Part shown: positions 1-64,000 of the stretch, in pieces
Position numbering within the stretch: position 1 is the first letter of the stretch
How the letters are laid out: every line of letters starts with the position of its first letter
Assembly: GCA_964368945.1 (NCBI GenBank)
Contig: CAYJDM010000002.1
Span: 85,386-149,385 of the forward strand
Source of the DNA: an uncultured Candidatus Saccharibacteria bacterium
GTDB taxonomy: Bacteria; Patescibacteriota; Minisyncoccia; Phycocordibacterales; CAIZLB01
Direction of reading: 5' to 3'
DNA length: 64,000 bases
The notes under the pieces: generated by a model
Database searches by the model: none
What the model was told of the DNA's origin: nothing
Seen by the model: only the letters and a program-made list of their open reading frames with translations
Made by a program: the position numbers and the translations under genes

Positions 1-445
1 AGTCTTCTTCATGACATCGCCAGAGCAGGGAGCTCTTACCGTGAAACAGATCGGCACGCTATCAAAGAAGCATCCGCCTTATTTCTTTGATCCTCAGCTG
101 CAGACAGGCTTCGCTGACTATAAGCGCATCCTTGGCGGCACAGATCAGCTCGAAGGAGCGCAATTCGTCTGGGTAAAAACCGATCAGGCCAAAGCGGATG
201 CATTCAAGGCTGCTTTCAAGGAAAAGTACAATAAGGAGCCTGAATCCCTCGCTGATTTCGGATTCGATGCCTTCAATACGCTCATGGCTGCTCGCGCCGC
301 AAGCGTTACTGATTGGAAGGGCAATATCCAAGATACCGATACCGTTGGCGCCTCTGGAGAAATCAAATTCGACCAGAACAATGTGCGCATCCAGGGTATT
401 TCGATCAATACGATCAAGGGCGGGGAGATTGTCGTGGTTAAGTAA
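1..445 (+). CDS. ABC-type branched-chain amino acid transporter substrate-binding protein (LivK/LivJ-like), C-terminal fragment. The ORF is open from nt 2, so the 5' end lies outside the window.
   Basis: The frame is open to the window edge. The C-terminal region (FVWVKTDQAKADAF...GEIKFDQNNVR...IKGGEIVVVK) has the layout of periplasmic Leu/Ile/Val-binding proteins. Confidence 0.5.
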   Translation, partial: VFFMTSPEQGALTVKQIGTLSKKHPPYFFDPQLQTGFADYKRILGGTDQLEGAQFVWVKTDQAKADAFKAAFKEKYNKEPESLADFGFDAFNTLMAARAASVTDWKGNIQDTDTVGASGEIKFDQNNVRIQGISINTIKGGEIVVVK

Positions 446-760
446 AAGAGATATCCGATAAGTGAAGGAATCTTGATCCGATCTTTATCTAAACTTAATC
501 TTCGTTTTGTTAAATTGAGAGCGGACGTTTTCAAGTCCTGCCGAGTCCGTATGAAAAAATCGTACGTTATGGTTATCGGTCTGCTGCGCCTTATGCGCCG
601 GGTCATGACTGCGCCGATACGCTGGAGACAAGTCATTAAGCTTGTTGCCCGACTTCACTTGAGGCAATCCTCCATAGCCACTGCCGGCCGCAAAAAACAA
701 CGCCATCGCCGAATTCCATGGCTTCATATGTTCGATTGAACGGCGACGAATCGAATATCA

Positions 761-812
761 ATCAGCTCCCGCAGGACCTAGCGTCTCTGCGGGAGCTGAT
801 CTATGTATTATT
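761..812 (+). terminator. Hairpin ATCAGCTCCCGCAG-N12-CTGCGGGAGCTGAT followed by a T-rich tail. Terminator-like; the transcript it ends is unknown.
   Basis: A 14-bp perfect inverted repeat read directly (761-774 and 787-800), followed by a moderately T-rich tail. Confidence 0.3.
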
Positions 813-1286
813 GCGGACTATCGGCATGCATGATATCTTATTCCCCGAACCAAGCACACTCGCGTGAGATGCTTGCATTGTTCTCTCAACCAACACATAC
901 AGTTCAATTTCATGAATAACTCCTTGTTCGCCCTCGCACTCTTCGCAAGCATGATTCTTGTCATATTTCTTCTCCTCTCGCTCCTCGAAGGGAGAATGGT
1001 TCTATGGATCCGCTGGAGACATATTCAAAGCCGCAAGTTTCGCTGGTATCACAAAATCCTGCTCAAACGGAAAGAAGGAAAACTGCTGAAGAAGCTCGGC
1101 GCAGCTGAGGGTCCGATTTCTGGGCATATAGCAACAACCGCATTGGCAGATGTGCAGCACGATCTCAGGCATGGTATGAAATATGGCCTCCTTCCTCCGG
1201 GGCCGCGTCGCGTCCTGATGTGGAGCAATCGAGGATGGTGATCCTCCGCTTATCATTCCGGCGACCGTCTGCCTCGATAACAATCA

Positions 1287-1326
1287 AGCTCCGCGTAACA
1301 TCTGTTACGCGGAGCTGATCTTTTTA
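1287..1326 (+). terminator. Rho-independent terminator: AGCTCCGCGTAACA / TGTTACGCGGAGCT stem, then GATCTTTTT.
   Basis: A 14-bp inverted repeat with a short loop and a T5 run. It shares the GCGGAGCTGATC arm and tail with the hairpin at 761. Confidence 0.5.
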
Positions 1327-1354
1327 TAAAATTGCAGAAATCGTTATTGGATGA

Positions 1355-2485
1355 CTACTTAACCGTCCCTTCCAAAAACTTCCAAACCAAATCATTAGTC
1401 ATGAACTGCTCGACATAGATGGTTGCCCGAGTCTTGTCAGCATCCTTGTAATGATTCATGAGGGCTGCGACTTCCTTCTCGACTTCCTCCTTATTCGGCT
1501 CGAGCTTTTCGCTGATGGCGATCTCATTCATGATGACCTGAGTCTTGGCTCGCTTGATTGCATCGGGATTCGCATCCTTTCGCATATCCTCTTCTGTCTT
1601 GCCGATATGCTTGAGATAATCCGTCATGGTCAATCCCATCTGGCTGATCTGTGATGACATCTCGCTCATCATTCGGTTGATTTCAGAATCGATCATGATC
1701 TGAGGGAGCTTGATATCAGACTTCTCGATCAATGCTTCCATGAGCTTGAGGCGGGCGAGCTCCATTTCCTTTCGGCCCTTTTCCTGCTTCATGCTGTCGG
1801 CGATCTTTGCGCGGAATTCCTCTACGGTCTTGAATGGACCGAATTTCTTGATGAAATCTTCATTCACTTCCGGCAGCTCTACGGCTTCCTTGCCATCGGC
1901 TGATTTGCTTCGGCCATGATCATGAGCATGATCATCTGGATTTTCCTCATGCCATTTCTGGTGAGCGACCTGATTCTGCATATCCTTGATTGCCTCGTCG
2001 ATCTCGGCATCCGTTACTTCGAGACGAGCGCTCGCTTCTTCCTGGGCTTTTTTATCAAGAGAAAAGGCATCCTTCGCGAGCTTCTTATAATCCGCGACCT
2101 TCACTTCAGGCAGGGTAGAGATATTCATCTTGAAAGCGAATGGCTCTCCGGGCGCGACCTTCGTGATGAGAACCTTCGGAGAGGCGAGAGGCTTGAGCTC
2201 TGTGGCTACGAGGATGTCCCCATAATGCTTCTCGAGAGCGAGCTGGCCAGCTTCTTCGATGACTGCGATTTCACCGAGTCGGTCTACGAGGACCTTTTCA
2301 GGAATCTTGCCGTCTCGGAATCCATCGAGCTTGATCTGCGTGCCGAGGCTCTTGATCGCCGCATCTCGAAAGAGCGCGACTTCCTCATGCGGAATCTCGA
2401 CGCTTACTACTGTTTCGCAATCGATGAGCTTGTCGCCATCTTTGGCCTGTTCCTGATTTGTGATTTTGAATGGTTTATGTGCCAT
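1355..2485 (-). CDS. tig: Trigger factor (ribosome-associated chaperone), short form lacking the FKBP/PPIase domain.
   Basis: The N-terminal ribosome-binding domain carries the GFRxGKxP signature (KLDGFRDGKIPEKV). The C-terminal TF domain is present. Only about 25 aa sit where the roughly 95-aa PPIase domain normally lies. Confidence 0.8.
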   Translation of the reverse strand: MAHKPFKITNQEQAKDGDKLIDCETVVSVEIPHEEVALFRDAAIKSLGTQIKLDGFRDGKIPEKVLVDRLGEIAVIEEAGQLALEKHYGDILVATELKPLASPKVLITKVAPGEPFAFKMNISTLPEVKVADYKKLAKDAFSLDKKAQEEASARLEVTDAEIDEAIKDMQNQVAHQKWHEENPDDHAHDHGRSKSADGKEAVELPEVNEDFIKKFGPFKTVEEFRAKIADSMKQEKGRKEMELARLKLMEALIEKSDIKLPQIMIDSEINRMMSEMSSQISQMGLTMTDYLKHIGKTEEDMRKDANPDAIKRAKTQVIMNEIAISEKLEPNKEEVEKEVAALMNHYKDADKTRATIYVEQFMTNDLVWKFLEGTVK

Positions 2486-2540
2486 GGGTTTCTGTATTTA
2501 TTTTTGCAAAAAGTTTGCGCTGATAGTTGATAGGTATGGG

Positions 2541-3467
2541 TTAGTTGGGAAGCTTGAGCGAAGGGATGATCTGCTTCTTTCGAGAGACGATTCCTGGAAG
2601 GACTTTCGTATCGGCCTCTACGGTCACTCCGAATGATGTAGCGATGACATCCTTCGTGAATTGATTGTATGCAAGCGCCGTGGCTTCTTCCTTGAGGATG
2701 TCTACGATGAAGAATAGTACGTCATCGACATCTGATTCTTCTGCCTTGATCGTTTCGATCGCTGCTACGAGCCCATCCTTGCGAGCGAGGATTGATTCCG
2801 GATCAGTCGTCTCAACGACTGAAACTCGTACATTCTTGTCGCCCAGAGGACTCTTCTTGCTATCGAGATGGATGAGTCCTTTGTCAGTGAAATCGGATAC
2901 ATCGGACTTTGCCTTGAACATCTCATTTGCATAAGGCTGAATATCGAGTCCGAGAGCTGTTGCGATTTTTTCTGCGACTTCCTTATCTCGCGGCGTCGTT
3001 GTCGGGGATCGGAATGCGAGCGTATCGGATAGGATGGCTGATATGAGAAGTCCTGCCATATCCTGGGGCAATGATTCAGCGTGGCCGCCGATGAGATCGT
3101 AGATAACAGTCGCCGTAGATGCTACCGTCTTGATCGTTACATCGATAGGCTTTCGCGTAGCTATTCCTCCTGCGAGCATATGGTGATCGATGATCTGAAT
3201 GATATTCGCATCGAGGATATTGGCTGGCAATTCCTGGGGATTATTCGTATCGACGATTACTACGGTATCTTCTGCCGTTACATTCTCGATGAGAGTAGGT
3301 TCGGATACATTCCATCTCTTGAGAAGAAAAGAAGTTTCCTTATTCAATTCGCCGAGAACGCATGCCTCTGCCTTATTCGTAGTATGCGTATTGAGATACC
3401 AAGCCCATAATATCGCGCTGACGACCGTATCGGTGTCAGGTGAAATATGTCCAAAAACTTTAATCAT
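2541..3467 (-). CDS. ppaC: Family II (Mn-dependent) inorganic pyrophosphatase, DHH/DHHA2 fold.
   Basis: Motifs: the N-terminal VFGHISPDTDTVVSAI (DHH motif I), IIDHH, and a DHHA2-like C-terminal half. Confidence 0.7.
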   Translation of the reverse strand: MIKVFGHISPDTDTVVSAILWAWYLNTHTTNKAEACVLGELNKETSFLLKRWNVSEPTLIENVTAEDTVVIVDTNNPQELPANILDANIIQIIDHHMLAGGIATRKPIDVTIKTVASTATVIYDLIGGHAESLPQDMAGLLISAILSDTLAFRSPTTTPRDKEVAEKIATALGLDIQPYANEMFKAKSDVSDFTDKGLIHLDSKKSPLGDKNVRVSVVETTDPESILARKDGLVAAIETIKAEESDVDDVLFFIVDILKEEATALAYNQFTKDVIATSFGVTVEADTKVLPGIVSRKKQIIPSLKLPN

Positions 3468-3516
3468 ATTTTGTTTTGCTTATTTGATAATGATTTCGCA
3501 GGTATATGCGCAAATA

Positions 3517-4743
3517 CTATTCAGCATCCTTGAACTTTTCCGCGACATCGTCATTGATGTTCAGGTTCGCAAGGCTTTTGAAATCCTTTTCGTCCACATT
3601 GAATCCGTCCTTGCTGCTTTCATCAGTGGCATCCGCATCTGCGAGAGTCTCACCTTTGACTGATCGGATATCGATTCTCCATCCTGTAAGCTTTGCTGCG
3701 AGTCGAACATTCTGTCCGCCCTTTCCGATAGCGAGAGACTGCTGGTCTTCTGTAACCTCTACGATAGCGGTATTGTCAGTCGTATTTACCTTGACTGAAA
3801 CGGTTCGCGCAGGCTTGAGAGATTCAGCGATATATTTCGCAGGATCCTCATTCCATTCGACGACATCGATCTTTTCTCCTCCCAATTCGCTAGAGACAGT
3901 ATTGACTCGAGTACCGCGCTGTCCAACCATTGATCCGACTGGATCAACATGAGGATCAGTCGCGTATACGGCAACCTTTGATCGGGCGCCTGCTTCTCGT
4001 GCGATTGATTTGATTTCTACTGTTCCTGCTGCTATTTCGAGAACCTCAACCTTGAACAATTCGCTCAAGAATTTAGGGTTGGCTCGCGAGAGTCGGAGAT
4101 AGATTCCTCGAGGAGTCTCATCTACGCGGACGAGGCATGCTCGAACTCGCTCTCCCTGCTTGAAGTGTTCGCCAGGAATCTGCTCTTCATATGGCAAAAG
4201 GCCAAGCGCTCGGCCCATAGTGACATATACATTGCCTCGCTCGATTCGCTCTACGGTTCCGCCTACGATTTCGCCTTCCTTCTTTCCGAATTCTCCTAGG
4301 ACTGAGATCTTCTCAGCTTCTCGGATCTTCTGGATGATGACCTGCTTTGCAGTCTGAGCGGCGATTCGTCCATAGTCTTCCTTGCTTTCGAGAGGGAAGA
4401 TAAGCTCTTCGTTGACCGCGATATCCTTCTTGATCTTTCGTGCATCGTCGATGAGGATATGCTGCTCTTCATTGAAAAAGACCTTGTCCTCAGGAAGCTC
4501 TTCTCCGGCCTCCTTTTCGTAGACTATAGAATCAGGGTCTACGGCTGTTTTGACCTGATAAAAGTGCGTATCCCCCGTATTGACATCGAAAGACGCGCGA
4601 ATGAACTGGCCTCGTCGGCCATATTCCTTCTTGTATGCGGTAGCCAAAGCCAATTCTATGGCTTCAATTATACGTTCTTTAGGGATTCCTCGCTCTTCCT
4701 CGAGCTGTTCTAGGACTGAGTGGATTACTTTAAGGTCAAACAT
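3517..4743 (-). CDS. nusA: Transcription termination/antitermination factor NusA.
   Basis: An N-terminal NusA domain, an S1 domain (GEIVGGTVERIERGNVYV) and tandem KH domains are recognisable. Confidence 0.9.
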   Translation of the reverse strand: MFDLKVIHSVLEQLEEERGIPKERIIEAIELALATAYKKEYGRRGQFIRASFDVNTGDTHFYQVKTAVDPDSIVYEKEAGEELPEDKVFFNEEQHILIDDARKIKKDIAVNEELIFPLESKEDYGRIAAQTAKQVIIQKIREAEKISVLGEFGKKEGEIVGGTVERIERGNVYVTMGRALGLLPYEEQIPGEHFKQGERVRACLVRVDETPRGIYLRLSRANPKFLSELFKVEVLEIAAGTVEIKSIAREAGARSKVAVYATDPHVDPVGSMVGQRGTRVNTVSSELGGEKIDVVEWNEDPAKYIAESLKPARTVSVKVNTTDNTAIVEVTEDQQSLAIGKGGQNVRLAAKLTGWRIDIRSVKGETLADADATDESSKDGFNVDEKDFKSLANLNINDDVAEKFKDAE

Positions 4744-5136
4744 GATATGTATTGTATTTAATTGGTATGAAATTGTGGTGAAAATCCTGCTTTTCAGAGG
4801 AATTTCCGAATTGAGCCTTATTTTTAGCCATATTCAGAGCATTTTGAAGCTCTGCTGGGCCGGATTTTTGGGCAAAATTCAAGGCCCGCCTTTCGGGCGA
4901 ACCGTTACCTCTCTAATATATGCGTTTTGGCGTTTGGTGTCAATTGTGTCTGACATGGCTTTCGTAAGCCGCATGCTCATTATGAAAGGCTGATTTATTG
5001 GCCAATTAGAGCCATATTTCAGATTAAGTTTAGATTAAGAAAAAAATTCTTTTCCCTTGCGGTTCATGAAGGCGGGTGTACGATTAATGTGTTAGCAATT
5101 TGGCGCGAAATTAAGCGCTTTTAACATAAATATAGT

Positions 5137-5889
5137 ATGCAACCTACAACTTCTTCTAATAAGACAATGTGGACATGGATTATCGTAATCGTGGTCCTCA
5201 TAATCATCGGCTGGCTCATCTGGGGAGGCAAAAGCTCTGATATGGCAGTAGCGCCGACGGATACTACTGGCACTACGACTGGATCTGCTATGACAGGCGG
5301 AAATGGCTCAACAGCAGGCTCAAATTCAGGATCAGCGACTAATATTGGAAGCAATTCGGGGGCAAATGGCCTTCCGGCTATCCCTAGCGATGCCACTCTA
5401 ATGGGAATGTTCAATGTCAGCAAGATGCGAGTTCCTTCGACTGGCGTAGACGTGGCTTTGTCAGGAGGACAGGCTTCGTATACTGATGGAACTAATAAGG
5501 GTACAGTCGCTCTCGGATCGATCCTCGCGAAGGTCACTACTACTGATGGATACGATGTATTCGTGAATCTTACGGTTACAAAGATTCCAGTAGCAGGAAC
5601 CGGATCTACGGCGAACTATATCGCTCTATTCCACGTGAAGAATAATGTAGCCAACTATACGTCTGCGGTATTGGTCGGAAACGGCCTCCCCGTTCGAAGC
5701 GTAGAAGCAAAGGCGAATCCAGCGGTTACTGCTGCCGGAACACCGGTCTCTCCATTCATGGATGCGATGAAGGGCTATCTCGTCACGGTTTCTTATCTTG
5801 ACCGAAAGAACAATGAGCCCATGACGACTGCTCCATCAGTGACAAAGGACTTTACTGCCACTGTGAAGGAACATATCATCTCTAAGTAA
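5137..5889 (+). CDS. Hypothetical N-terminally membrane-anchored secreted protein with a Gly/Thr/Ser-rich linker.
   Basis: One N-terminal TM helix (WTWIIVIVVLIIIGWLIWGG), followed by a low-complexity TTGTTTGSAMTGGNGS linker and a beta-rich domain. Confidence 0.45.
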   Translation: MQPTTSSNKTMWTWIIVIVVLIIIGWLIWGGKSSDMAVAPTDTTGTTTGSAMTGGNGSTAGSNSGSATNIGSNSGANGLPAIPSDATLMGMFNVSKMRVPSTGVDVALSGGQASYTDGTNKGTVALGSILAKVTTTDGYDVFVNLTVTKIPVAGTGSTANYIALFHVKNNVANYTSAVLVGNGLPVRSVEAKANPAVTAAGTPVSPFMDAMKGYLVTVSYLDRKNNEPMTTAPSVTKDFTATVKEHIISK

Positions 5890-5914
5890 TATTGAGATCT
5901 CATAAGTAAAAAAA

Positions 5915-5950
5915 GAAAGCCGCATCGCGAGATGCGGCTTTCTTTTTTTT
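5915..5950. terminator. Bidirectional rho-independent terminator GAAAGCCGCATC-GCGA-GATGCGGCTTTC, then T8.
   Basis: A 12-bp perfect stem with a GCGA tetraloop, flanked by an A-run upstream and a T8 run downstream. Confidence 0.8.
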
Positions 5951-5996
5951 CAACACAATGCATGATTTTTTTAAACTAAAAAATGCAAATATGGTC

Positions 5997-6002
5997 TATA
6001 AT
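5997..6002 (+). promoter_or_regulatory. TATAAT -10 box 8 nt upstream of the pilB ATG, implying a leaderless transcript.
   Basis: A consensus TATAAT hexamer ends 8 nt before ATG 6011. No SD is present. Confidence 0.35.
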
Positions 6003-6010
6003 GTCAGTAC

Positions 6011-7765
6011 ATGTTCATCGAATCATCCCAATTGCGAGATGCCTTGCTCGAGGCCAAGATCGTTTCTGAAAAAGATTTCGACAAGGCCTTTGCCGAAGCG
6101 GAAGAAAAGCAGAAAGAAGTCGGCGAAATTCTCATCTCCGGAGGAAAGATTTCCGACGATGATTATCGCCGCATTCTCGCTCATGTTCTCGGCGTGCCAT
6201 TCATCGATCTCAAGCCGATGAAATTGGAATTCGAAGTCCTCTCTCTCATCCCTGAGCCGATCGCGCGCAATCACAATATCGTCGCATATGCGAAGAAGGA
6301 GGATTCGCTCGAAGTCGCTATGCTCGACACTGATGATTTGTCAGCTATAGATTTTGTCAAAAAGAAAACCGGCATGCGCATCCTGCCTCGGCTGACGAAT
6401 GCCGAGTCGATGAAGTCCGCGCTCATCCAGTACCAAAAGACCTTGAAGGCGGATTTCGGAGACATCATCCAGCAGGAAGCATCGAATCTCAAGATGCTCG
6501 CATCAGAAGAAGGGAAGGAGGCGAGCGGAGAGGATCTCAAGAAGCTCGCGGAAGATCTGCCAGTTATTCGAATCGTCGATACTTTGCTGAAGCATGCAGC
6601 GCTTCAGGATGCATCCGATATTCATATCGAGCAAAGCGAGAACGAAGTGATCGTGCGATATCGAATCGATGGAATGCTCCACGATGCCATGGTCTTGCCA
6701 AAGAATGCCGGATCCAGCATCACTGCTCGAATAAAGGTTTTATCAAATCTCAAGCTCGATGAAAAGCGGCTTCCACAGGATGGCCGATTCAAGATCGAGC
6801 TCAATGGAGAAAAGATCTCATTCCGAGTTTCCATTTTGCCTACATATTATGGAGAAAAAACCGTAATGCGATTATTGCGCGAAACGGTTTCTGGATTCAC
6901 GCTTGAGAAGCTGGGCTTTCATGGACGCAATCTCGAAGTCATTCATGAGGCGACGAATCTATCCGATGGCTTGATTCTGACGACAGGGCCTACCGGTTCA
7001 GGAAAGACGACGACGCTCTATACTGTTCTCGATATCGTCAATCAGCCCGACGTGAATATCTCTACGGTAGAGGATCCGGTGGAGTATCAGATGAAGCGCG
7101 TCAATCAGACTCAGGTAAAGCCCGAGATCGGATTCACATTCGCATCAGGATTGCGATCATTGCTTCGACAGGATCCGGATATCATTATGGTGGGAGAAAT
7201 CCGAGACAATGAGACTGCTGCCCTTGCGATCAATGCCGCTTTGACGGGTCACTTGGTGCTTTCCACTTTGCATACGAACTCGGCAGCCGGCGCGATCCCG
7301 CGATTGATCGATATGAAATGCGAGCCCTTCCTCCTCGTTTCTACTTTGCGCGTCATCATCGCTCAGCGCTTGGTCCGACGATTGCATAAGGCTCAGAATC
7401 CCGCGCCTCTTACAAAAGAGGAATATGAGGCGATTGCCAAGCATGTCGATATGGACAAGGTGCTCGATGCTCTCCAGACGGAAGGCATAGTTGAAAAAAA
7501 CGCCACATGGAAGACGGTTCCGTTCTATAAGCCCGTTCCTGATGCCGAAAGTCCCGATGGATACAAGAGCCGAATCGGAATTCATGAGGCGCTCAAGATC
7601 TCTCCAGCGATTCGAGAAATGGTTATCAAGGGCGAAACCAGCGATGCCATCGAAAAGCAGGCGCGATCTGAAGGCATGCTTACCATGATCGAGGATGGCG
7701 TCTTCAAATGCGCGCAGGGAATGACGACGCTCGAGGAAATCCTCCGAGTTGTCAGCGTCGAATAG
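6011..7765 (+). CDS. pilB: Type IV pilus assembly ATPase PilB (GspE family).
   Basis: An N-terminal T2SE_N domain, Walker A (LTTGPTGSGKTTTLY), Walker B and Asp/His boxes, and a tetracysteine-less C-domain. Confidence 0.85.
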   Translation: MFIESSQLRDALLEAKIVSEKDFDKAFAEAEEKQKEVGEILISGGKISDDDYRRILAHVLGVPFIDLKPMKLEFEVLSLIPEPIARNHNIVAYAKKEDSLEVAMLDTDDLSAIDFVKKKTGMRILPRLTNAESMKSALIQYQKTLKADFGDIIQQEASNLKMLASEEGKEASGEDLKKLAEDLPVIRIVDTLLKHAALQDASDIHIEQSENEVIVRYRIDGMLHDAMVLPKNAGSSITARIKVLSNLKLDEKRLPQDGRFKIELNGEKISFRVSILPTYYGEKTVMRLLRETVSGFTLEKLGFHGRNLEVIHEATNLSDGLILTTGPTGSGKTTTLYTVLDIVNQPDVNISTVEDPVEYQMKRVNQTQVKPEIGFTFASGLRSLLRQDPDIIMVGEIRDNETAALAINAALTGHLVLSTLHTNSAAGAIPRLIDMKCEPFLLVSTLRVIIAQRLVRRLHKAQNPAPLTKEEYEAIAKHVDMDKVLDALQTEGIVEKNATWKTVPFYKPVPDAESPDGYKSRIGIHEALKISPAIREMVIKGETSDAIEKQARSEGMLTMIEDGVFKCAQGMTTLEEILRVVSVE

Positions 7766-7769
7766 AAAA

Positions 7770-8972
7770 ATGAAATACGCATACACAGCCATTAACAAGG
7801 AAGGCATGAAATATACCGCGACGCTCGAGGCGGCGGATAAGTCTGTTTTCTATGCCGAATTCAAGAAGATCGGCGATGTGCTCGTGACCGTAAAGGAAGC
7901 GAAAAAGAAAGGGAGCATCGATATCAATTTCATGCGCCGCATAAAGACGCTCGACAAGATCACCTTTGCGCGAAATATCGCAAATATGCTCGAGGCCGGC
8001 CTTTCGCTTTCGCGCTCTATCAGTGTAATCGAGCGCCAGAGCACGAATCCAAAGATGGAAGAAGTCTGCCGTTCCTTGAATGCTTCGATCGCGGCCGGCA
8101 AAAGCTTCAATGAATCGCTCGCGGCGCGACCGAAGGTTTTCTCAAAATTATTCGTCTCGATGGTAAAGGCAGGAGAGGAATCGGGAAACCTCAATGAATC
8201 TCTCAAGCATGTATCGTCGCAGATGGAAAAAAGCTATCTCCTCAAGAAGAAGGTGAAGGGAGCGATGATGTATCCATCGGTGATCATGGGCGTGATGGTT
8301 TTGATCGCCATCCTCATGATGATCTATGTCGTGCCCGCTTTGACAAAGACATTCGCGGACCTCAAGGTTACATTGCCAGCATCGACCAAATTCGTGCTCG
8401 GCATGAGCTCATTCATTCAGAATCATTTCGTGCTCGGCTTCATCGGCCTGCTCGTCTTTATCGCCGCCTTTTTCTATGCGCTCAAGACAAGGATAGGAAA
8501 GAGAATCTTCGATGCATTCACTCTCAGGATTCCCGTCGTCGGCACGATTCTCAAGGAAACCAATTCGGCATATACGACGCGAACGCTCGCCTCGCTGCTT
8601 TCCGCTGGCGTGGATCTCCTACAGGCTGTGCGAATCACGCAGGATGTATTGCAGAATTCATATTATAAAGACGTATTGCTCAAAACAGAGAAGGTCGTCG
8701 AGAAGGGAGGCACGCTATCCTCGGTCTTTACTGAGGAAAAGAAGCTCTATCCGGTCTTCGTAGCCGAAATGATCAGCGTAGGAGAGGAGACTGGAAAGTT
8801 GGCATCCATGCTTATGGGCGTCGCGACATTCTATGAGAATGAGGTGGAACAGAAGACCAAGGACCTCTCTACCATCATCGAGCCTTTCCTTATGGTAATC
8901 ATCGGCGCCAGCGTGGGATTCTTTGCGGTATCGATGATCACGCCTATGTATTCGGTAATGAATAATTTGTAA
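7770..8972 (+). CDS. pilC: Type IV pilus inner-membrane platform protein PilC (GspF family).
   Basis: Two GspF repeats and three TM segments. The ATG at 7770 lies 4 nt after the pilB stop. The table ORF begins at an upstream TTG. Confidence 0.85.
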   Translation: MKYAYTAINKEGMKYTATLEAADKSVFYAEFKKIGDVLVTVKEAKKKGSIDINFMRRIKTLDKITFARNIANMLEAGLSLSRSISVIERQSTNPKMEEVCRSLNASIAAGKSFNESLAARPKVFSKLFVSMVKAGEESGNLNESLKHVSSQMEKSYLLKKKVKGAMMYPSVIMGVMVLIAILMMIYVVPALTKTFADLKVTLPASTKFVLGMSSFIQNHFVLGFIGLLVFIAAFFYALKTRIGKRIFDAFTLRIPVVGTILKETNSAYTTRTLASLLSAGVDLLQAVRITQDVLQNSYYKDVLLKTEKVVEKGGTLSSVFTEEKKLYPVFVAEMISVGEETGKLASMLMGVATFYENEVEQKTKDLSTIIEPFLMVIIGASVGFFAVSMITPMYSVMNNL

Positions 8973-9020
8973 AAAAATCCAGGGTCGGAGAACTGGATCG
9001 GACCAAGGCAAATATACAAT

Positions 9021-9512
9021 ATGAAATTTTCATCAATAAAAAAGCAGGCAAAATCGGCAACAAAGCGAGGATTCACCCTCGTGGAAATGCTCGTCGTCCT
9101 GGTTCTCCTCGGCGTCGTATTTCAGATCTCCATCACGGCATTCTTTGCGATCACGAAGCAGCAGAATCTGGATAAGGATGTAGAAAACGCCTATTCATAT
9201 CTCCTCAAGGCTCGCAATCAGACATTGAATGGCGAGGCGAATAGCGTATATGGCGTTCGCTTTGCTACGACATCCGTCTCGCTATTCAAGGGGCCGACAT
9301 ACAATACCGCAAGCACCACTTCGGTATATTCATTCGTAAACAAATCATATGTCAGCACGATTTCGCTAACGGGAGGAACATACGATGTGATCTTCAGCAG
9401 GATATCGGGAAATCCATCGGCGACCGGAACCGTGATGTATAAAATCGGATCTCTTTCCACAGTTCAGAAAACGATAATCATACATGGCAGCGGTTTGGTT
9501 GAGGTACAATAG
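9021..9512 (+). CDS. Prepilin-type N-terminal cleavage/methylation pilin.
   Basis: Class III signal peptide KRGFTLVEMLVVL (G|FTLxE), followed by a hydrophobic helix. Confidence 0.7.
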   Translation: MKFSSIKKQAKSATKRGFTLVEMLVVLVLLGVVFQISITAFFAITKQQNLDKDVENAYSYLLKARNQTLNGEANSVYGVRFATTSVSLFKGPTYNTASTTSVYSFVNKSYVSTISLTGGTYDVIFSRISGNPSATGTVMYKIGSLSTVQKTIIIHGSGLVEVQ

Positions 9513-9522
9513 TGATATAGAA

Positions 9523-10026
9523 ATGAAAACAATTGATAAAAAAAACAAGGCAGCCAATATCGGGCAGCGAGGATCTGGAATGATCGAGATCCTCATTGCT
9601 GCTGCTCTCATGGGCGTAATCCTCATCGCCGTCATCAATGTCTATTCCTCTCTGACCGCGCTCTCTCTCCAGAATACCGACAAGATCCAGTCAACGTTCC
9701 TTCTCGAAGAGGGCGTTGAGGCGATCCGGACGATGCGAGATGCGAGCTGGTCCAATATTTCCAATATGACGGTTGGTCAGACATATTATCTGCGCTTCCA
9801 GAGCGGTGCATGGCTGGCAACGACGACGCCTCAGATCGTCGATGACTTCTGGAGAACCGCGACTGTCAGCAATGTCAGCCGGGATGGAAGCTTTAATATA
9901 GTATCGAGCGGAGGGACGGTTGATGCCAATACCCGAAAGGTCCAGATATCGGTTGCATGGGAGGTCAAAACAGGGACAACTACTAGGTCTGTCGATACCT
10001 ATATCTTTAATACATTCGGCAATTAG
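9523..10026 (+). CDS. Pseudopilin / minor pilin.
   Basis: N-terminal RGSGMIEILIAAAL, with E at +5 after the cleavage Gly. Start placed at ATG 9523, after the upstream stop. Confidence 0.6.
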   Translation: MKTIDKKNKAANIGQRGSGMIEILIAAALMGVILIAVINVYSSLTALSLQNTDKIQSTFLLEEGVEAIRTMRDASWSNISNMTVGQTYYLRFQSGAWLATTTPQIVDDFWRTATVSNVSRDGSFNIVSSGGTVDANTRKVQISVAWEVKTGTTTRSVDTYIFNTFGN

Positions 10027-10052
10027 CAGGCGGCCCAGAAATTTTTATCCAT

Positions 10053-10601
10053 ATGAAAAAAATCGCAAAGCTCAATAAGGGAATGACCGTAGTGGAGGTG
10101 CTTATCTACCTCTCGATTCTCGTGGTAATGCTTGCTGCCATCACCCAGTCAGTTCTCCTCCTCACGACGCATTATCGCGCGGTTCGAAATACAAGGGATA
10201 TCGAGGATTCAGCAATCGCCGTCATGGACAGAGTCGTGCGAACCGCGAGAGGCGCAGACGATATCGTCATGACTTCAGCGTATGGATCATCGACTCCTTC
10301 CGGCACGGATCCGAGCACCGTGAGCTTTATAACCAATGATTCCTCAACGGGGCTTTCCACTACAACCATGTTCACTGTCGATCAATCGACGCGAAAGATC
10401 CTCCTCTACGAAAACGGCGTATATCTTGGTCCTTTGACGAAGGAAAGCGTGCTCGTCATCGGATTCAAGATCAATCACATTATCAGCGCGAATTCCAAGG
10501 CCATTCGAATCGAGCTCAGCCTCCTTTCTGATCAGGCGACGCCGGCGGTCATCTCGAAGAACTTCTACGATACCGTCGTCTTGCGAGGCACATATCGATA
10601 A
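10053..10601 (+). CDS. Pseudopilin / minor pilin.
   Basis: Prepilin motif KGMTVVEVLIYL. Confidence 0.7.
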   Translation: MKKIAKLNKGMTVVEVLIYLSILVVMLAAITQSVLLLTTHYRAVRNTRDIEDSAIAVMDRVVRTARGADDIVMTSAYGSSTPSGTDPSTVSFITNDSSTGLSTTTMFTVDQSTRKILLYENGVYLGPLTKESVLVIGFKINHIISANSKAIRIELSLLSDQATPAVISKNFYDTVVLRGTYR

Positions 10602-10605
10602 TCTT

Positions 10606-12393
10606 ATGAAAAAAAACACATATAGCATCAATAGGCAGAGCGGACAGGTCGTAATGGCCGCCGTGCTGGTATTCATGTCGCTCTCCCTCGTCGTCGTCAT
10701 CGGCATCTCTGCGCCAATCGCAGCGCAGATCAGGAATACTGCAATCGCCCTCGAGACTCGAAAGGCCGTCGCTACTGCCGAAGTGCTCAATGACGATGCT
10801 CTCTACAGGCTCTATGCCGGAAGGACCCTTCCTTCGACCATCGTCCTCGCACTCAATGAATCGACATCCACGGCGATTGTCTCAGACGTAGGGACGATGA
10901 AGCAGATAATCTCAACATCCGTTTCAAGGCAGACGACGCGCACGACCCAGGCTCGATTCAATGCTGGCGGGAGTGCCGCTCCGATTAGCTATGCTTTGCA
11001 TACCGGACAAGGCGGATTTCAGCTGACAGGAGGCGCGCGAGTGAATGGGAATATCTATTCCAATGGAAGCGTCGTCGGCTATGGCGGCGGAAACGTCGTC
11101 GGGAGCGTGACAGCCGCTTCTTCATTGAACGAGACGATAATCACCGATAATACGAATATTGCCGGACTCGTTGGCGGCGTCGATGTCGGAAAGGTGAATG
11201 ATGTGCAGCAGTTGGGACAGAGCTTTACGGTTTCGACATCCACGGCCATTACGACTTTTTCTTTATATATAAAAAAGACCGGCTCTCCCGCCAATGGAAC
11301 ATTGCGCATCTATAATGCCAGCGGAGCCAATGTGGGGACCACTCAGGTCGGCTCAAACGGAGCCTTGTCGGCGGCATCCGTATCTACTGCTTATCAGTGG
11401 GTAGATGTGTATCCGTATGCGCCCATCACCCTTGTTCCCAGCACTACATATTGGATGACATTGGAAGTCCAGGGAAGCAGCGCCTCGAACTACTATACGC
11501 TAGGAATGAATAACAGCGTGTATTCGGCAGGATCCCTCAAGACCAGAGTAAAGACAGGATCGACATGGGCTGGGTACGTCAATGCTTCTCCTGCCACGAG
11601 AGATTTGCTTTTCAGCGCATCGATCGGCGGAGTGACTTTCATTTCTGGAAACAACTGGGATAAATTCAGCATATCTGGCTCCGCGAATGCCGGAACCGTA
11701 AATAGCACCGATGCCGGCGGCCTAATCTATTGCCAGAATGGAAATATGAATAATAAGGCTTGCGATACGAGCATGCCTATTCCCACTTCGGTAGATTTGC
11801 CGATTCAGCAGGATCGCATCAATACTTGGAAGACTCAGGCTTCTGCGGGAACAGTGCGAAATACAAGCTGGACGATCGGCGGCGGAGTCTCTACGAGCAC
11901 TCCGGGCGCTATGAGGATCAATGGCGATCTGACGGTGTCTGGCGGCGCATCGCTTACATTGAATGGGCCTTTGTACGTTACGGGAACGATTACGGTGAGC
12001 GGGGGCACGACGGTGCGGCTGGCTCCCGGATATTCTTCGACTGATGAATTCGTAGTCGCGAACTATGTGCGCCTTACTGGCGGAGGGCAGATTACGGGCA
12101 GCGGCACGGCTGGCAGCTATGTGATAGTCGCCGTCGAAGGAGCCGATTGTCCTTCATCATGCAGCGGTTCGACATATGCCGCCACTACGGATGGAGGAAC
12201 CGCTTCTATGGTTCTCGTCGCTCCGAATGGAACATTGCGAGTTACCGGCGGCGCTGCTCTCAAGGCGGCTATGGCAAAGACGATAATCATGGACGGAGGC
12301 TCAAGCCTGACATATGAAGCCGCCCTTTCGGGCATCACCTTCTCAACCAGCGGCTCCGCAGCCTGGAGCGTCGATAGCTGGAGAGAGATATGA
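10606..12393 (+). CDS. Large PilX-like pilus-associated protein (possible tip or minor pilin).
   Basis: A PilX_N-like hydrophobic N-terminus (GQVVMAAVLVFMSLSLVVVIG) with a Gly/Thr/Ser-rich beta-rich body. It is the last gene of the pilin block. Confidence 0.5.
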   Translation: MKKNTYSINRQSGQVVMAAVLVFMSLSLVVVIGISAPIAAQIRNTAIALETRKAVATAEVLNDDALYRLYAGRTLPSTIVLALNESTSTAIVSDVGTMKQIISTSVSRQTTRTTQARFNAGGSAAPISYALHTGQGGFQLTGGARVNGNIYSNGSVVGYGGGNVVGSVTAASSLNETIITDNTNIAGLVGGVDVGKVNDVQQLGQSFTVSTSTAITTFSLYIKKTGSPANGTLRIYNASGANVGTTQVGSNGALSAASVSTAYQWVDVYPYAPITLVPSTTYWMTLEVQGSSASNYYTLGMNNSVYSAGSLKTRVKTGSTWAGYVNASPATRDLLFSASIGGVTFISGNNWDKFSISGSANAGTVNSTDAGGLIYCQNGNMNNKACDTSMPIPTSVDLPIQQDRINTWKTQASAGTVRNTSWTIGGGVSTSTPGAMRINGDLTVSGGASLTLNGPLYVTGTITVSGGTTVRLAPGYSSTDEFVVANYVRLTGGGQITGSGTAGSYVIVAVEGADCPSSCSGSTYAATTDGGTASMVLVAPNGTLRVTGGAALKAAMAKTIIMDGGSSLTYEAALSGITFSTSGSAAWSVDSWREI

Positions 12394-12407
12394 TAAGATA
12401 GCCTGAT

Positions 12408-12524
12408 AGCAATCAGGGCACCTTCTTGGACCTAAGCCTTGCATACGGCAAAAGAATACTAAGTACTGACTAGTATTCTTTGGCCAGATGCGGGGAGGGT
12501 TCAGGAAAGTGCCCTGATTTTTTT
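12408..12524 (+). terminator. Extended-stem terminator. A 10-bp perfect closing stem (ATCAGGGCAC / GTGCCCTGAT) encloses about 88 nt that contain a 10-bp hairpin. It is followed by T7.
   Basis: Both inverted repeats read directly from the sequence. A T7 run sits at 12515-12521. Confidence 0.5.
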
Positions 12525-12598
12525 GTGCCTGAATCTCAATCTCGGCTCCTCACGCAACCAAAACCGCAAAAAGGCAATCCTGCCCTGGAAATCCGCGC

Positions 12599-12608
12599 AT
12601 GCTATACT
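12599..12608 (+). promoter_or_regulatory. Extended -10 promoter TGcTATACT, 8 nt upstream of the tpiA ATG (leaderless).
   Basis: TG at -15/-14 plus TATACT. The ATG at 12617 follows 8 nt later. Confidence 0.45.
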
Positions 12609-12616
12609 TTCCCAAT

Positions 12617-13591
12617 ATGCAGAAAAACAAAAAACTTCTTATCGCAGCGAACTGGAAAATGACCCCTCCGACCCTGAGTGAGGCAAAGAAAAAGGCGGCA
12701 GCTTTCAAGATAATCGCCAAGAAATATCAGAAAATCGCAAAGGCCAAGGCATCTCTCCAGGTCTTGGTTTGCCCTCCATATCCATTCATTGGAGAGCTGA
12801 AGGCGGCTTTCACTAATTCTCCGGCACTCGTCGGAGCTCAGGATGTCTCGCAGCATGATGGCGGATCAAAGACGGGCGAGGTGGCATCGACGATGCTTCA
12901 GTCTCTCGGCGCCAGCTATGTGGTAGTTGGCCATAGCGAGAGGCGGGCGGCGGGAGATACTGATGAAATCGTATCGGTTAAGCTTGGCCAGGTCATCCGC
13001 ATGAAGATGCAGGCCATCCTTTGCATCGGCGAAACTGAGCGAGATGAGAATGGCGAATACCTCAATGTCATCAAGGCACAGCTCAAGGTGAGCCTGGAGC
13101 GATTGTCGAATATCGATTTCTCAAGGGTCGTCATCGCATACGAACCGGTCTGGGCGATCGGACGAACTGACAATGTCGCATTGTCCGGACATGATCTGCA
13201 TCAGATGGTTATTTATATTAGAAAAATGCTCCGAGATCTCTATAATGATTCGATCGCCACAGCGACGAAGATCTTGTATGGAGGATCAGTAACTCCCGAA
13301 AATGCTGAAGATATAATCTGGAATGGGGAAGTGGATGGCGTCCTTATAGGACATGAAAGCTTCCAAGCGGAATCATTCGAAGCGATCTGCAAGAATATCG
13401 CTTTGCCCACGCATGCCAATGTCATCATCCGAGAGACTGCCATGAAGCAGATGAAGACGATCAAGAATAATAAGACCATCAAGGCGAATCCTGCAATCAC
13501 CAAGAATAAGGAGAAGGTCGTCAAAAAGATGAAGCGCGTCAAAAAGACAAAGCGAGTGCAGAAGAAGGGCTCGAAAAAATCAGCGCGATAA
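12617..13591 (+). CDS. tpiA: Triosephosphate isomerase with a Lys-rich C-terminal tail of about 55 aa.
   Basis: AANWKMT (AGNWKMN motif), VVVGHSERR, YGGSV. Tail: KNKEKVVKKMKRVKKTKRVQKKGSKKSAR. Confidence 0.85.
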   Translation: MQKNKKLLIAANWKMTPPTLSEAKKKAAAFKIIAKKYQKIAKAKASLQVLVCPPYPFIGELKAAFTNSPALVGAQDVSQHDGGSKTGEVASTMLQSLGASYVVVGHSERRAAGDTDEIVSVKLGQVIRMKMQAILCIGETERDENGEYLNVIKAQLKVSLERLSNIDFSRVVIAYEPVWAIGRTDNVALSGHDLHQMVIYIRKMLRDLYNDSIATATKILYGGSVTPENAEDIIWNGEVDGVLIGHESFQAESFEAICKNIALPTHANVIIRETAMKQMKTIKNNKTIKANPAITKNKEKVVKKMKRVKKTKRVQKKGSKKSAR

Positions 13592-13604
13592 TCAAATACC
13601 AAAT

Positions 13605-14795
13605 ATGAAACCAATCACATCGCTTGATTCAGAAAATCTCGAAGGAAAGGTCGCTCTTGTTCGCGTCGATTACAATGTGCCGATTCAGGATGGCCAAATC
13701 GCCGATGATTTGCGCATCAAGTCTTCGCTCAAGACCATCGAGTATTTGCGAGGCAAGGGCGCCAAAGTCGTACTCATCTCTCATATAGAAGGCAAAGGGT
13801 CTGCCTCTCTCGAGCCCATCTCTCGATATGCTTTTCCGTTTGCCGTGGCATTTGAAAAAGAAATTCCTGCCGCAGACAATGGCGTTTTGAAGGAGCAGCT
13901 TGCCGGATTTGCTGCCGAGGGCGGACCGCTTGCGACTGCTCCGAATGGCTCTGTCTTTCTCTTTGAGAATTTGCGAAATAATCCAGGTGAAAAAGAGAAC
14001 GATCCTGAATTCGCAGCGGCACTCGCATCTATCGCTGATCTGTTCGTAGACGATGCCTTCTCGGTTTCTCATCGAGCTCATGCATCTGTAGTGGGCATTC
14101 CTGCTTTGCTTCCTCACTATGCAGGCTTCCAGATCATCGATGAGGTTTCTCATTTGGAAAAGGGAATCAATCCGCAGCACCCATTCATCTTTGTTCTCGG
14201 CGGCGCGAAGTTCGATACCAAGCTCCCGCTCATTGAGAAGTTTATGAAAAAGGCGGACAAGGTCTTGATCGCTGGCGCATTGTTCAATGACATCATGAAG
14301 GGCCGCGGTCTCGAGGTTGGAAAGTCTCTCGTCAGCAATACGACTTTGCCAGAAGAAATCCTCAATGATCCATCGAAGAAAATGATCGAGCCGACGGATG
14401 TCGTCGTCAAGAATCCTGCGACCGGAGAGATTTTTACAAAAAATGTCGATGCCGTATCTCCAGAAGAAAGCGTCATGGATGCCGGGCCATCGGTGATCAC
14501 GGGAATCAAAGAGGTATTCGATACTGCGATGGCTTCCGGACAGAAGCCATTCGTATTATGGAATGGGCCACTCGGAGATTATGAAGACGGCTTTAAGGAT
14601 CAAACAGTCGCGCTTGCGGAATTGATCATTTCTTCAGGCGTCGATGCATTGATCGGAGGAGGCGATACGACTGCGGTGATCGCGAGTATCCAAGCCGAGC
14701 ATCCATCCGACAGCGTCTATGTATCTACTGGAGGAGGCGCCATGATCGACTATCTCATCAATGAGACATTGCCAGGGATCGATGCTTTGAAGTAG
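13605..14795 (+). CDS. pgk: Phosphoglycerate kinase.
   Basis: Conserved along its length: RVDYNVP, the hinge, and GGGDT-like and nucleotide-binding motifs. Confidence 0.9.
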   Translation: MKPITSLDSENLEGKVALVRVDYNVPIQDGQIADDLRIKSSLKTIEYLRGKGAKVVLISHIEGKGSASLEPISRYAFPFAVAFEKEIPAADNGVLKEQLAGFAAEGGPLATAPNGSVFLFENLRNNPGEKENDPEFAAALASIADLFVDDAFSVSHRAHASVVGIPALLPHYAGFQIIDEVSHLEKGINPQHPFIFVLGGAKFDTKLPLIEKFMKKADKVLIAGALFNDIMKGRGLEVGKSLVSNTTLPEEILNDPSKKMIEPTDVVVKNPATGEIFTKNVDAVSPEESVMDAGPSVITGIKEVFDTAMASGQKPFVLWNGPLGDYEDGFKDQTVALAELIISSGVDALIGGGDTTAVIASIQAEHPSDSVYVSTGGGAMIDYLINETLPGIDALK

Positions 14796-14830
14796 ATGCA
14801 AGTGAGGTTTCGATAGGATTGCGGCAAAGA

Positions 14831-14864
14831 AAAATCCCGGGCATATGATGCTCGGGATTTTCTA
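14831..14864. terminator. Bidirectional terminator between the convergent pgk and HIT genes.
   Basis: AAAAATCCCGGGCA-TATGA-TGCTCGGGATTTT, with an A-run upstream and a T-run downstream. Confidence 0.75.
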
Positions 14865-14872
14865 TCGTTTGG

Positions 14873-15331
14873 CTATTCCGCCAAGACTCTTTTTACGTCT
14901 TCCTGAACCTTCGCATTGTCTTCCTGAGAAATCAGCTTGCCTTGCCATTTAGGAAGGCCGTCATCATTATGTCTCGGAATAATGTGAATATGGCTATGCA
15001 TGATGAGCTGGTTCGCAGCGGCTTCATTGTTCACATGGATATTGATTCCGTCCGCGTCCACGGCTTGCTTGATGGCGATCGCCATCTTCTGTGCGGTGAG
15101 CATGACGCGCGCCCAGATCTCGGGCGGGGTCGAATATACGTTTTCGAAATGGCTCTTTGGAATCACGAGCGTATGGCCTGGATTATTGGGAAAAATGTCC
15201 AGAAAAGCCATCGTCTCATCATCCTCATATACTTTGGATGCTGGGGCATTGCCCGCTACGATCTTGCAAAAGAGGCAGTTCTCGGCGCTTCCTTCCGGAT
15301 GAAATGAGGGGTCGTGTTGTGGTGAATTCAT
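14873..15331 (-). CDS. HIT-family (histidine triad) nucleotide hydrolase.
   Basis: HSHIHII histidine triad, plus the CxxC-less HIT fold motif CLFCKI. Confidence 0.8.
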   Translation of the reverse strand: MNSPQHDPSFHPEGSAENCLFCKIVAGNAPASKVYEDDETMAFLDIFPNNPGHTLVIPKSHFENVYSTPPEIWARVMLTAQKMAIAIKQAVDADGINIHVNNEAAANQLIMHSHIHIIPRHNDDGLPKWQGKLISQEDNAKVQEDVKRVLAE

Positions 15332-15358
15332 GGCTGTATTCTATGATAAAATTGCCCG

Positions 15359-17317
15359 ATGGTTAAGGCCTCCTTCAAGCTCAAAGACTGTCCGGCCGGC
15401 ATCGTGCACAATCCTGACGGCGATCTTTTGGAGCGATTGCTTGCAGTACGCGGAATTACCGACGCGGGGCGGGCGTTATTCCTGCAGCCTGATTTCGAGA
15501 CCGGTCTGCACGATCCTTTTCTCCTGAAGGATATGGATCGGACTGTCGACCGCATTATCAAGGCGATGAAGAATGATGAGCATATCCTGATCTATTCCGA
15601 CTATGACGCGGACGGATTGCCAGGCGCATCGATTTTCCATGATTTCTTCCGGACTGCCGGCTACCCGCATGTAAGTTTCTTTCAGCCCGATCGCCATGTC
15701 GATGGATTCGGCCTGCATGCGCATATCCTGGATGAATATTTGGGCAAAACAGGCGATGGAGTCGAGGCGGTCGATGCGGCTGGATTCCCAATTGCGCCCG
15801 CGACTTTGATGATTACGATCGATTGCGGCATTGCCGATGTTGAACCTGTGCGGATCTTGTCTGCACGATCAAATGAGCCCGGCCGAAAGCCGCTCGATAT
15901 CATCATCACGGATCATCATTTGCCAGGGCCCGTTCTGCCGGATGCATTTGCAATCGTCAATCCGAAGCGCGCCGACTGCGAATATCCTGAGAAGATGCTT
16001 TGCGGCTCAGGCGTCGCTTACAAAATCATCTGCGCTCTGGTCTCGCGCATGGATGCGGAAAAGGTCGCGAACAATGCGGCGAATAGCGAATCAAAGCCCG
16101 GCGTTTTTCCGATTGGATATACGAAGTGGCTGCTCGATCTCGTCGGTATTGCCACGATGTCGGATATGGTTCCGCTTAGGGGAGAGAATCGCCTTCTCGC
16201 ATATTATGGATTGATGGTCTTGAGGAAAACCCGCCGACCCGGAATCCTCTCATTGTGCAGGACGAATATGCTCGAGCCGAAGAATATCGTCGAGGATGAT
16301 ATTGCTTTCACGATCGCGCCGCGCATCAATGTGGCATCCCGCCTCGCGCATCCGCGCATGGCATTCGATTTGCTTACGGCGACATCGTTCGATGGCGCAA
16401 TGCGCATAGCAAAGGATTTGAACAATATAAACAATAGGCGAAAAACCATGGTCGCTCAGATCATGAAGCAGGCCCATGCAAAGGTTCGCGAATCGAAACT
16501 CAATCAGGATCCCGTTCTCGTCATAGGCAATCCAGACTGGAAGCCGCCCGTTCTCGGACTCGTCGCGACTCAGCTCATCAAGGCCTATGGCCGACCGACA
16601 TTCGTATGGGGCCGCGACGATAGCGGAGCATATAAGGGCTCGGCTCGTTCCACTCCCGATATCGATATCGTGCAGCTAATGTATACCGTGCCAGATGAAG
16701 TTTTCATCAACAAAGGCGGACATGCTCAATCCGGCGGATTCTGCGTGCACCCTGATCATATCTTCGATTTCGACAATGCGATGCAGACCGCGTTCGCAAA
16801 GATCTATGGAGCGAAAGTTGAAACTGGCATTAATGCCGAAGTGGAAGGAGGCGATGCGTCGAACGAACTCGGACGTAACGTCCAGGTTTCTTCTACGCAT
16901 GGTAAGGTCTGTCACCTCGTTGATGCGATCATAAGCGTGAACGATATCAATCCGCGCACTTTCGCCATGATCGAGAAGCTTTCCCCCTACGGTGTCGGCA
17001 ATGAGAAGCCGCTCTTTGCGATTACGGATTTTCATATTAAAAACGCCCGACTCTTCGGCAAGACGGGCGAGCATCTCGAGCTCGAGCATGGCGACTGGGA
17101 TAATGGCCAGGTAAAGGCGATCCAATTTTTTTATACTGAAGGAAGCTCTAAAAGCGGCTCAAAAAAGCCCGAAGATATAACGAGCCTGGATGATCTCAAG
17201 CAAGATCCGCTCCTGGCCCTCAAGCAAAATACCCACAAGGCCATCATCGGCTGCATCGAAAAGAATCAATTTCGCGGCGCGAATGAGATCCGGCTCAGAA
17301 TTATTGATATGGTTTAG
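15359..17317 (+). CDS. recJ: Single-stranded-DNA-specific exonuclease RecJ (DHH/DHHA1).
   Basis: DHH motifs (IYSDYDADG, ITDHH), a DHHA1 domain and a C-terminal OB-like region. Confidence 0.8.
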   Translation: MVKASFKLKDCPAGIVHNPDGDLLERLLAVRGITDAGRALFLQPDFETGLHDPFLLKDMDRTVDRIIKAMKNDEHILIYSDYDADGLPGASIFHDFFRTAGYPHVSFFQPDRHVDGFGLHAHILDEYLGKTGDGVEAVDAAGFPIAPATLMITIDCGIADVEPVRILSARSNEPGRKPLDIIITDHHLPGPVLPDAFAIVNPKRADCEYPEKMLCGSGVAYKIICALVSRMDAEKVANNAANSESKPGVFPIGYTKWLLDLVGIATMSDMVPLRGENRLLAYYGLMVLRKTRRPGILSLCRTNMLEPKNIVEDDIAFTIAPRINVASRLAHPRMAFDLLTATSFDGAMRIAKDLNNINNRRKTMVAQIMKQAHAKVRESKLNQDPVLVIGNPDWKPPVLGLVATQLIKAYGRPTFVWGRDDSGAYKGSARSTPDIDIVQLMYTVPDEVFINKGGHAQSGGFCVHPDHIFDFDNAMQTAFAKIYGAKVETGINAEVEGGDASNELGRNVQVSSTHGKVCHLVDAIISVNDINPRTFAMIEKLSPYGVGNEKPLFAITDFHIKNARLFGKTGEHLELEHGDWDNGQVKAIQFFYTEGSSKSGSKKPEDITSLDDLKQDPLLALKQNTHKAIIGCIEKNQFRGANEIRLRIIDMV

Positions 17318-17576
17318 TTTCTCGCGATTGACTTCCGATGGCGCGCAAGGCAAAATATGCTCTCGTGACCGATCTCACGATTGCTCCAGCAATCTCTGGA
17401 AACCAACAACCTCTCCTCAACTCAGCAGCACATTATGCCTTTTTTCTCATCTACTTCCAGTGAAGACGACCCTTCGGGATCAAGCACAGGAATGCTTATC
17501 GATGACGACGAGGATCACGAGCTCGTGCCCGACGACGACCCGGAAGAGTCCGACGAAAACTAAAGCCAGCCCAGAG

Positions 17577-17630
17577 CCCGGAGCGCCGCCATATGCGGCA
17601 GCTCCGGGTCTTCTTTTAATTTCTTTTTTA
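17577..17630 (+). terminator. Rho-independent terminator: CCCGGAGCGCCGC-loop-GCGGCAGCTCCGGG, followed by a long T-rich tail.
   Basis: A stem of 13 bp or more, read directly, followed by TCTTCTTTTAATTTCTTTTTT. Confidence 0.75.
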
Positions 17631-17655
17631 TACATAAATATCATACAATCTAGCA

Positions 17656-18480
17656 ATGAATACACCATCTGCTGGCATCGTGACCATCTATACCGACGGC
17701 TCTTCTCGGGGCAATCCGGGGCCTGGAGGCTATGGCGCTGTCTGCATCTATCCGAATTCGCATGCAAAGGATGGACTTGCCATGTTCGCGCGCGAACTCG
17801 GAGGGCGGGAAGCCGAAACGACCAATAACCGCATGGAAATCATGGCGGCGATCAAGGGCCTCGAATTGATGCAGGGCTTTTATTCGCCGGAGCATGAGAT
17901 GGAGATCCACCTGCACTCTGATTCGGCGTATATGCTGCAAGGAATCGAGAAGTGGATCCATGGATGGAAAAAGAATAATTGGATCACATCGACAAAGGAG
18001 GCAGTCAAGAATGAGGATTTATGGCGTGCGCTCGATTCCGTTATCGAGACTTTGCATAAGGAGGGCGTCGAGGTTGTTTGGCATAAGGTCAAAGGCCATG
18101 CCGGTCATGTCGGCAATGAGCGATGCGATGAGATAGCCACGAGCTTCGCGGACAATGATAAGGAAGCGATGGCAAGCCTCTATGATGGACCGATCAGTGG
18201 CTATGACTTGGCGAGCGATATTTTGAATAAAAACATTTTGGGCGGAGGTTCTGCGACTGGGCAAGGTGCGACATCAACATCCAGCGGCAAGTCGAAATCG
18301 AAATCGTCCAACAAGGGCAAGCCAGCGTATTCATATGTAAGCTATGTCGATGGCGACCTCCGAATCGACAAGACATGGGCTGAATGCGAGAGCCGCGTCA
18401 AAGGCAAAAGTGGCGCGAAATTCAAGAAGGCTTTGTCGGCTTCAGATGAGGCTGAGATCTCAAAAGAATTTACCGGCTAG
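17656..18480 (+). CDS. rnhA: Ribonuclease HI with a C-terminal hybrid-binding-domain (HBD)-like extension.
   Basis: An RNase H fold with DGS..GYG, E (RMEIMAA) and the D..HAG catalytic residues. The C-terminal YSYVSYVDG...TWAECESRVKGKSGAKFKKALSASDEAE segment matches the RNase H1 HBD pattern W-x-EC...V.G..GA.FKKF...EA. Confidence 0.8.
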   Translation: MNTPSAGIVTIYTDGSSRGNPGPGGYGAVCIYPNSHAKDGLAMFARELGGREAETTNNRMEIMAAIKGLELMQGFYSPEHEMEIHLHSDSAYMLQGIEKWIHGWKKNNWITSTKEAVKNEDLWRALDSVIETLHKEGVEVVWHKVKGHAGHVGNERCDEIATSFADNDKEAMASLYDGPISGYDLASDILNKNILGGGSATGQGATSTSSGKSKSKSSNKGKPAYSYVSYVDGDLRIDKTWAECESRVKGKSGAKFKKALSASDEAEISKEFTG

Positions 18481-18569
18481 CATTTGCCTGCTAGCTGGCC
18501 AGCTGGCGCATGGACAATTGTGCGGGTTTCTTGATCAAAATTTAAGGTAGCTCGAATTAAGATGCTCTC

Positions 18570-20069
18570 ATGAATGGAAAATTCATGAGGGTGTTTTTTG
18601 TATCGATCGGCCTTGTCGGGACATATGCATTTAGACTGCATCAATTCCCAAAAGACGATGAAGTGCTGAGCCGTCTCGAAATATCGCCGGCTCCAGCATA
18701 CCGTGCTCGCATCGTCGATGAGCCGGATTCATCGATGTATGGCATTCGTGCCCGCGCCAAGATTGTGGCAGCATGCGATCATGTCGATGTCGCTGAATCA
18801 TGCGCGAAGATCGAGTCTGGTACTTTCGTTCAGATCTCATATTCGGAAAAGGCACTAGACCAGAAAGTGGAAGCGGGCGATCAGGTCTGGCTCACCGGAT
18901 CAGTCAAAAGGATGTCATTTCCGGAAGGCGAAGAATCGCTCGAGAATTTTTTCAAAAAACAAAAGATATTCTATGAGATCAAAAGCGCAAAAATCAGCCA
19001 TATCGAAAAACCTCCTTCGCTTAAAAGGCAACTCATTCGATTCAGGAAATCAATCGAAAAATCAATTGCAGATGCCTTGCCTCGACCCGATTCAGATTTG
19101 GCACAAGGCCTCGTCGTATCAGGAAAGGGAAGCATGTCAAAAGAACTGCTTGAAAAGTTCAAGCGAGTCGGATTGATCCATATCGTCGTATTATCAGGAT
19201 CCAACGTGTCTATCATAGCGGCCGCATTGATGTCTGCCTTGAGATTTTTGCCGCGCTTCATCGGTGGCGTAATTGGCCTGTTCGGGATGTCATTGTTTGC
19301 GTTGATGACGGGTGCGGCACCACCCGTTGTCAGATCAGTTCTGATGTCATCAATTCCGCTGGTTATTCCACTTTTCTATTTGCCGCGTCGTGGCTCAATC
19401 GATATCATCGTCGACTCAGGCGACCCTGATACTGTGAATAATAATCCTGCTGCAAAACGCGCGCAATTGACAGGCATTCAACTTCTGTGTCTTACCGGAT
19501 ATGTCATGTGTCTTTTTAATCCGCTCTACCTTCTGTACGATATTTCATTCCAGCTCAGCTTTATGGCAACGCTCGGACTTGTCCTATATACCGAGCCGAT
19601 CGCCAAGCGTTTGGCTTTTATTCCTGCCCGTTTCGGCTTGCGTGAGATCATAGCATCATCGCTTGGCACGCAGATTTTGGTCATGCCGCTTCTTTTGGAA
19701 ATAGGCGGAAGCATGTCGACTGTATTTCTTTTTGCCAATATCCTGGTGCTTCCATTGCTCCCTTTTGCCATGTTGTGCATATTCCTTACCTCGTTGTCGA
19801 GTTTCATTTTGCCCGCAGCTACGCATATCACCGGGCTTGTTTCATGGATTTTTATGGAATGGATATTGAGGGTAACGGATCTATTCTCTGGCTTTTCATT
19901 CGCTTCAGTCCATCTGATCGATATGGATAAAAAGGAGGTGCTCGTCTATTACTCAGTAGTTCTCTCGGCTACATGGGTTCTGTTCGCTGTCGCAAAGAGG
20001 CGGCGACTTAGGTTGGAGCTTCGTGCGGAATCGGTGCGAAACATAAGAACGAACAATGCCCCGGGCTAG
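18570..20069 (+). CDS. comEC: ComEC/Rec2 DNA-uptake channel, comprising the N-terminal OB (DUF4131) domain and the competence TM domain. The MBL domain is absent from this ORF.
   Basis: Signature GLIHIVVLSGSNVSIIAAAL (competence domain), plus multiple TM helices. Confidence 0.75.
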   Translation: MNGKFMRVFFVSIGLVGTYAFRLHQFPKDDEVLSRLEISPAPAYRARIVDEPDSSMYGIRARAKIVAACDHVDVAESCAKIESGTFVQISYSEKALDQKVEAGDQVWLTGSVKRMSFPEGEESLENFFKKQKIFYEIKSAKISHIEKPPSLKRQLIRFRKSIEKSIADALPRPDSDLAQGLVVSGKGSMSKELLEKFKRVGLIHIVVLSGSNVSIIAAALMSALRFLPRFIGGVIGLFGMSLFALMTGAAPPVVRSVLMSSIPLVIPLFYLPRRGSIDIIVDSGDPDTVNNNPAAKRAQLTGIQLLCLTGYVMCLFNPLYLLYDISFQLSFMATLGLVLYTEPIAKRLAFIPARFGLREIIASSLGTQILVMPLLLEIGGSMSTVFLFANILVLPLLPFAMLCIFLTSLSSFILPAATHITGLVSWIFMEWILRVTDLFSGFSFASVHLIDMDKKEVLVYYSVVLSATWVLFAVAKRRRLRLELRAESVRNIRTNNAPG

Positions 20070-20154
20070 CAGGGCATTGATTTCCTTGGTTCGATCTTGC
20101 GCCATCGGTCCCTTCGCAGGTCCCATACATGACAAAAGGTAGGACTGCGTGAAA

Positions 20155-20757
20155 CTACGCTGTGTATCGCTGTTCGACTACGGATGTATTGAGGTTGGCG
20201 AAGAATGCCTCGACGTATTTCTTCTTCTCGCTTGGCGCATAGTCGAGCATATATGAATGCTCCCACATGTCCAAAGCAAGGATGACCTTGAGGCCTGTCA
20301 GATGTCCTAGATGCTGCTCATCGATCCATGCATGAACGAGCTTGTCCGATGTCTGGTCATGATAAAGGATTGCCCAGCCGAGTCCTCGAGTCATTGCGAG
20401 CGCCTTGAATCTTTCGAGCCATGCATCAGTCGATCCCCAAGTCTCTGAAATCTTGGCAGCAAGCGCGCTATCAGAATTCCAGGCCTTTGCGCCGCCTTCA
20501 AGCTGTTCGAAATAATATTCGTGATTTCGCATGCCGTCGAATTCGAATCCGAATCGTCGCTGAAGCTCTCCGATCGTATATGCATTCTTCGCGGCTTCGT
20601 CAGGAGTCGCCGAAAGCTCGCTGACCTTTTCGAGGATCAGATTCGAATGCTTCACATAGCCTGCATAAAGCTTGAGGTGCTCTTCGATCGTCTTCGTCGA
20701 GATTCCTGGCAATTCAGGAAGTTCGAATTTCTTTTCCGTATACATAGATTGAGTCAT
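20155..20757 (-). CDS. sodA: Fe/Mn superoxide dismutase.
   Basis: DMWEHSYMLDY (DxWEHAYY motif). The metal-ligand His and Asp residues are in place. Confidence 0.85.
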   Translation of the reverse strand: MTQSMYTEKKFELPELPGISTKTIEEHLKLYAGYVKHSNLILEKVSELSATPDEAAKNAYTIGELQRRFGFEFDGMRNHEYYFEQLEGGAKAWNSDSALAAKISETWGSTDAWLERFKALAMTRGLGWAILYHDQTSDKLVHAWIDEQHLGHLTGLKVILALDMWEHSYMLDYAPSEKKKYVEAFFANLNTSVVEQRYTA

Positions 20758-20822
20758 GAATTGATATTAAATAATTGTAATTAAAATCACATTAACACAC
20801 ATTAGCACTGGTCACTTAACGA

Positions 20823-21998
20823 TTGAACATAATGCGCATATTGTCAAAATTAGTATATCACCGAATCATGCCTGGCTTGATTTTGATAGGATCGGCATTC
20901 ATGTTTTTCCAAATGCTCGGATTCATTTCCGAATACGCAGAGCTCGCACGCCGGCGCGAAATGAAAGTCAGCGAATTGATCATGGCAGATGTGGGTCAGG
21001 GCGATGGATTTATGATAAAAATCTGGAACGGCAATGTCATATTCGTTGATGTCGGAGAGTTTGCCGAAAAGTTCAAAACTGCGATTCGCAAGCCTTCGAT
21101 TCAGAACTTTGGAAAAAGGGAATCGATTCATTCAGATCTGATTTTCCTTTCTCATGATGATGCGGATCATGCCGAAGCTCTTGATGGGGTTTGGAAAGAT
21201 ATCGGCGGACATGTCGGAGCTATCGCGCTTTCAGGATATCGATATACATATGTCGATAAACTCAAAGAAAAAAATCCAAAAGCAAGGACGGTGAATGTTG
21301 CGGCCGGCGACTTGCTCACATTCTCGACAGGCGATTCGATCAAGATTATTTTCCCAAGAAATAATGCGAACGACACGAACGAAACCAGCAAAGAGTTGGA
21401 AAGATCTGCTAACGATGACTCGCTCGTCATGAAAACGACCGTTGGCTCGACATCGATTTTATTCACTGGTGACGCATCAGAAGTGGTGGAAAGAGAATTG
21501 ATCAAATCATCCGACTCGATTCAGCACGCCGGAAAACTCAAGGAACTCAAGACCGATATATTGAAAGTCGGACATCATGGATCCAAGACATCGTCCAGCG
21601 AAGATTTTATCAAAATGACAAATCCAAAAATTGCGCTCATATCCGTCGGAAAGAATAATCGATATAAGCATCCTACGGTCGAGGCTTTGCAAAGACTGGC
21701 TCAAAATGGCCGAGACATAATTCGCACTGATCAATGCGGCACATATCGAATCGTGCTTTTTGAAAATGGAGCGATCGGGCGAAGACATTGCGCTGCTTCT
21801 GATGCCGTCATTCAGGTCAAGTCTGCCAAGGCGACAAGCACTAAAAAGACATCGACAAAAAAAGCGACAACGACCAAGAAAATAAAGAAGCCAGCAACCC
21901 CAAAAAAGTCTGAGTCAGAACCAAAACCAAGGTCAAAGCCGAAAAAGAAAAAACCGACTCCATCTAAGGAATCGGCTTCTTCCAGTTCATCCGGATAG
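20823..21998 (+). CDS. ComEC-type metallo-beta-lactamase domain protein, with one N-terminal TM helix and a Lys/Thr/Pro-rich C-terminal tail.
   Basis: DVGQGDG, HDDADH and VGHHGSK motifs typical of the ComEC C-terminal MBL domain. Tail: KKTSTKKATTTKKIKKPATPKK... Confidence 0.7.
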   Translation: MNIMRILSKLVYHRIMPGLILIGSAFMFFQMLGFISEYAELARRREMKVSELIMADVGQGDGFMIKIWNGNVIFVDVGEFAEKFKTAIRKPSIQNFGKRESIHSDLIFLSHDDADHAEALDGVWKDIGGHVGAIALSGYRYTYVDKLKEKNPKARTVNVAAGDLLTFSTGDSIKIIFPRNNANDTNETSKELERSANDDSLVMKTTVGSTSILFTGDASEVVERELIKSSDSIQHAGKLKELKTDILKVGHHGSKTSSSEDFIKMTNPKIALISVGKNNRYKHPTVEALQRLAQNGRDIIRTDQCGTYRIVLFENGAIGRRHCAASDAVIQVKSAKATSTKKTSTKKATTTKKIKKPATPKKSESEPKPRSKPKKKKPTPSKESASSSSSG

Positions 21999-22003
21999 AT
22001 GGC

Positions 22004-22246
22004 TTAGATGATCTTGGCTTTCTTGAGAGTGGCGAAAGCGCCCTTCTTCTGGATGGTCTTGAGAGCTCGAGTTGAAAGAGTCAATCGAACAGACTTTCCG
22101 ATTTCAGGGATGAAGATCTTCTTTGTCTGAAGGTTGGCATATCGTCGAACCTTGCCTACAGGGTTATACTGCGTGGCTCGAGTTTCGTTTGAGTAGCGGC
22201 CTCCCATCTGAGAGCTTCTCTTTGTAATTGCGCAAACTTTTGTCAT
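22004..22246 (-). CDS. rpmB: 50S ribosomal protein L28.
   Basis: The C-terminal 80 aa of the table ORF (MTKVCAITKRSSQMGGRYSNE...TRALKTIQKKG) match L28. The ATG is at 22244-22246 on the minus strand. Confidence 0.75.
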   Translation of the reverse strand: MTKVCAITKRSSQMGGRYSNETRATQYNPVGKVRRYANLQTKKIFIPEIGKSVRLTLSTRALKTIQKKGAFATLKKAKII

Positions 22247-22256
22247 ATGTAGGAGC

Positions 22257-22898
22257 ATGTTATCATATATTTCACGTTTGGCAACAGTTATGACTACCAT
22301 AGCCCTATTTTCATTTCTCATACTCATCATGTCCGTGGTCGTCCACGAGGTGTCCCACGGTATAGTGGCTCTTTGGCAGGGGGACGAGACCGCAAAGAGG
22401 GCAGGACGGCTTACTTTGAACCCGATTAGCCACATTGACCTCTTCGGGTCTGTTCTTTTCCCATTGGCCTGCATCCTCCTTTCGACAGGGGTTATCCTAG
22501 GCTGGGCAAAGCCTGTGCCTATAAACCCCTATAATTTCAAGAATCGCCGCTTTGGGGAGGCTTTCGTAGCCTTTGCCGGCCCGCTCTCGAATATCCTTAT
22601 CGCCATTGTGGCCGGCCTTTATTTGCGATTCATGGGGGCGGGTATACCTATATATATGATAGAGCTGCTCCAGGCGACTGTTCTGATCAACCTGGTTTTG
22701 GCTATTTTCAACCTCGTGCCGCTGCCGCCATTGGATGGTTCCAAGATCCTGTACTCTTTTTTTCCTGAGAAAATGAGCAGATTCATGCGAGCCTTCGAGG
22801 GTTATGGCCTTATTGTTACGCTTCTTTTCGTATTTTTGTTCATCCGGGTACTGGATCCGGTCATTATTTTCATATACAGGCTGATTGTAGGGGTATAG
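22257..22898 (+). CDS. Site-2 protease family (M50) zinc metalloprotease.
   Basis: HEVSHG (HExxH) in TM1 and NLVPLPPLDGS (LDG motif). Confidence 0.7.
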   Translation: MLSYISRLATVMTTIALFSFLILIMSVVVHEVSHGIVALWQGDETAKRAGRLTLNPISHIDLFGSVLFPLACILLSTGVILGWAKPVPINPYNFKNRRFGEAFVAFAGPLSNILIAIVAGLYLRFMGAGIPIYMIELLQATVLINLVLAIFNLVPLPPLDGSKILYSFFPEKMSRFMRAFEGYGLIVTLLFVFLFIRVLDPVIIFIYRLIVGV

Positions 22899-22962
22899 AT
22901 GTAAAAGCACGGCTAAAAATAAGGTTCTTTGCCGTGTATTCCCTAAGCGTGGATTAGATATA

Positions 22963-23001
22963 TTGACAATATTGCATATATATGATATTATATATATGCA
23001 A
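22963..23001 (+). promoter_or_regulatory. Consensus sigma70-type promoter (TTGACA-17-TATTAT) overlapped by a 30-bp palindrome, TTGCATATATAT-GATATT-ATATATATGCAA. Putative operator.
   Basis: Hexamers at 22963-22968 and 22986-22991. The 12-bp perfect inverted-repeat arms are at 22972-22983 and 22990-23001. Confidence 0.5.
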
Positions 23002-23037
23002 TAGCAATTCAGACTAACCCACCAACCCGGTAAAATC

Positions 23038-23319
23038 ATGCACGCATTCCAGTTCATTCAGCAAATCATCGATGAAAATCCCAAAGCTTCTGCCTGTGCC
23101 CATGTTTTCATGGCGTATACAAGGGATGCTCTCAATACGAGCGCTACCTTGGTGGCCAACGGTCAGAAGGGTCTGGTGAAGACCAGGATTCTGACCTTTA
23201 ACGAAGTCTACGACGGCCTTCAGGGCATCGCTAGCGAATGGCCAGCCTCGGCGCGCCAGGAGATTCTGAAGGAGGCCATGGACATCGCGGATTTCATCCA
23301 CGGTCTCCAGCTCAGATGA
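23038..23319 (+). CDS. Hypothetical 93-aa protein downstream of the palindromic promoter.
   Basis: An ORF with a promoter upstream and a terminator downstream. No recognisable domain. Confidence 0.3.
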   Translation: MHAFQFIQQIIDENPKASACAHVFMAYTRDALNTSATLVANGQKGLVKTRILTFNEVYDGLQGIASEWPASARQEILKEAMDIADFIHGLQLR

Positions 23320-23347
23320 GCGACCCTGCCAGGTAACTGGCCCGGAA

Positions 23348-23385
23348 CCCGAGTCCCGCTTTATGCGGCGCTCGGGTTTTCTTCT
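23348..23385 (+). terminator. Rho-independent terminator after the small ORF.
   Basis: CCCGAG...CTCGGG stem with GC extension, followed by TTTT. Confidence 0.55.
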
Positions 23386-23524
23386 TGGCTGTTTTTGACT
23401 GATATTGCCAAATATCGAGGTAAAACCCCTTGCCTTTCCTCTTTATATATAGTAATCTTCAGCCTACTAATTGAGGTCACGGCTATTAGCTTTGCCCCTA
23501 AATTAAGTTAAATCAAGTTACGTA

Positions 23525-23941
23525 ATGCCTACATTAAATCAATTAATCAAGAAGAATCGAAACAAGACAAAGCGAAAGAGCAAGGCCATTGCTCTTACGA
23601 AGGGTTTTAACCATATCCAGAACCGACCTATCTCTTATAACTCGCCATTCAAGCGAGGCGTTTGCACGAAGGTTACTACCAAGACTCCAAAGAAGCCTAA
23701 CTCAGCCGTTCGAAAGATCGCCCGAGTTCGACTTACAAATGGAATGGAAGTAACGGCGTACATCCCGGGAGAAGGCCATAACTTGCAGGAGCACTCAGTA
23801 GTGCTTCTACGAGGAGGACGAGTAAAGGATGTAGGACTCCGATACACTATTGTCCGAGGAAAGCTTGACTGTTCAGGCGTAGAGAAGCGACGAAAGGAGC
23901 GATCTGCATACGGAACAAAGCGACCTAAGGCGGCTAAGTAA
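23525..23941 (+). CDS. rpsL: 30S ribosomal protein S12.
   Basis: Full-length match, including PNSAVRK and GGRVKDLPGVRY-like motifs. Confidence 0.95.
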
Positions 23942-24043
23942 GCATTGCGAGATTGATTTACAAAACTGCAGAGTAAGCCTATATAAAGCGATATAGACTG
24001 AATAACTGCCCAACGATTACAACCCTAAGACTAAACAAACAAA

Positions 24044-24514
24044 ATGCGACGAAAAATAAAGCGAAAAAATACTACCCAGCCTGATACGAAGTACAATTCT
24101 TTGTCAGTTGGAAAGTTTATCAACCACATCATGCTTGATGGAAAGAAAGTAACGGCTATGAAGCTCGTTTACGATGCTTTCGACAAGATTGCTGATATGG
24201 CCAAGACTGAGAACCCTCTCGAGATTTTCGATACAGCCCTTAAGAATGCGGCCCCTACGGTAGAAGTGCGATCACGACGAGTCGGAGGCGCCAACTACCA
24301 GGTTCCACGAGAGGTTCGACCTGAGCGAAAGGATTACCTAGGCATGACATGGATCATCCAGGCAGCCCGAGCAAAGAAAGGACAGCCAATGCACCAGAAG
24401 CTAGCTATCGAGATTCTCGCTGCTTCAAAGAATGAAGGAGAAGCGGTCAAGAAGAAGGAGAATACTCACAAAATGGCTGACGCCAATAAGGCCTTCGCTC
24501 ACTTCGCCTGGTAA
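24044..24514 (+). CDS. rpsG: 30S ribosomal protein S7.
   Basis: Full-length S7 similarity (VEVRSRRVGGANYQVP). Confidence 0.95.
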   Translation: MRRKIKRKNTTQPDTKYNSLSVGKFINHIMLDGKKVTAMKLVYDAFDKIADMAKTENPLEIFDTALKNAAPTVEVRSRRVGGANYQVPREVRPERKDYLGMTWIIQAARAKKGQPMHQKLAIEILAASKNEGEAVKKKENTHKMADANKAFAHFAW

Positions 24515-24628
24515 TAAAGTCTCTATTTTTGGCTACGAAGCTTCGGCTCGACCTCGCAGTACTATAGTACAGCTTCGGTCTGTGCCTCGCTTCTCGCTCA
24601 AAAATATAAACTTTATAAATACAGATAC

Positions 24629-24660
24629 AAAAAGCACCCACGTCGGGTGCTTTTTGTTTG
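24629..24660 (+). terminator. Rho-independent terminator after rpsG.
   Basis: AAAAAGCACCC-ACGTC-GGGTGCTTTTTGTTT. Confidence 0.8.
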
Positions 24661-24733
24661 GTATCTCGGGATCGGACAATTTCGTTCGTGATACAATTAC
24701 CGCATACAAGCTAAATATTAGATATTTTTTATT

Positions 24734-27700
24734 ATGTCAAAGTTCATTATCTCTACACTCGTTGCATTGCTCGGCATCATCCAGGCATTCGTACCTGCGA
24801 GCGCATTCGCGGCTGCAAAGACGATTGAGGAAATCGGATTGACTCCGAACGATGTAAAGAATCTCACGAAGGACCAGATTCAGGGTCTCTTGGATTCAGC
24901 AACGGTAACGTATGTCGATGGCAAGGAGCCGGCGGCTGATGCGGCGACTCCTCTTCTCCCGAATACGGTTAATTGCTTCGATAACTATTCCTTCGGAAGC
25001 GTTCAGGCAAACCTCGTGCCATCGGTAAGCAGCGCGGTTTCTGGATCGCAGATCACATTCTCCGGAAATATAGTGAATGGCAATGCATATCCGGTAGTGA
25101 ACGGAACCCTTGTCGTGAAGATATTCAAGGCGGCCGGCAATGGCCAGAAGAATATCGATGCGGATGATGTCGTGGATGAATTCAATGCGGTAACGAATGT
25201 GAATCTTCCTGCAAACGGAACATTGCCAGTAAGCGTGGATTGGAAAATTCCCGCATTCTTGGATTCTGGATCATACAAGGCAGTCACATTCTTCGTCGTT
25301 GCGGGAAAGTTCAATCTCCTCGGACTGACTTTCACTGATGACATTGTCGGCAACACCGCTGATTTCTCTGTCACGGGCGAAACCGGCGCGGTTCGATTCG
25401 ACAAGAGCACGGTAAATATGAATGGCGGCAAATTCTACTTCGCAGCATATCCTCCTCGAATCGCAGATGATCAGGTAAAAATCACCGCGACTCTCGTAAA
25501 TACGACATCCGTTGAGCAGACGGTTCCTGTTGCATGGCAGGCATATTCTTGGGATGCACAGCATGAATCCAACTTCATCGAGAGCGATATTCAGACAGTA
25601 AGGGTTCCTGCAAATGGCAAAGTCGAAACAAGCCATACCGTTTCTGATAAGGCGAATTCCGTCTATTATGTGCGCGCAGTCGCTGAATCAAATGGGGTAA
25701 AATCAATCATCGGCACGCGATTCGTTCGGCCTGATGCGAATAAGCTGAGAATCAACTTCCCATCGATTGCGAAATTCCCTCTCGTGAAAGGAGAGAAGAC
25801 GGATATTTTCTCATGCCTACACGCTACGAATGATATGGCTGGACCTGCAGATGGAAAGCTTGTCCTGACGCTCAAGGATAAGGTGGGCAAAGTGATTCAC
25901 TCATATGAATATAAAGGACCGGTAACGAGCAGCATGATGGGGGTCAAAGACAGCTTTGTTCCTGATGCTGATTACGATGAATTGACGCTCAAGGCGGAAT
26001 TGTACCAGGGCGAAGCATTGGTAGATAATGTCGAATTGACATATGACTGCAAAGTCATCGATCCGGCGGCTTGTGCTGACAATGGAATGATCATCAAGAT
26101 CGTGCTTGGCATAATCGCGGCATTGGCAATCGTCTTTATCCTGATACTCGCATTCAAGAGAAAGCCGAAGGTGACTGCTACGAGCGCGGTAATGATGCTG
26201 CTTCTCGCATTCGGCTGGACTGCATTTACGAGCAATACGTCTGCTCAGAATTGGTGGGAGAGCGCGGTATTGCCAGGCGAAGCTCGATGGGAAGGAACCG
26301 CTCCGCGCATGAGCACATCGTGGGGAGGCCAGAGGTCTGAGCTTGAAAATGTCCATATAAAGGTCAGATACAGAACGCAGATCGCAAAAGAATCCGGCGA
26401 GGCATTATTGGGCGGCGAGACATTGACGCCAGGAACAAAGGTTAAGCTCAAAGTGCTTCCGTATGAATCCAATGATATCTACTGGTTCGGTCTGGGAGGA
26501 GTATACGATTCTCCTTTTGGAGAATGGCGAGCCGGATCGACTCCGCCGGCGGCCGGATGTCAGGATAAGGATTATACGAGCTTGGGAATCTCGGGTATTC
26601 CGACCGTGACTTCCGTATATCACAGATATATGTTTTTCGATCTCGTGATGAGTCCTCCGACTGCATCTATCGCGGAAACGCAGAATCTCGATTGCGGCGC
26701 ATTGGTTGGCGGAGTTGCGACATGCAGCGTGGTTGCAGAAGGTCCTGTAAAGGCATCGTTCAAATTCACGCCGACGACTGGAAAATTCTATTATAGCTAT
26801 TTCAATAGAAAGCCATTTGAAGGCCTTGCCAATCCCAAGCCATTGTCTCAGGTTTCTGCAGCAGACAGGGCGGCTTGTTTGGCTCAGACCGAGGAATTTG
26901 GAGGGTATACGGTATCCGTGCCTGAGATTACGAAGCCGTATACGTTCGTTGCCGATGCCGATCCTGAAAACCAGCCGCCGACAGTTCCCGTTGTTACGGG
27001 TACGGGTTGGGCGAAACCTGGCCAATCATATTCATTCAGCTCGGTTTCGACAGATCCAGACGGCGATCAGATACGATATGCAGTTGATTTCGACAGCAAT
27101 GGAATTACGGATACCTCGCTTCCTGGAAGCGGCTATGTAAGCAGCGGCGCGGCGATGTCGACATCAAAGTCATGGGCAGCGCTCGGAACATATACGATCA
27201 AGGTTAAGGCAGAGGATACGCCAGGAGGGCTATCTTCGGGCTGGGCTACTCATCAGGTAATAGTAAGCGAAGAGGATCCATTCAATGGCGTGACTCCTCC
27301 TACGAATAATCCGATCGATGGCAAATGCGTGCCAGGATCAGACGGTTGCAGAACGTCTTGCGGCGATGTCGCTCCGATTGAGCGAGGAAGGACACTAACA
27401 ATTTCAACTCCTGGTCTTTGTAGTGCGGATGCCGTGGCGATGTCTCCCGGGACGACCCTTACTGGCTTTACATGGAAATGCCAGGGAGCATGGCAGACGG
27501 TTCCTCAGAACTGTAATGTAGCTTGCGAAACCGGCATATATTCTCCGATCGCCGGCGCTTGCGCTGATTCGGTGGCCGACTATTGTCCAAATCTAGATGG
27601 AGACCAGACCGATGCAAGCAAATACGATATCGTGAAGGATCCAGCGACTGGGGTAAATCGATGTATGCCAAAGGCTAGCATCAAATACTTCAAGTTCTCT

Positions 27701-27964
27701 CCGGACCAGGCTCTCGAGAATTGTCCGGCATATTGGGATACCGAATTGCCCGATGCATCGCTTAAGTTCAGCACGGTCTGCAAGATAAATGGCGGAGCTA
27801 CCGTTCCGGGAAAGAATCTTCTTCCAGGCGGAGCAGCCACATTCCTGCAGCCGGTAGGCAGACTTCATAGCCTGACATGCGCCATCTCCGACCTTGAAGG
27901 AGTTGCCAAGACCCTCACATCCGTAGCTCGATGCTATAGAATAGGCGAGCAGGTTGAGGATTAG
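24734..27964 (+). CDS. Large (1076 aa) cell-surface protein with a signal peptide, two central TM helices and a PKD-like domain.
   Basis: N-terminal signal peptide. TM pair around aa 460-500 (IIKIVLGIIAALAIVFILILAF / AVMMLLLAFGWTAF). PKD-like segment SVSTDPDGDQIRYAVDFDSNG. Confidence 0.6.
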   Translation: MSKFIISTLVALLGIIQAFVPASAFAAAKTIEEIGLTPNDVKNLTKDQIQGLLDSATVTYVDGKEPAADAATPLLPNTVNCFDNYSFGSVQANLVPSVSSAVSGSQITFSGNIVNGNAYPVVNGTLVVKIFKAAGNGQKNIDADDVVDEFNAVTNVNLPANGTLPVSVDWKIPAFLDSGSYKAVTFFVVAGKFNLLGLTFTDDIVGNTADFSVTGETGAVRFDKSTVNMNGGKFYFAAYPPRIADDQVKITATLVNTTSVEQTVPVAWQAYSWDAQHESNFIESDIQTVRVPANGKVETSHTVSDKANSVYYVRAVAESNGVKSIIGTRFVRPDANKLRINFPSIAKFPLVKGEKTDIFSCLHATNDMAGPADGKLVLTLKDKVGKVIHSYEYKGPVTSSMMGVKDSFVPDADYDELTLKAELYQGEALVDNVELTYDCKVIDPAACADNGMIIKIVLGIIAALAIVFILILAFKRKPKVTATSAVMMLLLAFGWTAFTSNTSAQNWWESAVLPGEARWEGTAPRMSTSWGGQRSELENVHIKVRYRTQIAKESGEALLGGETLTPGTKVKLKVLPYESNDIYWFGLGGVYDSPFGEWRAGSTPPAAGCQDKDYTSLGISGIPTVTSVYHRYMFFDLVMSPPTASIAETQNLDCGALVGGVATCSVVAEGPVKASFKFTPTTGKFYYSYFNRKPFEGLANPKPLSQVSAADRAACLAQTEEFGGYTVSVPEITKPYTFVADADPENQPPTVPVVTGTGWAKPGQSYSFSSVSTDPDGDQIRYAVDFDSNGITDTSLPGSGYVSSGAAMSTSKSWAALGTYTIKVKAEDTPGGLSSGWATHQVIVSEEDPFNGVTPPTNNPIDGKCVPGSDGCRTSCGDVAPIERGRTLTISTPGLCSADAVAMSPGTTLTGFTWKCQGAWQTVPQNCNVACETGIYSPIAGACADSVADYCPNLDGDQTDASKYDIVKDPATGVNRCMPKASIKYFKFSPDQALENCPAYWDTELPDASLKFSTVCKINGGATVPGKNLLPGGAATFLQPVGRLHSLTCAISDLEGVAKTLTSVARCYRIGEQVED

Positions 27965-28102
27965 TCCGCAATAAGGCTGACAAAGCCGACAAAACCGCCT
28001 TTCCGGAAACGGAGGGCGGTTTTGCTTTGCATGGGCATTTTTTTGCCTAAAAATACTCGAATCTTCGCTATAAATTGACCGGAATCTCGTTGCAAAAACG
28101 TC

Positions 28103-28270
28103 GAATACATGGTAATTTGGGGCATTCTTCAGTCCCGTAGTTATTGCCTGTAGGGTCGCATAATTTCTGCTGAAATTATGCTTAGTCCTCGCTTCAACGC
28201 TCGGAAATCCCTACTGGCAATAACTACGGGACTGAAAAGGATATAAGACGTGCCCAAATTATTTTTACCC
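28103..28270 (+). other. Structured palindromic element of about 165 nt. A 19-bp perfect closing stem sits inside a longer imperfect stem and encloses two hairpins. It ends in a T-run and lies immediately upstream of fusA.
   Basis: CAGTCCCGTAGTTATTGCC (28130-28148) pairs with GGCAATAACTACGGGACTG (28216-28234). Inner hairpins: CATAATTT-ctgctg-AAATTATG and GTAGGG/CCCTAC. Outer pairing: AATTTGGGGCA / TGCCCAAATT. Confidence 0.4.
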
Positions 28271-28298
28271 AAAAACAACTAATAAGTAACCCATATAT

Positions 28299-30458
28299 AT
28301 GCAAAGAGATTATCCACTAGAGCGAGTACGAAACTTCGGAATCATCGCCCATATCGACGCCGGCAAGACGACTACGTCTGAGCGCGTTCTTTATTATACC
28401 GGCATGAGCCATAAGATCGGTGAGGTTCACGAAGGTGAGGCCGTAACTGACTGGATGGAACAGGAAAAGGAGCGAGGAATCACCATCACGGCTGCCGCGA
28501 TCACTTGTTTCTGGAACCCTACATATATGGGAACTGATATTTCAAAGCGGCATCGATTCAATATCATCGATACGCCAGGACATGTGGACTTTACCGTAGA
28601 GGTAGAGCGATCTCTCAAGGTTCTCGACGGAGGAGTCGTTGTATTCGACGGAGTTGCCGGAGTAGAGCCGCAGTCTGAAACCGTATGGCGACAGGCGGAC
28701 AAGTACCATGTTCCTCGAATCTGCTTCATCAATAAGCTCGACCGAACTGGTGCATCATTCGAGAAATCATATGCGTCTATCCTAGACCGATTGAATAAGA
28801 ATGCGATCCGAATGCAGCTTCCTATCGGAGAAGAGGCGACAGTAGAGGGCGTTGTTGATTTGGTAAAAATGAAGGCATATCGATTCGAAGGAGAAATGGG
28901 CTCTGACGTTATCGAAAGCGAAGTTCCAGAAAATATGAAGGCAGAAGCCGAGAAATACCGAGCTCAGCTCGTAGAAAAGGCTTGCGAATTCGACGAGGGA
29001 ATGATGAATGAATACCTCGAAGGCAAGCTTGATTTCACAGTTGATCAGATCAAGGCCGCTATGCGAAAGGGCGTTATCGCCAATAAGGTATTCCCAGTAT
29101 TCACGGGAACCGCTCTCAAGAATAAGGGCGTACAGCTTATCCTCGATGCCGTTGTCGATTACCTTCCATCCCCTCTAGACGTTCCGCCAATCACGGGAAT
29201 CGATCCTGAGACTGGAGAGACTATCGAGCGATCCGCATCTGACTCAGAGCCATTCGCCGCTCTCGCATTCAAATTGCAGAACGATCCATTCGTAGGTCAG
29301 CTTACATTCTTCCGAGTGTATTCAGGAACCGTCGAAGCCGGCTCATATTTGTACAATGCAACGACTGGCTCAAAGGAGCGACTCGGACGAATCGTACGAT
29401 TGCAGGCGAATAAGCGAGAAGAAGTAAAGAAGGTATATGCCGGAGAAATCGCGGCAGCCGTAGGTCTCAAGGATGCTCGAACTTCTCATACATTCTGCGA
29501 TGAGAACAAGCCTATCATCCTTGATCCTATCAAGTTCGCAGAACCGGTAGTATCACTCAAGATCGAGCCAAAGACTAAGGCTGATCAGGAAAAGATGGGA
29601 ATCGCTCTCAAGAAGCTTCAGGATGAAGATCCTACATTCCGAGTTTCATCAAATACGGAGACTGGAGAAACTATCATCGCCGGCATGGGTGAGCTCCACC
29701 TCGAAATCATGGTTGACCGAATGAAGCGAGAATTCTCAGTAGAGGCCGATGTAGGAAAGCCTCAGGTAGCATACCGAGAGACTATCCAGGGCGAAGCTGA
29801 AGAAGAATACAAATACGTTAAGCAGTCTGGAGGTAAGGGTCAGTACGGCCATGTTCGAATCAAGATCAAGCCTCTTGCACCATTGGTTGAAGGCGCGAAG
29901 ATCCCTAAGAACGTTCATCGAGAAGAAGGATTCGAATTCGTCGACTCCATCAAGGGAGGCGTTATCCCAATCGAATTCATCCCAGCAGTCGAGAAGGGCG
30001 TCAAGGAAGCCATGGATCGAGGTATCGTTGCCGGATTCGTTCTTACGAATGTATCTTGCGAATTGCTCTTCGGATCTTCTCACGATGTGGATTCATCTGA
30101 AATGGCCTTCAAGATCGCAGGTTCTCAGGCATTCCAGGCAGCTGCAAAGCGAGCCCGACCTGTCATCCTCGAGCCGATCATGAAGGTAGAATGCGTTATG
30201 CCAGAACAGTTCATGGGTGACGTTACAGGCTCGCTTTCAGGAAAGCGAGGACAGATCGAAGGAATGGAAGAGCGAGGCGGTCAGGGTCTCCGAGTCATCC
30301 GAGCCATGGTTCCATTGTCAGAAATGTTCGGATATACGACTGATATCCGATCTATGACGCAGGGACGAGGATCAATGACTATGGAATTCGATCACTACGA
30401 TGTCGTTCCGCCAAACGTCGAGAAGGCTATCGTCGAAGCGCGAAAGGTTACTGCATAG
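28299..30458 (+). CDS. fusA: Elongation factor G.
   Basis: [16 protein letters not shown]1 motif, with full-length conservation. Confidence 0.95.
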
Positions 30459-30480
30459 TCGGTAAGGAAAATTTTAGAGA

Positions 30481-30524
30481 AAAGAAAAAAGCGGCGTCCG
30501 GAACTTTCCGGGCGCCGCTTTGCA
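30481..30524. terminator. Bidirectional terminator after fusA.
   Basis: AAAGAAAAAA, then GCGGCGTCCGGA-actt-TCCGGGCGCCGC (12 bp with one G-U), then TTTG. Confidence 0.7.
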
Positions 30525-30838
30525 TTGGAGGAAGTCGAGAAGGTCATTCCTCGCCTCGGGCCATTCGAGCGGCCAGCGCGGTGATGGCAAGCGTCAGAGA
30601 GGGCGCGATCCAGCGCATTCTCGATGACAAATGTCTTCGCGGATCTGAGAGATCGATATGAACTTTTCGTATTCGGCAAAAATGCAGCATCATTTTTTTC
30701 ACCTCCTTTCGGTTTGTTGTTCTGTGATGCTTTTTTATTCTAGCATGCAGCCGTGGAGTGCGCGGATTATGTAAAAAAAATACGCCGGATCCCATCGCTG
30801 GGGTCCGTCGTTTTATTTTGTATGCCGATCGAATGCGC

Positions 30839-31753
30839 TCAGATCGGAGGTTTTTCAAGGTCGAATGGCGCATCCTCCTTTTCTTTCGCAGCGGCCTCCA
30901 TCGCCTTCGCCGCTGCCTCAGCTGCGATGCGAGCTTCGTTTTCGGCATTCGCTTTCTTGGTCAGCGCGCGCTTTACCTTGTCGAATCGCGTCGCATAGAC
31001 GAAGTATTTCGATTCCTGACAGGCTTCATCGCTGCTGCGTCCTTCCCAAGGAATCCAGGTTGCATAGTACATGCCGGCAAGAGCCTTGCTGAATTCGGGA
31101 CTGCTTCGATCGGCTGCAGAGAGGTTGCTCGATTGATACAATGCACATTTGCCAATATAGAGCGGTATGCCCGACATGAAGCGTCGCTTGGAGCGATAGA
31201 GCTCGGCGATGATCTTGCCGGCCGCTTTCGGCACGATGAGCGAGCGCTGCTGCATGAGGAAAGGGAATTTGCTCAGCGTCAGCGTCTTGATCAAGTGCGC
31301 GCCTGCTTTTCGCATATCGTCGGCAGTCAGGAATTCGAATGCTGTCCAGCGGGTATAATCCGCAACGGTTCCCCAGATTGGGAGATCGTCATTGATTCCG
31401 GGCGTCGTGATATGGTCATTTGCCCAAGCGCTGCCAGCGGTTACTCGTGCGAGATTGCGCGGCGTGCATTTCCAGAGCTGGTCTGGCGTTTTTCTTTTTC
31501 TCTTTGCCAGGCCTGGCGCTTTTTTCGGCCATTTCTTCGCAGGGGGACTGTGGCGGATGAGACAGGTAGTTTTCGCACTCATTTCTAGTCTAGTTTCTTG
31601 TTCGGGTTTTTGTTCTATGTTTGTGAAATTGGCGAACGTCTGTGAGGATCTGTTCTGTCCATAATGGTATGACATTTGAGTCAATCTCTTCCAGACAATA
31701 TATTTTGAGTCAATTTGATTTGACCGATTCATCAGGTTTTCGTTCTTGCGCAT
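30839..31753 (-). CDS. Hypothetical protein, possibly a degenerate phage-type N6-adenine methyltransferase-like protein. Start uncertain; the alternative ATG is at 31582.
   Basis: Basic N-terminal patch, a WKCTPRNL (W-x-TP) motif, and a later TWIPW. C-terminal Ala/Glu/Lys coiled-coil. Preferred over the overlapping Arg/Cys-rich plus-strand ORF. Confidence 0.4.
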   Translation of the reverse strand: MRKNENLMNRSNQIDSKYIVWKRLTQMSYHYGQNRSSQTFANFTNIEQKPEQETRLEMSAKTTCLIRHSPPAKKWPKKAPGLAKRKRKTPDQLWKCTPRNLARVTAGSAWANDHITTPGINDDLPIWGTVADYTRWTAFEFLTADDMRKAGAHLIKTLTLSKFPFLMQQRSLIVPKAAGKIIAELYRSKRRFMSGIPLYIGKCALYQSSNLSAADRSSPEFSKALAGMYYATWIPWEGRSSDEACQESKYFVYATRFDKVKRALTKKANAENEARIAAEAAAKAMEAAAKEKEDAPFDLEKPPI

Positions 31754-31762
31754 CGAGAGGTT

Positions 31763-31826
31763 GTTTTTTTGTAAAAAAATACGGCCTGCATACCGTGAGG
31801 TATGCAGGCCGCGCTGTTGTTTGTTG
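31763..31826. terminator. Bidirectional terminator between pyrF and the downstream hypothetical gene.
   Basis: TTGTTTTTTTGTAAAAAAAT, then GGCCTGCATACC-GTGA-GGTATGCAGGCC (12-bp perfect). Confidence 0.6.
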
Positions 31827-31840
31827 GCGCAAGCGCCTTA

Positions 31841-32644
31841 TCAGCCGGGGAGCCCCATGTGGATCTCCTCCAGTGTGCGCTCAACGGCGCCAAGAGGGTC
31901 TCCGTGCTGGAGGATTGGCCTGCCGACGATGATGCGCGAGGCACCTGCAGCGATGGCTTGCTGCGGTCCCATTTTCCGGCCTGTGGCCTGATTGTCGTCC
32001 CTTACGATTGACCATTCGGGGCGAATTGCAGGAGCATTGTATGAGAATCTGTCTCCGAATTTCTCGCGGAGATTCCCGATATCGGTAGCTGCAGAAACCA
32101 GTCCGCCGATGTCTGCCAGTGCGGCTTCTTTGGAAAAGCGCTCGGCTGCTTGTGCGATCGAGCATCCGTACAGTCTTTGGCAGACCTGCTCCGTATGGCT
32201 TGTCAGCACCGTAATGCCGATGATTTCTGTGGCTGGCAATTCGGCCTGAGCTTTTTCCATAGCCTCAGCGCCGGCGGTGCATACGACGGTCAGCAATTCG
32301 GGATCGAATTCGCGCAGGAACTTGCCGTCTGTCGCGAGAGTAGAATCGATATCGTAGAGCTTCAGATCTGCGAAGACCCCGAATCCGAGATCCCGCAAAA
32401 CCTGAAGCAGGTGCGTACCGTTAGCGCGCAGAAGGGAATTCACCTTAAGCGTTATCCCGGTGCCTTTGAGCTTTTTAGCAAAGGCGACCGCTTGTTTCAT
32501 CGCATTATCGGCGCGATCTTCCCTTGTTGTCGGATCGAAGTCGAGTGCGATGACAAGGCGCTCGCTTGGAGTGAGGTCTCTTTTTCTTATGGACATGATT
32601 TTCGGTATGTTGGGTGTTATGGGGCTATGCGGGGCATTCAGCAT
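31841..32644 (-). CDS. pyrF: Orotidine 5'-phosphate decarboxylase.
   Basis: LVIALDF, DLKLYDIDST (DxKxxDIxxT) and the C-terminal IIVGRPI motif. Confidence 0.7.
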   Translation of the reverse strand: MLNAPHSPITPNIPKIMSIRKRDLTPSERLVIALDFDPTTREDRADNAMKQAVAFAKKLKGTGITLKVNSLLRANGTHLLQVLRDLGFGVFADLKLYDIDSTLATDGKFLREFDPELLTVVCTAGAEAMEKAQAELPATEIIGITVLTSHTEQVCQRLYGCSIAQAAERFSKEAALADIGGLVSAATDIGNLREKFGDRFSYNAPAIRPEWSIVRDDNQATGRKMGPQQAIAAGASRIIVGRPILQHGDPLGAVERTLEEIHMGLPG

Positions 32645-33329
32645 TCAGCAATGCCCAATTGTCCAGCTCCTTTGGCCTGATCGCTCTGGAGCCATTTCGG
32701 CAGTATTCGCACTCAGCTTCGCTGTCCCATGTGGGCATATCGCGTTCCACGAGAGAGACTATCGTCCTGTCGCCAAGTTTCTTTTTGCCAGAACGATTGA
32801 CGATTACGGGAAGAAGATCCTGCACAATGCCGCCCGCGGCAATAATTGCCTGAATATTGAGAGCGAGGCTATCGCATGTGGTGACGACGTCTTCGCCGGC
32901 GAGGACGATTTCTCCTGCTTTGATGCCGGTTTTTTGGAATACCATCTTCTTGTCCGCGCCTTTTCCTTCGGGGATCGTGTATGCCCGGAGACATGGCAGA
33001 TCGTTCGGCCGGAACATTTCGATGTTGCGTGCGATATCGTGAACCAGGGTGATTGCGCCCATGGCCGGCCCGACAACGCGTTGGATTCCATCGATATTCA
33101 ATCCTTCGGCGAGCAGTAGCTTGATCAGATCAAAGGCGATCTCATTCACCAAGGCAGGGTGTTCCAGAACGACTTCGCTGTTAAAGAAGCCGCCCGAGTG
33201 CTTGCCAGAGGTGAGAAGGGCATGCGGCCGTTTCATATTGCCATCATGAACCCAGATGGCGTTCATGCGCTTATATATCTCGAACCATTTCTGGTCGAGC
33301 TTTTGTTTTAGCCTGGCTGGATTATTCAT
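32625..33329 (-). CDS. pyrE: Orotate phosphoribosyltransferase.
   Basis: PRPP-binding motif VLAGEDVVTTCDS. Overlaps the pyrF start by 20 nt, indicating an operon. Confidence 0.7.
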   Translation of the reverse strand: MNNPARLKQKLDQKWFEIYKRMNAIWVHDGNMKRPHALLTSGKHSGGFFNSEVVLEHPALVNEIAFDLIKLLLAEGLNIDGIQRVVGPAMGAITLVHDIARNIEMFRPNDLPCLRAYTIPEGKGADKKMVFQKTGIKAGEIVLAGEDVVTTCDSLALNIQAIIAAGGIVQDLLPVIVNRSGKKKLGDRTIVSLVERDMPTWDSEAECEYCRNGSRAIRPKELDNWALLNAECPA

Positions 33330-33998
33330 TGTCTTGATGTATAGGTTCTGTTTTCATGCTTTAAGCCGCATGATTTGGCCGTCAAAATTGCATTTTGCCC
33401 ATTCTGACTCTGTGAAGTAGGGTATAGCAGTTTGCCCGGGCAAGCAAGTGGAATGGATGTTATCTCGGCTGAGGGACGCACTTTGACTCCTGTCTAATGT
33501 GTGATACTATTTCCCCAACGCATTAAGCGTTTTGTTTCGAATCTTCTCGGTGTTTTTAAGACATCGAAGAGACGGCCTAGATTAGCCTTATTTTAGCAAA
33601 AGCCGCAAGGTAGATGCTGGAAAAAGCGCCAAAATAGCCAAATCAAGTTAAACCGATTGCTCGTGAATGTTGGTACAAACGGCTCAACAGAGGCCTTTAA
33701 TCCAACCTATGGCCCAATCGCCTACAACTGAATAAAGACAAATCACCTCTGCATCACCCCTTTGTTCGAGATTACCCGTCCCGTCATATTGTGAGACAGA
33801 GTGAGATAGTCAGTTTCTTTATCAAAAAGCTGATAATATAGCCGAATAAGCCTTATTTTGAGCCTTTTTTTGTTAAATAAGCCGAGAAGCACTGGAAACA
33901 ATTTTTATTTATCAATTTTGCTCCTTCTTACTAGCTTTTGCCAAGTTAACTGGCATATAAGGGCTAATAATAAGGGTAAATAACAACAAACACTAATT

Positions 33999-35192
33999 AT
34001 GGCAGGAACATTTGACCGATCAAAACCTCACGTAAACGTAGGTACAATTGGACACGTTGACCACGGTAAGACTACTCTTACTGCAGCTATCCTAAACGTT
34101 CTTCACCGAGCGGGTATGGAAGCGACTATTAAGGCTGTAGGAGACATCGACAAGGCACCTGAAGAAAAGGCGCGAGGAATCACTATCTCGCTCTCACACT
34201 CAGAGTACGCTACGAACAATCGACACTACGCTCACATTGATGCCCCAGGTCACGCCGACTACATCAAGAACATGATCACCGGAGCCGCTCAGATGGACGG
34301 TGCTATCCTCGTGGTAGCAGCGACTGACGGAGCTATGCCCCAGACTCGAGAACACGTTCTCTTGGCTAAGCAGGTAGGAGTTCCTAAGATCATCGTTTTC
34401 CTTAACAAGTGCGATATGGTTGATGATGCAGACATGATCGACCTCGTTGAAGCTGAAATCCGAGAACTTCTTACGAAGAACGGATTCGACGGAGACAACG
34501 CTCCTGTTATCAAGGGTTCAGCTCTCAAGGCTCTCGAAGCTCCAGGAGTTGATGACGAATGGTCTAAGAAGATCCTCGAACTTGCTGAGGCTCTAGATAC
34601 ATACATTCCGCTTCCAGTTCGAGAAATCGACAAGCCTTTCCTTATGCCAATTGAAGATATCTTCTCAATTGAAGGACGAGGAACTGTAGTAACTGGAAAG
34701 ATCGAGAAGGGACAGATCAAGGTTGGAGAGGAAATTGAGATCGTAGGTCTCAAGGATACTCAGAAGACTACTGTTACTGGTATCGAAATGTTCAATAAGC
34801 AGCTTCAGGAAGGACAGGCTGGCGACAACGCTGGTATCCTACTCCGAGGCGCGAAGAAGGAAGATCTTACTCGAGGACAGGTTCTCTGTAAGCCAGGATC
34901 AGTTAAGCCTCATACTGAATTCGAAGCTGAAGTATATATCTTGAAGAAGGAAGAAGGCGGTCGACACACTCCATTCTTTACAGGTTACAAGCCGCAGTTC
35001 TACGTTCGAACAACGGACGTTACTGGCGAAGTAACACTTAAGGAAGGCGTTGAGATGGTTATGCCTGGTGATACCGTCACTTTCAAGGTTAAGCTCGTAG
35101 CTCCTATTGCCCTAGAGGACAAGCAGCGACTAGCGATCCGAGAAGGAGGTAAAACTGTAGGCGCTGGTGTCGTTACGAAGATCGTAGCGTAA
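33999..35192 (+). CDS. tuf: Elongation factor Tu.
   Basis: [18 protein letters not shown] and NKCD motifs. Confidence 0.95.
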
Positions 35193-35246
35193 TCAGGCGC
35201 TGGGCGCCTTCGGGTGCTTGGCTTACTAATCTAATCTTTCGCCATT

Positions 35247-35603
35247 ATGGCTGTAAAAGAAGCGACAAAAAAGAAATCAATCGGAAAAGAAGAAGTTGCA
35301 TCAAAGCTGCGAATTCGAGTACGAGCATATGAATCAAAGATCATCGATGCATCTATCAAACAGATCATGGATACTGCGCTTCGTTATGACGCCGTTGTAG
35401 TCGGTCCAATCCCTCTGCCTACGGAAATTCGAAAGTATACCGTAAACCGAGCCTCTTTCGTGTTCAAGAACGCGCGAGAACAGTTCGAGATGCGAGTGCA
35501 CAAGCGACTTATCGACATTATCAATCCTAATGCGAAGCTCGTTGAGGCTTTGACTAACTTGTCATTGCCATCAGGAGTCAACATTGACGTAAAGATGATG
35601 TAA
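35247..35603 (+). CDS. rpsJ: 30S ribosomal protein S10, with an N-terminal extension of about 15 aa.
   Basis: RIRVRAYESKIIDAS...GPIPLPT S10 core. Confidence 0.9.
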   Translation: MAVKEATKKKSIGKEEVASKLRIRVRAYESKIIDASIKQIMDTALRYDAVVVGPIPLPTEIRKYTVNRASFVFKNAREQFEMRVHKRLIDIINPNAKLVEALTNLSLPSGVNIDVKMM

Positions 35604-35636
35604 TAAGCACGATTATCTGCCTTCATCTGCATCGTT

Positions 35637-35697
35637 ACGAATTTCGTTTTCTTCCTCACCGTACATTTAGTACGGCTCAGTCGAAAACGAACTTCGT
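35637..35697 (+). other. Nested stem-loop in the unusual 210-bp rpsJ-rplC spacer. Possible r-protein autoregulatory leader or attenuator.
   Basis: A 15-bp stem ACGAATTTCGTTTTC / GAAAACGAACTTCGT (14 of 15 paired) encloses the hairpin CCGTAC-attta-GTACGG. Confidence 0.35.
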
Positions 35698-35814
35698 GCC
35701 TCGCATCTAAAGGCATCTAATCGGCTTATGATTACGATGCAATTCAATTCTGAGGTGTCGAATGGGAGCAATCCACTTCAAGTTGCAATTCTTCTGACTT
35801 AACACAATTCTGCT

Positions 35815-36417
35815 ATGAAGAAATTTATTCTAGGGACGAAGTTGAATATGACCCAGCTCTTTGACGAAGAGGGTCGAGTTCACCCAGTCACGGTTTTGAA
35901 AACGTCTCCGACAACGGTTACGCAAGTAAAGACTGAGGCCACTGATGGCTACGCTGCAGTTCAAGTCGGTTACGGCAAGAAAAGCGCGAAGCGAATCAAT
36001 AAGGCTCAGAAAGGCCATATGAAAGATGGCGCATTTGCAACGCTCAAGGAAATCAAAGGATTCGAAGGAGAACTCCCAGTGGGTTCGACTATCGAAAATA
36101 CCTTCGAAGCTGGAGACATAGTCGAAGTATCGGCTATCTCGAAAGGCAAGGGTTTCCAGGGCGTAGTAAAGCGACATGGTTTCCATGGAGGTCCTCGATC
36201 TCACGGTCAGAAGCACTCTGAGCGAGAGCCAGGTTCCATCGGTGCCGGTGGCTACCAGCGAGTATTCAAGGGTACGCGCATGGGTGGACGAATGGGTGGG
36301 GATCGAATCACGGTCAAAAATCTCGTTGTTGTCTCGGTAGACAATGAGGCGAATGAAATATATATCCGAGGTGCTGTACCTGGTCGACGGGGCACATTAG
36401 TAGAAGTAAGAGGCTAA
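35815..36417 (+). CDS. rplC: 50S ribosomal protein L3.
   Basis: Full-length L3 similarity. Confidence 0.9.
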   Translation: MKKFILGTKLNMTQLFDEEGRVHPVTVLKTSPTTVTQVKTEATDGYAAVQVGYGKKSAKRINKAQKGHMKDGAFATLKEIKGFEGELPVGSTIENTFEAGDIVEVSAISKGKGFQGVVKRHGFHGGPRSHGQKHSEREPGSIGAGGYQRVFKGTRMGGRMGGDRITVKNLVVVSVDNEANEIYIRGAVPGRRGTLVEVRG

Positions 36418-36425
36418 TCAATATC

Positions 36426-37202
36426 ATGACAAAAGTTGCAAAAACGACGAAGAAGGCTCAGCCTTCAAAGCGATCTACCGCGCCAAAGGCCGTAAAGCCA
36501 AAGGCTGTGAAGGATCTGTCTGCGATTGAGGCATCAGTATTCGATATGGATGGAAAGTCGGCCGGCAAAGTTTCTTTGCCAGGATCGATCTTCGGTCTAT
36601 CGTGGAATGCGGATCTCGTACACCAGGTCATCACATCGATGAAGACTGATGCGCGAAAGCCGATTGCTCACACTAAGATGCGAGGCGAAGTTGCCGGAAC
36701 CGGCAAGAAGCCTTGGCAGCAGAAGGGAACAGGACGCGCACGACACGGCTCACGACGGTCTCCGATCTGGGTTGGTGGAGGTGTCGCTCATGGACCTCGA
36801 AACGATCAGAATTTCGATCGAAAGGTGAATAAGAAAATGAAGACGAAAGCTTTGTTTACTATTCTCTCAAAGAAATTCAAGGATGGAGAAGTATTGTTCG
36901 TAAAGAATATCGAGCTCTCAGAGCCAAAGACTAAGAATGCTCACGCTGTCATCAGCCGAGTTGCCACAGTCGCTGGATTCGAGCAGCTTGCTACGAAGCG
37001 AAACAATGCGGCTCTCATCGCTCTTCCTGAAGTAAGCGACAATGTGAAGCGAGGATTCAGCAATTTCGGAAACATGGAAGTTTCTGAAGTTCGAAACCTC
37101 AATCCGCTCGCGCTTATGCATTACAAGTATATCGTGATCGCTTCTCCTGAAGCATCACTCGTCACTCTCTCTTCACGAGTCTCTGGCGGCGCTAAGGCGT
37201 AA
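36426..37202 (+). CDS. rplD: 50S ribosomal protein L4, with an N-terminal Lys/Ala-rich extension.
   Basis: L4 core: [15 protein letters not shown]. Confidence 0.9.
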
Positions 37203-37227
37203 TCCTAATTGAAATAACTACATTCAT

Positions 37228-37521
37228 ATGAAAACTATCTCAATCAAGCATTCGACAAGCGTCATCAAGAAGCCTCGAATCACGGAGAAAGCTACGGTTG
37301 GCGCTGAAAAGGGCCAGTATATCTTCGAAGTGACTCAGGATTCTAATAAGGCATCGATTGCGAAAGCGATCGAGCAGATGTACAAGGTTGTTCCTGCAAA
37401 GGTCAACATTGTGCGAACTCCGGCAAAGAAGGTCTTTGTACGGGGAAAGGTCGGCACGAAACAGGCTATCAAGAAAGCGGTCGTTTTCCTCAAAAAGGGA
37501 GACAAGATCGATCTTGCATAG
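37228..37521 (+). CDS. rplW: 50S ribosomal protein L23.
   Basis: L23 family similarity. Confidence 0.9.
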   Translation: MKTISIKHSTSVIKKPRITEKATVGAEKGQYIFEVTQDSNKASIAKAIEQMYKVVPAKVNIVRTPAKKVFVRGKVGTKQAIKKAVVFLKKGDKIDLA

Positions 37522-37561
37522 GTTTAAATTTTATCTATAAAAATCTCAAAAGAAAAACTAT

Positions 37562-38404
37562 ATGAAACGATTTAAACCAACAACGCCGTCACGACGACAT
37601 ATTACGGTCGTATCATTCCGAGATCACATCACTACGAATGAGCCGTATAAGCCGTTGACGACAGGTTTCAGCCGAGGCGTCGGACGAAACAATACCGGAC
37701 GAATCACTACTCGACATAAGGGTACTGGTCATAAGCGAGCGTATCGAGATATCGACTTCAAGTTCGATAAGCGAGAAATTCCTGCGACCGTTGCCACTAT
37801 CGAGTACGATCCGAACCGAACTGGATTCATCGCGCTCTTGAACTATGCTGATGGCGAGAAGCGATATACGCTTCTTCCTCAGACGGTTCGAGTCGGAGAC
37901 AAGGTCATCTCTGCTGAAAAGGCAGAAGTGAAGCCTGGTAACCGATTGCCGCTTCGAAATATTCCTGTGGGAACATTCGTATACAATATCGAATTGCGAC
38001 CAGAGGGTGGTGCCAAGCTCGTACGAGCCGCGGGATCATTCGCTGAAGTCATCGCACAGGACAACGGATACACTCAGATCAAGATGCCATCAACTGAAAT
38101 TCGCAAAATCATCGATTCTGCTTGGGCTTCAGTAGGTTCGGTGTCCAATGATGAAAATCGACTTCAGAACTTCGGCAAGGCCGGACGAAGCCGATGGAAG
38201 GGTATCCGACCAACAGTCCGAGGTACTGCCATGAACCCTGTGGATCATCCACACGGAGGAGGCGAAGGCCGACAGGGACGAGGACGACGACGACAGATTT
38301 CAATTTACGGTAAGCCTACCGGAAAGGGACAGAAGTCGCGAAAGCCTAAGAAGTATTCAAGCAAGTTCATCGTTACTCGCCGAAAGGTTGGAAAGCGAAA
38401 GTAA
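37562..38404 (+). CDS. rplB: 50S ribosomal protein L2.
   Basis: Full-length L2, including GTAMNPVDHPHGGGEG. Confidence 0.95.
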   Translation: MKRFKPTTPSRRHITVVSFRDHITTNEPYKPLTTGFSRGVGRNNTGRITTRHKGTGHKRAYRDIDFKFDKREIPATVATIEYDPNRTGFIALLNYADGEKRYTLLPQTVRVGDKVISAEKAEVKPGNRLPLRNIPVGTFVYNIELRPEGGAKLVRAAGSFAEVIAQDNGYTQIKMPSTEIRKIIDSAWASVGSVSNDENRLQNFGKAGRSRWKGIRPTVRGTAMNPVDHPHGGGEGRQGRGRRRQISIYGKPTGKGQKSRKPKKYSSKFIVTRRKVGKRK

Positions 38405-38566
38405 TCGTAAGATTGCGAATAAGCGAGAATATAAAAAATATGACGGAGCGCGCAAGCGTTGCGTCCGCCGCGAGACTTCTCTCTCGGCGCCCCTTTCGAA
38501 GCATATCTGCTGATGTGCATCGGAGGGGACTCAGGGAGAGAAGCGATGGTGAAAAACTAGTCACCG

Positions 38567-38600
38567 AAAAGGCTGCCATGCTGGCGGCTTTTTCCTTTTG
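38567..38600. terminator. Terminator after rplB, which breaks the S10 operon.
   Basis: AAAAGGCTGCCA-tgc-TGGCGGCTTTTT, then CCTTTTG. Confidence 0.55.
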
Positions 38601-38628
38601 AGACATTAACTCCGCATTAATCTTTTCA

Positions 38629-38656
38629 TTGACAAAAGATGCTTGGGGCGTATCAT
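38629..38656 (+). promoter_or_regulatory. Promoter TTGACA-16-TATCAT for the PEP-CTERM gene, followed by a C/A-rich leader.
   Basis: Hexamers read directly. Leader: ccaaacccaggtccccagaccccaaacccagaa. Confidence 0.45.
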
Positions 38657-38767
38657 CAGATATGTTACTTTGCTTTGTGTCAATATCTGTCGCGCGCGAG
38701 ACACAAGCAGGGGAACACCAAACCCAGGTCCCCAGACCCCAAACCCAGAATACACAGTACCTAACAT

Positions 38768-39466
38768 ATGAAAACAAGATCCCAATTCGCATTTGCGGCC
38801 CTCGCGGTCGCCTTATGCGCTCCTCCTCAGAAAGCGAGTGCAATCATCAGTATCGCCTACGAAGTTGGTGTCCGCCTCGACGGCAATGCCTTGACTTTGG
38901 CGGGCACGCTGAATGGTGACTACGACCCGGATATCGTCACACCCGTTACGCCCAATATGACGCGCTACGGCGTCGTCTGTTGGTTCGTTGATGACGAACA
39001 TCCGGAAGCGACAATTCCGATTACGGGAATTACATATGCCCATTCTACTTTGCGAAATTCAGGTACCGCATCGTCGCTTGATCTCAACTATTCGGCACTT
39101 ACGTTTTTCCCGGAAGGGTCAGGCGCGCCGGTGGTTGGTCTGTATGACGAATCGAGGGTTAGTCTGACGTCGCAAGTCAATGGCCAGCAGGTGGTCGGAA
39201 CGACCTATCCTCAAGGGACCAAATACGTGGTCTTTGCTGATCAGAGGTTCAGTCAGACGATCGGCGGAGGGCAATATGCGCCGAACAGCGACGGTGAATC
39301 CCAGTTTCTCGACTGGACTTTCGTATTCACGCGCGAAAACGGCTCGTACCTGACGTCTGGTATTCGTGGATCCGTCATGCTGCAGAGCGTGCCGGAACCA
39401 GGCTCGGTCAGTATGCTCGGCATTGCCGCCATCGGCATGCTCCGCATTCGCAAGCGCCGCCTGTAA
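38768..39466 (+). CDS. PEP-CTERM sorting-domain secreted protein.
   Basis: A signal peptide. The C-terminus VPEPGSVSMLGIAAIGMLRIRKRRL has the PEP motif, a TM helix and a basic tail, which is the canonical exosortase substrate signal. GC is about 55-58 percent, against about 45-52 percent in flanking r-protein genes. Confidence 0.7.
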   Translation: MKTRSQFAFAALAVALCAPPQKASAIISIAYEVGVRLDGNALTLAGTLNGDYDPDIVTPVTPNMTRYGVVCWFVDDEHPEATIPITGITYAHSTLRNSGTASSLDLNYSALTFFPEGSGAPVVGLYDESRVSLTSQVNGQQVVGTTYPQGTKYVVFADQRFSQTIGGGQYAPNSDGESQFLDWTFVFTRENGSYLTSGIRGSVMLQSVPEPGSVSMLGIAAIGMLRIRKRRL

Positions 39467-39511
39467 GACACGGCGACGTCCAACCTCAAGCCCGATTCAA
39501 TCGGCAACACG

Positions 39512-39550
39512 GCGGTCACCCTGAAAAGGGGTGACCGCTTTTCTCTTTTT
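39512..39550 (+). terminator. Rho-independent terminator after the PEP-CTERM gene.
   Basis: GCGGTCACCC-tgaaaa-GGGTGACCGC, then TTTTCTCTTTTT. Confidence 0.8.
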
Positions 39551-39607
39551 CGCGATTTCGTATATTTAGAAACATTAACGCCAGATTAAGACACCAGCGA
39601 ATAAATA

Positions 39608-39636
39608 TTGACTTATGTCAATTAATAGTGTTAAAT
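39608..39636 (+). promoter_or_regulatory. Promoter TTGACT-17-TTAAAT, with the -35 box embedded in the palindrome TTGACttatGTCAA. Followed by a long C/A-rich leader of about 235 nt.
   Basis: Read directly. Leader: acacacagcaaaaccccaacacatcaacaccccccacaaaccctcaatcaaaacccc. Confidence 0.4.
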
Positions 39637-39877
39637 CTCGCTAGACGTTTCGTCTCATCTTTGCCTCTGTTCTGACGGTCCAACGACTGGCGGAAAAGAG
39701 GTATTTCATACAAATTGGTTAGTTTTATGGCAAAAAGGCTGCTGAAAGGCGCTTTTTTCATAAAAATAGAGGAAAAAACACACAGCAAAACCCCAACACA
39801 TCAACACCCCCCACAAACCCTCAATCAAAACCCCAAAGGACGGCGAAAATCGTTCCTTGAAAACTTAATACTGAATC

Positions 39878-41995
39878 ATGAAAACCACAACCTCCCAAAT
39901 CCGGGCGGCACTTATCGTGCTGGCCCTATTCTTCGGCTTCTCCCTCACTTCGTGCAAAACACCGAGTGGGCGTCAAGCTTCCGCCGCATCCCCTCAAAAG
40001 GCTGTGGCAACATCCCGTGCAACCGCACGCGATACACGCACTGCTTCCGCCCCGAAAGCCTCCAAAAAGGCCGACAGGGCGATCGCATCGACGACAAAGC
40101 CCATCGCAACGAATAAGTCCCCAATGACGGCCACGGCTCAAAACCAGCGGCCTCCGAAGGCAAAATTCATTGCCGGTCCCGATGATGAATACACGGTAAC
40201 GAAAACTGTCGCAAGACAGGTCAGCGCACCGCGCACACATCCTCAGGCTCCGCCTCTGACCCGAAACGATCCGAATCTATTCCCTGATACCAGCCATGGA
40301 AACATGGTTCCGGATGAGAGAATCCAGGTCGGCGGCGATTGGCAAGGCGGCATGTCCATTGAACTCGCAAGGGCGCTGGGCAAAATCCCATCCGGTCCAT
40401 CAGCTTCAGATATGCCCGACAGGGCAATGCGATCATCGCAAGATGTTCGTCCGCCAGTCGGCGATAATATGCTCGCGCCTCCAAGGTTCACCAAAGAGGA
40501 AGTCGAAAACATCGTTGAAAGCAAATCTGAGAAAAAGCCTGAAAAGAAGGCCGAAAAGACAATCGCAAAGGCAAAGATCGAAATCAAAGCGGCGGCTAAA
40601 ACCGCGGCTCCTTCCGAGCCTGAGAAAGTCGCAAGTCCGACTCCGAAGGAAACTCAGATCGCTTCGGCTCCCGTAGCAAAAGCGCCCGACCCACCGCCGA
40701 TACCGATACCGGCACCCGTGGCTGCAAAACCGCCTGAGATACCAGTGGCTCCGCCACCGCCTCCGGCCGTAGCGGCCATTCCAGAAATTCCCAAGAAAAC
40801 CCCGATCGTAGCGATCGTTCCAGAACCATCTCCCAAACCTCCGGTCGTAGCGACTGTATCAGAATCACAACCCAAAACCCCGGTCGTAGCGACCGTCCCA
40901 GAACCAGCCAAAACGACCCCGGTCGTAGCGGCCAACCCAGATTACGAACCGCAGATGAAGGCTTTTCTCCAAAAGGAGGCCAAATATCTGCGTCTCGCGA
41001 AAGGAGACGGCTTCAATGAGGCGTATATCGTCAGGGCATCCATTCTCACAAAGAAAATGCCCAAATCGGTACAAGGTTCCCAAAACGTCGGGACGCTGCA
41101 TTGCAGCGTCCAGCATTACGGCGAAGGCTTGCCTCTCGGCATAAGGATTTTTCAGGAAAAGCCAGGCACTAAACCCGGCAGTTTCATAACTGAAGGCGTA
41201 AGGCTCATTCCGAGCAATTCGCCCTTTGCGGAAATTCCAGCAGAATTCGAGCGTCCCGCGACTCATTTTGCATACGACATCATCGTCGATGCATCTGATT
41301 CTACCGAGACGTACATTGTCGAAATCGCTTTGGCCAAGGTTGCTCAAAGCATGCGACTCTACCTCCAGCAGGACGGGCAGGATATCGAGGCGCTGAAGAA
41401 GGATTTGAAAGGTGGAATTGCGAAAAACATCATGATTCCCATGCCTGGTCTCGACTGGCAGCCCAAGCCCGAAGTCGTCAAATCGGCGGCTTTACTAAAG
41501 GATGAAACGGCGGCAGCGTTGTTTCCCCCAGAGGTGTTTGCAGACAAAGCCGTGCCGGAACCGGACGGCGATAAGCCAAAGGTGACCGATTCGGCCAGCG
41601 GAGGCAGTCCATTCTGGAATTCCACGAATTCGCCTATATATCAGGTTGCCACAGTCGTTCTCTTTGGGGTAGGATCCTTCCTATTCTTCAAGGGGATTGC
41701 CATGTTCAGGCGTCCCCGGAAGCCGAAAGGACCTGCCGTGCTCGTTGAGAAAATGGAAGCGAAATCCGGCCAGCCTGCCAAGAGTTTGAATTCATGCTTT
41801 AAGGTGGTTGTCCCTAAGCCAATGGGCGCTGCTACTCTGCCCAAGCGCCATGATCCAGGCCTCGGGGTCAGAAAAATGTACACAAGCGATCGTGAAAAGG
41901 ATCAAGAGCCCAGAAGGAAAGGCTTTCCATTCCGAAGCCGCCAGACTCCTGAGTCTAAAGACAGGGCGGAGGATACGGAACCTGTCGTTTCTTAG
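39878..41995 (+). CDS. Proline-rich lipoprotein (705 aa) with a C-terminal TM anchor.
   Basis: Lipobox LTSC after the signal peptide. PxxP/PEIP/PVVATV repeats. C-terminal helix VATVVLFGVGSFLFF followed by RRPRKPK. Confidence 0.55.
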   Translation: MKTTTSQIRAALIVLALFFGFSLTSCKTPSGRQASAASPQKAVATSRATARDTRTASAPKASKKADRAIASTTKPIATNKSPMTATAQNQRPPKAKFIAGPDDEYTVTKTVARQVSAPRTHPQAPPLTRNDPNLFPDTSHGNMVPDERIQVGGDWQGGMSIELARALGKIPSGPSASDMPDRAMRSSQDVRPPVGDNMLAPPRFTKEEVENIVESKSEKKPEKKAEKTIAKAKIEIKAAAKTAAPSEPEKVASPTPKETQIASAPVAKAPDPPPIPIPAPVAAKPPEIPVAPPPPPAVAAIPEIPKKTPIVAIVPEPSPKPPVVATVSESQPKTPVVATVPEPAKTTPVVAANPDYEPQMKAFLQKEAKYLRLAKGDGFNEAYIVRASILTKKMPKSVQGSQNVGTLHCSVQHYGEGLPLGIRIFQEKPGTKPGSFITEGVRLIPSNSPFAEIPAEFERPATHFAYDIIVDASDSTETYIVEIALAKVAQSMRLYLQQDGQDIEALKKDLKGGIAKNIMIPMPGLDWQPKPEVVKSAALLKDETAAALFPPEVFADKAVPEPDGDKPKVTDSASGGSPFWNSTNSPIYQVATVVLFGVGSFLFFKGIAMFRRPRKPKGPAVLVEKMEAKSGQPAKSLNSCFKVVVPKPMGAATLPKRHDPGLGVRKMYTSDREKDQEPRRKGFPFRSRQTPESKDRAEDTEPVVS

Positions 41996-42035
41996 TCCGA
42001 AGCCTTGTTTCGAAATCCGCACACAAAACAACAGT

Positions 42036-42096
42036 CCCGCGTGGCACTTGCTCTGATGACGATCAGACAGGTGCCACCGCGGGGCTATTTTTATAC
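42036..42096 (+). terminator. Terminator after the lipoprotein gene.
   Basis: CCCGCGTGGCAC-23 nt-GTGCCACCGCGGG, then GCTATTTTTAT. Confidence 0.65.
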
Positions 42097-42208
42097 AAAA
42101 AATATGCCCGTCTGCATTAAAAACGCCTCAAAATTAGCCAAAAAACGGCTATTTTTCATAAAAAACTGACCATATGACATCACGGGAAGACCCCTGGAGA
42201 AGCCTCTG

Positions 42209-42236
42209 TTGACATAACTTTGTTTTTTGCTACTAT
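42209..42236 (+). promoter_or_regulatory. Promoter TTGACA-16-TACTAT, which restarts the r-protein operon at rpsS.
   Basis: Consensus -35. The -10 is TACTAT. The ATG of rpsS lies 44 nt downstream. Confidence 0.45.
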
Positions 42237-42280
42237 AACGTGCACTAGCTCAGTTTGGGCTATTATTTTTCGCATAAAAC

Positions 42281-42622
42281 ATGTCACGATCACTCAAGAA
42301 AGGTCCATTAGTAATCGAAAGATTGCTCAAAAAAATCGAGGGTAAAAAGCCTACCGAAACTGGCGTCATCAAGACGTGGTATCGAGCTGCGCACATTTCT
42401 CCCGAGATGGTTGGATTCATCTTCGGTGTCTACAATGGCAAGTCTCATGTCGAAGTGCTCGTAACTGAAGAAATGGTTGGTCACCGACTCGGAGAGTTTT
42501 CACCTACTCGAAAGTTCATCCGACACGGAGGAAAGATGCAGAAGGAACTCGACATTGCTAAGAAGCAGGCTGAGATCGATGCAGCTAAGTCCGCTAAGGC
42601 AGCCGTAGATACAAAAAAATAA
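42281..42622 (+). CDS. rpsS: 30S ribosomal protein S19, with a C-terminal Lys/Ala extension.
   Basis: S19 core [11 protein letters not shown]. Confidence 0.9.
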
Positions 42623-42640
42623 AATATAACGGATAAGATC

Positions 42641-43093
42641 ATGAAAGCAACACTATCTAACTATAGACAATCTCCTCGAAAAGTCGGACTCATCGCAGGT
42701 CTTATCCGGGGCAAAAAAGTAAGCGACGCGCTTGTGGCTCTTCGATTTGCTGTTAAGCGAGCGAGCTCTCCTATGGAGAAGCTCCTTATGAGCGCCGTTG
42801 CCAATGCCAAGAACAATGGCGTCGACAATCCTGAAAACCTTTACGTCGTAGAAATGCGAGTAGACAAGGGCATCGTTCTCAAGCGATTCATGCCGCGAGC
42901 TCGAGGAAATGCTGCTCAGATCCTCAAGCGATCAAGCAATATCATCCTTACTCTCGGCGAGAAGCCATTGAAGGGCAAGGCGCTTGCGAAAGCGACTAAG
43001 GCTGCAAAGGAAGCAAAGGCCGTAGCTGTCTCAAAGGACACTCCGTCTGAAAAGGCTCCAAAGGCAAAGAAAACTAAGACTAAAACTAAATAA
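42641..43093 (+). CDS. rplV: 50S ribosomal protein L22, with a Lys/Ala-rich C-terminal tail.
   Basis: L22 core. Tail: KALAKATKAAKEAKAVAV...KAKKTKTKTK. Confidence 0.9.
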   Translation: MKATLSNYRQSPRKVGLIAGLIRGKKVSDALVALRFAVKRASSPMEKLLMSAVANAKNNGVDNPENLYVVEMRVDKGIVLKRFMPRARGNAAQILKRSSNIILTLGEKPLKGKALAKATKAAKEAKAVAVSKDTPSEKAPKAKKTKTKTK

Positions 43094-43105
43094 TACATAA
43101 TAACC

Positions 43106-43762
43106 ATGTCACACGTAGTTCACCCATATGCACATAGAATTGGAATCATTCGAGGATGGAAGTCTCGATGGTTTTCGATGCATGCCCGATATCGAAAGAA
43201 TCTGAAGTGCGATGTTCTCGTGCGAGAATGGATGGAAAAGAAGATGCGAGGACAGTACGTGGGTGATATCGAGATCGAGCGAGGCGAAAACACTCTCCGC
43301 ATCATTATCAAAACTTCACGACCCGGTATCATTATCGGTCGAAATGGAGAAGGCGCATTGAAGCTCAAGGCTGAGATCGCAGCATTCATGAAGAAGATTG
43401 ACGCTGATACGAAGGTTGATTTCAAGCTGGAAATCGAAGAGATCAAGTCTCCAGAATCGAGCGCTTCTATTGTCGCGCAGATGATCGCTGAGGGCCTCGA
43501 AAAGCGAATGCCTTTCCGACGAGTCATGAAGCAGATGGTGGACAAGGTCATGTCTAGCCGAGACGTACTTGGTCTTCGAATCTATCTCGGAGGACGACTT
43601 GGCGGAGCTGAAATGGCACGAACTGAAGAAATCAAGAAGGGCCAGATTCCTCTACAGACTTTCCGATCTGATATCGATTTCAAGCGATATGAGGCGATTC
43701 TTCCTTACGGAAATATCGGAATCAAGGTCTGGATCTATAAGGGTCAGATTTTCAATAAATAA
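43106..43762 (+). CDS. rpsC: 30S ribosomal protein S3.
   Basis: KH and S3-C domains. Confidence 0.95.
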   Translation: MSHVVHPYAHRIGIIRGWKSRWFSMHARYRKNLKCDVLVREWMEKKMRGQYVGDIEIERGENTLRIIIKTSRPGIIIGRNGEGALKLKAEIAAFMKKIDADTKVDFKLEIEEIKSPESSASIVAQMIAEGLEKRMPFRRVMKQMVDKVMSSRDVLGLRIYLGGRLGGAEMARTEEIKKGQIPLQTFRSDIDFKRYEAILPYGNIGIKVWIYKGQIFNK

Positions 43763-43789
43763 TACCTAGAAGCATTTAATCCTAATACC

Positions 43790-44224
43790 ATGTTATTCCC
43801 AAAGAAAGTAAAGCATCGAAAATGGCAGAGCGATCGAAAGCACCCGGCACGACGAGGTGTTGAAACTCGCGGTACTGAATTGAACTTCGGTTCGTTCGGC
43901 CTCAAATCTCTTGGACAGTCTCGAATGACGTCTAATCAGATCGAATCTGCTCGAAAAATCCTTTCTCGAACAATCGGAAAGACTGGACGACTCTGGATCC
44001 GAATCTTCCCAGACCGACCTGTCACTCAGAAGGGTGCTGAAACTCCCATGGGTAAGGGTAAGGGAGATCCGAAAGGATTCTGCTTCGACGTATTGCCTGG
44101 CCGAATGCTCTTTGAAGTAGAAGGCGCAACTGAGGCAGATGCTCGAGAAGGCCTACGAAAGGCTGGAACAAAGCTTCCTGTACGATGCAAGATTATTAGT
44201 CGAGCCGAGCGAGAAGCCGCATAG
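43790..44224 (+). CDS. rplP: 50S ribosomal protein L16.
   Basis: L16 family similarity. Confidence 0.95.
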   Translation: MLFPKKVKHRKWQSDRKHPARRGVETRGTELNFGSFGLKSLGQSRMTSNQIESARKILSRTIGKTGRLWIRIFPDRPVTQKGAETPMGKGKGDPKGFCFDVLPGRMLFEVEGATEADAREGLRKAGTKLPVRCKIISRAEREAA

Positions 44225-44247
44225 AGAATCACAATTAAATCGAAACC

Positions 44248-44481
44248 ATGAAAGACCTAAACAATAAATCAATCAAAGATCTCATCAAGACTCTTAACGA
44301 AAAGAAAGAGGCTCTTCAGGGTTTTCGATTCGGAAATGCTGGCTCAAAGTCGCGAAACGTCAAGGAGGGACGAGGCATCAAGAAGGATATCGCCCGAATC
44401 ATGACTGCTGTTTCTGTAATCACGAGAGACCAGGCAAACAAGGCTGCGGAAGCCAAGGCGACTAAGGTCACGACCGCATAA
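44248..44481 (+). CDS. rpmC: 50S ribosomal protein L29.
   Basis: Position and size match L29, with a coiled helical hairpin. Confidence 0.8.
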   Translation: MKDLNNKSIKDLIKTLNEKKEALQGFRFGNAGSKSRNVKEGRGIKKDIARIMTAVSVITRDQANKAAEAKATKVTTA

Positions 44482-44498
44482 TCATTTTTAATAATCAT

Positions 44499-44765
44499 AT
44501 GAAAAACTCAACAGAAACAACTAAGCCAAACGAAAGCTCTGCGAAGCGAATCCTCAAAGGGGAAGTCGTCTCAGACAAGATGACGAATACAATCGTCGTT
44601 CTCGTTAAGCGATACGTCAAGGTTCCAAAGTACGAGAAGTACGTTACTAAGACGAAGCGATACAAGGCTCACGATCAGGGCAATACCAAGAAGATCGGAG
44701 ATTTGGTTTCTATCCAGGAGTGCCGTCCTATGTCGAAGGACAAGCGATTCATAGTTATCGGCTAA
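44499..44765 (+). CDS. rpsQ: 30S ribosomal protein S17.
   Basis: S17 OB-fold core. Confidence 0.9.
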   Translation: MKNSTETTKPNESSAKRILKGEVVSDKMTNTIVVLVKRYVKVPKYEKYVTKTKRYKAHDQGNTKKIGDLVSIQECRPMSKDKRFIVIG

Positions 44766-44775
44766 TCTTACATAT

Positions 44776-45147
44776 ATGATACAACCACGATCAATAGTTG
44801 CAGTAGCCGATAATACAGGAGCAAAGATTTGCCGAGTTTTCAAAGTTCTCGGATCTTCAAAGAAGCGATATGCGGAGATCGGCGATACTGTCATCGTCTC
44901 AGTTCAGAAGGCTGAACCGCGAAAGACTGTCAAGAAGAAGGATGTTCTTCGAGGCGTCGTCGTTCGACAGCGAAAGGCATTCCGACGAAAGGACGGTTCA
45001 TACGTTCGATTCGATGAGAACGCTATCGTCATCTTGGATAAGACAAAGCCAGAGCCGATTGCTGGACGAATCTTCGGTCCGATCCCGCGAGAGATCGGCG
45101 AGCTTGGTTACCAGAAAATCGCTTCGCTAGCGCCTGAAATCGTTTAA
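44776..45147 (+). CDS. rplN: 50S ribosomal protein L14.
   Basis: MIQPRSIVAVADNTGAK N-terminus. Confidence 0.95.
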   Translation: MIQPRSIVAVADNTGAKICRVFKVLGSSKKRYAEIGDTVIVSVQKAEPRKTVKKKDVLRGVVVRQRKAFRRKDGSYVRFDENAIVILDKTKPEPIAGRIFGPIPREIGELGYQKIASLAPEIV

Positions 45148-45166
45148 TATACCTAACATTATCATC

Positions 45167-45382
45167 ATGAACATCAAGAAAGGAGACAATGTAAAAGTGC
45201 TAGTCGGCAAGGATAAAGGAAAGACGGGTAAAATCGTCAAGTCTTTTCCTAAGGACGGCATGGTATTGATCGAAGGCATCAATCTCAAGAAGCGACACCA
45301 GCGATCTCGAAAGCAGGGAGGCAAAGGCCAGGTTGTAGACGTAGCGGCACCTATCCATGCTTCTAACGTTGCGAAGGCATAA
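45167..45382 (+). CDS. rplX: 50S ribosomal protein L24 (short form, KOW domain).
   Basis: KKGDNVKVLVGKDKGKTGKI KOW motif. Confidence 0.85.
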   Translation: MNIKKGDNVKVLVGKDKGKTGKIVKSFPKDGMVLIEGINLKKRHQRSRKQGGKGQVVDVAAPIHASNVAKA

Positions 45383-45396
45383 TTAAGAAAACGAAT

Positions 45397-45945
45397 ATGA
45401 AACACGTAACTATCAAAGAAAAAGCAGCCAAGGCATACGAAGACATGAAGGCTGAGTTCGGCTATACGAACAAGATGCAGGCTCCAAAGATCCTCAAGAT
45501 CGCCCTCTCTTCTACGACTGGATCTATCAAGGATCCAAAGAAGCGAGATCTCATTGGAGACCGACTCTCAAAGATCGCCGGCCAGAAGGCTACCGTCAAG
45601 AGCGCAAAGAAGTCTATCGCATCATTCAAGGTGCGACAGGGCGACGCTGTTGGATGGCAGGTTACTCTCCGAGGCCCGCGAATGTGGAGCTTCCTAGAGA
45701 AGCTGGTCAATATCGCGCTTCCTCGAACTCGAGACTTTCGAGGCATCGAGACGAAGTCGGTAGACCAGATGGGCAACTATACCCTTGGAATCAAGGAGCA
45801 TACGGTATTCCCAGAAACCGCCGACGAAGAAATCAAGGATGTCTTCGGATTCGCGGTGACTCTGGTCACTTCAGCCAAGTCGAAGCCTGAGACCCTCGCA
45901 TTACTAACTAAACTAGGATTTCCTTTCAAAAAGGCCGATAAATAG
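45397..45945 (+). CDS. rplE: 50S ribosomal protein L5.
   Basis: Full-length L5 similarity. Confidence 0.95.
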   Translation: MKHVTIKEKAAKAYEDMKAEFGYTNKMQAPKILKIALSSTTGSIKDPKKRDLIGDRLSKIAGQKATVKSAKKSIASFKVRQGDAVGWQVTLRGPRMWSFLEKLVNIALPRTRDFRGIETKSVDQMGNYTLGIKEHTVFPETADEEIKDVFGFAVTLVTSAKSKPETLALLTKLGFPFKKADK

Positions 45946-46034
45946 CCTCAAAAACCATTGACTTTGGGCCGCTAGATTGCTAGTATGCTCAAAGCTCAGT
46001 CCGAGCTATTTTTTTACGGAAAACAGACAATCAC

Positions 46035-46220
46035 ATGGCAAAAACATCGACTTACGTCAGATCGCTAAAAAAACCAAAATTCAAGAGCCGAATCGTTCGA
46101 CGATGCTTTCGATGTGGGCGAAAACGAGGCTACATGCGAGATTTCGACATGTGCCGAATCTGTTTCCGAGAATTAGCAAACGAAGGACGAATCCCAGGTA
46201 TTAGAAAATCATCATGGTAG
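46035..46220 (+). CDS. rpsN: 30S ribosomal protein S14, type Z (zinc-binding, 61 aa).
   Basis: CxxC...CxxC ([20 protein letters not shown]). Confidence 0.9.
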
Positions 46221-46606
46221 ACACAATCGCACAACTCATCATCGGTCTTAAGAATGCAAACAATGCCGGCAAAGCATCAGCTTCTTTCCCTTATTCAAAA
46301 ATGTCTGAGGCTATCCTCAATACATTGCATAAGTCTGGCTTCGTAGGCTCGGTATCAAAGAAGGGTACGAAGAAAATCTACAAGTCTATCGATGTTGATC
46401 TCGTTTATGAGGAAGGCAAGCCGAAAATCGAAGGCGTTCAGCAGCTTTCAAAGTATTCTCGACGAATGTATGCAAAGGCTTCTGAAGCCAATGCTGTTCG
46501 AAACGGATACGGAGCTCTCGTGCTTACGACTCCAAAGGGCATTTTGGTCGACAAGGATGCGCGAAAAGAAAAGGTAGGAGGCGAAATCCTATTCAAAATC
46601 TGGTAG
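46214..46606 (+). CDS. rpsH: 30S ribosomal protein S8.
   Basis: S8 family similarity. Overlaps the rpsN stop (ATGGTAG). Confidence 0.9.
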
Positions 46607-46640
46607 GCCTAACTATTTACCTAATAATAACTGAACTACT

Positions 46641-47174
46641 ATGTCACGAGTCGGAAAGCAAATTCTCCCAATACCAGCAGGAACAGAAGTAACAATTACT
46701 GATGGCAATGTTGTCGTTAAGGGAAAGAAGGGCGAAATCAAGCGATTTTTCAAAACAGTCGTAGAGATCAAGAAGGAAGGCGACACTATCACTTTGACTC
46801 CTCACAAGAAGGACAATGCTACGAGCGCTCTATGGGGAACATATGCCTCACATATCCAGAATATGCTAACCGGCGTTAGCGAGGGCTTTGTCAAAAAGCT
46901 CATCCTCGAAGGTATCGGCTATAAGGCTGATGTCGTAGGTGCAAACCTCAATATGGCACTCGGCTTCTCTCATCCCGTATCTCGAACTATTCCTGAAGGA
47001 GTTACGGTTACATCTGAAAAGGGTGCAATCACCATCTCTGGCTTTGACAAGGAAGTCGTATCTCAGTTCGCAGCTCAGATCCGCGCCCTCAAGAAGCCTG
47101 AGCCATATAAGGGCAAGGGATTCCGATATGACGGAGAAGTTATCAAGCGAAAGCAAGGCAAGAAGTCTGCATAG
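46641..47174 (+). CDS. rplF: 50S ribosomal protein L6.
   Basis: Two L6 repeats. Confidence 0.95.
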   Translation: MSRVGKQILPIPAGTEVTITDGNVVVKGKKGEIKRFFKTVVEIKKEGDTITLTPHKKDNATSALWGTYASHIQNMLTGVSEGFVKKLILEGIGYKADVVGANLNMALGFSHPVSRTIPEGVTVTSEKGAITISGFDKEVVSQFAAQIRALKKPEPYKGKGFRYDGEVIKRKQGKKSA

Positions 47175-47207
47175 TATTCGAAATAGCCATACAATTATTT
47201 AAAAAAC

Positions 47208-47564
47208 ATGAAACGAACTATCAATCTAACTCCACGAAAACGACGACAGCAGCGAATCCGAGCAAAGGTTTCGGGCACGGAGTCTCGACCGCGACTTTCT
47301 ATCTACAAGTCGAATGCTGAGATGTATGCTCAGATCATAGACGATGCAAAGGGAACGACTCTTGTTTCTGCTTCATCAACTAATCTCAAGGGTGCCAAAG
47401 GCGCTACAAAGACAGAGCTGGCAAAGGCTGTCGGAACTGAGATCGCAAAGCTCGCTCAGGCTAAGAGCATCACTAAAGTCGTATTCGATCGAGGTGGATT
47501 CATCTTCACCGGCCGAGTCAAGGCTTTGGCTGATGGCGCGAAGGAAGGAGGACTTGAATTTTAA
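47208..47564 (+). CDS. rplR: 50S ribosomal protein L18.
   Basis: L18 family similarity. Confidence 0.9.
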   Translation: MKRTINLTPRKRRQQRIRAKVSGTESRPRLSIYKSNAEMYAQIIDDAKGTTLVSASSTNLKGAKGATKTELAKAVGTEIAKLAQAKSITKVVFDRGGFIFTGRVKALADGAKEGGLEF

Positions 47565-47575
47565 TCAAAATATTT

Positions 47576-48349
47576 ATGAACGACACTGAAACAAACCCAA
47601 TCGAACAAGAAGTAACTCCAGAAATGGAAGCGGCGCCTGCAACCATGGCTGCTGAAGAGGCACAGACTACTGAAGCGGCTGCAACAGCTGCTCCTACGCC
47701 TGCAGCTGCTCCTTTTGGCAACTCTTCTCCGCGAACAGGCGGATATGCTCCACGAAGCGGTTTCGGTGGTGGCAATCAGGGTGGTTTCGGTGGGCGAGGA
47801 CGAGGCGGCGATAGCCGAGGCGGTCCACGAGGTGGAGGCCGAGGAGGTCCACGACGAGAAATGCGAGCTAAGCCCGAATTTGATCAGAAGATCATCGATA
47901 TCCGACGAGTGACTCGAGTATCATCAGGAGGACGACGATTCAGCTTTGCTGTATCGCTTGTCGCTGGTGATCGAAAGGGACGAATCGGAGTGGGAACAGG
48001 CAAGGGAGGCGATACTGCTCTCGCGGTAGAAAAGGCTTTCCGAAGCGCAAAGAAGAACCTCATCACTTTGAATCTTACGAAGTCTGGAAGCATCTCTCAT
48101 GATGTTAAGGCGAAATATTCAAGCGCTCGGGTAGAAATGTCGCCGGCTCCTGGAAAGGGAATTGCTGCCGGCAGCTCAGTTCGAGACGTTATCGAGCTTG
48201 CAGGTGTCAAAGACATCGTTGCAAAGCTACGATCTGGAACAAAGAATAAGCTTAACAATGCCCAGGCTGCGGTACTCGCACTCTCTATGGTAAAGAAGCC
48301 TCGAGTACGAAAGGCTGCAGATTCTGCTGCAAAGGATTCAGCTAAATAA
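47576..48349 (+). CDS. rpsE: 30S ribosomal protein S5, with an N-terminal Ala/Glu/Thr- and RGG-rich extension of about 90 aa.
   Basis: The S5 dsRBD and C-domain begin around aa 95. Extension contains GGFGGRGRGGDSRGGPRGGGRGGPRRE. Confidence 0.9.
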   Translation: MNDTETNPIEQEVTPEMEAAPATMAAEEAQTTEAAATAAPTPAAAPFGNSSPRTGGYAPRSGFGGGNQGGFGGRGRGGDSRGGPRGGGRGGPRREMRAKPEFDQKIIDIRRVTRVSSGGRRFSFAVSLVAGDRKGRIGVGTGKGGDTALAVEKAFRSAKKNLITLNLTKSGSISHDVKAKYSSARVEMSPAPGKGIAAGSSVRDVIELAGVKDIVAKLRSGTKNKLNNAQAAVLALSMVKKPRVRKAADSAAKDSAK

Positions 48350-48359
48350 TTTCAAATAT

Positions 48360-48797
48360 ATGCAAATTCACGAACTAAAGCCAAGAACAAAACGAATGAA
48401 GTCCGCTCAGGTAGGGCGTGGTGGAAAGCGTGGCAAGACATCTGGACGAGGAACAAAGGGACAGAAGGCTCGAGCTGGACGAAAGATCCGACCTGAACTC
48501 CGAGATATGATCAAGCGATTGCCTAAGCTCCGAGGACGAGGAAAGAGCACATTCAAGTCTTTCGCTGTAAAGCCATTGGCTATCAATCTCTCATCTCTCA
48601 ATGCATTCGCATCTGGAGAAAAGGTAACTCCAACGACTCTTATCTCTAAGGGCGTCATCTCAGAATACAAGGGCCGAGTTCCGGCTGTTAAGATTCTTGG
48701 CACAGGAGAAATCAATACAAAGCTCACTTTCGAAGGTTGCACAGTCTCGGCTTCTGCCAAGGAAAAGATCGAGAAGGCGGGCGGAACTATCAAGTAG
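48360..48797 (+). CDS. rplO: 50S ribosomal protein L15. It follows rpsE directly, with no L30 gene between them.
   Basis: L15 Gly/Arg/Lys-rich N-terminus (GRGGKRGKTSGRG). Confidence 0.9.
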   Translation: MQIHELKPRTKRMKSAQVGRGGKRGKTSGRGTKGQKARAGRKIRPELRDMIKRLPKLRGRGKSTFKSFAVKPLAINLSSLNAFASGEKVTPTTLISKGVISEYKGRVPAVKILGTGEINTKLTFEGCTVSASAKEKIEKAGGTIK

Positions 48798-48831
48798 CAC
48801 CCGAGAACGGGTATAGGGTACAATACGAACC

Positions 48832-50103
48832 ATGAATACATTTTTCACCAAGCTAAAAGCAATCGTCGGAGACCGATCGCTTCGTAATAGAATTTTGATG
48901 GCTCTCGGAATCATCGCGATTTTCCGATTGCTTTCTGCGATTCCTGTTCCGGGCGTTAACCAGGCTGCGCTTACTCAGTATCTCGCTGATAGCGAATTCC
49001 TAGGATTCCTCAACATCTTCGCCGGAGGAGGCCTTTCTATCCTCTCGATCGTAATGCTCGGTGTCGGTCCGTACATCACGGCTTCGATCATCATGCAGCT
49101 TGCGACGGTACTGTCTCCTCGACTCAAGTCTATGGCTACTGAGGAAGGGGATTATGGACGAAAGAAGATCGCTCAGTATTCTCGACTCATGACGATTCCT
49201 CTGGCATTCATCCAGGGGTTCAGCTTCATCGTCTTGCTTCAGAAGCAGGGTATCGTATCGACTCTCTCTCAGTTCGACACTCTCGTAACCCTCTTCATAA
49301 TCGTGGCCGGCTCAATGCTCCTTATGTGGCTTGGTGAAGTAATGACTGAATTCGGCATTGGAAACGGCGTCTCGATGATCATCTTTGCCGGTATCGTCTC
49401 TCAGCTTCCTTCAGCGATCGCAACGCTCCGATTGAACTATGATCCTTCGATGATTACGACATATCTATTGTTCCTCATCGCGGGCGCTCTCACCGTATAC
49501 TTCGTGGTCTATATCACTGAGGCAGAGCGATCTATTCCCGTGACATATGCCAAGCAGATGCGAGGCAATAAGATGTATGGGGGCAGCTCTTCATACTTGC
49601 CGCTTCGATTGAACCAGTCAGGAGTGATGCCTATTATCTTCGCACTTTCCATCCTCGTTTTCCCGCGAATGATCCTCAGCGTCCTTACATATACTCAGTG
49701 GCCTTGGGTTGCTCCAGCCGCTACGTTCGTAAACGATATCCTCGCAAACCAGCTATTCTACGGAATCTTCTATTTCCTCCTCGTATTCCTTTTCACATTC
49801 TTCTATACAGCGGTGACATTCGATCCTCATGCTATCTCTGAGAACTTGCAGAAGTCTGGAGCGTTCATCCCTGGCGTTCGACCTGGAGAGTCTACGACTA
49901 CCTACCTAGGAAAGGTCGTGACTCGAATCACTCTCGTAGGAGCCCTCTTCCTCGGATTGATCGCGGTCCTTCCGGTTATCGTTCAGGCGGCTACAGGCAT
50001 TCAGAACATCACGCTTGGCGGTACATCTCTCTTGATCGTCGTTTCAGTGGTTCTCGAAATGGTGAAAAAATTCGAAGGTCAGCTTGCAATGCGGGAATAC
50101 TAA
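48832..50103 (+). CDS. secY: Preprotein translocase SecY.
   Basis: Ten TM helices and SecY signature regions. Confidence 0.95.
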   Translation: MNTFFTKLKAIVGDRSLRNRILMALGIIAIFRLLSAIPVPGVNQAALTQYLADSEFLGFLNIFAGGGLSILSIVMLGVGPYITASIIMQLATVLSPRLKSMATEEGDYGRKKIAQYSRLMTIPLAFIQGFSFIVLLQKQGIVSTLSQFDTLVTLFIIVAGSMLLMWLGEVMTEFGIGNGVSMIIFAGIVSQLPSAIATLRLNYDPSMITTYLLFLIAGALTVYFVVYITEAERSIPVTYAKQMRGNKMYGGSSSYLPLRLNQSGVMPIIFALSILVFPRMILSVLTYTQWPWVAPAATFVNDILANQLFYGIFYFLLVFLFTFFYTAVTFDPHAISENLQKSGAFIPGVRPGESTTTYLGKVVTRITLVGALFLGLIAVLPVIVQAATGIQNITLGGTSLLIVVSVVLEMVKKFEGQLAMREY

Positions 50104-50112
50104 ACGCAAAGA

Positions 50113-50203
50113 CAAAAGACCTTCCTCTCGCTAAGTCCTCGCAGAGGTGATTCGGAATCGAGTCACAGCTGCGGAATCGCAAGAGGAAGGTCTTTTGTTT
50201 TGC
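50113..50203 (+). terminator. Extended-stem terminator after secY. A 16-bp perfect closing stem (CAAAAGACCTTCCTCT / AGAGGAAGGTCTTTTG) encloses about 53 nt, then TTTTGC.
   Basis: Inverted repeats at 50113-50128 and 50182-50197, read directly. Confidence 0.55.
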
Positions 50204-50292
50204 TTAAAAAGTCATAAGCGTCGAATATTGCACGTATTTAATAACAGCATCCGCGCCTAAGAATGGAAAATGCTATATAATGATCGTACGAT

Positions 50293-50904
50293 ATGACACT
50301 CACAGCAAAAACTTTTATACTCATCGGCCAATCGGGCAGCGGGAAGGGGACACAGGCAAAGATCCTGGAAAATTTTCTAAAGAATCAGGATCCGCATCGC
50401 GCCATATTCCATCTCGAGACCGGCGCGCGATTCCGCGAATTCATCAAAGGCGGCTCGTATTCGAACAAGCTTGCTGCTCAGATCTCCGAGACTGGGGGGC
50501 GACAGCCGGATTTTTTGGCCATATGGAATTGGGCGCATATCATGCTCGAGCAGCTCAAAGGCGATGAGCATATGATCATCGATGGCACCCCTCGATCCTA
50601 TGAGGAGGCATTGGTTTTGGATACGGCGATGACATTCTATGGACGCATCAGGCCGACGGTAATCTATTTGGATGTTTCGCGAGAATGGTCAAAGGCCAGG
50701 ATCGTCAGCCGCGCTGAAAAAGAAGGCAGAAATGACGATCAGGGCATCGCGAAGATAGACAAGAGGCTTGATTGGTTCGAGACGGAAGTCATGCGAGGCA
50801 TCAAATATTTCGAGCAATCGAATGGATACCGCTTCATCCATGTCAATGGAGAGCAGTCGATAGAAAAAGTGGCGGAGGATATTCAGACAATGCTTGCCGA
50901 ATAA
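50293..50904 (+). CDS. adk: Adenylate kinase-like nucleoside monophosphate kinase.
   Basis: P-loop GQSGSGKGTQ. Sits in the conserved position after secY. Confidence 0.75.
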   Translation: MTLTAKTFILIGQSGSGKGTQAKILENFLKNQDPHRAIFHLETGARFREFIKGGSYSNKLAAQISETGGRQPDFLAIWNWAHIMLEQLKGDEHMIIDGTPRSYEEALVLDTAMTFYGRIRPTVIYLDVSREWSKARIVSRAEKEGRNDDQGIAKIDKRLDWFETEVMRGIKYFEQSNGYRFIHVNGEQSIEKVAEDIQTMLAE

Positions 50905-50947
50905 GCTGACGAATCGATGGCGACTCGAGTGCTCGATTGCGAAATGA

Positions 50948-50972
50948 CCTGATTGCGATCAGGCTTTTTTGT
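50948..50972 (+). terminator. Small terminator after adk.
   Basis: CCTGAT-tgcg-ATCAGG, then C and T6. Confidence 0.55.
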
Positions 50973-50991
50973 TCATGATATGATTTACTCC

Positions 50992-51246
50992 ATGAATACA
51001 GCAAAAGTTATAAAGATAATAGTCGGCATCGTAGTAGTTGCGGCCGCGATCTGGTTTATCTGGCATACGATAGGCAATCGCCCTCCTGCAAATACCGCTC
51101 CAGCAGAAGCGCCGTCTGAGCGAGACAGATTAACGGAAATAATGAAGACTTTCCCGACTACGGTAGATAGCGATGCGAGGGCTGAGCTCGAGGCGAAGAT
51201 GCGAGGAACTCCTTCGAAGGATCTAAAGGGGGCTATACGGCAATAA
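50992..51246 (+). CDS. Small single-pass membrane protein (hypothetical).
   Basis: TM helix IKIIVGIVVVAAAIWFIW. Start chosen after the terminator. Confidence 0.35.
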   Translation: MNTAKVIKIIVGIVVVAAAIWFIWHTIGNRPPANTAPAEAPSERDRLTEIMKTFPTTVDSDARAELEAKMRGTPSKDLKGAIRQ

Positions 51247-51285
51247 TTCGTTGTTATCAATAAAATTAAAGAATATAATACATCT

Positions 51286-51942
51286 ATGAAAAACAATAAA
51301 ATGAAAATGTCTCTACGCATAGGAGCATTGGTTCTCGCCGGAGTGCTCATCGGGGTAACCGCAAGCGCTCGAGCCGCGTGGACTAATCCTACGGCAACCC
51401 CTCCATCAGGAAATGCCGATGCGCCTTTGAATACTGGCTCGACTGCTCAGGGCAGGATGGGTGCGCTTTCAATTGGAAAAACATCGCCCACTTCAGGCAT
51501 CGCCCTCGATGTCGTAGGCAATGCCGCGGTCAATACGGGCGGGCTCGCGATCGGAACCTCTTCTACTTCAGGTGTCGCTCTCAACGTGAACGGATCTTCC
51601 GTCATAAATTCCATCGGAGTATTCAATTTGGTTGTCGCAACGGGCACTCCTGCTGCAGGCAAGGTCCTCACATCAGTCGATGGGGTGGGAACGGCAGGCT
51701 GGCAGACTCCTACCGCATCGATCCCGACTCCTACGTTCTATTCATATACCGGGGATATGCCAGGCTGGAATTCCGCTACGCAGACAATGTGGATCACGAT
51801 TGGAAGCTATTCATATTGCGCGATCAACAATATGGGTTCAGTTAACAACTTCGTAGCCCGAGTCCGAAAGAATGTTTCTACTGGCCTATGGCAGGTACAA
51901 TATGCCGGCATGACAGACGGATTCGGCGTCGCTTGTTTCTAA
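51286..51942 (+). CDS. Hypothetical secreted protein.
   Basis: Signal peptide. Gly/Thr/Ser/Ala-rich beta-type repeats. Confidence 0.45.
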   Translation: MKNNKMKMSLRIGALVLAGVLIGVTASARAAWTNPTATPPSGNADAPLNTGSTAQGRMGALSIGKTSPTSGIALDVVGNAAVNTGGLAIGTSSTSGVALNVNGSSVINSIGVFNLVVATGTPAAGKVLTSVDGVGTAGWQTPTASIPTPTFYSYTGDMPGWNSATQTMWITIGSYSYCAINNMGSVNNFVARVRKNVSTGLWQVQYAGMTDGFGVACF

Positions 51943-51976
51943 GCCCTACTAACCCTAATTTAAAAGGAAGCAATCC

Positions 51977-53257
51977 ATGAAGAATAAAAAAACAAAATCA
52001 TCCCTGCTGTCAGGCCTCATCGTGATGGCTGCTGCGGCCGCTTGCTTCGCCGTTTCGCTTTTTAGCGAGACGCCAAGCGTCGCCAATGCTCAAGGAGCTT
52101 CTGGAAACGTTGCCGGATTCGCTTGGTCTGCCAATACAGGATGGATTTCCTTCAACTGTACTAATACTTCTACATGCGGCACCATCTCATATGGCGTCAA
52201 TGTGGATGTGACTACAGGAAGCACGACTGGCTATGCCTGGTCTTCCAATGTCGGATGGATTTCCTTCAACCCTTCAGATCTTGCGGGTTGCCCAAGCGGA
52301 ACATGTGCCGCAAAGCTCCAGAGCGTAAGCGCGACGAATCAGAAGGGCGATAAGCCTCTCACTGGCTGGGCCAAGGCCGTACTTGGCGGCACCGCCGGAA
52401 CTGCCGGCTGGGATGGCTGGATCAGGCTCGATCATACTCAGAACAATGCGGTCTCATACAATTTCAAGACGCAGCAATTCACAGGATGGGCTTGGGGCTC
52501 TGATGTCATCGGCTGGATAAGCTTCAACTCACAGAACCAGGGAACCTCTCCGATATATGCCGTGACAGGTCCCGCTCCGACGATTCCGATCGACGATGTA
52601 TATGCTCTCGGCGGAATAGCCACGAGCTCGAAATGCGATGCTTCCAATGCCTCATATCTTGAAGTATCGGCTCCCGTAAACGGAAATGTCGGCCCTGATT
52701 TCACATATTCTGGATACTCAGTCACTTCCGCAGGAACGGTAAGCGCTTTGCCGACCGGATCGCTCTATGATGCGAGCAGCAGAATCGTATTCAAGCATTT
52801 CGTCTCTACGACAAGCCCATCATACAGATACGCGATCTATGCGCGAAGGACGAGCACGGGCGAATCCACTTCGACGGCGACATCGACGCTTACGGGCCTC
52901 AAATCGACTTTCACTTGCGATACGAATATGCCAGTCGATCCAGCCTCATTCAAATTCACTTCAAAGTCCTTCATTCTCAATCCCGATACGGTAAATGTAG
53001 GCGATCAATGCGTGGCATTCATGAGCTTTACCCATGACGGGGTGATTGATTCACAGGTAAGCGTAAATTGTACGCTGACAAGCCCTCCGGCAGCTCCTAT
53101 TGATCTGGGCTATCAGCTTACGAGCACCAGAAATGTAAATCCTGGCCTCCATACATATTCATGCACATTGGCAAGCTCGACGAATCCATCGACGATATAC
53201 AATACCTTCTCGATCTCTCGACGATGCTATAAGTCGACAGACGTAAAGGAGATCTAG
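51977..53257 (+). CDS. Hypothetical secreted protein with three G-[FYW]-AWS-x-N-x-GWISFN repeats.
   Basis: Signal peptide. Repeats: GFAWSANTGWISFNC, GYAWSSNVGWISFNP, GWAWGSDVIGWISFNS. Confidence 0.5.
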   Translation: MKNKKTKSSLLSGLIVMAAAAACFAVSLFSETPSVANAQGASGNVAGFAWSANTGWISFNCTNTSTCGTISYGVNVDVTTGSTTGYAWSSNVGWISFNPSDLAGCPSGTCAAKLQSVSATNQKGDKPLTGWAKAVLGGTAGTAGWDGWIRLDHTQNNAVSYNFKTQQFTGWAWGSDVIGWISFNSQNQGTSPIYAVTGPAPTIPIDDVYALGGIATSSKCDASNASYLEVSAPVNGNVGPDFTYSGYSVTSAGTVSALPTGSLYDASSRIVFKHFVSTTSPSYRYAIYARRTSTGESTSTATSTLTGLKSTFTCDTNMPVDPASFKFTSKSFILNPDTVNVGDQCVAFMSFTHDGVIDSQVSVNCTLTSPPAAPIDLGYQLTSTRNVNPGLHTYSCTLASSTNPSTIYNTFSISRRCYKSTDVKEI

Positions 53258-53297
53258 AAAATCAAAAAGCATAGAGCTAGAAATGGCCCGAGCCAAG

Positions 53298-53336
53298 ATG
53301 CCGCTTCCAATCGAATGGAGGCGGCATTTTGTCTTT
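53298..53336 (+). terminator. Rho-independent terminator.
   Basis: ATGCCGCTTCCA-atcgaa-TGGAGGCGGCAT, then TTTGTCTTT. Confidence 0.7.
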
Positions 53337-53339
53337 GGC

Positions 53340-53368
53340 TTGGATTTGCGCCGCCAGTAGTGTATCTT
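53340..53368 (+). promoter_or_regulatory. Promoter TTGGAT-17-TATCTT, 8 nt upstream of the map ATG (leaderless).
   Basis: Read directly. No SD is present. Confidence 0.4.
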
Positions 53369-53376
53369 TATCCCAT

Positions 53377-54183
53377 ATGGCCAGCAGTCTCAAGCTCAAG
53401 ACCCCAGAAGAAATAGCGATCCTCAGAGAAGGGGGTCGGCGTCTCGCCTTGATCCTCAAGGAACTCGAATCCATGGTAAAGCCAGGGGTTTCTTCTGCGG
53501 ATTTGGAAATGCGCGCTCGGGAGCTCTGCGCTCAGCATGAGGGCAAGCCGGCATTCATGGGGTATACGCCACGAGGCGCGGACCGGCCTTTTCCCGCAGC
53601 GCTCTGCCTGACAGTAAACAATGGCGTCGTCCATGGAATTCCTCATGAGAATCCGTATACGATCAATGAGGGCGATCTGGTGACCTTGGATATGGGCTTG
53701 ATCTATAAGGATATGATTACGGATTCAGCGATTACTGTCGCATGTGGAGATACGCTTGATAAAAAAGCCCGCGCCCTCCTCGAAGCCGGACAGAAATGCC
53801 TCGAAGCTGGAATCTTTGCTGCTCGAGCAGGAGCAAAGACAGGCGATATAGGTCATGCCATTGCAGAGGCCTTGGAATTTTATACAAAAACATATGGCTT
53901 CCATTTCGCAGAAGGACTAGGCGGACATGGAGTAGGATATTCCGTGCATGAGGATCCTTTCGTGCCGAACTTCTCTAGGCCGAATCAGGGCGTGGTGCTC
54001 GAGCCAGGACTCGTCATCGCCATAGAGCCTATAGTCAATGAAAAAGGCGAAGGCATAGTCCTCGAAGACGATGGCTATACGATCACCACCGAAGACGGCG
54101 GCAGAAGCGTTCACTTCGAGCATACCGTGGTAATTACGGCAAATGGAGACGACAGAGGCGCGGATATTTTGACCCAGGCTTAG
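53377..54183 (+). CDS. map: Methionine aminopeptidase, type I.
   Basis: Pita-bread fold. Metal ligands D, D, H, E, E are conserved (HGIPHE..., GHGVGYSVHE). Start at the ATG after the terminator and promoter. Confidence 0.85.
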   Translation: MASSLKLKTPEEIAILREGGRRLALILKELESMVKPGVSSADLEMRARELCAQHEGKPAFMGYTPRGADRPFPAALCLTVNNGVVHGIPHENPYTINEGDLVTLDMGLIYKDMITDSAITVACGDTLDKKARALLEAGQKCLEAGIFAARAGAKTGDIGHAIAEALEFYTKTYGFHFAEGLGGHGVGYSVHEDPFVPNFSRPNQGVVLEPGLVIAIEPIVNEKGEGIVLEDDGYTITTEDGGRSVHFEHTVVITANGDDRGADILTQA

Positions 54184-54189
54184 CCGACT

Positions 54190-55015
54190 AATCAAACAGG
54201 CCATCCATCAGGATTACATGGCGGAAAACGGGAAATAAAAAACCCGCCGCTGTATTCAGGGGCAGGGTGTATGAGCGCGTATGCTCGTGCATTGCATGGA
54301 AGGTTCCAGGCGGATGAAGGGATACGGCCCTCCATCCGCCCGTCTGCGTGCCGGCTTTCGCCGACCGCACGTTTGGTTCCTGGCGACGGCGTTATGGCTG
54401 TTTGAGCCTGCACCGCACCGGTATCCTCCTTTGGCTCCCATGACGAGAGCGTCGTCATGTCTGGCAAGTGCAGACCCTAATGGCATAAGTGCTATGCCGG
54501 GCCTGGAGCCATCCGCATGAGAGGACATGTATATAATAGCATATATAGGACATCCTGTCAAGTATATGTAGAAAATAAAAAAGCCGCTCCGATCGATTGT
54601 CGGATGCGGTCAATTTGGCGTCTGAGCGACGCGGTGGAACGTGCAAAAGGGTCTGAGCAAGGATCTATATGGTGAGGCGGACAGCGCTGCGAGAACTGGC
54701 GGAAAAGCCAGCCTCGCAGCGCCCGGTGCCCCGGCCCGACGGGCCTGTTGCTGACTGCGACACCGCCTCTCGCGTCCGCATGCATATCTCGGTGGCCATT
54801 CGGCGGTATTTGCGCATTCGGCTGCGCTTCACCGTCTGCCTTCTTGCGGACTCATTAAGTTTTGCATATCTGATATATAAGTCAATCTGCGAATATTCTA
54901 GAGACGATCGCCTGCTGGCGCGAATTTTGCATCCAGAATTTTACCACACTTGCTCGTTTCGTCCTCCGCAGCATGGGTATGGAGATAAAATCGGAAGCGA
55001 GGACCGGACAAACGA
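54190..55015 (+). ncRNA. Candidate large structured noncoding RNA, or degenerate region. About 830 bp, GC-rich and ORF-free. Family unknown.
   Basis: No ORF with a coding signature on either strand. GC is well above coding neighbours. Multiple strong local hairpins: GGCGGATG/CATCCGCC, CATGACGA-gagcg-TCGTCATG, GGCATA/TATGCC, GCCGCATCCGA-type. Confidence 0.3.
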
Positions 55016-55120
55016 ATGGGCGCGGAATTGCATTTCAGATATCTTGTCACATGTCTTCTGTTCAGCCTTCGCAGGAGGCACCATGTAATACAGGAAAATT
55101 TATTCGAACGACGAGGACAG

Positions 55121-58100
55121 ATGAAGGGGGAACATGTGATAAGATATTTACTAATGGAACACGAACTCGCTCCTTCGCATTCATATGAAGGAAAACAATT
55201 TCGCAATGCCGAAGAGGAATTGGCGTATTTGCGGCAAGTGATTGTCGAGAAGGAGGCGCGCATCGCAGCCGATACAGAGCGACGCGCTCAGGAATATCAA
55301 AAGCTCGGCATAAATCCGGCGGAGACCATCGACGGCGCGCCGATGACAGCAGAAGGCCGCGAAAAAATGATTGCTGCAGAAGTGGCGCACTATACGAAGC
55401 AGGATGCTGATCGCGTTTTGCATGAGCATTTCGCCATGCCTGCCGAGCATGCAAAGGACGCCGCTGCCGCGATGAATGCAGAACTAGGGCAAGCCATCAA
55501 TCAGGAAATCACTCTCGAGCTTTCTCCTGATGCCGATGATAAGCGCATCGAGGCTCTCATACCGCGCATGTATAGCGAGGGCATTCTCAATACCATTCAG
55601 GTCGTGCGCAATATGAACGACCCTCACCTTGAGGATGATTTTCATCGTTTCCTCACCCAGTATGTGAAGCAGGGTCTGCCGACGCCCGGCCTCAAGGAGA
55701 CAATGCCGGAAGCGAAGGCTTTGCATAAGACCCTCTATGAGGTTTCGCTCCCCGAAGCTGATGCTGAGAAAGAAGGCCAGAAGCGCACGCTCAAGGAAAT
55801 CATCTCGTCGATGGAACAGTTCTATTCAGGCATGCTTTCTGTGGATGATCAATTCGCGATAGAGCTCGCTGTCTCGGAGGGGAGCGAGGAATTCGTCTTT
55901 TATGTTTCGGTGCCGGATGCGACGAAATCGCTTTTTGAGAAGCAGTTCTTGGGGATTTTTCCAGATGCGAAGGTGATGGAGAAAAAAGACGATTACAATA
56001 TCTATAACCCGGACGGCGTATCAATGGCATCGGAGGCGCAGTATGCGCGCAATGCGATTTATCCTATAAAAAACTATGCGGAATTCGATTTCGATCCGCT
56101 CAATGTCGTGCTCAATACGTTTTCTCAGATACGACGCGATGGGGAAGGCGCCGCGATCCAGATCGTCCTCAACCCAAAGAGCATCCATGGCCGCGATTAC
56201 TATACGAAGGAATATAAGCAGGCTCTCGATGAGATCCAGAAGGGAACCAAGGTCAAAGATGCCATCGATATTCGGCATACGCTCCTCGGCAAATTCGGCA
56301 AGGCAGTAGGCGAGATTGGCAAAGGGGTAGCCGAAGAGTTTTCTCCATTGAAAAAATCAGACGAGCAGAAAGCCAAAGAAAAGGAAAAAAAGATCGAGCA
56401 GGGCAAAACGGTCGACCAGATCGCCGTCGATCAGATCACATCAAAGATCTCCTCGCCAATCGTCGAGGTCAATGTGCGCCTCGTTGCATCCGCGCCGAAT
56501 CGAGAGAGGGCAGAGCGCATCCTCTCGGAGCTCGAATCGTCTTTCAATCAATTCGATAATTCACTGGGCAATGCCATCAAGTTCGGCCGGCCGAAAAGCG
56601 TAGGCGATATTCGCGGCTTGCTCCATAAGTTCACATTCCGCCTCTTTGATGAAGGCTCTGCTTTGCCCATGTCGATTCGCGAGCTCAATACCATGATGCA
56701 TTTCCCTGGCGATAGCATCACTGCCCAGCCTCAGCTCAAGCAGAATAAGGCCAATACTGCGCCTGTTCCTATGGGCTTGCCAGAAGGAGGCCTCTATCTC
56801 GGCACGAACAATCATAGAAATCTGCGCACGAAGGTGTATACGACGCCGGAAGACCGCCTCCGCCACTTCTATGTAATCGGACAGACCGGTACTGGAAAGT
56901 CGACCATGCTTCGAAATATGATCATCCAGGATATTCAGGCTGGAAACGGAGTCTGCTTCATCGATCCGCATGGTTCGGATGTCCAGGATATTTTGGCCCA
57001 TATTCCCAAGGAGCGCTTCGATGATGTCATTTATTTCGATCCGAGCTATACGGAGCGGCCGATGGCTTTGAATATGCTCGAATATAATCGCGCATATCCT
57101 GAGCAGAAGACATTCGTGGTGAATGAGCTTTTCTCTATTTTCCAAAAACTATATGGCGGGGTGCCGGAATCCATGGGTCCGATGTTCGAGCAGTATTTCC
57201 GAAATGCCACGATGCTCGTCATCGAGGATCCGGATAGCGGCTGCACATTGCTCGATGTATCGCGCGTGATGTCAGACAAGAAATTCCGAGATCTCAAGAT
57301 CGCGAATTGCAAGAATCCTATTGTCGTTCAGTTCTGGCGAGAGATTGCCGAGAAGGCAGGCGGGGAAGGGGCATTGGCCAATATGGTTCCGTATATCACC
57401 AGCAAATTCGACGTATTCCTCGCGAACGATATCATGCGGCCCATCATCGCGCAGGAGAAGTCCAGCTTCAATTTCCGCGAGATCATGGATGGCAAGAAGA
57501 TCCTGCTCGTGAATCTGGCGAAGGGTCGCTTGGGCGATATCAACTCGTCTTTGATCGGTCTCATTCTCGTGGGCAAAATCCTCATGGCCGCCCTTTCACG
57601 AGTGGACTCTTTCGGCACGAATATGAATCCTTTTTATCTCTATATCGACGAATTCCAAAACATCACCACGCCATCGATCGCAACGATTCTCTCTGAAGCC
57701 CGCAAATACAAGCTCTCGCTCACCATGGCGCATCAGTTCATCGCTCAGCTAGACGACAGCATCAAGGATGCCGTATTCGGAAATGTCGGCTCTATGGCCG
57801 TCTTCCGCGTCGGTGCCGAGGATGCCGAAGTTCTCCAGAAGCAATTCGAGCCTGTCTTCAAGGCCAATGACATCATGAATATCGACAATATGAATTGCTA
57901 TATCAAGATGCTTTCGCATGGCAAGCCTGTGCGGCCTTTCAATATCGAATTCACTTGGCCGGATCATGGCAACGAGGCGATCGTGCCGAGCCTCAAGGAA
58001 TTGTCTTATCTCAAATATGGCAAAGATCGCGCCATCGTCGATGCGGCCATCATACTCAAATACAAGAAGAGCGAGCCTCTGGTGCCTCCGACACCGGTGA

Positions 58101-58180
58101 GGCCTGCCGTGCCTCAAGCGCCAGCGCCGACGCCTCCTCCTGCGGTGCCTACAACAGCCGATATGACGCCAAAAGCCTAA
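55121..58180 (+). CDS. FtsK/HerA/VirD4-superfamily P-loop ATPase (type IV coupling-protein-like), with an N-terminal soluble domain of about 600 aa and a Pro-rich C-terminus.
   Basis: Walker A VIGQTGTGKST. Walker B LYIDEFQN. Arg/Gln motif ARKYKLSLTMAHQFIAQL. No TM helix. Tail PLVPPTPVRPAVPQAPAPTPPP. Start chosen at MKGEH after a GAGGA. Confidence 0.6.
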   Translation: MKGEHVIRYLLMEHELAPSHSYEGKQFRNAEEELAYLRQVIVEKEARIAADTERRAQEYQKLGINPAETIDGAPMTAEGREKMIAAEVAHYTKQDADRVLHEHFAMPAEHAKDAAAAMNAELGQAINQEITLELSPDADDKRIEALIPRMYSEGILNTIQVVRNMNDPHLEDDFHRFLTQYVKQGLPTPGLKETMPEAKALHKTLYEVSLPEADAEKEGQKRTLKEIISSMEQFYSGMLSVDDQFAIELAVSEGSEEFVFYVSVPDATKSLFEKQFLGIFPDAKVMEKKDDYNIYNPDGVSMASEAQYARNAIYPIKNYAEFDFDPLNVVLNTFSQIRRDGEGAAIQIVLNPKSIHGRDYYTKEYKQALDEIQKGTKVKDAIDIRHTLLGKFGKAVGEIGKGVAEEFSPLKKSDEQKAKEKEKKIEQGKTVDQIAVDQITSKISSPIVEVNVRLVASAPNRERAERILSELESSFNQFDNSLGNAIKFGRPKSVGDIRGLLHKFTFRLFDEGSALPMSIRELNTMMHFPGDSITAQPQLKQNKANTAPVPMGLPEGGLYLGTNNHRNLRTKVYTTPEDRLRHFYVIGQTGTGKSTMLRNMIIQDIQAGNGVCFIDPHGSDVQDILAHIPKERFDDVIYFDPSYTERPMALNMLEYNRAYPEQKTFVVNELFSIFQKLYGGVPESMGPMFEQYFRNATMLVIEDPDSGCTLLDVSRVMSDKKFRDLKIANCKNPIVVQFWREIAEKAGGEGALANMVPYITSKFDVFLANDIMRPIIAQEKSSFNFREIMDGKKILLVNLAKGRLGDINSSLIGLILVGKILMAALSRVDSFGTNMNPFYLYIDEFQNITTPSIATILSEARKYKLSLTMAHQFIAQLDDSIKDAVFGNVGSMAVFRVGAEDAEVLQKQFEPVFKANDIMNIDNMNCYIKMLSHGKPVRPFNIEFTWPDHGNEAIVPSLKELSYLKYGKDRAIVDAAIILKYKKSEPLVPPTPVRPAVPQAPAPTPPPAVPTTADMTPKA

Positions 58181-58263
58181 TCCAGGCCTCCGCATCGCCG
58201 CCACATCATCCCGCTCTGCTCATCTTGGGCGGGTGGGATTTTGATATATACTTAAGGCCATCT

Positions 58264-60705
58264 ATGAACCGAGACATATCGTCGCTTACTGACATCGAAT
58301 CCGGCCTATCCTCGGCATATGCGCATGCCCATCGCCCCAAGAAGCGCAGGAAAGCCGATAGCGATGCCTACGAGGCCTATAGGGTGCTGGTAAATCAGAT
58401 GCGGTCCATATTCTTCGTATTGCTGCTTGTTTCGGCCGTGCTCTCTTTTTATCTAGGAAATCATACGGATGCATATATCTTCATAATCCTGAACGCGCTC
58501 AATGTGCTCGTAGGATTCGTGCAGGAGTTCAAGGCTTCTAAAGCGAGCAAGACCTTGGCCAAAATGATCAAGCATAGGGTGACCGTCATTCGCGATGGCA
58601 AGAAAGCGCAGATCGATCATGATGATGTGGTCGCGGGCGATATCGTCTTTCCCGTGCATGGCAATGTGCTCGTGGCGGATCTGTATGTGCGAGAAAGCAT
58701 CGACGCTTTCGTTGACGAATCATTGCTCACGGGCGAAAGCCTGCCGCGCTCGATTGCAGCGGGCGATACCGCATATGCCGGCACCAGCGTGGTGGGCGGA
58801 CGATTCATAGGGCAGGTCATAGCGGCGGGGGAGGAAAGCTCGCTCATGCAATATGGCAAGGCGCTCCGCAATATCCAGAAGGACAATGACTTTGCGCGCT
58901 TCGTAAAGAAAGTCAGCGCCTATATCCTTTTCATTACCCTCGCTTGTCTCGTCCTGATCGCGATATATGCCGTATTCGTCGAGGGCAAATATACATCGAC
59001 TGCATTCATCCTGTTCGCCATCTCGATGCTCATAGGAGTGGTGCCCGAGTCGTTGTCCCTGATCATCACATTGATGCTGACGCGAGAGGCAATCATCCTT
59101 TCTCGCGAAGGAGTTATCGTAAAAAGCCTGCCGGCGCTCCAGCAGCTCGGCTCGATCAGATATCTTTTGACCGACAAGACGGGCACGATTACGGAAAATG
59201 CCATCCGCCTCGTCGATACATTCGATCTCAAAGGGTTGAAGTCGGTGATATCGCTCGTATCGACTGCGGAATATGAGCGCACTCCGATGGATCAGGCATT
59301 CGATGATGCTCTTCGCGATAAGGTGACGAGCGAGATTTCTGCCGATACCGCCGTCTATGATTTGATGCCCAAAAAACCGATCGTCACGCCATTCACGAAT
59401 AATGCCGGATATGCCTCATTTGATTTCGGCACTTCCATAGTTCGACGCGGACAGTTTTATTCAATATTGAATAGCTCGATAGGACTGAGCGAAACCGAAA
59501 AGAATAAGCTCGAAACCCTCTATATCGAATATGAATCAAAAGGATTGCGCATCCTGGCATTCGGCAGCGCGCCTGTCTATGTCGATCCAACGGGCCGCCG
59601 CAAGAATGGCGAAGACGAGCTGCTATTCTCATTCAGCGGCTTCGCCGTATTCGAGGATCCTCTCAAGGCTGATGCAGCGGATTCATTCAAGGAAGCGGAA
59701 GGGCTCGGAATCAATGTCAAAATTCTGACCGGAGATTCCGTTCTCGTTTCCAAATATGTGGCCAAGAAGCTCGATCCGAATCTCACAGATGATGCGGTAG
59801 AGGAATTGGGCAAGGGCGTCGATATGCCCGCATACGCTGAAAGCGAAATCGAGGAGAATCGCGTTTATGCGCGCTGCATGCCGGAGCAGAAACTCGAATT
59901 GATCAATCGGCATATCCCTTATGGCGCAGTCGGATTCCTGGGAGAGGGAATCAATGATGCCCTTGCATTGAAGCGCGCGGATGTTGGCATCGTAGTTACC
60001 AATGCCAGCGATGTCGGCCGCCAGTCCGCCGATATTCTTTTGACAGAAAAAAGCCTCAATCCCATAATCAAAGCCATCCAGCTGAGCCGTCATGCCTATG
60101 CGCATATCTCCACATATCTGCTCTGTACGCTTACGGGAAATGTCGGAACCTTGATCTCGATCACGCTGGTCGCCATGTTCTGGACCGATCTGCCTATGCT
60201 GCCAATTCAGATCCTGCTCAATAATCTCCTCACGGATGTGCCGCTCATTTTCCTGATTACTGATCGCTTGGCGAAAGAGCAATATGATAAGCCTATCGAG
60301 AATATCGCCAGCGACTTCTTCAAGACGATTTTCGTATTCGGCTTCATCAGCTCGGTCTTCGATATCATTTATTTCTATATGTTCAAAGATCTGCCGCTCG
60401 AAGTGCTCCGAACGGGCTGGTTCATCTTTAGCGTGACATGCGAGCTTGCTCTCGTTTTCTCTCTGCGCACGAAGCTATCTATGTTCAAGGGACCAAGGAT
60501 GTCAAAGCCTCTCACAGCCGCTATCGCGCTCTCTGGACTCGCGGCATTCCTCTTCATGTATGTTCCCGGATTGAATGCCAAGCTCGCTCTGGTGCCTATC
60601 GATGGCCCTCATATCGCTACGATACTCGGCCTGACCGTCGTCTATATGATAGCCAATGAGATCTATAAATTCGCCAAGAGACGGGGAAGGCAAGCAAGGG
60701 CTTAA
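58264..60705 (+). CDS. P-type cation-transporting ATPase.
   Basis: TGES (LTGESLP), DKTGTIT phosphorylation site, TGD (ILTGDS) and GEGINDALALKRADVGI (GDGxND). TM4 carries PESL. Confidence 0.8.
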   Translation: MNRDISSLTDIESGLSSAYAHAHRPKKRRKADSDAYEAYRVLVNQMRSIFFVLLLVSAVLSFYLGNHTDAYIFIILNALNVLVGFVQEFKASKASKTLAKMIKHRVTVIRDGKKAQIDHDDVVAGDIVFPVHGNVLVADLYVRESIDAFVDESLLTGESLPRSIAAGDTAYAGTSVVGGRFIGQVIAAGEESSLMQYGKALRNIQKDNDFARFVKKVSAYILFITLACLVLIAIYAVFVEGKYTSTAFILFAISMLIGVVPESLSLIITLMLTREAIILSREGVIVKSLPALQQLGSIRYLLTDKTGTITENAIRLVDTFDLKGLKSVISLVSTAEYERTPMDQAFDDALRDKVTSEISADTAVYDLMPKKPIVTPFTNNAGYASFDFGTSIVRRGQFYSILNSSIGLSETEKNKLETLYIEYESKGLRILAFGSAPVYVDPTGRRKNGEDELLFSFSGFAVFEDPLKADAADSFKEAEGLGINVKILTGDSVLVSKYVAKKLDPNLTDDAVEELGKGVDMPAYAESEIEENRVYARCMPEQKLELINRHIPYGAVGFLGEGINDALALKRADVGIVVTNASDVGRQSADILLTEKSLNPIIKAIQLSRHAYAHISTYLLCTLTGNVGTLISITLVAMFWTDLPMLPIQILLNNLLTDVPLIFLITDRLAKEQYDKPIENIASDFFKTIFVFGFISSVFDIIYFYMFKDLPLEVLRTGWFIFSVTCELALVFSLRTKLSMFKGPRMSKPLTAAIALSGLAAFLFMYVPGLNAKLALVPIDGPHIATILGLTVVYMIANEIYKFAKRRGRQARA

Positions 60706-60746
60706 AGCCCGACATTCCCTGCGGGTTTCTATCAATTCGCCACTGG

Positions 60747-60755
60747 TGGTATCAT
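60747..60755 (+). promoter_or_regulatory. Extended -10 promoter TGgTATCAT, 6 nt upstream of the ndk ATG (leaderless).
   Basis: TG at -15/-14 and hexamer TATCAT at 60750-60755. ATG at 60762. Confidence 0.45.
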
Positions 60756-60761
60756 GAGCGT

Positions 60762-61361
60762 ATGAATAAGCACCATAAATTCGAACGGACGCTGGTCATC
60801 ATCAAGCCTGATGGCATTCAGCGGTCTTTGATAGGAGAAATCATCAATCGCTATGAGCGAATCGGCCTCAAGCTCGTAGGAATCAAGATGATGATACCTA
60901 CTCGCGAAATGGTAGAAAAGCACTATACCCTCGATCCGGAATGGAAGCGGCTCGTTGGCGAAAAGCGCCTCAAGGCGGCCCCAGATGGCCATCTCGATGG
61001 AGAAAATGATCCTGTCAAAATCGGCGAAGCGGTCCTGGCCGTTCTCGCCAACTATCTCACTGCCGGTCCCGTCATCGCCATGGTCTGGCAGGGCGCCCAT
61101 GCCGTCTCTGTCGTCCGCAAGGTGACCGGAGGCACTGAGCCTCGCATGAGCGATATCGGCACGATTCGCGGTGATTTCATGCTCGACTCATATGAGATGT
61201 CCGAAGTCGATTCTCGCGCCGTTCGCAATCTCGTTCATGCCTCTGGCTCGGTCAAGGAGGCGGAGGATGAGATCGCGCATTGGTTCGATGGTGCCGAGCT
61301 TTTCGATTATCGAATCGTTCAAGAGCAGATCTTGTACGAGAAGGATATGGGGATTTTGTAA
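60762..61361 (+). CDS. ndk: Nucleoside diphosphate kinase (long form with insertion).
   Basis: ERTLVIIKPDGIQR. Active-site region NLVHASGSVKEAEDEIAHWF (NxxHGSDS...E.EI..WF pattern). Confidence 0.8.
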   Translation: MNKHHKFERTLVIIKPDGIQRSLIGEIINRYERIGLKLVGIKMMIPTREMVEKHYTLDPEWKRLVGEKRLKAAPDGHLDGENDPVKIGEAVLAVLANYLTAGPVIAMVWQGAHAVSVVRKVTGGTEPRMSDIGTIRGDFMLDSYEMSEVDSRAVRNLVHASGSVKEAEDEIAHWFDGAELFDYRIVQEQILYEKDMGIL

Positions 61362-61390
61362 AAAATAAATAGCGAAACGAAAAACAAAAC

Positions 61391-61432
61391 AGCGCCTGGT
61401 TCCACGAGTGGGAACCAGGCGCTTTGCGTTCT
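61391..61432. terminator. Bidirectional terminator between the convergent ndk and the minus-strand hypothetical gene.
   Basis: AAAACAAAAC, then AGCGCCTGGTTCCCAC-gag-GTGGGAACCAGGCGCT, then TTGCGTT. Confidence 0.7.
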
Positions 61433-61447
61433 CGCCGATAAGGCGAA

Positions 61448-62644
61448 TCAGTCAGCCGATTGCAGCATTAGGACAGTCATGTCCAGGTCTCGCACGAGGC
61501 CTTGAAGCCTGCGAAGCTCAGTAAGCGCCGCTTGCCGGTCCTCTTTGCTGAGGCCCGGAATCAGACTCGTGTCCACCGTTAGCGAAGCGGCAGAAGACAG
61601 GCTCTTTGCCGAAGCGGTAAGCAGTCCGACGAATGTCTCGGTGGCCTTTTTTCGAGTTGCCCGGGTAATGGTAGAGCGTCCGTTATTGCTGCCGGATCCT
61701 GTGCCTGTGCCGGTCATGGCATTTTCTTTTGCAGCATCGCCTGCTTGCTCACCAACTCTGAGGAGCTTGAGGGCGTTTGCTTCGAGATTGCTGCCAGGGC
61801 CAGTGAGGCGGGTTTCGGCAACGCGTTGCGCATTCTGTTTTCCGTGCGCGACAATGGCGTCATCGAGGATTTTTGCTGATTCGTGTGCGGACTTGGCGAG
61901 CCCCATATTCTTGGCGACTTCGAATTGTTTGTCCTTGGGGATCTGAGCGAGCAGGAGGCCGTCCCTTTTCGGTAGATGTCCTTCCTGACCCCTCTTCATG
62001 TAAAGCCGCGGCTTTACGCCTTCGTGCAGGAGAGAAAGGGTGTAGAATTCTTTGGCGACCTCAGGCTTTACGGCGAGGAACGTTGCCAGGTATTTCATTG
62101 CATCGTCGATCCCGTCATTGTCCTCGTCAGCATTTCTGTGCCTTTTGATTATTCCGCCTGCGACTTTTTCCATCCAGACCACCTTGTCTTGAAGAGTGAG
62201 GGGTCTGCTGGAGTTGTCGAGAGCGGCGTACAGAAGGGCGTTGCTCGGATTGATATCCGGATCATAGCGAACCCAGTGCTCGTGAATTTCAGCGCCTCGA
62301 AGCGATTTGGAGCGGTTAGCTCCACCGCAGCTGAGAAGCGGTCTGGTTGCATTCAAGTTCGGATTTAAAAAGACCGGGTATGCGCTCTTCTGTCCGATCT
62401 TTTTCATACTTCCGGTCATGCCTTCGATGTCTTCATTCGGCAGAGGCACTACGCGAACCTGGTGGTTCTCATCGTGGCCGATCAGACTTGACGAAACCAT
62501 GATGACGCACGCCTTATTCGGATTAAAGCCCGGAATCGCGGCAAGTAGAATCTTGTCGCGCGGATTCTTTGACGGATCGAGCGCTATCGGTTTTCTTTCG
62601 CCGGATTTTGCACCAGTAATGAGTTCGGGTCGACGGTCTGACAT
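61448..62644 (-). CDS. Hypothetical protein (398 aa) with a C-terminal coiled-coil.
   Basis: ATG at 62642-62644 (minus strand), preceded by AAAGGA at a 6-nt spacing. No confident domain assignment. The longer table ORF extends upstream without RBS support. Confidence 0.45.
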   Translation of the reverse strand: MSDRRPELITGAKSGERKPIALDPSKNPRDKILLAAIPGFNPNKACVIMVSSSLIGHDENHQVRVVPLPNEDIEGMTGSMKKIGQKSAYPVFLNPNLNATRPLLSCGGANRSKSLRGAEIHEHWVRYDPDINPSNALLYAALDNSSRPLTLQDKVVWMEKVAGGIIKRHRNADEDNDGIDDAMKYLATFLAVKPEVAKEFYTLSLLHEGVKPRLYMKRGQEGHLPKRDGLLLAQIPKDKQFEVAKNMGLAKSAHESAKILDDAIVAHGKQNAQRVAETRLTGPGSNLEANALKLLRVGEQAGDAAKENAMTGTGTGSGSNNGRSTITRATRKKATETFVGLLTASAKSLSSAASLTVDTSLIPGLSKEDRQAALTELRRLQGLVRDLDMTVLMLQSAD

Positions 62645-62896
62645 GTGGATCCTTTCTGCCGTTTTAAGCGGCATTTTTTTTGGCTGACTGAATGTAAACC
62701 GAACCTTGATCGTCCTTTGCCTCCCCAATCTTTCGAACTGAGTCGGCGCGGGCAAGAGACGGAGTAGGACTGTTCCTGACCTAACGATAGTTCCAAATAT
62801 GAGGCTGGTCAATGACGGTTCGCGCTTTTCTGTGGGCAAGATGAAGTTTGGGTGAGGAAAGGGCATATATAGTAACAGCTTTTGCGTATTGTAAAG

Positions 62897-62924
62897 GTTG
62901 TAAAGTACGGGTTGCGGGTATAAT
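62897..62924 (+). promoter_or_regulatory. Promoter GTTGTA-16-TATAAT, driving the candidate sRNA.
   Basis: Perfect TATAAT at 62919-62924. Confidence 0.45.
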
Positions 62925-62930
62925 GGACTC

Positions 62931-63143
62931 AGGTGGTCTTTATATCCATCTATCTAAATTTTTTAAAAGGGATGCCCGAGGGTGACATAGCCATCCAGCT
63001 TTGTACACGGTCCGAACAGACCTTGGTCTGCTCGGCAGGGAACCCACCTAGCATTCATTTCTAGGTTGGATATACGGACCGCCTATTGCAAAACCCATCA
63101 TTCAGCTGCTGCTGCGTGATGGGTTTTGCTTTATTTGCTTTAT
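62931..63143 (+). ncRNA. Candidate small RNA of about 200 nt, bounded by a consensus -10 promoter and a strong terminator. Family unknown.
   Basis: No ORF. The terminator is GCAAAACCCATCA-loop16-TGATGGGTTTTGC followed by TTTATTTGCTTTAT. Internal helices include GGTCCGAACAGACC and CAGACCTTGGTCTG. Confidence 0.35.
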
Positions 63144-63151
63144 CCAAAAAA

Positions 63152-63179
63152 TTGATCAAAACTTAATGTTCGTTATATT
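63152..63179 (+). promoter_or_regulatory. Promoter TTGATC-16-TATATT, ending 9 nt before ATG 63189 (leaderless).
   Basis: Read directly. The table ATG at 63180 abuts the -10, so the downstream ATG is preferred. Confidence 0.35.
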
Positions 63180-63188
63180 ATGGTATCC

Positions 63189-63596
63189 ATGATCACCTTC
63201 AAGAATATGGGAACCGAATCAATACGAAAGCCGATATATCTCGGGGTGGTGATTGTCACTATCGTTATCGCCCTGCATGCGGGCGCCAGCTATTTCGGCT
63301 GGTATTGGATATTCCGCTGGTTCGATATACCGATGCATATCCTCGGCGGCGTATTCGCCGGATATGTGGGCATGGTTGTCTATATGTTCCGCACTGGCCG
63401 CAAGAATCCGTCATTGTGGGTTCCTCTGCTCTCGGCGCTCGTCATAGGCATAGCATGGGAATTTCTCGAGAATGCCTATGGAGTGTCGGGACTCAATGCG
63501 GTGTATCGATTCGATACCATCAAGGATATCGTGGACGATATGATGGGAGGAGTCATCTCGCTGGCACTCTGGGATTTTTTCATCTATAAAAAATAA
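63189..63596 (+). CDS. Small integral membrane protein (hypothetical, about 135 aa, 4 TM helices).
   Basis: Hydrophobic helices: VVIVTIVIALHAG, MHILGGVFAGYVGMVVYMF, LWVPLLSALVIGIAW, GGVISLALWDFFIY. Confidence 0.5.
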   Translation: MITFKNMGTESIRKPIYLGVVIVTIVIALHAGASYFGWYWIFRWFDIPMHILGGVFAGYVGMVVYMFRTGRKNPSLWVPLLSALVIGIAWEFLENAYGVSGLNAVYRFDTIKDIVDDMMGGVISLALWDFFIYKK

Positions 63597-63653
63597 CAGC
63601 AAAAGCAGCCGCAACAACTGCCAAAAGACGAGAAATAGAATACAATAGATCCA

Positions 63654-64000
63654 ATGAAAACATCCAAGAATGCTCAGACAGACAAGAACGATAAGGGCGC
63701 GCATGCGGAGCCCTTCCTCAAGCTCAAATTCTGCGGCGGGGTAGGGACGACTACGGGCGCGAACTTCCTGCTTACGGGATTGCGCCAAGATCATGGTACT
63801 CATAAATCTGGCGATGAGGCATCCGCTCATGGCGCCGATTCGCATTTCCGAATTCTCATAGACTGCGGACTGGAGCAGGGTGAAGGGCATGATAATGGCC
63901 GCGAATCATCGGATTTCAATCGAAGCTCTTTTCCATATGACCCAACGACAATCGACATCCTCCTTGTCACGCATGCGCATACGGATCATATAGGCCGAAT
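63654..64000 (+). CDS. MBL-fold metallo-hydrolase, N-terminal part. It runs off the 3' window edge and is not in the ORF table for that reason.
   Basis: Frame open from ATG 63654 to the end of the window. FCGGVGTTTGANFLL...ILIDCGLEQG...IDILLVTHAHTDHIGR gives the HxHxDH motif. Confidence 0.55.
   Translation, partial: MKTSKNAQTDKNDKGAHAEPFLKLKFCGGVGTTTGANFLLTGLRQDHGTHKSGDEASAHGADSHFRILIDCGLEQGEGHDNGRESSDFNRSSFPYDPTTIDILLVTHAHTDHIGR

Follow-up and report, generated by a model that had tools for sequence, protein, structure and literature searches.

A ComEC channel and a ComEC-type metallo-beta-lactamase encoded by separate genes on either side of a probable superoxide dismutase gene in a CPR genome

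Background

CPR bacteria are believed to rely on taking up DNA. The closest described system is the fused ComEC/Rec2 of the Bacillus subtilis type (structures 9vc6, 30bt, 9ic4, and 9iew), in which an OB fold, a competence channel, and a metallo-beta-lactamase (MBL) domain follow one another on a single polypeptide. ComEC's C-terminal domain is an Mn-dependent nuclease that efficient transformation requires (PMC8579336), and deletion of comEC abolishes transformation in a Saccharibacterium, an organism other than the one considered here (PMC10633639). In roughly half of all ComEC proteins the nuclease domain is scored as missing, and removal of the non-transported strand in these cases is stated to be unsolved (PMC8579336). 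In CPR bacteria, ComEC without an MBL fusion is the rule (Meheust et al. 2019, PMC6744442); for this 'DC-type' ComEC the MBL is scored as absent or lost (PMC6744442; Pimentel & Zhang 2018, PMC6299819). In Streptococcus pneumoniae, the strand-degrading nuclease EndA is a separate membrane-bound protein, and ComEC's C-terminal domain is probably inactive and may stay as a DNA guide (PMC8579336, PMC12455585). Finally, the stand-alone ComEC-like MBLs known from Firmicutes and archaea belong to the same MBL subfamily, as does Pce (1wra/2bib), a phosphorylcholine esterase acting on teichoic acid, being single-domain proteins of ~280-340 amino acids that often carry an N-terminal TM helix or signal.

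Genomic organization of the comEC locus

The window, i.e. the whole 64-kb stretch of DNA that was analysed, contained one ORF with a Competence domain (ORF1) and one ORF of the ComEC-type MBL kind (ORF2), separated by a gap of 753 bp that is occupied by a gene for a probable Fe/Mn superoxide dismutase (sod) on the opposite strand (Table 1). The locus thus holds the same three modules as ComEC/Rec2 in the same order, but on two polypeptides. An earlier note on this DNA had described an OB-like plus competence channel gene without MBL, a one-TM ComEC-type MBL protein with a Lys-rich tail encoded ~750 bp downstream on the same strand, and a minus-strand sod gene in between, all of which was borne out. 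Its premise that ComEC is canonically a single polypeptide applies to the fused type, but not as a baseline for CPR bacteria (PMC6744442). It had also placed the locus next to a type IV pilus block; the neighbourhood is looser, as this block ends ~6 kb upstream of ORF1, with TIM, PGK, HIT, RecJ, and RNase H in between. Genes for PilD, PilT, and PilMNO were not found among the window ORFs scanned, and an Rfam scan of the window returned zero matches.

Table 1 Features of the comEC locus and its surroundings (positions in the window)
Feature	Position	Strand	Remarks
PilB ATPase, type IV pilus	6011-7765	+	
PilC platform, type IV pilus	7749-8972	+	
Major pilin	9021-9512	+	G|FTLVE signal
Two pilin-like ORFs and a 595-aa protein	downstream of major pilin, up to 12393	+	
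RecJ	15359-17317	+	conserved upstream neighbour of the channel
RNase H	17656-18480	+	conserved upstream neighbour of the channel
ComEC channel subunit (ORF1)	18570-20069	+	499 aa
ORF1 TM helix	18579-18644	+	aa 4-25
ORF1 OB-like beta domain	18696-19007	+	aa 43-146; AF2 beta domain
ORF1 competence TM bundle	19020-20027	+	aa 151-486
G+C-rich hairpin CAATGCCC...GGGCATTG, putative terminator	20054-20079		spans ORF1 stop, between convergent ORF1 and sod
Fe/Mn superoxide dismutase (sod)	20155-20757	-	200 aa, probable SOD; convergent with ORF1, head-to-head with ORF2
AT-rich divergent intergenic region of sod and ORF2	20758-20822		65 bp; putative promoter/operator
Predicted membrane-anchored ComEC-type MBL nuclease subunit (ORF2)	20823-21998	+	391 aa, TTG start
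ORF2 N-terminal cytoplasmic VYHR motif	ahead of TM helix	+	
ORF2 TM helix	20874-20930	+	aa 18-36; KD peak; AF2 helix 15-47
ORF2 MBL domain	20970-21797	+	aa 50-325
ORF2 disordered Lys/Pro/Thr-rich tail	21798-21995	+	aa 326-391

The product of sod matched Sod_Fe_C (E 3.5e-21; 75.6 bits versus a cut-off of 20.9), fell just under the 27-bit cut-off of Sod_Fe_N (24.2 bits), and matched the NCBIfam SOD models with E-values from 1e-10 to 3e-21, the equivalogs staying far below their cut-offs. By inspection, all four of the canonical ligands for the metal (H27, H79, D163, and H167) are present, and the gene probably encodes a divergent but real SOD, an enzyme that can be Mn-dependent. Since sod lies on the opposite strand between the two comEC halves, these are presumably not co-transcribed but form separate transcription units, unlike ComEC/Rec2. 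The hairpin at the ORF1 stop, a candidate terminator, was found by a consensus scan only, which returned seven terminator-like sites in the region, not above the number in shuffled sequences (4.4 +/- 2.0). Similarly, a consensus promoter scan of the region gave counts no better than shuffles, so that a promoter claim is withheld. The intergenic stretch TTGATATTAA.TAAT...ATTAAAA.CA.AT is common to the window and its closest relatives. A resemblance to a Fur box in the corresponding region of a related locus (L002) was rejected, being likely due to chance in AT-rich sequence.

The channel gene

ORF1 encodes a competence channel (Pfam Competence, PF03772; E 8.6e-40; 137 bits versus a cut-off of 23) in which Pfam detected no MBL domain; no cryptic MBL remnant was present in ORF1 itself, nor any remnant 3' of it. 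It matched the ComEC_Rec2 model TIGR00361 partially, the best stretch covering model positions 88-233, and the invariant channel residues H204, R255, and D324/S326/F327/Q328 are kept. The protein ends in a basic cytoplasmic tail (KRRRLRL...). In contrast with ComEC/Rec2, just one TM helix precedes the OB domain.

The presence of an OB fold (DUF4131) ahead of the channel is moderately supported. Pfam PF13567 (DUF4131) gave no direct match in ORF1, but the latter aligns over at least 95% of its length with CPR homologues bearing PF13567, and the ORF1-family profile matched the isolated ComEC OB domain 9iew_A (E 0.002). The same profile matched full-length ComEC structures, namely 30bt_A over residues 69-488 (E 2e-39) and 9vc6_A over residues 85-509. 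A Foldseek search with the AF2 model of ORF1 (pLDDT 83) returned nothing significant, from a library that probably holds no full-length ComEC entries; the beta domain of the model had weak matches to OB folds.

The separate MBL gene

ORF2 corresponds to the C-terminal part of ComEC, matching TIGR00361 over positions 404-663 of 663 (E 2.3e-36) and PF00753 (E 4.6e-09). It carries the motifs DVGQGDG, HDDADH, and GHHGS, in line with the series DxGQGD / HxDxDH / TGD / GHHGS of ComEC/Rec2. Across 19 homologues, residues D56, H111, D115, H116, D217, H251, and H252 do not vary; the HxDxDH residue D113 is present in ORF2 but not invariant among them. ORF2 is hence predicted to be catalytically intact and to act as a nuclease. 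Sequence matches to the PDB were to ComEC only (best 3e-21). The AF2 model (pLDDT 79) has the alpha-beta/beta-alpha MBL fold and matched 248 MBL structures in Foldseek at E <= 1e-3, and here too the C-terminus of ComEC was closer than any other MBL, the top match being the ComEC MBL domain 9ic4 (1e-19 versus 2e-13 for the next fold, Pce being second best). The public gene call for ORF2 starts at ATG 20868 (376 amino acids); homologues carry a conserved VYH(R/K) motif upstream of this codon, which favours TTG 20823 or ATG 20832 as the true start.

In ~60% of the sod-paired MBL genes of relatives every catalytic motif has been lost, although these genes are conserved; the copy in the window is intact. 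The catalytically dead homologues, such as those at loci L147 and L099, are conserved among themselves and occupy the same position in many relatives.

Position of the break

ORF1 and ORF2 are colinear with fused ComEC. In fused proteins, two consecutive TM helices directly precede the MBL domain, whereas ORF1 terminates in one TM helix and its basic tail and ORF2 begins with one TM helix. In fused ComECs, the end of the ORF1 profile (~residues 470-490) meets the start of the ORF2 profile (~residues 5-25). Among the PDB structures, in 30bt_A, the ORF1 family extends to residue 488 and ORF2 aligns from residue 530, and in 9vc6_A, these limits are residues 509 and 541. The split thus lies within a short turn on the cytoplasmic side, which in fused ComEC connects the penultimate TM helix with the last one, indicating that no segment is missing and that the MBL domain still faces outwards. 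The modules are not on one polypeptide, and ORF1 and ORF2 reached 71.1 and 125.2 bits, respectively, against the TIGR00361 cut-off of 190.05.

Conservation of the split in related genomes

None of 80 metagenome loci, selected by similarity of the channel, encoded a fused ComEC. Related contigs occur, for example, in samples of Hainich groundwater. Among the 68 that could be assessed, the order channel-sod(-)-MBL was present in 41, channel-X-sod(-)-MBL in ten, and direct adjacency of channel and MBL in three. The sod-containing order, with or without X, accordingly occurred in 51/68 loci, Ca. Taylorbacteria included, down to ~30% identity, and the position and strand of sod recur with it. An MBL gene lay at most ~3 kb downstream of the channel in 55 of the 68 loci, and in eight no MBL was present in the DNA available downstream. 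Loci with the order channel-sod(-)-MBL include L001, L002/3, L085, L086, L087, L091 (Ca. Taylorbacteria), L092, and L173, and the order of the wider block TIM-PGK-HIT(-)-RecJ-RNaseH-channel-sod(-)-MBL-L28(-)-M50-S12-S7 is repeated at the same loci (L002 in the case of L002/3). This block contains unrelated housekeeping genes too (HIT, L28, M50, S12, and S7), so that the linkage between channel and MBL may stem from the slow rearrangement of a core region and not from selection that keeps the two together.

The best 120 listed channel homologues all lacked an MBL domain (PF00753) and were 380-602 amino acids long (most of them 440-540); those with a name belonged to Patescibacteria, Taylorbacteria, or Paceibacterota. 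These names and the synteny with Taylorbacteria suggest that the window derives from a Patescibacteria (CPR) genome of the Parcubacteria type. Fused and split forms were further surveyed by an MBL-alignment scan of genome contigs, with at least 600 matches at ~30% identity, many of them to generic motifs. Among the matches listed, channel and MBL genes abut without sod in Magasanikbacteria, Saccharibacteria, Minisyncoccia, and Giovannonibacteria, and stand-alone ComEC-like MBLs without an adjacent channel gene occur in Firmicutes and archaea. In a neighbour-joining tree of MBL domains, which has no support values, the CPR MBLs group together, apart from the stand-alone MBLs, and the window's subclade branches at the midpoint root with a long stem; this tree was left out of the decision between fission and a pre-fusion state.

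As CPR bacteria as a rule have a ComEC without an MBL, and often a separate gene for the latter, the split is an old, clade-wide architecture and not a peculiarity of the window genome. ORF1 is exactly a DC-type ComEC; whereas the MBL is scored as absent or lost in the published surveys (PMC6744442, PMC6299819), the window and most relatives have it as a separate, linked gene. No description of such a gene was found in the literature searched, whose coverage was incomplete.

A two-subunit ComEC and alternative explanations

The most probable reading, to which we assign a probability of roughly 0.65, is that two genes encode ComEC here, probably as the two subunits of one machine, and that the nuclease works in trans. 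ORF1 would form the DNA channel, made up of a TM helix at the N-terminus, an OB-like domain that binds DNA outside the cell, the competence TM bundle, and a cytoplasmic basic tail. ORF2 would start in the cytoplasm, cross the membrane once, and carry the ComEC-type MBL nuclease outside, followed by a basic disordered tail. As the break falls exactly in the cytoplasmic turn, both products would keep their native topology and could come together again as their helices pack within the membrane. DNA would arrive by way of the type IV pilus encoded nearby, the ORF2 nuclease would degrade the non-transported strand in trans, and the channel would import the other strand. The sod gene would be an old insertion that was fixed in a large Parcubacteria clade and is closely paired, head-to-head, with the MBL gene. 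The proposed ORF2 nuclease resembles EndA of S. pneumoniae in being a separate membrane-bound protein, but unlike EndA, the trans nuclease would be the ComEC MBL module itself. Counting against this model, the MBL gene is tied more tightly to sod than to the channel, the comEC halves are presumably not co-transcribed, and the ComEC nuclease performs better in vitro when it shares a chain with the OB fold (PMC12455585). The two-subunit model would imply that the nuclease is still present in CPR bacteria, on a separate membrane-anchored polypeptide missed by domain-profile surveys of ComEC, which would change the scoring of competence capacity in CPR genomes and offer a comparison, set up by nature, of the ComEC nuclease in cis and in trans.

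Alternatively, ORF2 may act independently, as a phosphodiesterase or nuclease that is anchored in the membrane and works outside the cell, kin to the C-terminus of ComEC but not a subunit of the channel, which might serve nucleotide scavenging or Pce-like remodelling of surface polymers. We regard this as unlikely, albeit with some weight. The MBL family can evidently work alone, given the stand-alone members in Firmicutes and archaea, which are common without a nearby channel in Veillonella, Clostridia, and archaea; unlike ORF2, these lack an adjacent channel, and some of their close relatives carry a fused ComEC (e.g. Veillonellaceae, L081). Although Pce is the second-best structural match, ComEC C-terminal domains rank far ahead of it and all others in both sequence and structure, and the N-terminal TM helix of ORF2 corresponds to the last TM helix of fused ComEC. 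The separate transcription presumed for ORF2, its tighter linkage to sod, and the eight loci without a downstream MBL would suit an independent enzyme, but channel and MBL abut in several independent CPR lineages and are close together in most loci assessed, and the retention of dead versions is hard to square with a purely enzymatic scavenger.

It is improbable that the sod-MBL pair is the real functional unit, under shared divergent control with metal- or oxidative-stress co-regulation, and that the linkage to the channel is historical. The estimated head-to-head spacing of the pair in 55 related loci is short (median ~60 bp, maximum ~300 bp) and stays within ~300 bp in the ten loci with extra genes between channel and sod; such a tight divergent pair may, however, persist because insertions would break two promoters. 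SOD and the ComEC C-terminal domain (for the latter, PMC8579336) can each depend on Mn, and an AT-rich intergenic core is common to the window, L173, and L001, but no regulator or operator was found, and the promoter scan did not outperform shuffles. Moreover, other CPR lineages have channel and MBL without sod, and a sod-MBL unit is compatible with the two-subunit model.

The earlier note had left a choice between a functional two-component ComEC and a domain-level disruption; the former is favoured by the conserved split and the intact ligands, and the DNA-uptake gene set of the genome looks intact, not damaged. That sod inserted into a once-fused comEC and disrupted it, with one or both halves decaying, is effectively excluded, as the loss of catalytic residues from many relatives' MBL copies is nothing specific to the window, both ORFs are full-length with conserved or invariant functional residues, the arrangement is kept to ~30% identity in dozens of lineages, even dead MBLs are conserved among themselves, and the break point preserves topology.

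A bolder extension of the two-subunit model, tentative and rather doubtful, is that a large Parcubacteria clade possesses a stable ComEC heteromer in which the MBL has a structural, non-catalytic role, for instance in an extracellular DNA-entry vestibule or in strand guiding, that the pairing with sod reflects shared regulation, and that the two-gene state is perhaps the pre-fusion ancestor and not a product of fission. A structural role of the MBL beyond catalysis, in favour of which the dead but conserved homologues at the same position were counted, would explain why over half of the lineages sampled keep such a partner. These relatives offer a handle on that possible role, and they parallel the probably inactive C-terminal domain of S. 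pneumoniae ComEC (PMC8579336, PMC12455585).

Domain content and break point of the split ComEC

The three open reading frames described in the earlier note, namely a ComEC channel gene (ORF1), a gene for a metallo-beta-lactamase (MBL) protein (ORF2) and, between them, a superoxide dismutase gene (sod), were found where it had placed them (see table). ORF1 matched the Pfam Competence domain (PF03772; E 8.6e-40), without any match to the MBL superfamily in the Pfam search. Among solved structures, the ORF1-family profile aligned with residues 69-488 of 30bt_A (E 2e-39) and residues 85-509 of 9vc6_A (E 6e-33), both full-length ComEC chains, as well as with the isolated ComEC OB domain 9iew_A (E 0.002). 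In the AlphaFold2 (AF2) model, based on 30 homologues (pLDDT 83), an N-terminal helix spans aa 4-25, aa 43-146 form a beta-rich domain and aa 151-486 a bundle of membrane helices. Therefore, ORF1 comprises an OB domain and the channel; the N-terminal OB/DUF4131 assignment made earlier holds as to the OB domain, the Pfam DUF4131 model giving no match on ORF1. The channel residues H204 and R255 and the D-x-SFQLSF motif were invariant across 30 ORF1 homologues.

ORF2 was confirmed as a ComEC-type MBL protein with a single transmembrane (TM) helix, placed at aa 18-36 by its hydropathy and at aa 15-47 in the AF2 model, after a short basic segment. It matched the C-terminal 260 positions of TIGR00361 (ComEC_Rec2; 404-663 of 663; E 2.3e-36). 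It was not closer to other MBL proteins, as its PDB sequence matches below 1e-3 were to ComEC proteins only (9vc6_A residues 541-803; E 3e-21) and the structure closest to its AF2 model (pLDDT 79) was the ComEC MBL domain crystal 9ic4 (Foldseek E 1e-19), ahead of Pce, a phosphorylcholine esterase and the second-best fold (2e-13). Every metal-binding motif was present; D56, H111, D115, H116, D217, H251 and H252 did not vary among 19 aligned stand-alone homologues, whereas D113 of HxDxDH, present in ORF2, did. The Lys-rich tail noticed earlier (aa ~326-391; window 21798-21995) consists of 66 disordered residues rich in Lys, Pro, Thr and Ser, and was missing from the aligned homologues, of which P0002 alone had a tail, short and basic. 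The ORF2 tail would lie outside the cell and be strongly basic, with DNA or the cell wall as possible binding partners. In the public annotation, the ORF2 protein (P0001) has 376 aa and its start codon is ATG 20868, inside the region (window 20823-20870) coding for VYH(R/K), a conserved cytoplasmic motif of ORF2 homologues; the real start is probably TTG 20823 or ATG 20832.

Iterative profiles of both proteins were compared with fused ComEC genes (about 50) of various phyla. The ORF2 match started (residues ~5-25) where the ORF1 match stopped (residues ~470-490), with no uncovered segment between them in these genes, so that ORF1 and ORF2 together form a complete ComEC. Fused ComECs possess two consecutive hydrophobic helices directly before the MBL domain, separated by a very short basic turn. 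As ORF1 ends with one helix (aa 457-475) followed by KRRRLRL and ORF2 opens with a basic segment and the other helix, the break falls within the cytoplasmic turn that links the last two TM helices, the sole place where a cut keeps the native topology, with the channel C-terminus inside and the MBL domain outside. No second Competence ORF or ComEC-type MBL ORF occurred within the 64-kb window.

Features of the split comEC locus and of related loci (L-numbers denote the contigs compared)
Feature	Position	Strand	Remarks
ORF1, ComEC channel	18570-20069	+	499 aa
sod, probable Fe/Mn superoxide dismutase	20155-20757	-	Sod_Fe_C, E 3.5e-21
ORF2, ComEC-type MBL	20823-21998	+	391 aa
G+C-rich hairpin	across ORF1 stop codon
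AT-rich sod/ORF2 spacer	20758-20822		65 bp, start-to-start
MBL gene without metal motifs, sod-paired	L092:7120-8028
MBL gene without metal motifs, sod-paired	L099:5711-6658
MBL gene without metal motifs, sod-paired	L107:6398-7315
MBL gene without metal motifs, sod-paired	L111:5493-6266
MBL gene without metal motifs, sod-paired	L126:7253-8398
MBL gene without metal motifs, sod-paired	L129:5924-6766
MBL gene without metal motifs, sod-paired	L135:5817-6734
MBL gene without metal motifs, sod-paired	L139:5723-6514
MBL gene without metal motifs, sod-paired	L147:5617-6408
MBL gene without metal motifs, sod-paired	L158:5590-6525

Conservation of the two-gene arrangement

The gene block RecJ - RNase H - channel - sod(-) - MBL - L28(-) - M50 - S12 - S7 was repeated in relatives. 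It was kept in contigs L001, L002/3 and L173 (MBL 51-59% identical), in L085, L086 and L087 (33-39%), and in contigs chosen by their channel protein at only 32-35% identity, among which a Candidatus Taylorbacteria genome (L091; a member of the Parcubacteria group), a Patescibacteria genome (L092) and a 648-kb JGI contig. The block of L173, the nearest relative found (72% channel identity), differed only in that an isochorismatase-family gene (L173:7388-7912) separates MBL from L28. Scanning metagenomes with the channel profile as seed yielded 80 loci, 68 of them with enough downstream DNA. The latter displayed the orders channel-sod(-)-MBL (41 loci), channel-X-sod(-)-MBL (10), channel-X-MBL (1) and directly adjacent channel and MBL genes (3); sod followed by the contig end or no detectable MBL (5) and no MBL in the available DNA (8) were found too. 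None of the 80 loci encoded a fused channel-MBL protein. The best ORF1 homologues among the matches listed all lacked an MBL domain (120/120), those with a name being Patescibacteria, Taylorbacteria or Paceibacterota. Representative genomes of Magasanikbacteria, Saccharibacteria, Minisyncoccia and Giovannonibacteria have the two genes end to end or with an overlap of a few bases; those of Yanofskybacteria and of one Saccharibacterium have other genes between channel and MBL. The two-gene arrangement is stable and old, and typical of a large clade of the Patescibacteria candidate phyla (CPR) rather than special to this genome. Domain-level disruption, one of the two readings offered earlier, can be rejected, given a split order conserved down to 32-35% channel identity and the lack of fused loci. 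Non-CPR genomes of the same sample mostly contained a fused protein of 730-890 aa. In the pair L022:6347-8810/L032:6431-8906, an Armatimonadota MAG had its ComEC split at the same junction as CPR; in a Bacteroidetes MAG the split falls within the competence domain and resembles a frameshift or an assembly error.

The sod product is probably a divergent Fe/Mn superoxide dismutase, all four canonical ligands being visible by inspection. Since sod is on the opposite strand, ORF1 and ORF2 would be separate transcription units. The head-to-head spacing of sod and MBL genes was estimated at a median of ~60 bp (range -14 to 298; 55 related loci), and the spacer was conserved in part in the closest relatives, an AT-rich core being common to the window, L173 and L001. 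Consensus scans for regulatory signals gave counts not above shuffled controls; regulatory readings of the hairpin and the spacer are therefore weak.

Catalytically dead MBL partners

Among 55 MBL ORFs head-to-head with sod in the collected loci, metal ligands were kept in ~19-22 and all lost in ~33. In the latter, DVGQGD was replaced by x-L-x-x-G-R-S, GHHGS by x-S-H-S-A-x and HxDxDH by T-N-T-D-G-K-N or P-S-A-T-P-A-Q, and the YGHP loop was deleted; the TM anchor was retained and mutual conservation was high (PFYSRRID, ILFP, SxPE, IQK). The MBL of the window and its subclade (L001, L002, L085-L087, L093-L095 and L173) had intact catalytic motifs. The dead MBLs look like pseudo-enzymes (pseudo-nucleases) under selection, not pseudogenes, and their retention and conservation argue for a role of the MBL partner beyond catalysis. 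They recall the probably inactive C-terminal domain of Streptococcus pneumoniae ComEC, proposed to be kept as a DNA guide (PMC8579336).

Proposed function and significance

The conserved block, the intact motifs and the topology-keeping break favor the other reading of the earlier note, a functional two-component ComEC, and we consider a two-subunit ComEC formed by ORF1 and ORF2 probable (roughly 65%). In a scheme that we infer from anatomy, both products would insert into the membrane independently, and the ORF2 TM helix would pack on the channel bundle at the site of the last TM helix of fused ComEC, putting the nuclease at the channel mouth beside the OB domain. DNA may be delivered by the pilus (PilB, PilC and pilins, encoded ~6 kb upstream of ORF1), after which the nuclease would degrade one strand while the other enters. 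The main rival, which we regard as rather unlikely, is that ORF2 acts as an independent surface nuclease or phosphodiesterase. Stand-alone MBL relatives do occur in other phyla without a neighboring channel gene, and the MBL gene is tied more tightly to sod than to the channel gene, the sod-MBL pair being kept even in the 10 loci with an extra gene between channel and sod; however, conserved dead MBLs are more easily reconciled with a structural subunit than with a nuclease that scavenges on its own.

CPR ComEC without MBL fusion was already known (Meheust et al. 2019, PMC6744442). A gene split would not greatly surprise a specialist. ComEC classes have been based on domains of the Competence-bearing polypeptide only (Pimentel & Zhang 2018, PMC6299819). 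The C-terminal domain is missing from nearly half of all ComECs, and Silale et al. 2021 (PMC8579336) call strand degradation in such organisms an open question, on which the split bears directly. An explicit description of a separately encoded MBL partner was not encountered in an incomplete search of the ComEC structure and function literature, and no priority is claimed. JGI automatic annotation labels each gene "competence protein ComEC", and their relationship is thus implicit in databases. As far as found, there is no description of the linked MBL gene as a trans subunit, of its pairing with sod or of how often it is catalytically dead.

Other genes in the window and in relatives

The RNase H (window 17656-18480) carries its catalytic domain N-terminally (aa 9-163), followed by a low-complexity linker and a weak RNase H1 hybrid-binding match (Cauli_VI; aa 239-258; E 9e-4), the reverse of the usual order. 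Between rpsG and fusA, the str operon encodes a protein of 1076 aa that looks secreted and weakly matches the PKD domain (window 24734-27964); a large ORF occupies this position also in L001 (1075 aa), L086 (1107 aa) and L087 (997 aa). The S10 ribosomal-protein operon is broken by two non-ribosomal ORFs (window 38768-41995) that lie after rplB (37562-38404) and before rplV (42641-43093); their products are a 705-aa protein without Pfam match and a 232-aa one whose C-terminus is PEP-CTERM-like. A 1054-aa protein (window 55016-58180), encoded by an ORF that runs past the listed start of a P-type ATPase ORF (57895-60705), showed weak matches to T4SS-DNA_transf, TraG-D_C and DUF87 (coupling-protein, HerA-type ATPase), and is possibly part of the Patescibacteria T4SS of PMC12102498. 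Finally, pyrF (OMP decarboxylase; window 31841-32644, minus strand) and, in L092:1-1618, genes for dihydroorotate dehydrogenase and dihydroorotase were present. This suggests that the clade retains part of pyrimidine synthesis, which bears on the idea that CPR take up DNA mainly for nucleotide scavenging.

Follow-up and report, generated by a model that had tools for sequence, protein, structure and literature searches.

The final two steps of UMP synthesis are carried out by PyrE (orotate phosphoribosyltransferase, OPRTase) and PyrF (orotidine 5'-phosphate decarboxylase, ODCase), and the E. coli S10 leader with L4 is an autoregulatory leader RNA. The tufB mRNA of Salmonella is autoregulated (Brandis 2016, as cited in PMC6735719), and autoregulatory leaders of ribosomal-protein and translation-factor operons have a narrow distribution (Fu et al., 2013, PMC3616713). 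In Proteobacteria, several genes may be inserted where translation operons are concatenated; in Salmonella, for example, bfd-bfr-hopD separate str from S10 (Brandis et al., 2019, PMC6735719). The junction analyzed here lies in a window of 64,000 nucleotides (the whole stretch of DNA that was analyzed), and we consider it likely that it combines a turnover slot, holding native UMP genes, an orphan gene (hyp) and a small gene (small49), with a tuf promoter that carries a structured leader RNA.

A slot of changing content between fusA and tuf

As the initial annotation had it, fusA (28299-30458, plus strand; EF-G, 719 aa; Pfam GTP_EFTU, EFG_III, EFG_IV and EFG_C) and tuf (33999-35192, plus strand; EF-Tu, 397 aa, assigned by Pfam) are split by minus-strand genes, of which they form the left and right borders. 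The three genes it listed are present, encoding an OMP decarboxylase, a phosphoribosyltransferase (PRTase) of the OPRTase kind and hyp, which has no family; a conserved gene for the 49-aa small49 had been overlooked. The S10 operon follows directly after tuf (S10 start at 35247). The best EF-Tu matches are Paceibacteria-like Patescibacteria MAGs, in agreement with the proposed CPR-type genome. Conserved fusA-tuf adjacency, on which the initial annotation built, is the rule in other bacteria, with a gap of 14-238 bp in the non-CPR loci save one exception, but not in Patescibacteria, where the gap spans 105-5243 bp across 19 loci and is shorter than 300 bp in a single one of them. These gaps are filled with unrelated genes. 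A split fusA-tuf pair is normal for the class, and the slot is lineage-typical and fast-changing.

Turnover was compared among genomes whose EF-Tu proteins are 93-98% identical. The slot of the window holds small49, hyp, pyrF and a PRTase of type PRT-A, that of L095 small49, PRT-A and hyp2, that of L092 pyrF and PRT-B, and that of L003 hyp, PRT-B and hyp2. The L005 slot contains hyp, pyrF and a classical pyrE, L002 hyp and a classical pyrE, L001 hyp, a pyrB-like gene, PRT-D and hyp2, L100 hyp2 only, and L098 nothing. The pyrB-like gene of L001 is ATCase-like. Altogether four PRTase types occur in the slots of the relatives. Slot genes are gained and lost among close relatives, so that this part of the earlier claim of acquired content stands, though not the foreign origin attached to it, and to judge from the sequences the replacement would be non-orthologous.

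A purely vertical history, with an island that is ancestral and stably inherited in the clade and differences due to gene loss alone, is improbable. It would account for the hyp-family member found in the slot at 7/9 distinct clade loci, for the tuf leader at 9/9 and for the 1076-aa gene upstream of fusA common to the window, L003 and L095. However, one slot harbors four unrelated PRTase subfamilies in both orientations, and the PRTase of the window resembles that of a distant Parcubacteria genome (L088, 53% identity) more than that of the sister genome L095 (43%). PyrF, whose taxonomic affinity was judged from the loci compared, shares 42-61% identity with copies from the clade and 44-47% with distant copies; together with the 43% of the PRTase, the clade values are too low for orthologues, given that EF-G of the window is 91-94% identical to that of clade relatives and EF-Tu 93-98%.

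The island had been described as bracketed by bidirectional terminators. Instead, three hairpin terminators split it, which makes it three minus-strand transcription units; one of them is bidirectional, and on the tuf side lies a promoter region. On the minus strand U6CU4 follows the bidirectional hairpin (30488-30521, both strands; inverted repeat I2, 15-16 bp stem, fold energies -29.7 and -24.7 kcal/mol), on the plus strand a U-tract that is weak; the hairpin terminates small49 and probably fusA too. A second hairpin (30786-30807, minus strand, U8 tract) lies downstream of hyp, and a strong intrinsic terminator (31781-31812, minus strand, 14-bp stem and U7; the segment folded around it reaches -36.7 kcal/mol) closes the pyrE-pyrF unit ahead of hyp. 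The small49 gene (30544-30693, minus strand) has the Shine-Dalgarno site AAAGGAGGTG and encodes a protein whose N-terminus is basic and whose C-terminal helix is hydrophobic. By tblastn, its counterparts in L095-L097 share 73% identity; 14 codons differ synonymously and 14 non-synonymously, and the last 28 aa are nearly invariant; Pfam and PADLOC gave no match.

Taken as a model, the str operon of this Paceibacteria-like CPR clade would end at fusA, and tuf would head a separate transcription unit with the S10 operon. The region from the fusA terminator to the tuf promoter would then be a recombination-tolerant slot with content replaced among close relatives, filled in the window genome by the three minus-strand units of a pyrE-like-pyrF cassette, hyp and small49.

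The pyrE-like-pyrF cassette and the orphan protein hyp

PyrF (31841-32596, minus strand, 251 aa) matches PF00215 with 104 bits (cut-off 27), and its alignment with E. coli ODCase 1eix shows that DLKxxDI, the LKV lysine and GRP are kept. The adjacent pyrE-like gene (32625-33329, minus strand, 234 aa) encodes a PRTase that misses every curated cut-off; its best model is TIGR01367 (pyrE_Therm; 82 bits, under the cut-off of 150), and its PRPP loop reads TTCDS, not TTGGS/T. It has more than 1000 homologues, the best named matches being Paceibacterota, Parcubacteria and Wolfebacteria, and its only PDB match is the OPRTase 4paw. The subfamily is CPR-wide and always paired with pyrF; this pairing is the basis on which we infer orotate specificity, and the protein is a probable orotate PRTase. 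The two genes had been called overlapping and operonic. They do form one transcription unit, but the overlap hinges on the pyrF start: an alternative start at 32644 would yield 267 aa, while with the start matching the homologues (32596) the genes lie 28 nt apart. Their promoter must lie within the non-conserved spacer at 33330-33482, for which blastn found no match in relatives. The PRTase-OMPdecase cassette is found again elsewhere in other Parcubacteria genomes, in L088-L091, and by its sequence relationships the pair appears to be a conserved cassette native to Parcubacteria rather than cargo of foreign origin brought into the str operon. Family membership and conserved pairing suggest that it would convert orotate and PRPP to OMP and then UMP. 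Since neither pyrB/C/D nor carAB is visible within the 64-kb window, the cassette probably works on imported orotate, offering a route from scavenged orotate to UMP for a cell probably devoid of the de novo pathway.

The third gene, hyp, had been assigned 304 aa (30839-31753), which is the extent of the mechanical ORF. Its length is most likely 247 aa (30839-31582, minus strand, pI 9.8), because the homologues all begin at or after M58 and the extra 57 codons overlay a conserved region that is noncoding in relatives. This region upstream of hyp (31583-31780, minus strand) contains two ATTGACTCAAA repeats at 31675-31685 and 31704-31714, present nowhere else in the window, as well as a conserved 5' UTR block, and is 72-85% identical to L001, L002, L003 and L005. 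The protein is predicted to comprise a disordered N-terminal tail rich in K/R, a core of the ferredoxin/ACT-like type and a long helix at the C-terminus; the AF2 model shows a beta-alpha-beta-beta-alpha-beta order at a mean pLDDT of 61. Homologues number 5 in 5.8 billion proteins, a profile search of 1.84 billion representatives returned its own family only, and Pfam, NCBIfam, PHROG, PADLOC and PDB sequences gave no match. It is homologous to hyp2 of the relatives (hhalign probability 95%), and the family is known from one narrow clade only.

We rejected the earlier reading of hyp as a Dam-like N6-adenine methyltransferase. Its sole likeness to Dam, MT-A70 and phage N6-adenine methyltransferases is the pair of strings W-x-T-P and T-W-I-P-W, which are indeed present (the first as W-K-C-T-P), but of which the W, T and P-W alone are invariant among the homologues. 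Unlike those enzymes, hyp matches no methyltransferase profile at E<=1, lacks motif I and a motif IV of the form (D/N/S)PP(Y/F/W), and has a predicted fold that is not Rossmann. On these models, hyp and hyp2 would constitute a clade-restricted family of basic, ferredoxin/ACT-like proteins and not a methyltransferase; that hyp binds nucleic acid or a small ligand is a guess.

These results leave a recent foreign, possibly phage-derived island in an intact str operon, made up of a degenerate Dam-like methyltransferase, pyrE and pyrF, highly improbable. The differing gene content of close relatives and the hairpin terminators parting the units would fit such an island, as would a modest GC excess of its genes, 3-7 points above the window mean. 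However, the GC content, put earlier at about 57%, measures 50.4% for the interval and 52.6-56.0% for the three genes against 49.4% for the window, and their GC3 of about 61% is the same as in other non-ribosomal genes of the window (TIM 58%, T2SSE 58%, PEP-CTERM protein 61%). No integrase was found in the slot, no flanking repeats around it and no tRNA in the window; mobility signatures are absent from the slot. IMG/VR, INPHARED, PHROGs and BFVD held no match, the PRTase finds its best matches in CPR genomes, and the fusA-tuf split is lineage-wide. The initial interpretation mostly fails, since the same fusA-[pyr/hyp]-tuf layout recurs in relatives of the same lineage and hyp has no methyltransferase similarity.

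The tuf promoter and a probable leader RNA

The noncoding tract of about 670 bp noted before tuf is confirmed, with 669 bp free of any credible ORF. It is not junk: it contains the tuf promoter and a conserved RNA, probably a leader, which we regard as the best result of the analysis. The tract would comprise, in order, the pyrE promoter region, a conserved extended -10 promoter facing tuf and a leader about 490 nt long, whose initial ~310 nt would form a conserved multi-helix RNA. The promoter (33483-33510, plus strand; TTGACT, 16 nt, TGnTACTAT) occupies the same position in L092, L095 and L098 and is present in all aligned relatives. Conservation, MFE folds, covariation and a covariance model (CM) support a structured core at 33513-33821 (plus strand). 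It consists of three hairpins, at 33517-33531 (5' hairpin), 33540-33572 (hairpin 2) and 33573-33639 (variable), of two domains, at 33642-33736 (central, long-range) and 33737-33812 (3' domain, with the invariant UACCCGUCC), and of the U-rich GUUUCUUUA tract (33813-33821). The distal leader (33822-33998, plus strand) extends to the tuf start codon and includes a conserved block (33861-33919) and a hairpin or palindrome, UUGCCAAGUUAACUGGCA (33938-33955).

Long blocks of the core are invariant across relatives, and the leader is 83-85% identical, versus 71-78% at third codon positions of tuf. The MFE folds agree among 8 core sequences (z -4.1 for L002), and CM R1 scores 101.8 bits at 33642-33736. 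Covariation was assessed from 8-9 related sequences, in which most helices are uninformative because they are invariant. Pairing holds for 92.8% of cells in the MAFFT alignment, where 6 pairs show double changes, a result reached by 0/500 shuffles; slid controls gave 17-38% pairing. The model-fitted alignment of 9 sequences pairs 94.1% of cells, with 8 double-change pairs and 16 cells. Invariant G-U and U-G pairs place the RNA on the plus strand. Rfam, tRNA and tmRNA searches gave no match for the core, and from sequence comparison it appears to be a conserved, structured and previously undescribed leader RNA.

We give next to no credence to the tract being neutral spacer, or coding sequence in decay, whose function is limited to promoters. 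Its low GC content (40.5%) and the absence of an ORF conserved across relatives would be in line with a spacer, but conservation and covariation contradict it: invariant blocks of 30-60 nt contrast with the tuf synonymous sites, at only 61-78% identity, compensatory changes are seen, and the same position in different genomes holds hairpins of unrelated sequence. Some loops differ by indels of a single nucleotide, which rules out that the tract is coding.

L098 and L100 carry the element too, and since both lack pyr genes, it belongs to tuf and not to the island; it probably constitutes the tuf-S10 operon leader. That it is an independent trans-acting sRNA gene of about 310 nt, ending at GUUUCUUUA, is a less probable but serious alternative. 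Its own strong promoter and the U-rich tract after the 3' domain are compatible with an sRNA, and tuf could use a promoter missed by the consensus scan. Furthermore, L003 has lost the stretch that begins just past the GUUUCUUUA tract and reaches to the conserved block that follows; the core thus behaves like a module. On the other hand, no GC-rich stem abuts the U-tract, conservation extends as far as the tuf ATG, and the element always lies directly 5' of tuf on the same strand. There is no conserved second promoter between core and tuf: a scan of the window detected nothing promoter-like on the strand of tuf within 33822-33998, and in each of L092 and L098 a single weaker plus-strand site, which is not conserved, lies downstream of the conserved promoter. 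As a tuf leader, the RNA would most likely act in cis in mRNA stability and/or attenuation or autoregulation of tuf-S10.

Comparison with known systems

As in the proteobacterial insertions (PMC6735719), genes unrelated to translation and without mobility signatures lie here between highly conserved translation operons, and in both cases the downstream operon then needs its own promoter. In contrast to those insertions, the break interrupts the classical str operon itself, parting fusA from tuf; a whole CPR class has it as the norm, and its content varies even at 93-98% EF-Tu identity.

The window PyrF resembles the canonical enzyme in exceeding its Pfam cut-off and keeping the catalytic motifs, and the adjacency of the two pyr genes is as in many bacteria. 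The PRTase is like canonical OPRTases in that its best curated model and only PDB match are OPRTases, but it represents a divergent CPR subfamily below all curated cut-offs. The hyp core shares its predicted secondary-structure order with ACT-like and ferredoxin-like domains such as the aspartokinase regulatory domain, to which it adds the basic disordered tail and long C-terminal helix; aspartokinase ACT pairs are the best Foldseek matches, though weak and not significant (E 3e-3, TM 0.23), and we claim no membership.

The tuf leader differs from autoregulatory leaders in having no sequence or covariance-model match in Rfam and in being much longer, with a core of ~310 nt in a leader of ~490 nt. 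Like them, it is a structured, lineage-restricted RNA that separates the first gene of a translation operon from its promoter, and its U-rich tract could act as an attenuator.

Gene content of the fusA-tuf interval

The interval between fusA (28299-30458, plus strand) and tuf (33999-35192, plus strand) is an ordinary-to-moderately interesting variable slot between translation genes, with one finding worth pursuing, the probable leader RNA in front of tuf. The initial annotation of this slot is real in its main observation, yet imprecise in its description. The ORF listing of the window confirms that the two genes lie 3.5 kb apart with minus-strand ORFs between them, and that the noncoding tract before tuf spans 669 bp with no credible ORF. 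The GC content, put at about 57%, measures 50.4% over the interval and 52.6-56.0% in its genes, with 49.4% for the whole window; the slot genes exceed this mean by 3-7 GC points, and their GC3, about 61%, is the same as in other non-ribosomal genes nearby in the window. Hairpin terminators do exist, but instead of bracketing an island, three of them (30488-30521, 30786-30807 and 31781-31812) split it into three minus-strand units. Likewise, pyrE and pyrF are adjacent as described, but their overlap is unlikely, the most likely pyrF start being at 32596, 28 nt past pyrE. We regard the gene identities and the terminators as established, together with the conserved promoter before tuf, the conserved and covarying structure of the RNA and the turnover of the slot's content, all described below.

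Missing from the original gene list was a 49-aa gene (small49; 30544-30693, minus strand), which lies between fusA and the orphan hypothetical protein (hyp) and carries the ribosome-binding site AAAGGAGGTG, a strong Shine-Dalgarno sequence. In L095-L097, three of the loci fetched from other genomes, small49 is 73% identical, with 14 codon changes that are synonymous and 14 that are not; its N-terminus is basic, its C-terminal helix hydrophobic and its C-terminal half nearly invariant.

As its homologues all begin at position 31582 or later, hyp (30839-31582, minus strand) probably starts there and comprises 247 aa. The 200 nt upstream of this start are a conserved noncoding region (31583-31780, minus strand), found conserved in L001, L002, L003 and L005, which may serve as an operator or leader for hyp. 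It contains an almost invariant 40-nt block in the hyp 5' UTR, CAGAACAGATCCTCACAGACGTTCGCC..., and upstream of hyp ATTGACTCAAA occurs twice, 29 nt apart, with no further copy in the window.

The protein itself had been read as a Dam-like N6-adenine methyltransferase with a degenerate catalytic motif, a reading we reject on the searches of Pfam, NCBIfam, PADLOC, PDB sequence profiles and Foldseek. No methyltransferase profile (for example PF05869/MT-A70, PF05063, PF02086 or PF01555) matched it significantly; at a maximum E of 1 Pfam returned only Phage_TAC_6 (E 0.11), NCBIfam returned nothing relevant, the longer ORF 30839-31753 likewise belongs to no Pfam or NCBIfam family, and the PDB-sequence profile search found no methyltransferase. 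In the alignment of six sequences, the W-x-T-P and TWIPW strings on which the claim was built shrink to an invariant W, T and P-W; the TWIPW site reads T-[WKMR]-[IM]-P-W, where T, P and W alone do not vary, and motif IV, (D/N/S)-P-P-(Y/F/W), is absent from this alignment, which has no PP dipeptide. The AlphaFold (AF2) model, with a mean pLDDT of only 61 and about 70-85 in the core, predicts a K/R-rich disordered tail, a core of the order beta-alpha-beta-beta-alpha-beta and a long helix at the C-terminus. Foldseek searches with this model against PDB and BFVD listed no methyltransferase, no viral structure and no match at E <= 0.001 among the best 50 matches; the top ones, aspartokinase ACT domain pairs, were not significant.

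The hyp family is small and basic (pI 9.5-9.9). Of 5.8 billion clustered proteins five were homologues, a profile search over 1.84 billion representatives recovered the family itself only, 185,579 GTDB species genomes held no relatives, and the sole match in a metagenome scan was a contig already among our loci. Phage origin is rejected as well on PHROGs, BFVD, IMG/VR and INPHARED: hyp was absent from IMG/VR (scan) and INPHARED (tblastn) and had no PHROG, PADLOC or PDB-sequence profile match. It is homologous to a second orphan protein found in the slots of relatives, hyp2 (hhalign probability 95%, E 2.6e-8), which occurs in L001, L003, L095 and L100, the L100 copy being found by hmmsearch (1.7e-17).

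A pyrE-like PRTase paired with PyrF

The ORF at 31841-32644 (minus strand) encodes an orotidine-5'-phosphate decarboxylase (PF00215), which passes the Pfam cut-off with 104 bits against 27 and keeps the catalytic D-x-K-x-x-D motif as DLKLYDI, the upstream lysine in LKVNS and the G-R-P phosphate loop in VGRPI when aligned to E. coli ODCase 1eix, while missing the NCBIfam equivalog cut-offs (NF001273, 140.6 vs 193; TIGR01740, 86.3 vs 92.3). Judged by its sequence, PyrF is a divergent yet recognisable member of the ODCase family. The neighbouring pyrE-like PRTase (32625-33329, minus strand) falls below all curated cut-offs, both that of its best curated model, pyrE_Therm (TIGR01367, 82.3 vs 150.25), and those of TIGR00336 (35.1 vs 106.8) and PF00156 (16 vs 26.3), and the OPRTase 4paw is its only PDB relative. 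Taking as criterion for a PRPP loop two acidic residues and hydrophobic residues followed by T-T-G-G-S/T, the loop of the window's protein, VLAGEDVVTTCDS, keeps the acidic pair and TT and has CD in place of GG; the PRTase of L001 has the canonical VVEDLVTTGGS.

More than 1000 homologues of the PRTase were found, the best of them 45-55% identical, and the named ones among the best all belong to Paceibacterota, Parcubacteria, Wolfebacteria or the Patescibacteria group. In the window as well as in L087-L091, a set with Wolfebacteria and other Patescibacteria in it, a PRTase of this subfamily is encoded directly upstream of OMPdecase, a conserved adjacency that points to functional coupling with PyrF. 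Since the same pair recurs in two distant Parcubacteria genomes with unrelated neighbourhoods, we consider it a native CPR cassette. Together, the two enzymes would convert orotate and PRPP to OMP and then to UMP. No other gene of de novo pyrimidine synthesis was present among the larger ORFs scanned in the window, which include TIM, PGK, NusA, RecJ, ComEC, SecY, Adk and NDK, and for this set of ORFs orotate salvage is the economical reading. In a survey of 399 CPR MAGs, the steps from UMP to UTP and CTP, with the de novo section left out, were the most commonly complete module (PMC11608272).

Two further loci carry PRTases near ribosomal protein genes. L021 has a pyrE_Therm-like PRTase (11986-12597) between rpsJ and rplC within the S10 operon, and L030 has a classical pyrE-like PRTase (11568-12269) in or beside that operon, which hints at a wider association of PRTases with the S10 gene cluster in Patescibacteria.

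A putative leader RNA upstream of tuf and the S10 operon

When the sequence upstream of tuf was aligned for five relatives, long invariant blocks appeared although the neighbouring genes are not orthologous. A promoter at 33483-33510 (plus strand), TTGAC(T/A)-16-TGnTA(C/T)TAT, is conserved in position, and is followed by an RNA core of about 33513-33821 (plus strand), which opens with a 5'-terminal hairpin and a U-rich run and continues with a long hairpin. Next on the plus strand comes a variable hairpin, whose sequence differs wholly between genomes (one version has a GAAA tetraloop) and which two genomes lack. Long-range helices close the central domain that follows, and the 3' domain, in which UACCCGUCC is invariant, is succeeded by a GUUUCUUUA tract. 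A further hairpin or palindrome lies at 33938-33955 (plus strand), and conservation runs on to the tuf ATG. Identity of the leader to the window is 83-85%, compared with 71-78% at tuf third codon positions.

The structure is conserved together with the sequence. Independently made MFE folds of eight sequences contain the same helices, and the L002 leader folds with a z-score of -4.1. In a plain MAFFT alignment of the central domain, 92.8% of cells are paired, with six pairs showing double changes; none of 500 shuffles reaches this, and sliding the partners reduces the pairing to 17-38%. The model-fitted alignment of nine sequences gives 94.1% paired and eight double-change pairs (16 cells), in a covariation sample that is small at 8-9 sequences, and at pair 32-122 GC, AU, CG and UA are all seen. 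Invariant G-U and U-G pairs assign the RNA to the plus strand. A covariance model of the central domain (R1) detects the element in every member of the clade, whose EF-Tu sequences are 93-98% identical; L098 and L100, where pyr genes are absent, have it too. Upstream of tuf in L007-L086 and L101 neither nhmmer nor R1 found anything, filters off included, and R1 had no match in Patescibacteria further away or in other bacteria.

Other identities for the 670-bp tract were considered and rejected. Rfam and ARAGORN revealed no tRNA, tmRNA, RNase P, 6S, SRP or r-protein leader; there was no Rfam hit at gathering score in the window, and at E<=5 only noise within 30300-34200. A coding function is contradicted by the lack of a conserved ORF and by 1-nt indels in loops, and in relatives the short frame ATGGCCCAATCGCCTACAACTGAATAA either is open-ended or has no ATG. 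An oriC was dropped because the single TTATCCA-like box forms no cluster and there is no skew change. The element is, as far as sequence can tell, a structured RNA that has not been described before and that probably serves this CPR clade as the leader of tuf-S10.

A serious alternative is that the element is a separate sRNA and not the leader of tuf; the site at 33483-33510 is the only conserved promoter-like site upstream of tuf on the tuf strand, and the promoter, the RNA (33513-33998) and the tuf ATG (33999) follow one another on one strand in the same order in all relatives. As a leader, the element would form the first approximately 490 nt of a transcript of tuf and the S10 operon starting from this promoter. 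The 5'-terminal hairpin could then protect the mRNA 5' end or act as a promoter-proximal attenuator, and the large structured core might bind a protein or ligand and so tune expression. This last role is proposed by analogy with the S10 leader, a regulatory leader RNA of a translation operon, and with tufB, for which autoregulation has reportedly been described (in a study cited by PMC6735719), as well as on the narrow spread of such leaders. Translation-operon leaders are narrowly distributed and lineage-specific (PMC3616713). On inspection, GUUUCUUU could pair with AAAGAGAC, the 3' strand of hairpin 2, and this pairing is a possible candidate for an alternative structure.

The hyp and hyp2 proteins show the same clade restriction as the leader and are nearly always encoded directly beside it, hyp2 being divergent from the leader promoter; the link between the protein family and the RNA is drawn from this shared restriction and adjacency only. 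That the 310-nt core represents a new class of large cis-regulatory RNA for the tuf-S10 superoperon of one Paceibacteria clade, with hyp/hyp2 as its dedicated partner, perhaps coupling translation to pyrimidine supply, we regard as a long shot. The RNA is the most useful by-product of this analysis; its promoter, boundaries and secondary structure are testable. To our knowledge, CPR bacteria have yielded very few regulatory RNAs so far.

Several smaller features of tuf upstream regions were observed in addition. The motif AT(T/A)AGCCTTATTTT occurs twice in the leader (33581-33594 and 33846-33859), one copy within a window-specific expansion of the variable hairpin, and in relatives (A/T)TA(A/G)GCC-like words recur in the distal leader. 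L007 (about 8330-8390), L008 (about 9850-9910) and L009 (about 9840-9900) have their own tuf promoter of the type TTGAC(A/T)-N17 and a -10 element, directly followed by a short GCG-containing hairpin and a U-run resembling the 5' hairpin of the window's leader; tuf transcripts of this class may generally have such a promoter-proximal hairpin. More distant Patescibacteria carry, immediately before the tuf promoter, a conserved ORF of about 95 aa (L008 9555-9845, L009 9533-9820, L018 4006-4287) with the motif ...EWGL...LYQAILVRSL.ILSE.E..E.D.L...D.TTPEDV..FL..KI..F...., which is absent from the window's clade.

Turnover of the fusA-tuf junction

fusA and tuf are a textbook syntenic pair. In the non-CPR loci fetched with fusA before tuf the gap measures 14-238 bp, with one exception, whereas in 19 Patescibacteria loci it ranges from 105 to 5243 bp and is below 300 bp in a single one; in several other Patescibacteria loci fusA is not within 10 kb of tuf. 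The genes in these gaps are unrelated and lie on either strand (response regulators, membrane proteins, alanine racemase, giant hypothetical proteins). Given these gap sizes, the premise that the window interrupts one of the most conserved gene pairs does not apply to this lineage. The closest EF-Tu sequences among GTDB species representatives, at most 88% identical, come from Patescibacteria/CPR MAGs labelled Yonath-, Kaiser-, Adler- or Campbellbacteria or Paceibacterota, and neighbours in protein databases are labelled alike.

Relatives of the window likewise have a split junction, and the turnover of its content can be read off directly: nine distinct loci, from genomes whose EF-Tu is 93-98% and whose EF-G is 91-94% identical, have nine different slot contents. 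With the window's PRTase type called PRT-A and two other types PRT-B and PRT-D, the slot holds small49, hyp, pyrF and PRT-A in the window; small49, PRT-A and hyp2 in L095; pyrF and PRT-B in L092; hyp, PRT-B and hyp2 in L003; hyp, pyrF and, on the opposite strand, a classical pyrE in L005; hyp and classical pyrE in L002; hyp, an ATCase-like gene, PRT-D and hyp2 in L001; and hyp2 alone in L100, while that of L098 is empty (470 bp). The four PRTase types share 22-32% identity or have no detectable similarity. The window's PRTase is 53% identical to a distant Parcubacteria copy against 43% to the copy of a sister genome, and PyrF identity within the clade (42-61%) is no higher than to distant Parcubacteria (44-47%).

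These comparisons bear on the suggestion that foreign cargo was inserted into the str operon, which does not hold up. The ORFs between fusA and tuf contain no integrase, transposase or recombinase domain, the window has no tRNA or tmRNA, no att-like or flanking direct repeats were found in 30300-34100, and the best named homologues of the PRTase are all from CPR. The picture that emerges is of a long-standing, lineage-wide operon break, the genes in which are exchanged through recombination inside the lineage, and not of a single foreign insertion.

Other variable sites and sequences were noted in passing. A 72-aa ORF between fusA and hyp (L003 3828-4046; also L004) matches the C-terminal end of a protein with peptidoglycan-binding repeats that adjoins hyp in L002 (10925-11557), and is probably a gene remnant from slot turnover. 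Between rpsG and fusA, the window encodes a 1076-aa protein (24734-27964, plus strand) that is either secreted or in the membrane and has a weak PKD domain, 75% identical in L003 and 48% in L095; L098 and L100 have TPR and other proteins instead, which makes this junction a second variable slot. A third (38405-42280) extends from rplB (L2) to rpsS (S19) and has genes for a PEP-CTERM protein (38768-39466) and for a 705-aa protein without family (39878-41995) in the window, other genes in L001, L092, L098 and L100, and none in L002, L095 and L101. The 72 nt directly upstream of rpsS (42209-42280, plus strand) are 100% identical in L095, 94% in L002 and 82-84% in L100 and L101, and may be a second conserved leader, for the distal half of the S10 operon. 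Just downstream of rplB lies a 77-nt element (38472-38548) with 95% identity in L001 and 86% in L095.

A false lead is removed by these results, namely that of a Dam-like methyltransferase and a foreign island in the str operon. Instead, fusA and tuf are routinely uncoupled in one CPR class, and their junction is a hotspot where members of the lineage swap genes of UMP synthesis. The finding is relevant to how nucleotide metabolism is patched in tiny CPR genomes, as the PRTase-PyrF pair could convert scavenged orotate to UMP. Comparable insertions between translation operons are known from Proteobacteria (PMC6735719), and like the content of the window's slot they are small, multigene, free of mobility genes and placed between translation genes.

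Follow-up and report, generated by a model that had tools for sequence, protein, structure and literature searches.

Described systems related to the locus

The PEP-CTERM/exosortase protein-sorting system (EpsH, Xrt; TIGR02595, PF07589) was reportedly described by Haft et al. in 2006, its signals being said to be typical of diderm bacteria, and the genomes which encode an exosortase typically encode many PEP-CTERM proteins. In monoderm archaea, archaeosortase A is said, since the work of Haft in 2012, to process S-layer glycoproteins of the PGF-CTERM type; the C-terminal helix is removed and a lipid anchor takes its place. With respect to gene organization, hypervariable surface-antigen loci are lodged between conserved housekeeping genes (in the pneumococcus, for instance, cps lies between dexB and aliA, and in E. 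coli the O-antigen locus lies between galF and gnd), and core-genome integration hotspots are also known.

The present analysis deals with a 64-kb stretch of DNA (the window), in which two genes, ORF1 and ORF2, separate the ribosomal protein genes rplB and rpsS; the host, which an earlier note had taken for a CPR bacterium, does belong to this group of ultra-small bacteria. According to the preferred reading, to which we give a probability of about 0.7, ORF1 and ORF2 form a native, fast-evolving, accessory cell-envelope cassette located in a permanent break of the S10 operon of the Parcubacteria/Paceibacteria.

ORF1 resembles the PEP-CTERM proteins by its N-terminal signal peptide, by a three-part tail in which a hydrophobic helix separates the PEP motif from an Arg-rich cluster, and by HMM scores above the cutoff together with a PEP motif invariant in its family. 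Unlike the proteins of that system, it occurs in a CPR/Parcubacteria host regarded as monoderm, as a single target instead of many, with no exopolysaccharide locus, no exosortase seen in the window or near any ORF1 homologue, and a gene locked to the gap of a ribosomal operon. The archaeosortase A/PGF-CTERM pair offers a precedent for such a C-terminal signal in a cell devoid of an outer membrane, but the motif of ORF1 is PEP and not PGF, the host is a bacterium and no archaeosortase was identified. The LPXTG/sortase systems share with ORF1 the succession of a motif, a hydrophobic stretch and a basic tail in a monoderm setting; they differ from it in that the invariant residues of the ORF1 family are P-E-P, with variable T-G positions, and in that the window contains no sortase gene. 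Similarly to the surface-antigen loci, accessory surface genes are inserted here between two highly conserved genes, with presence/absence and allele swaps among close relatives and a cargo far more diverged than its flanks. In contrast to these loci, the flanks are two r-protein genes of the S10 operon, the cargo consists of proteins instead of polysaccharide synthesis genes, and recombinational exchange is only putative.

Organization of the rplB-rpsS spacer

The end of rplB and the start of rpsS lie 3.9 kb apart (window coordinates 37562-38404 and 42281-42622 for the two genes), with ORF1 and ORF2 in between. All the elements reported by the earlier note were found again where it had placed them, namely a separation of about 3.9 kb, a terminator after rplB (predicted hairpin and T-run, 38566-38600), two further terminators located 3' of ORF1 and 3' of ORF2, and a fresh promoter for rpsS (TTGACA-16-TACTAT, 42209-42236). 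Its attribution of a TTGACA-type promoter to each of the two genes stands for the separate promoters and for the TTGACA box of ORF1, whereas the box of ORF2 is only a weaker TTGACT. The promoters, the terminators and the leader hairpin listed below are predictions from the sequence.

37562..38404, + strand: rplB (uL2), ORF; closes the upstream r-protein transcription unit
38476..38545, + strand: long hairpin, conserved, in the 3' region of rplB; present once in the window
38566..38600, + strand: intrinsic-terminator-like hairpin and T-run after rplB (fold; weak terminator-type Rfam match)
38629..38656, + strand: promoter-like site for ORF1, TTGACA-16-TATCAT, score 11/12
38768..39466, + strand: ORF1, secreted beta-rich protein of 232 aa; signal peptide with its cleavage site near ASA|II, PEP-CTERM tail
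39389..39466, + strand: predicted PEP-CTERM sorting signal (VPEPGSVSMLGIAAIGMLRIRKRRL; TIGR02595, PF07589)
39511..39549, + strand: strong intrinsic terminator after ORF1, 12-bp stem at 39511-39539
39578..39776, + strand: non-coding element upstream of ORF2, with a palindromic promoter-like site, two hairpins, and one more hairpin ahead of TTTTTCATAAAAA
39608..39636, + strand: weaker promoter-like site for ORF2, TTGACT-17-TTAAAT, palindromic (TTGACTTATGTCAA... TTAAAT), unflagged by the promoter scan
39731..39766, + strand: hairpin, then TTTTTCATAAAAA, first copy of the 13-mer
39878..41995, + strand: ORF2, proline-rich envelope lipoprotein of 705 aa
40757..40930, + strand: four tandem 39-nt repeats (family D1), P-V-V-A-T-V-P-E-P-type stalk
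42033..42094, + strand: terminator after ORF2, long hairpin (42033-42085) and U-run; regional fold z = -6.4
42135..42164, + strand: small hairpin, then TTTTTCATAAAAA, second copy of the 13-mer
42209..42236, + strand: dedicated rpsS promoter, TTGACA-16-TACTAT, with TG just before
42246..42273, + strand: leader of rpsS, promoter-proximal hairpin (TAGCTCAGTTTGGGCTA) with a U-tract behind it
42281..42622, + strand: rpsS (uS19), ORF, with a Parcubacteria-type Ala/Lys-rich C-terminal extension

rplB shares 76% identity with its best GTDB Parcubacteria match and 95% with the related loci L084 and L093. The intergenic DNA located 3' of the gene folds with z = -6.0, and its long hairpin is conserved at 95% identity in L084 and at 86%, with compensatory changes, in L093, which also carries an equivalent terminator after rplB. 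The promoter-like site of ORF1 is kept in the sister strain (contig L083), whose alignment to the window starts around position 38604. The Ala/Lys-rich C-terminal extension of S19 has been described in Parcubacteria (PMC9297842).

The contig is of metagenomic origin and two Logan contigs stop shortly 3' of ORF1, as could be expected if an assembly chimera or a binning artefact had set rplB and rpsS apart. This possibility is effectively refuted by the left junction, from rplB to ORF1, which two independent assemblies match at 100% identity (L081, and L082, which reaches window position 39700), and by the sister strain, whose contig L097 reproduces the ORF2-to-rpsS junction and overlaps L083 over 758 bp at 100%, joining ORF1'-ORF2'-rpsS-rplV-rpsC-rplP. 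A matching layout occurs in seven other samples.

The break of the S10 operon in Parcubacteria

The adjacency of rplB and rpsS, which the earlier note extended to essentially all bacteria, is indeed found in 12 control loci from outside the CPR, where the gap measures 9-70 bp, but not in the class of the host itself. Across 55 Parcubacteria/CPR loci, the rplB-rpsS junction is the sole expanded junction of the S10 operon, reaching 500-7350 bp in 40 loci and 79-370 bp in 10 others, and being tight in 5; the remaining junctions are tight throughout. The cargo of the gap is unrelated between loci (41 Pfam families in 78 gap ORFs).

The dedicated rpsS promoter is kept in L084-L088, L001, L092, L093 and L096, with an equivalent in about 50 Parcubacteria loci. 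The leader hairpin and its T-run occur ahead of rpsS in 43 of 50 loci, versus 1.4 (maximum 5) in shuffles, and five of the six pairs of the stem have changed on both sides, a covariation score reached by none of 500 shuffles. The succession of a promoter, a hairpin and a U-tract before an r-protein block recalls the S10 leader of E. coli (L4-mediated attenuation) and other r-protein leaders, but the rpsS hairpin, for which no Rfam match was found, begins a few nucleotides past the predicted start site, and the same module is also found ahead of other r-protein units.

These comparisons show a break of the S10 operon which, judging from the sequences, appears permanent and common to the class Parcubacteria/Paceibacteria. 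In this class, the rpsJ-rplB unit would end at the predicted terminator after rplB, and rpsS and the downstream genes would restart from their own conserved predicted sigma-70-type promoter. The spacer comprised between the two r-protein units tolerates inserted genes, with unrelated cargo across the class. Among the cargo of other Parcubacteria, IS200-like Y1 transposases (3 loci) and toxin-antitoxin genes are encountered.

ORF1 and its C-terminal signal

One gene of the cassette, ORF1, carries what profile matches identify as a real PEP-CTERM sorting signal. The signal, which the earlier note had recognized from the sequence in 38768-39466, scores 23.1 bits with TIGR02595 (cutoff 16) and 21.7 bits with Pfam PF07589 (cutoff 20.7). 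P-E-P is invariant in 12 ORF1 homologues sharing 22-58% identity, the alignment of which contains just six invariant columns in total, and the positions corresponding to the T-G of LPXTG are variable. Among 1.84 billion representative proteins, the full-length relatives of ORF1 amount to about 10 proteins, all from one small family, and no homologue of the mature domain turned up in a diderm. Both structure predictions are low-scoring (pLDDT 35 and 40), too low for a function to be read from the fold. The terminator following ORF1 displays a compensatory T>C/A>G change in L083, and an 85% match occurs in L084 directly 3' of the ORF1 homologue.

ORF1 would be exported by Sec and then held in the membrane via its C-terminal helix, and its invariant PEP motif is probably cut by an enzyme of the exosortase or archaeosortase kind whose gene lies elsewhere, on the model of ArtA processing the PGF-CTERM proteins of monoderm archaea. 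It is conceivable, though less likely, that the tail acts as a C-terminal membrane anchor only, the protein staying tail-anchored in the cytoplasmic membrane with no dedicated sorting enzyme. In favour of such a plain anchor, no exosortase-family gene was found in the 64-kb window, in agreement with the earlier note, nor in the genes called up to 10 kb away in nine related loci, and a literature search yielded no paper linking exosortases with CPR. Moreover, the window contains a single PEP-CTERM tail, and a regex scan of about 1.5 Mb of loci, including the 1.27 Mb of 80 rplB loci (Parcubacteria relatives and the 12 non-CPR controls), returned none besides those of the ORF1 family, one per locus; the expression is somewhat strict, since it recovered 8 of about 11 known ORF1-family tails and missed, among others, that of the window. 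Conversely, a mere anchor would not need a P-E-P motif invariant across the 12 homologues, and the HMM scores exceed the curated cutoffs.

ORF2 and its flanking elements

Behind its lipoprotein signal (FSLTSC, Cys26), ORF2 has a stalk rich in Pro, Ala and Lys and then a globular region (residues ~350-560); a single TM helix (~586-608) leads to a basic tail of ~95 aa on the cytoplasmic side. This layout is suggestive of a lipid-anchored, membrane-spanning stalk protein. No match was found in Pfam, NCBIfam, PHROGs or PDB. The protein shares 26% identity over 232 aa with its positional homologue in L084 (E = 1.6e-11 in a small local comparison) and a strong homology with that of L097, and its architecture recurs at the equivalent position in six other loci. 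The non-coding element at 39578-39776 is more conserved than the adjoining coding DNA, with 90-100% identity to L083 in 40-nt windows versus 61% nucleotide identity for ORF1; the promoter-like site at 39608-39636 is 100% conserved in L083. There are just two copies of the 13-mer TTTTTCATAAAAA in the window. The intergenic DNA around the ORF2 terminator displays 90% identity in L097.

Conservation and turnover of the cassette

All seven distant ORF1 homologues with a readable context (22-32% identity) lie in the rplB-rpsS spacer and share one gene order, and the loci which contain ORF1 homologues are the closest relatives of the window (79-93% r-protein identity). In this family-level clade, the spacer contains an envelope cluster which starts with the gene of a peptidoglycan-binding repeat protein, followed by that of the PEP-CTERM protein and by a variable gene; a lipoprotein-plus-TM stalk protein and, last, a CAP-domain protein are encoded next. 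The cassette of the window (ORF1 and ORF2) is a reduced two-gene version. Both genes are under purifying selection, with dN/dS values of 0.24 for ORF1 (versus L083) and 0.37 for ORF2.

Among very close relatives, the cluster is lost, trimmed or swapped. L093 and L096, at 93-94.5% r-protein identity to the window, have no gene in the gap (493 and 325 bp, respectively), and a third near relative has four there. The sister strain (L083 plus L097) possesses an S19 protein 100% identical to that of the window, together with an ORF1 of 57% identity and a dS of 1.61, compared to 0.08-0.21 for the flanking r-protein genes; its ORF2 is a mosaic (dS 0.18-1.0), and it retains an upstream PG-binding gene absent from the window. 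From this dS contrast, alleles may have been exchanged by homologous recombination in which rplB and rpsS, both highly conserved, served as arms. The window also encodes competence and type IV pilus proteins (PilB, PilC, a pilin and ComEC), which may have assisted this exchange, and the driving force would be selection acting on a surface in contact with a host or exposed to phages. The contrast may also result from saturation or locally raised mutation rates.

Origin of the two genes

The earlier note regarded the two genes as a recent insertion of common foreign origin, and the donor would then be an exosortase-using, exopolysaccharide-producing diderm bacterium. The GC contrast on which it relied is real, with 55.2% for ORF1 and 54.6% for ORF2 versus 43-50% in the r-protein genes; in addition, the island has the highest tetranucleotide deviation of any 3.9-kb stretch of the window (z = 2.7), PEP-CTERM signals are reportedly typical of diderms, and two near relatives carry no gene in the gap. 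Nevertheless, the GC excess is located at codon position 2, as in other secreted hypothetical proteins of the window, the GC3 values (0.61 and 0.56) are those of its non-ribosomal genes (0.50-0.65), and the GC z-score of the island within the window is only 1.5; even the tetranucleotide value barely exceeds those of the r-protein windows. The SD-less, C/A-rich leaders do exist but lose their value as a sign of foreign origin, as 44 of the 48 genes of the window lack an SD core and G-poor, A/C-rich leaders are the rule there. The composition of the island is native, its GC3 and leader style matching the rest of the window. Low-complexity repeats contribute to its tetranucleotide deviation.

The synteny check places the homologous genes at the same position in 7 of 7 readable contexts, the rplB-rpsS break is a trait of the whole class, no diderm homologue emerged from the 1.84 billion proteins, and no integrase, transposase, tRNA or flanking repeat accompanies the two genes. 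Neither the recent insertion nor the common foreign origin is thus sustained, and a foreign island, already largely refuted, is now highly improbable. It is even less probable that the two genes were brought in by a mobile element targeting the gap, such as a phage or a transposon: the transposases and toxin-antitoxin genes held by the gap elsewhere in Parcubacteria lend themselves to this idea, but neither ORF1 nor ORF2 has a PHROGs match, the island contains no recombinase and no tRNA, any repeats at its ends, inverted or direct, are no longer than chance-size matches, and the synteny is conserved throughout the clade. What survives of the "island" is an accessory content with a quick turnover. 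Owing to the class-wide break, the fixed position, the native composition and the dynamic content, the region behaves as would a surface-antigen locus that is swapped between flanks which stay conserved.

The rplB–rpsS region and its contents

The window carries a reduced version of an envelope-protein cassette that is hypervariable and specific to the clade; it occupies a break of the S10 operon that is found across the class and is equipped with a promoter. The anatomy of the region, as described in an earlier note, is confirmed: ORF1, the gene for a PEP-CTERM protein, and ORF2, the gene for a proline-rich lipoprotein, both lie on the plus strand between rplB (uL2) and rpsS (uS19), and terminator-like hairpins with T-runs occur after rplB, ORF1 and ORF2. 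As for the separate promoters proposed in that note, promoter-like sites are present before ORF1 and rpsS, and the site before ORF2 is a weaker one.

Features of the rplB–rpsS region (rplB and rpsS from the ORF listing)
38404, + strand, end of rplB
38566-38600, terminator-like hairpin and T-run after rplB
38629-38656, promoter-like site before ORF1
38768-39466, + strand, ORF1 (232 aa)
39511-39539, terminator-like hairpin and T-run after ORF1
39608-39636, weaker promoter-like site before ORF2
39878-41995, + strand, ORF2 (705 aa)
42033-42085, terminator-like hairpin and T-run after ORF2
42209-42236, promoter-like site before rpsS
42281, + strand, start of rpsS

The junction between rplB and ORF1 is found at 100% identity in two other assemblies, and the junction between ORF2 and rpsS is also present in a sister strain. 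Since both junctions are recovered elsewhere, an assembly chimera is effectively excluded by these sequence comparisons.

A long hairpin located just 3' of rplB (38476-38545) occurs as a single copy, is 95% identical in L084, a relative possessing an ORF1 homologue, and shows compensatory changes in L093, a near relative with an empty gap; the surrounding intergenic DNA folds with z = -6.0, and no Rfam family matched the hairpin. Upstream of ORF2, the non-coding stretch 39578-39776 shares 90-100% identity with the sister strain, the adjoining ORF1 being 61% identical at the nucleotide level. This stretch, which holds a palindromic TTGACTTATGTCAA at the -35 position plus a terminator-like hairpin, may correspond to an operator combined with either an attenuator or a small RNA, judging from a comparison of two sequences; a metagenome scan with the ORF1–ORF2 intergenic element gave no match. 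The 13-mer TTTTTCATAAAAA occurs in exactly two copies in 64 kb (0.1 expected), at 39754-39766 and 42152-42164, each copy coming after a small hairpin, ~115 nt upstream of the start codon of ORF2 or rpsS. As candidate recombination sites for the cassette, these hairpin modules were provisionally set aside: there are just two copies, of terminator-like appearance.

A class-wide break of the S10 operon

The break between rplB and rpsS is a trait of the class. Every junction of the S10 cluster was measured in 80 loci retrieved with uL2, and the rplB–rpsS gap, which amounts to 9-70 bp in 12 non-CPR loci, reaches 500-7350 bp in 40 of the 55 CPR loci containing both genes, measures 79-370 bp in 10 others and is tight in the remaining 5. 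This distribution speaks against the recent foreign insertion proposed in the earlier note. The other S10 junctions are tight, with the exception of occasional insertions between rpsJ and rplC. The cargo of the gap is unrelated from one locus to another: the 78 gap ORFs match 41 Pfam families and include diacylglycerol kinase, DUF3298, L10/L12, MscS-like channels, IS200-type transposases, PemK toxins, proline biosynthesis genes and glycosyltransferases.

Throughout the class, the last ~75 nt before rpsS contain a TTGAC[AT]-N17-TAnnAT promoter-like site, a GC-rich hairpin a few nt further on and a U-rich run. The hairpin with its T-run occurs in 43 of 50 loci (shuffles average 1.4, with a maximum of 5). 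In the covariance-model alignment, which was fitted to the model and accordingly leans towards it, 88% of the cells pair and both sides change in 5 of the 6 pairs; the covariation score of the hairpin was reached by none of 500 shuffles. The model also matches upstream of the rpsJ block in relatives and, as a -10/hairpin/U-tract module, between rplE and the next gene, both in the window (45979-46023) and in the near relatives with an empty gap, L093 (15192-15236) and L096 (8411-8455). With matches at further r-protein units, the promoter-hairpin-U-tract module appears to stand generally at the head of transcription units for r-proteins in the class. The leader module had no Rfam match; at the gathering score, Rfam gave no match in the window, and the segment 38300-42400 yielded two chance-level matches only. 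A literature search on S10 operon breaks in Parcubacteria returned nothing relevant, and both the break and its conserved leader module appear not to have been described previously in the literature searched.

Other interruptions were observed as well. A second, less frequent expansion site in Parcubacteria, between rpsJ and rplC, measures 800-2300 bp in ~10 loci, including the comparison loci L023, L034, L037, L044, L045 and L059. The str operon of the window is also broken: a 1076-aa secreted protein that weakly matches PKD (24734-27964) is inserted between rpsG and fusA; L093, which is devoid of the rplB–rpsS island, possesses a 1074-aa counterpart upstream of fusA. The fusA and tuf genes are separated by ~3.5 kb (30458-33999) including reverse-strand genes, namely pyrF and two for hypothetical proteins, so that the usual block of r-protein and elongation-factor genes is interrupted here too. 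The secY-adk-map genes are normally contiguous; in the window, two secreted hypothetical proteins of 218 and 426 aa, both with signal peptides, occur between adk and map (51286-53257).

A cassette native to the clade

In a word-indexed search of 5.8 billion proteins, ORF1 retrieved itself and a single homologue of 57% identity. An exhaustive HMMER search of 1.84 billion representatives added ~10 full-length homologues with 22-32% identity, all of which possess the signal peptide and end in a VPEP...RRRR tail. For seven of these homologues, from different samples, the genomic context was retrieved; all seven are located between rplB and rpsS, which runs counter to the foreign origin suggested in the earlier note. 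The loci containing them belong to the nearest relatives of the window, with 79-93% identity across 10-15 r-proteins; the GTDB genome that comes next displays 72-74% r-protein identity to the window, and the others 65% or less.

The shared cassette consists, in order, of a repeat protein with a peptidoglycan-binding domain, the PEP-CTERM protein, an optional reverse-strand acidic protein, a 590-890-aa protein with the architecture of ORF2 (lipobox, Pro-rich ectodomain, one TM helix and cytoplasmic tail) and, often, a CAP-domain protein. The first gene (8296-9633 in L084, 4283-5359 in L085 and 7915-9063 in L088, three of the relatives with ORF1 homologues) encodes C-x-D-G-x-D-N-D-x-D-x(3)-D-x-S-D-x-(D/E)-C repeats and, after them, a peptidoglycan-binding-like domain. 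The window is devoid of this gene, but contig L083 of the sister strain contains its 3' end. L084 retains both the terminator that follows ORF1 and the hairpin that follows rplB. ORF1 and ORF2 are native to the clade and tied to the rplB–rpsS site. The PEP-CTERM family, restricted to CPR bacteria and a single genomic address, appears not to have been described previously in the literature searched.

The composition of the two genes bears on the same question. The island is indeed richer in GC, as had been noticed (ORF1 55.2% and ORF2 54.6% vs 43-50% for the r-protein genes). The GC3 values of ORF1 (0.61) and ORF2 (0.56) fall within the 0.50-0.65 range of the non-ribosomal genes of the window, and the GC excess resides at codon position 2, a feature shared with other secreted hypothetical proteins encoded there. 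The GC z-score of the island is 1.5; its tetranucleotide z of 2.7 makes it the most deviant 3.9-kb stretch, r-protein windows being nearly as deviant. The C/A-rich leaders devoid of a Shine-Dalgarno (SD) core, previously taken as a sign of common foreign origin, are the house style of this genome, since 44 of 48 window genes are without an SD core and G, which represents 25% overall, falls to 11% in the 20 nt before start codons. Among the hallmarks of genomic islands and mobile elements (integrase or transposase, repeats, tRNA target), Pfam, NCBIfam and PHROGs gave no recombinase domain or phage-family match in the island, the window contains no tRNA, and the flanking direct or inverted repeats are short and of chance size. 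The reading of a recent foreign island is not supported.

ORF1 and its sorting signal

The C-terminus of ORF1, VPEPGSVSMLGIAAIGMLRIRKRRL, displays the typical PEP-CTERM layout of a PEP motif, a hydrophobic helix and a basic cluster at the extreme C-terminus. In HMM searches it exceeds the curated cutoffs of both PEP-CTERM models, TIGR02595 (23.1 bits for a cutoff of 16), as expected from the earlier note, and PF07589 (21.7 bits for a cutoff of 20.7, residues 207-231). All NCBIfam matches of ORF1 are PEP-CTERM models; beyond the tail, no Pfam, NCBIfam, PHROGs or PDB sequence match was obtained, and the structure predicted from a 2-sequence alignment (pLDDT 35) was unusable. An N-terminal Sec signal peptide, read by eye (MKTRSQ, a hydrophobic core, then A-S-A|I), occurs in ORF1 and in all homologues.

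The P-E-P motif is invariant in the 12 family members, and is among just six invariant columns of a very diverged family, which argues that the motif is recognized by something. We put at about 0.45 the probability that ORF1 is processed by an enzyme, either novel or resembling an exosortase or archaeosortase. The invariance of P-E-P is less readily accommodated by the simpler idea, considered somewhat improbable, that the tail serves as a plain anchor. This idea nevertheless derives support from the scarcity of partners: the Pfam-scanned ORFs of the window include no exosortase (EpsH/Xrt, PF09721/TIGR04178), in agreement with the earlier note, none was found among the genes called within 10 kb in nine related loci, and the literature search disclosed no relevant link between exosortases and CPR. 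Similarly, one PEP-CTERM tail is known from the 64-kb window and, outside the ORF1 family, a regex of limited sensitivity, which recovered 8 of the ~11 known family tails and missed the one of the window, detected none in ~1.5 Mb of loci.

With respect to known sorting systems, genomes with the PEP-CTERM/exosortase system typically contain many paralogues and an exopolysaccharide locus in a diderm host; in the part of the genome covered here, 64 kb, one tail was observed, in a Parcubacteria host. LPXTG/sortase substrates have a conserved T-G scissile pair, whereas in the ORF1 family [VI]PEP is followed by a variable G, S, N, A or L; archaeosortase substrates carry PGF or another specific motif, whereas ORF1 has VPEP. 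Two kinds of exosortase candidates were dismissed: the 213-aa six-TM ORF at 22257-22898 is a Peptidase_M50, and the reverse-strand genes of related islands encode soluble acidic proteins without TM helices.

The lipoprotein ORF2

The description of ORF2 as a proline-rich lipoprotein holds. As read from the sequence, it begins with the lipoprotein signal FSLTSC (Cys26; lipobox pattern [LVI][ASTVI][GAS]C), the positional homologues showing FLGAC, FVQSC, SLTAC, AGTSC and FLTAC, and continues with a Pro/Ala/Lys-rich stalk including four 39-nt tandem repeats; a single TM helix comes late in the protein, together with a basic tail. Residues 381-604 share 26% identity with the L084 counterpart (E = 1.6e-11 in a small local comparison). 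No match was obtained in Pfam, NCBIfam, PHROGs or PDB sequence searches, the word-indexed search of 5.8 billion proteins returned ORF2 itself alone, and the structure predicted for residues 345-640 (pLDDT 40) was unusable. The VPEP at residues 559-562, located before the helix, was discarded as a second sorting signal because it is not kept in the sister strain or in the positional homologues.

Turnover and proposed exchange of alleles

The gap is empty in L093 (GCA_013565575.1; 493 bp) and L096 (325 bp), with r-protein identities to the window of 93.1% and 94.5%, respectively, and both retain the terminator region and the rpsS promoter-leader; L084, at 92.9%, contains four genes in the gap. 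The sister strain was rebuilt from contigs L083 and L097, whose 758-bp overlap is 100% identical. The strain has the same S19 protein as the window, S3 and L16 are 99% identical, and the dS of the flanking r-protein genes is 0.08-0.21. Its ORF1 shares 57% identity with that of the window (dN 0.38, dS 1.61), and its ORF2 is a mosaic, in which dS varies along the gene between 0.18 and 1.0 and both the TM helix and the tail are unrelated. The strain keeps the upstream peptidoglycan-binding gene, which has been lost by the window, the alignment of the window with L083 breaking at ~38604. The dN/dS values relative to the sister strain (ORF1 0.24, ORF2 0.37) show, as judged from substitution patterns, that both genes are functional. 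ORF1 lies at about the same distance (29-32%) from every homologue, irrespective of how far apart the r-proteins are.

These patterns are read as replacement of cassette alleles, drawn from a diverse pool and probably exchanged by recombination, combined with frequent loss. In this respect, the rplB–rpsS cassette resembles surface-antigen loci flanked by conserved genes.

Host and significance

Parcubacteria are ultra-small CPR bacteria without an outer membrane. CPR bacteria are thought to live attached to hosts and, to our knowledge, almost nothing has been established about their surface proteins; the locus offers a small, fast-evolving envelope cluster at a predictable address, easily surveyed in metagenomes. 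We know of no exosortase in the CPR lineage, and the conserved PEP-CTERM signal may mean either that the system extends to monoderm bacteria or that a new processing enzyme exists. A more comprehensive proposal, held to be unlikely as a whole, is that Parcubacteria possess a functional PEP-CTERM pathway, served by an unrecognized exosortase-/archaeosortase-like or unrelated enzyme and devoted to a single hypervariable surface protein in the class-wide break, whose alleles would be swapped by recombination across the rplB/rpsS flanks. If true, the cassette would be the host-contact or phage-exposed antigen locus of the lineage, and the promoter-hairpin-U-tract module a new kind of leader for r-protein units. 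CPR genomes are by standard practice placed with the S10-spc ribosomal block, on the assumption that it is contiguous; a fixed, cargo-collecting break between uL2 and uS19 bears on synteny-based binning and annotation.

Judged by its r-proteins, the window belongs to Patescibacteria, within Parcubacteria/Paceibacteria; the closest uL2 among GTDB species representatives is 76% identical. The uS19 of the window carries the Ala/Lys C-terminal extension described as Parcubacteria-specific (PMC9297842).

Type IV pilus genes (PilB, PilC, pilin and pilin-like) and ComEC are present at 6011-12393 and 18570-20069; they constitute the usual DNA-uptake machinery and thereby bear on the exchange of the cassette by recombination proposed above. 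A 1054-aa protein (55016-58180) weakly matches coupling proteins of type IV secretion (TraG/TrwB-like). Its gene runs ~285 nt past the TTG listed as the start of a P-type ATPase ORF (57895-60705), whose true start probably lies further downstream.
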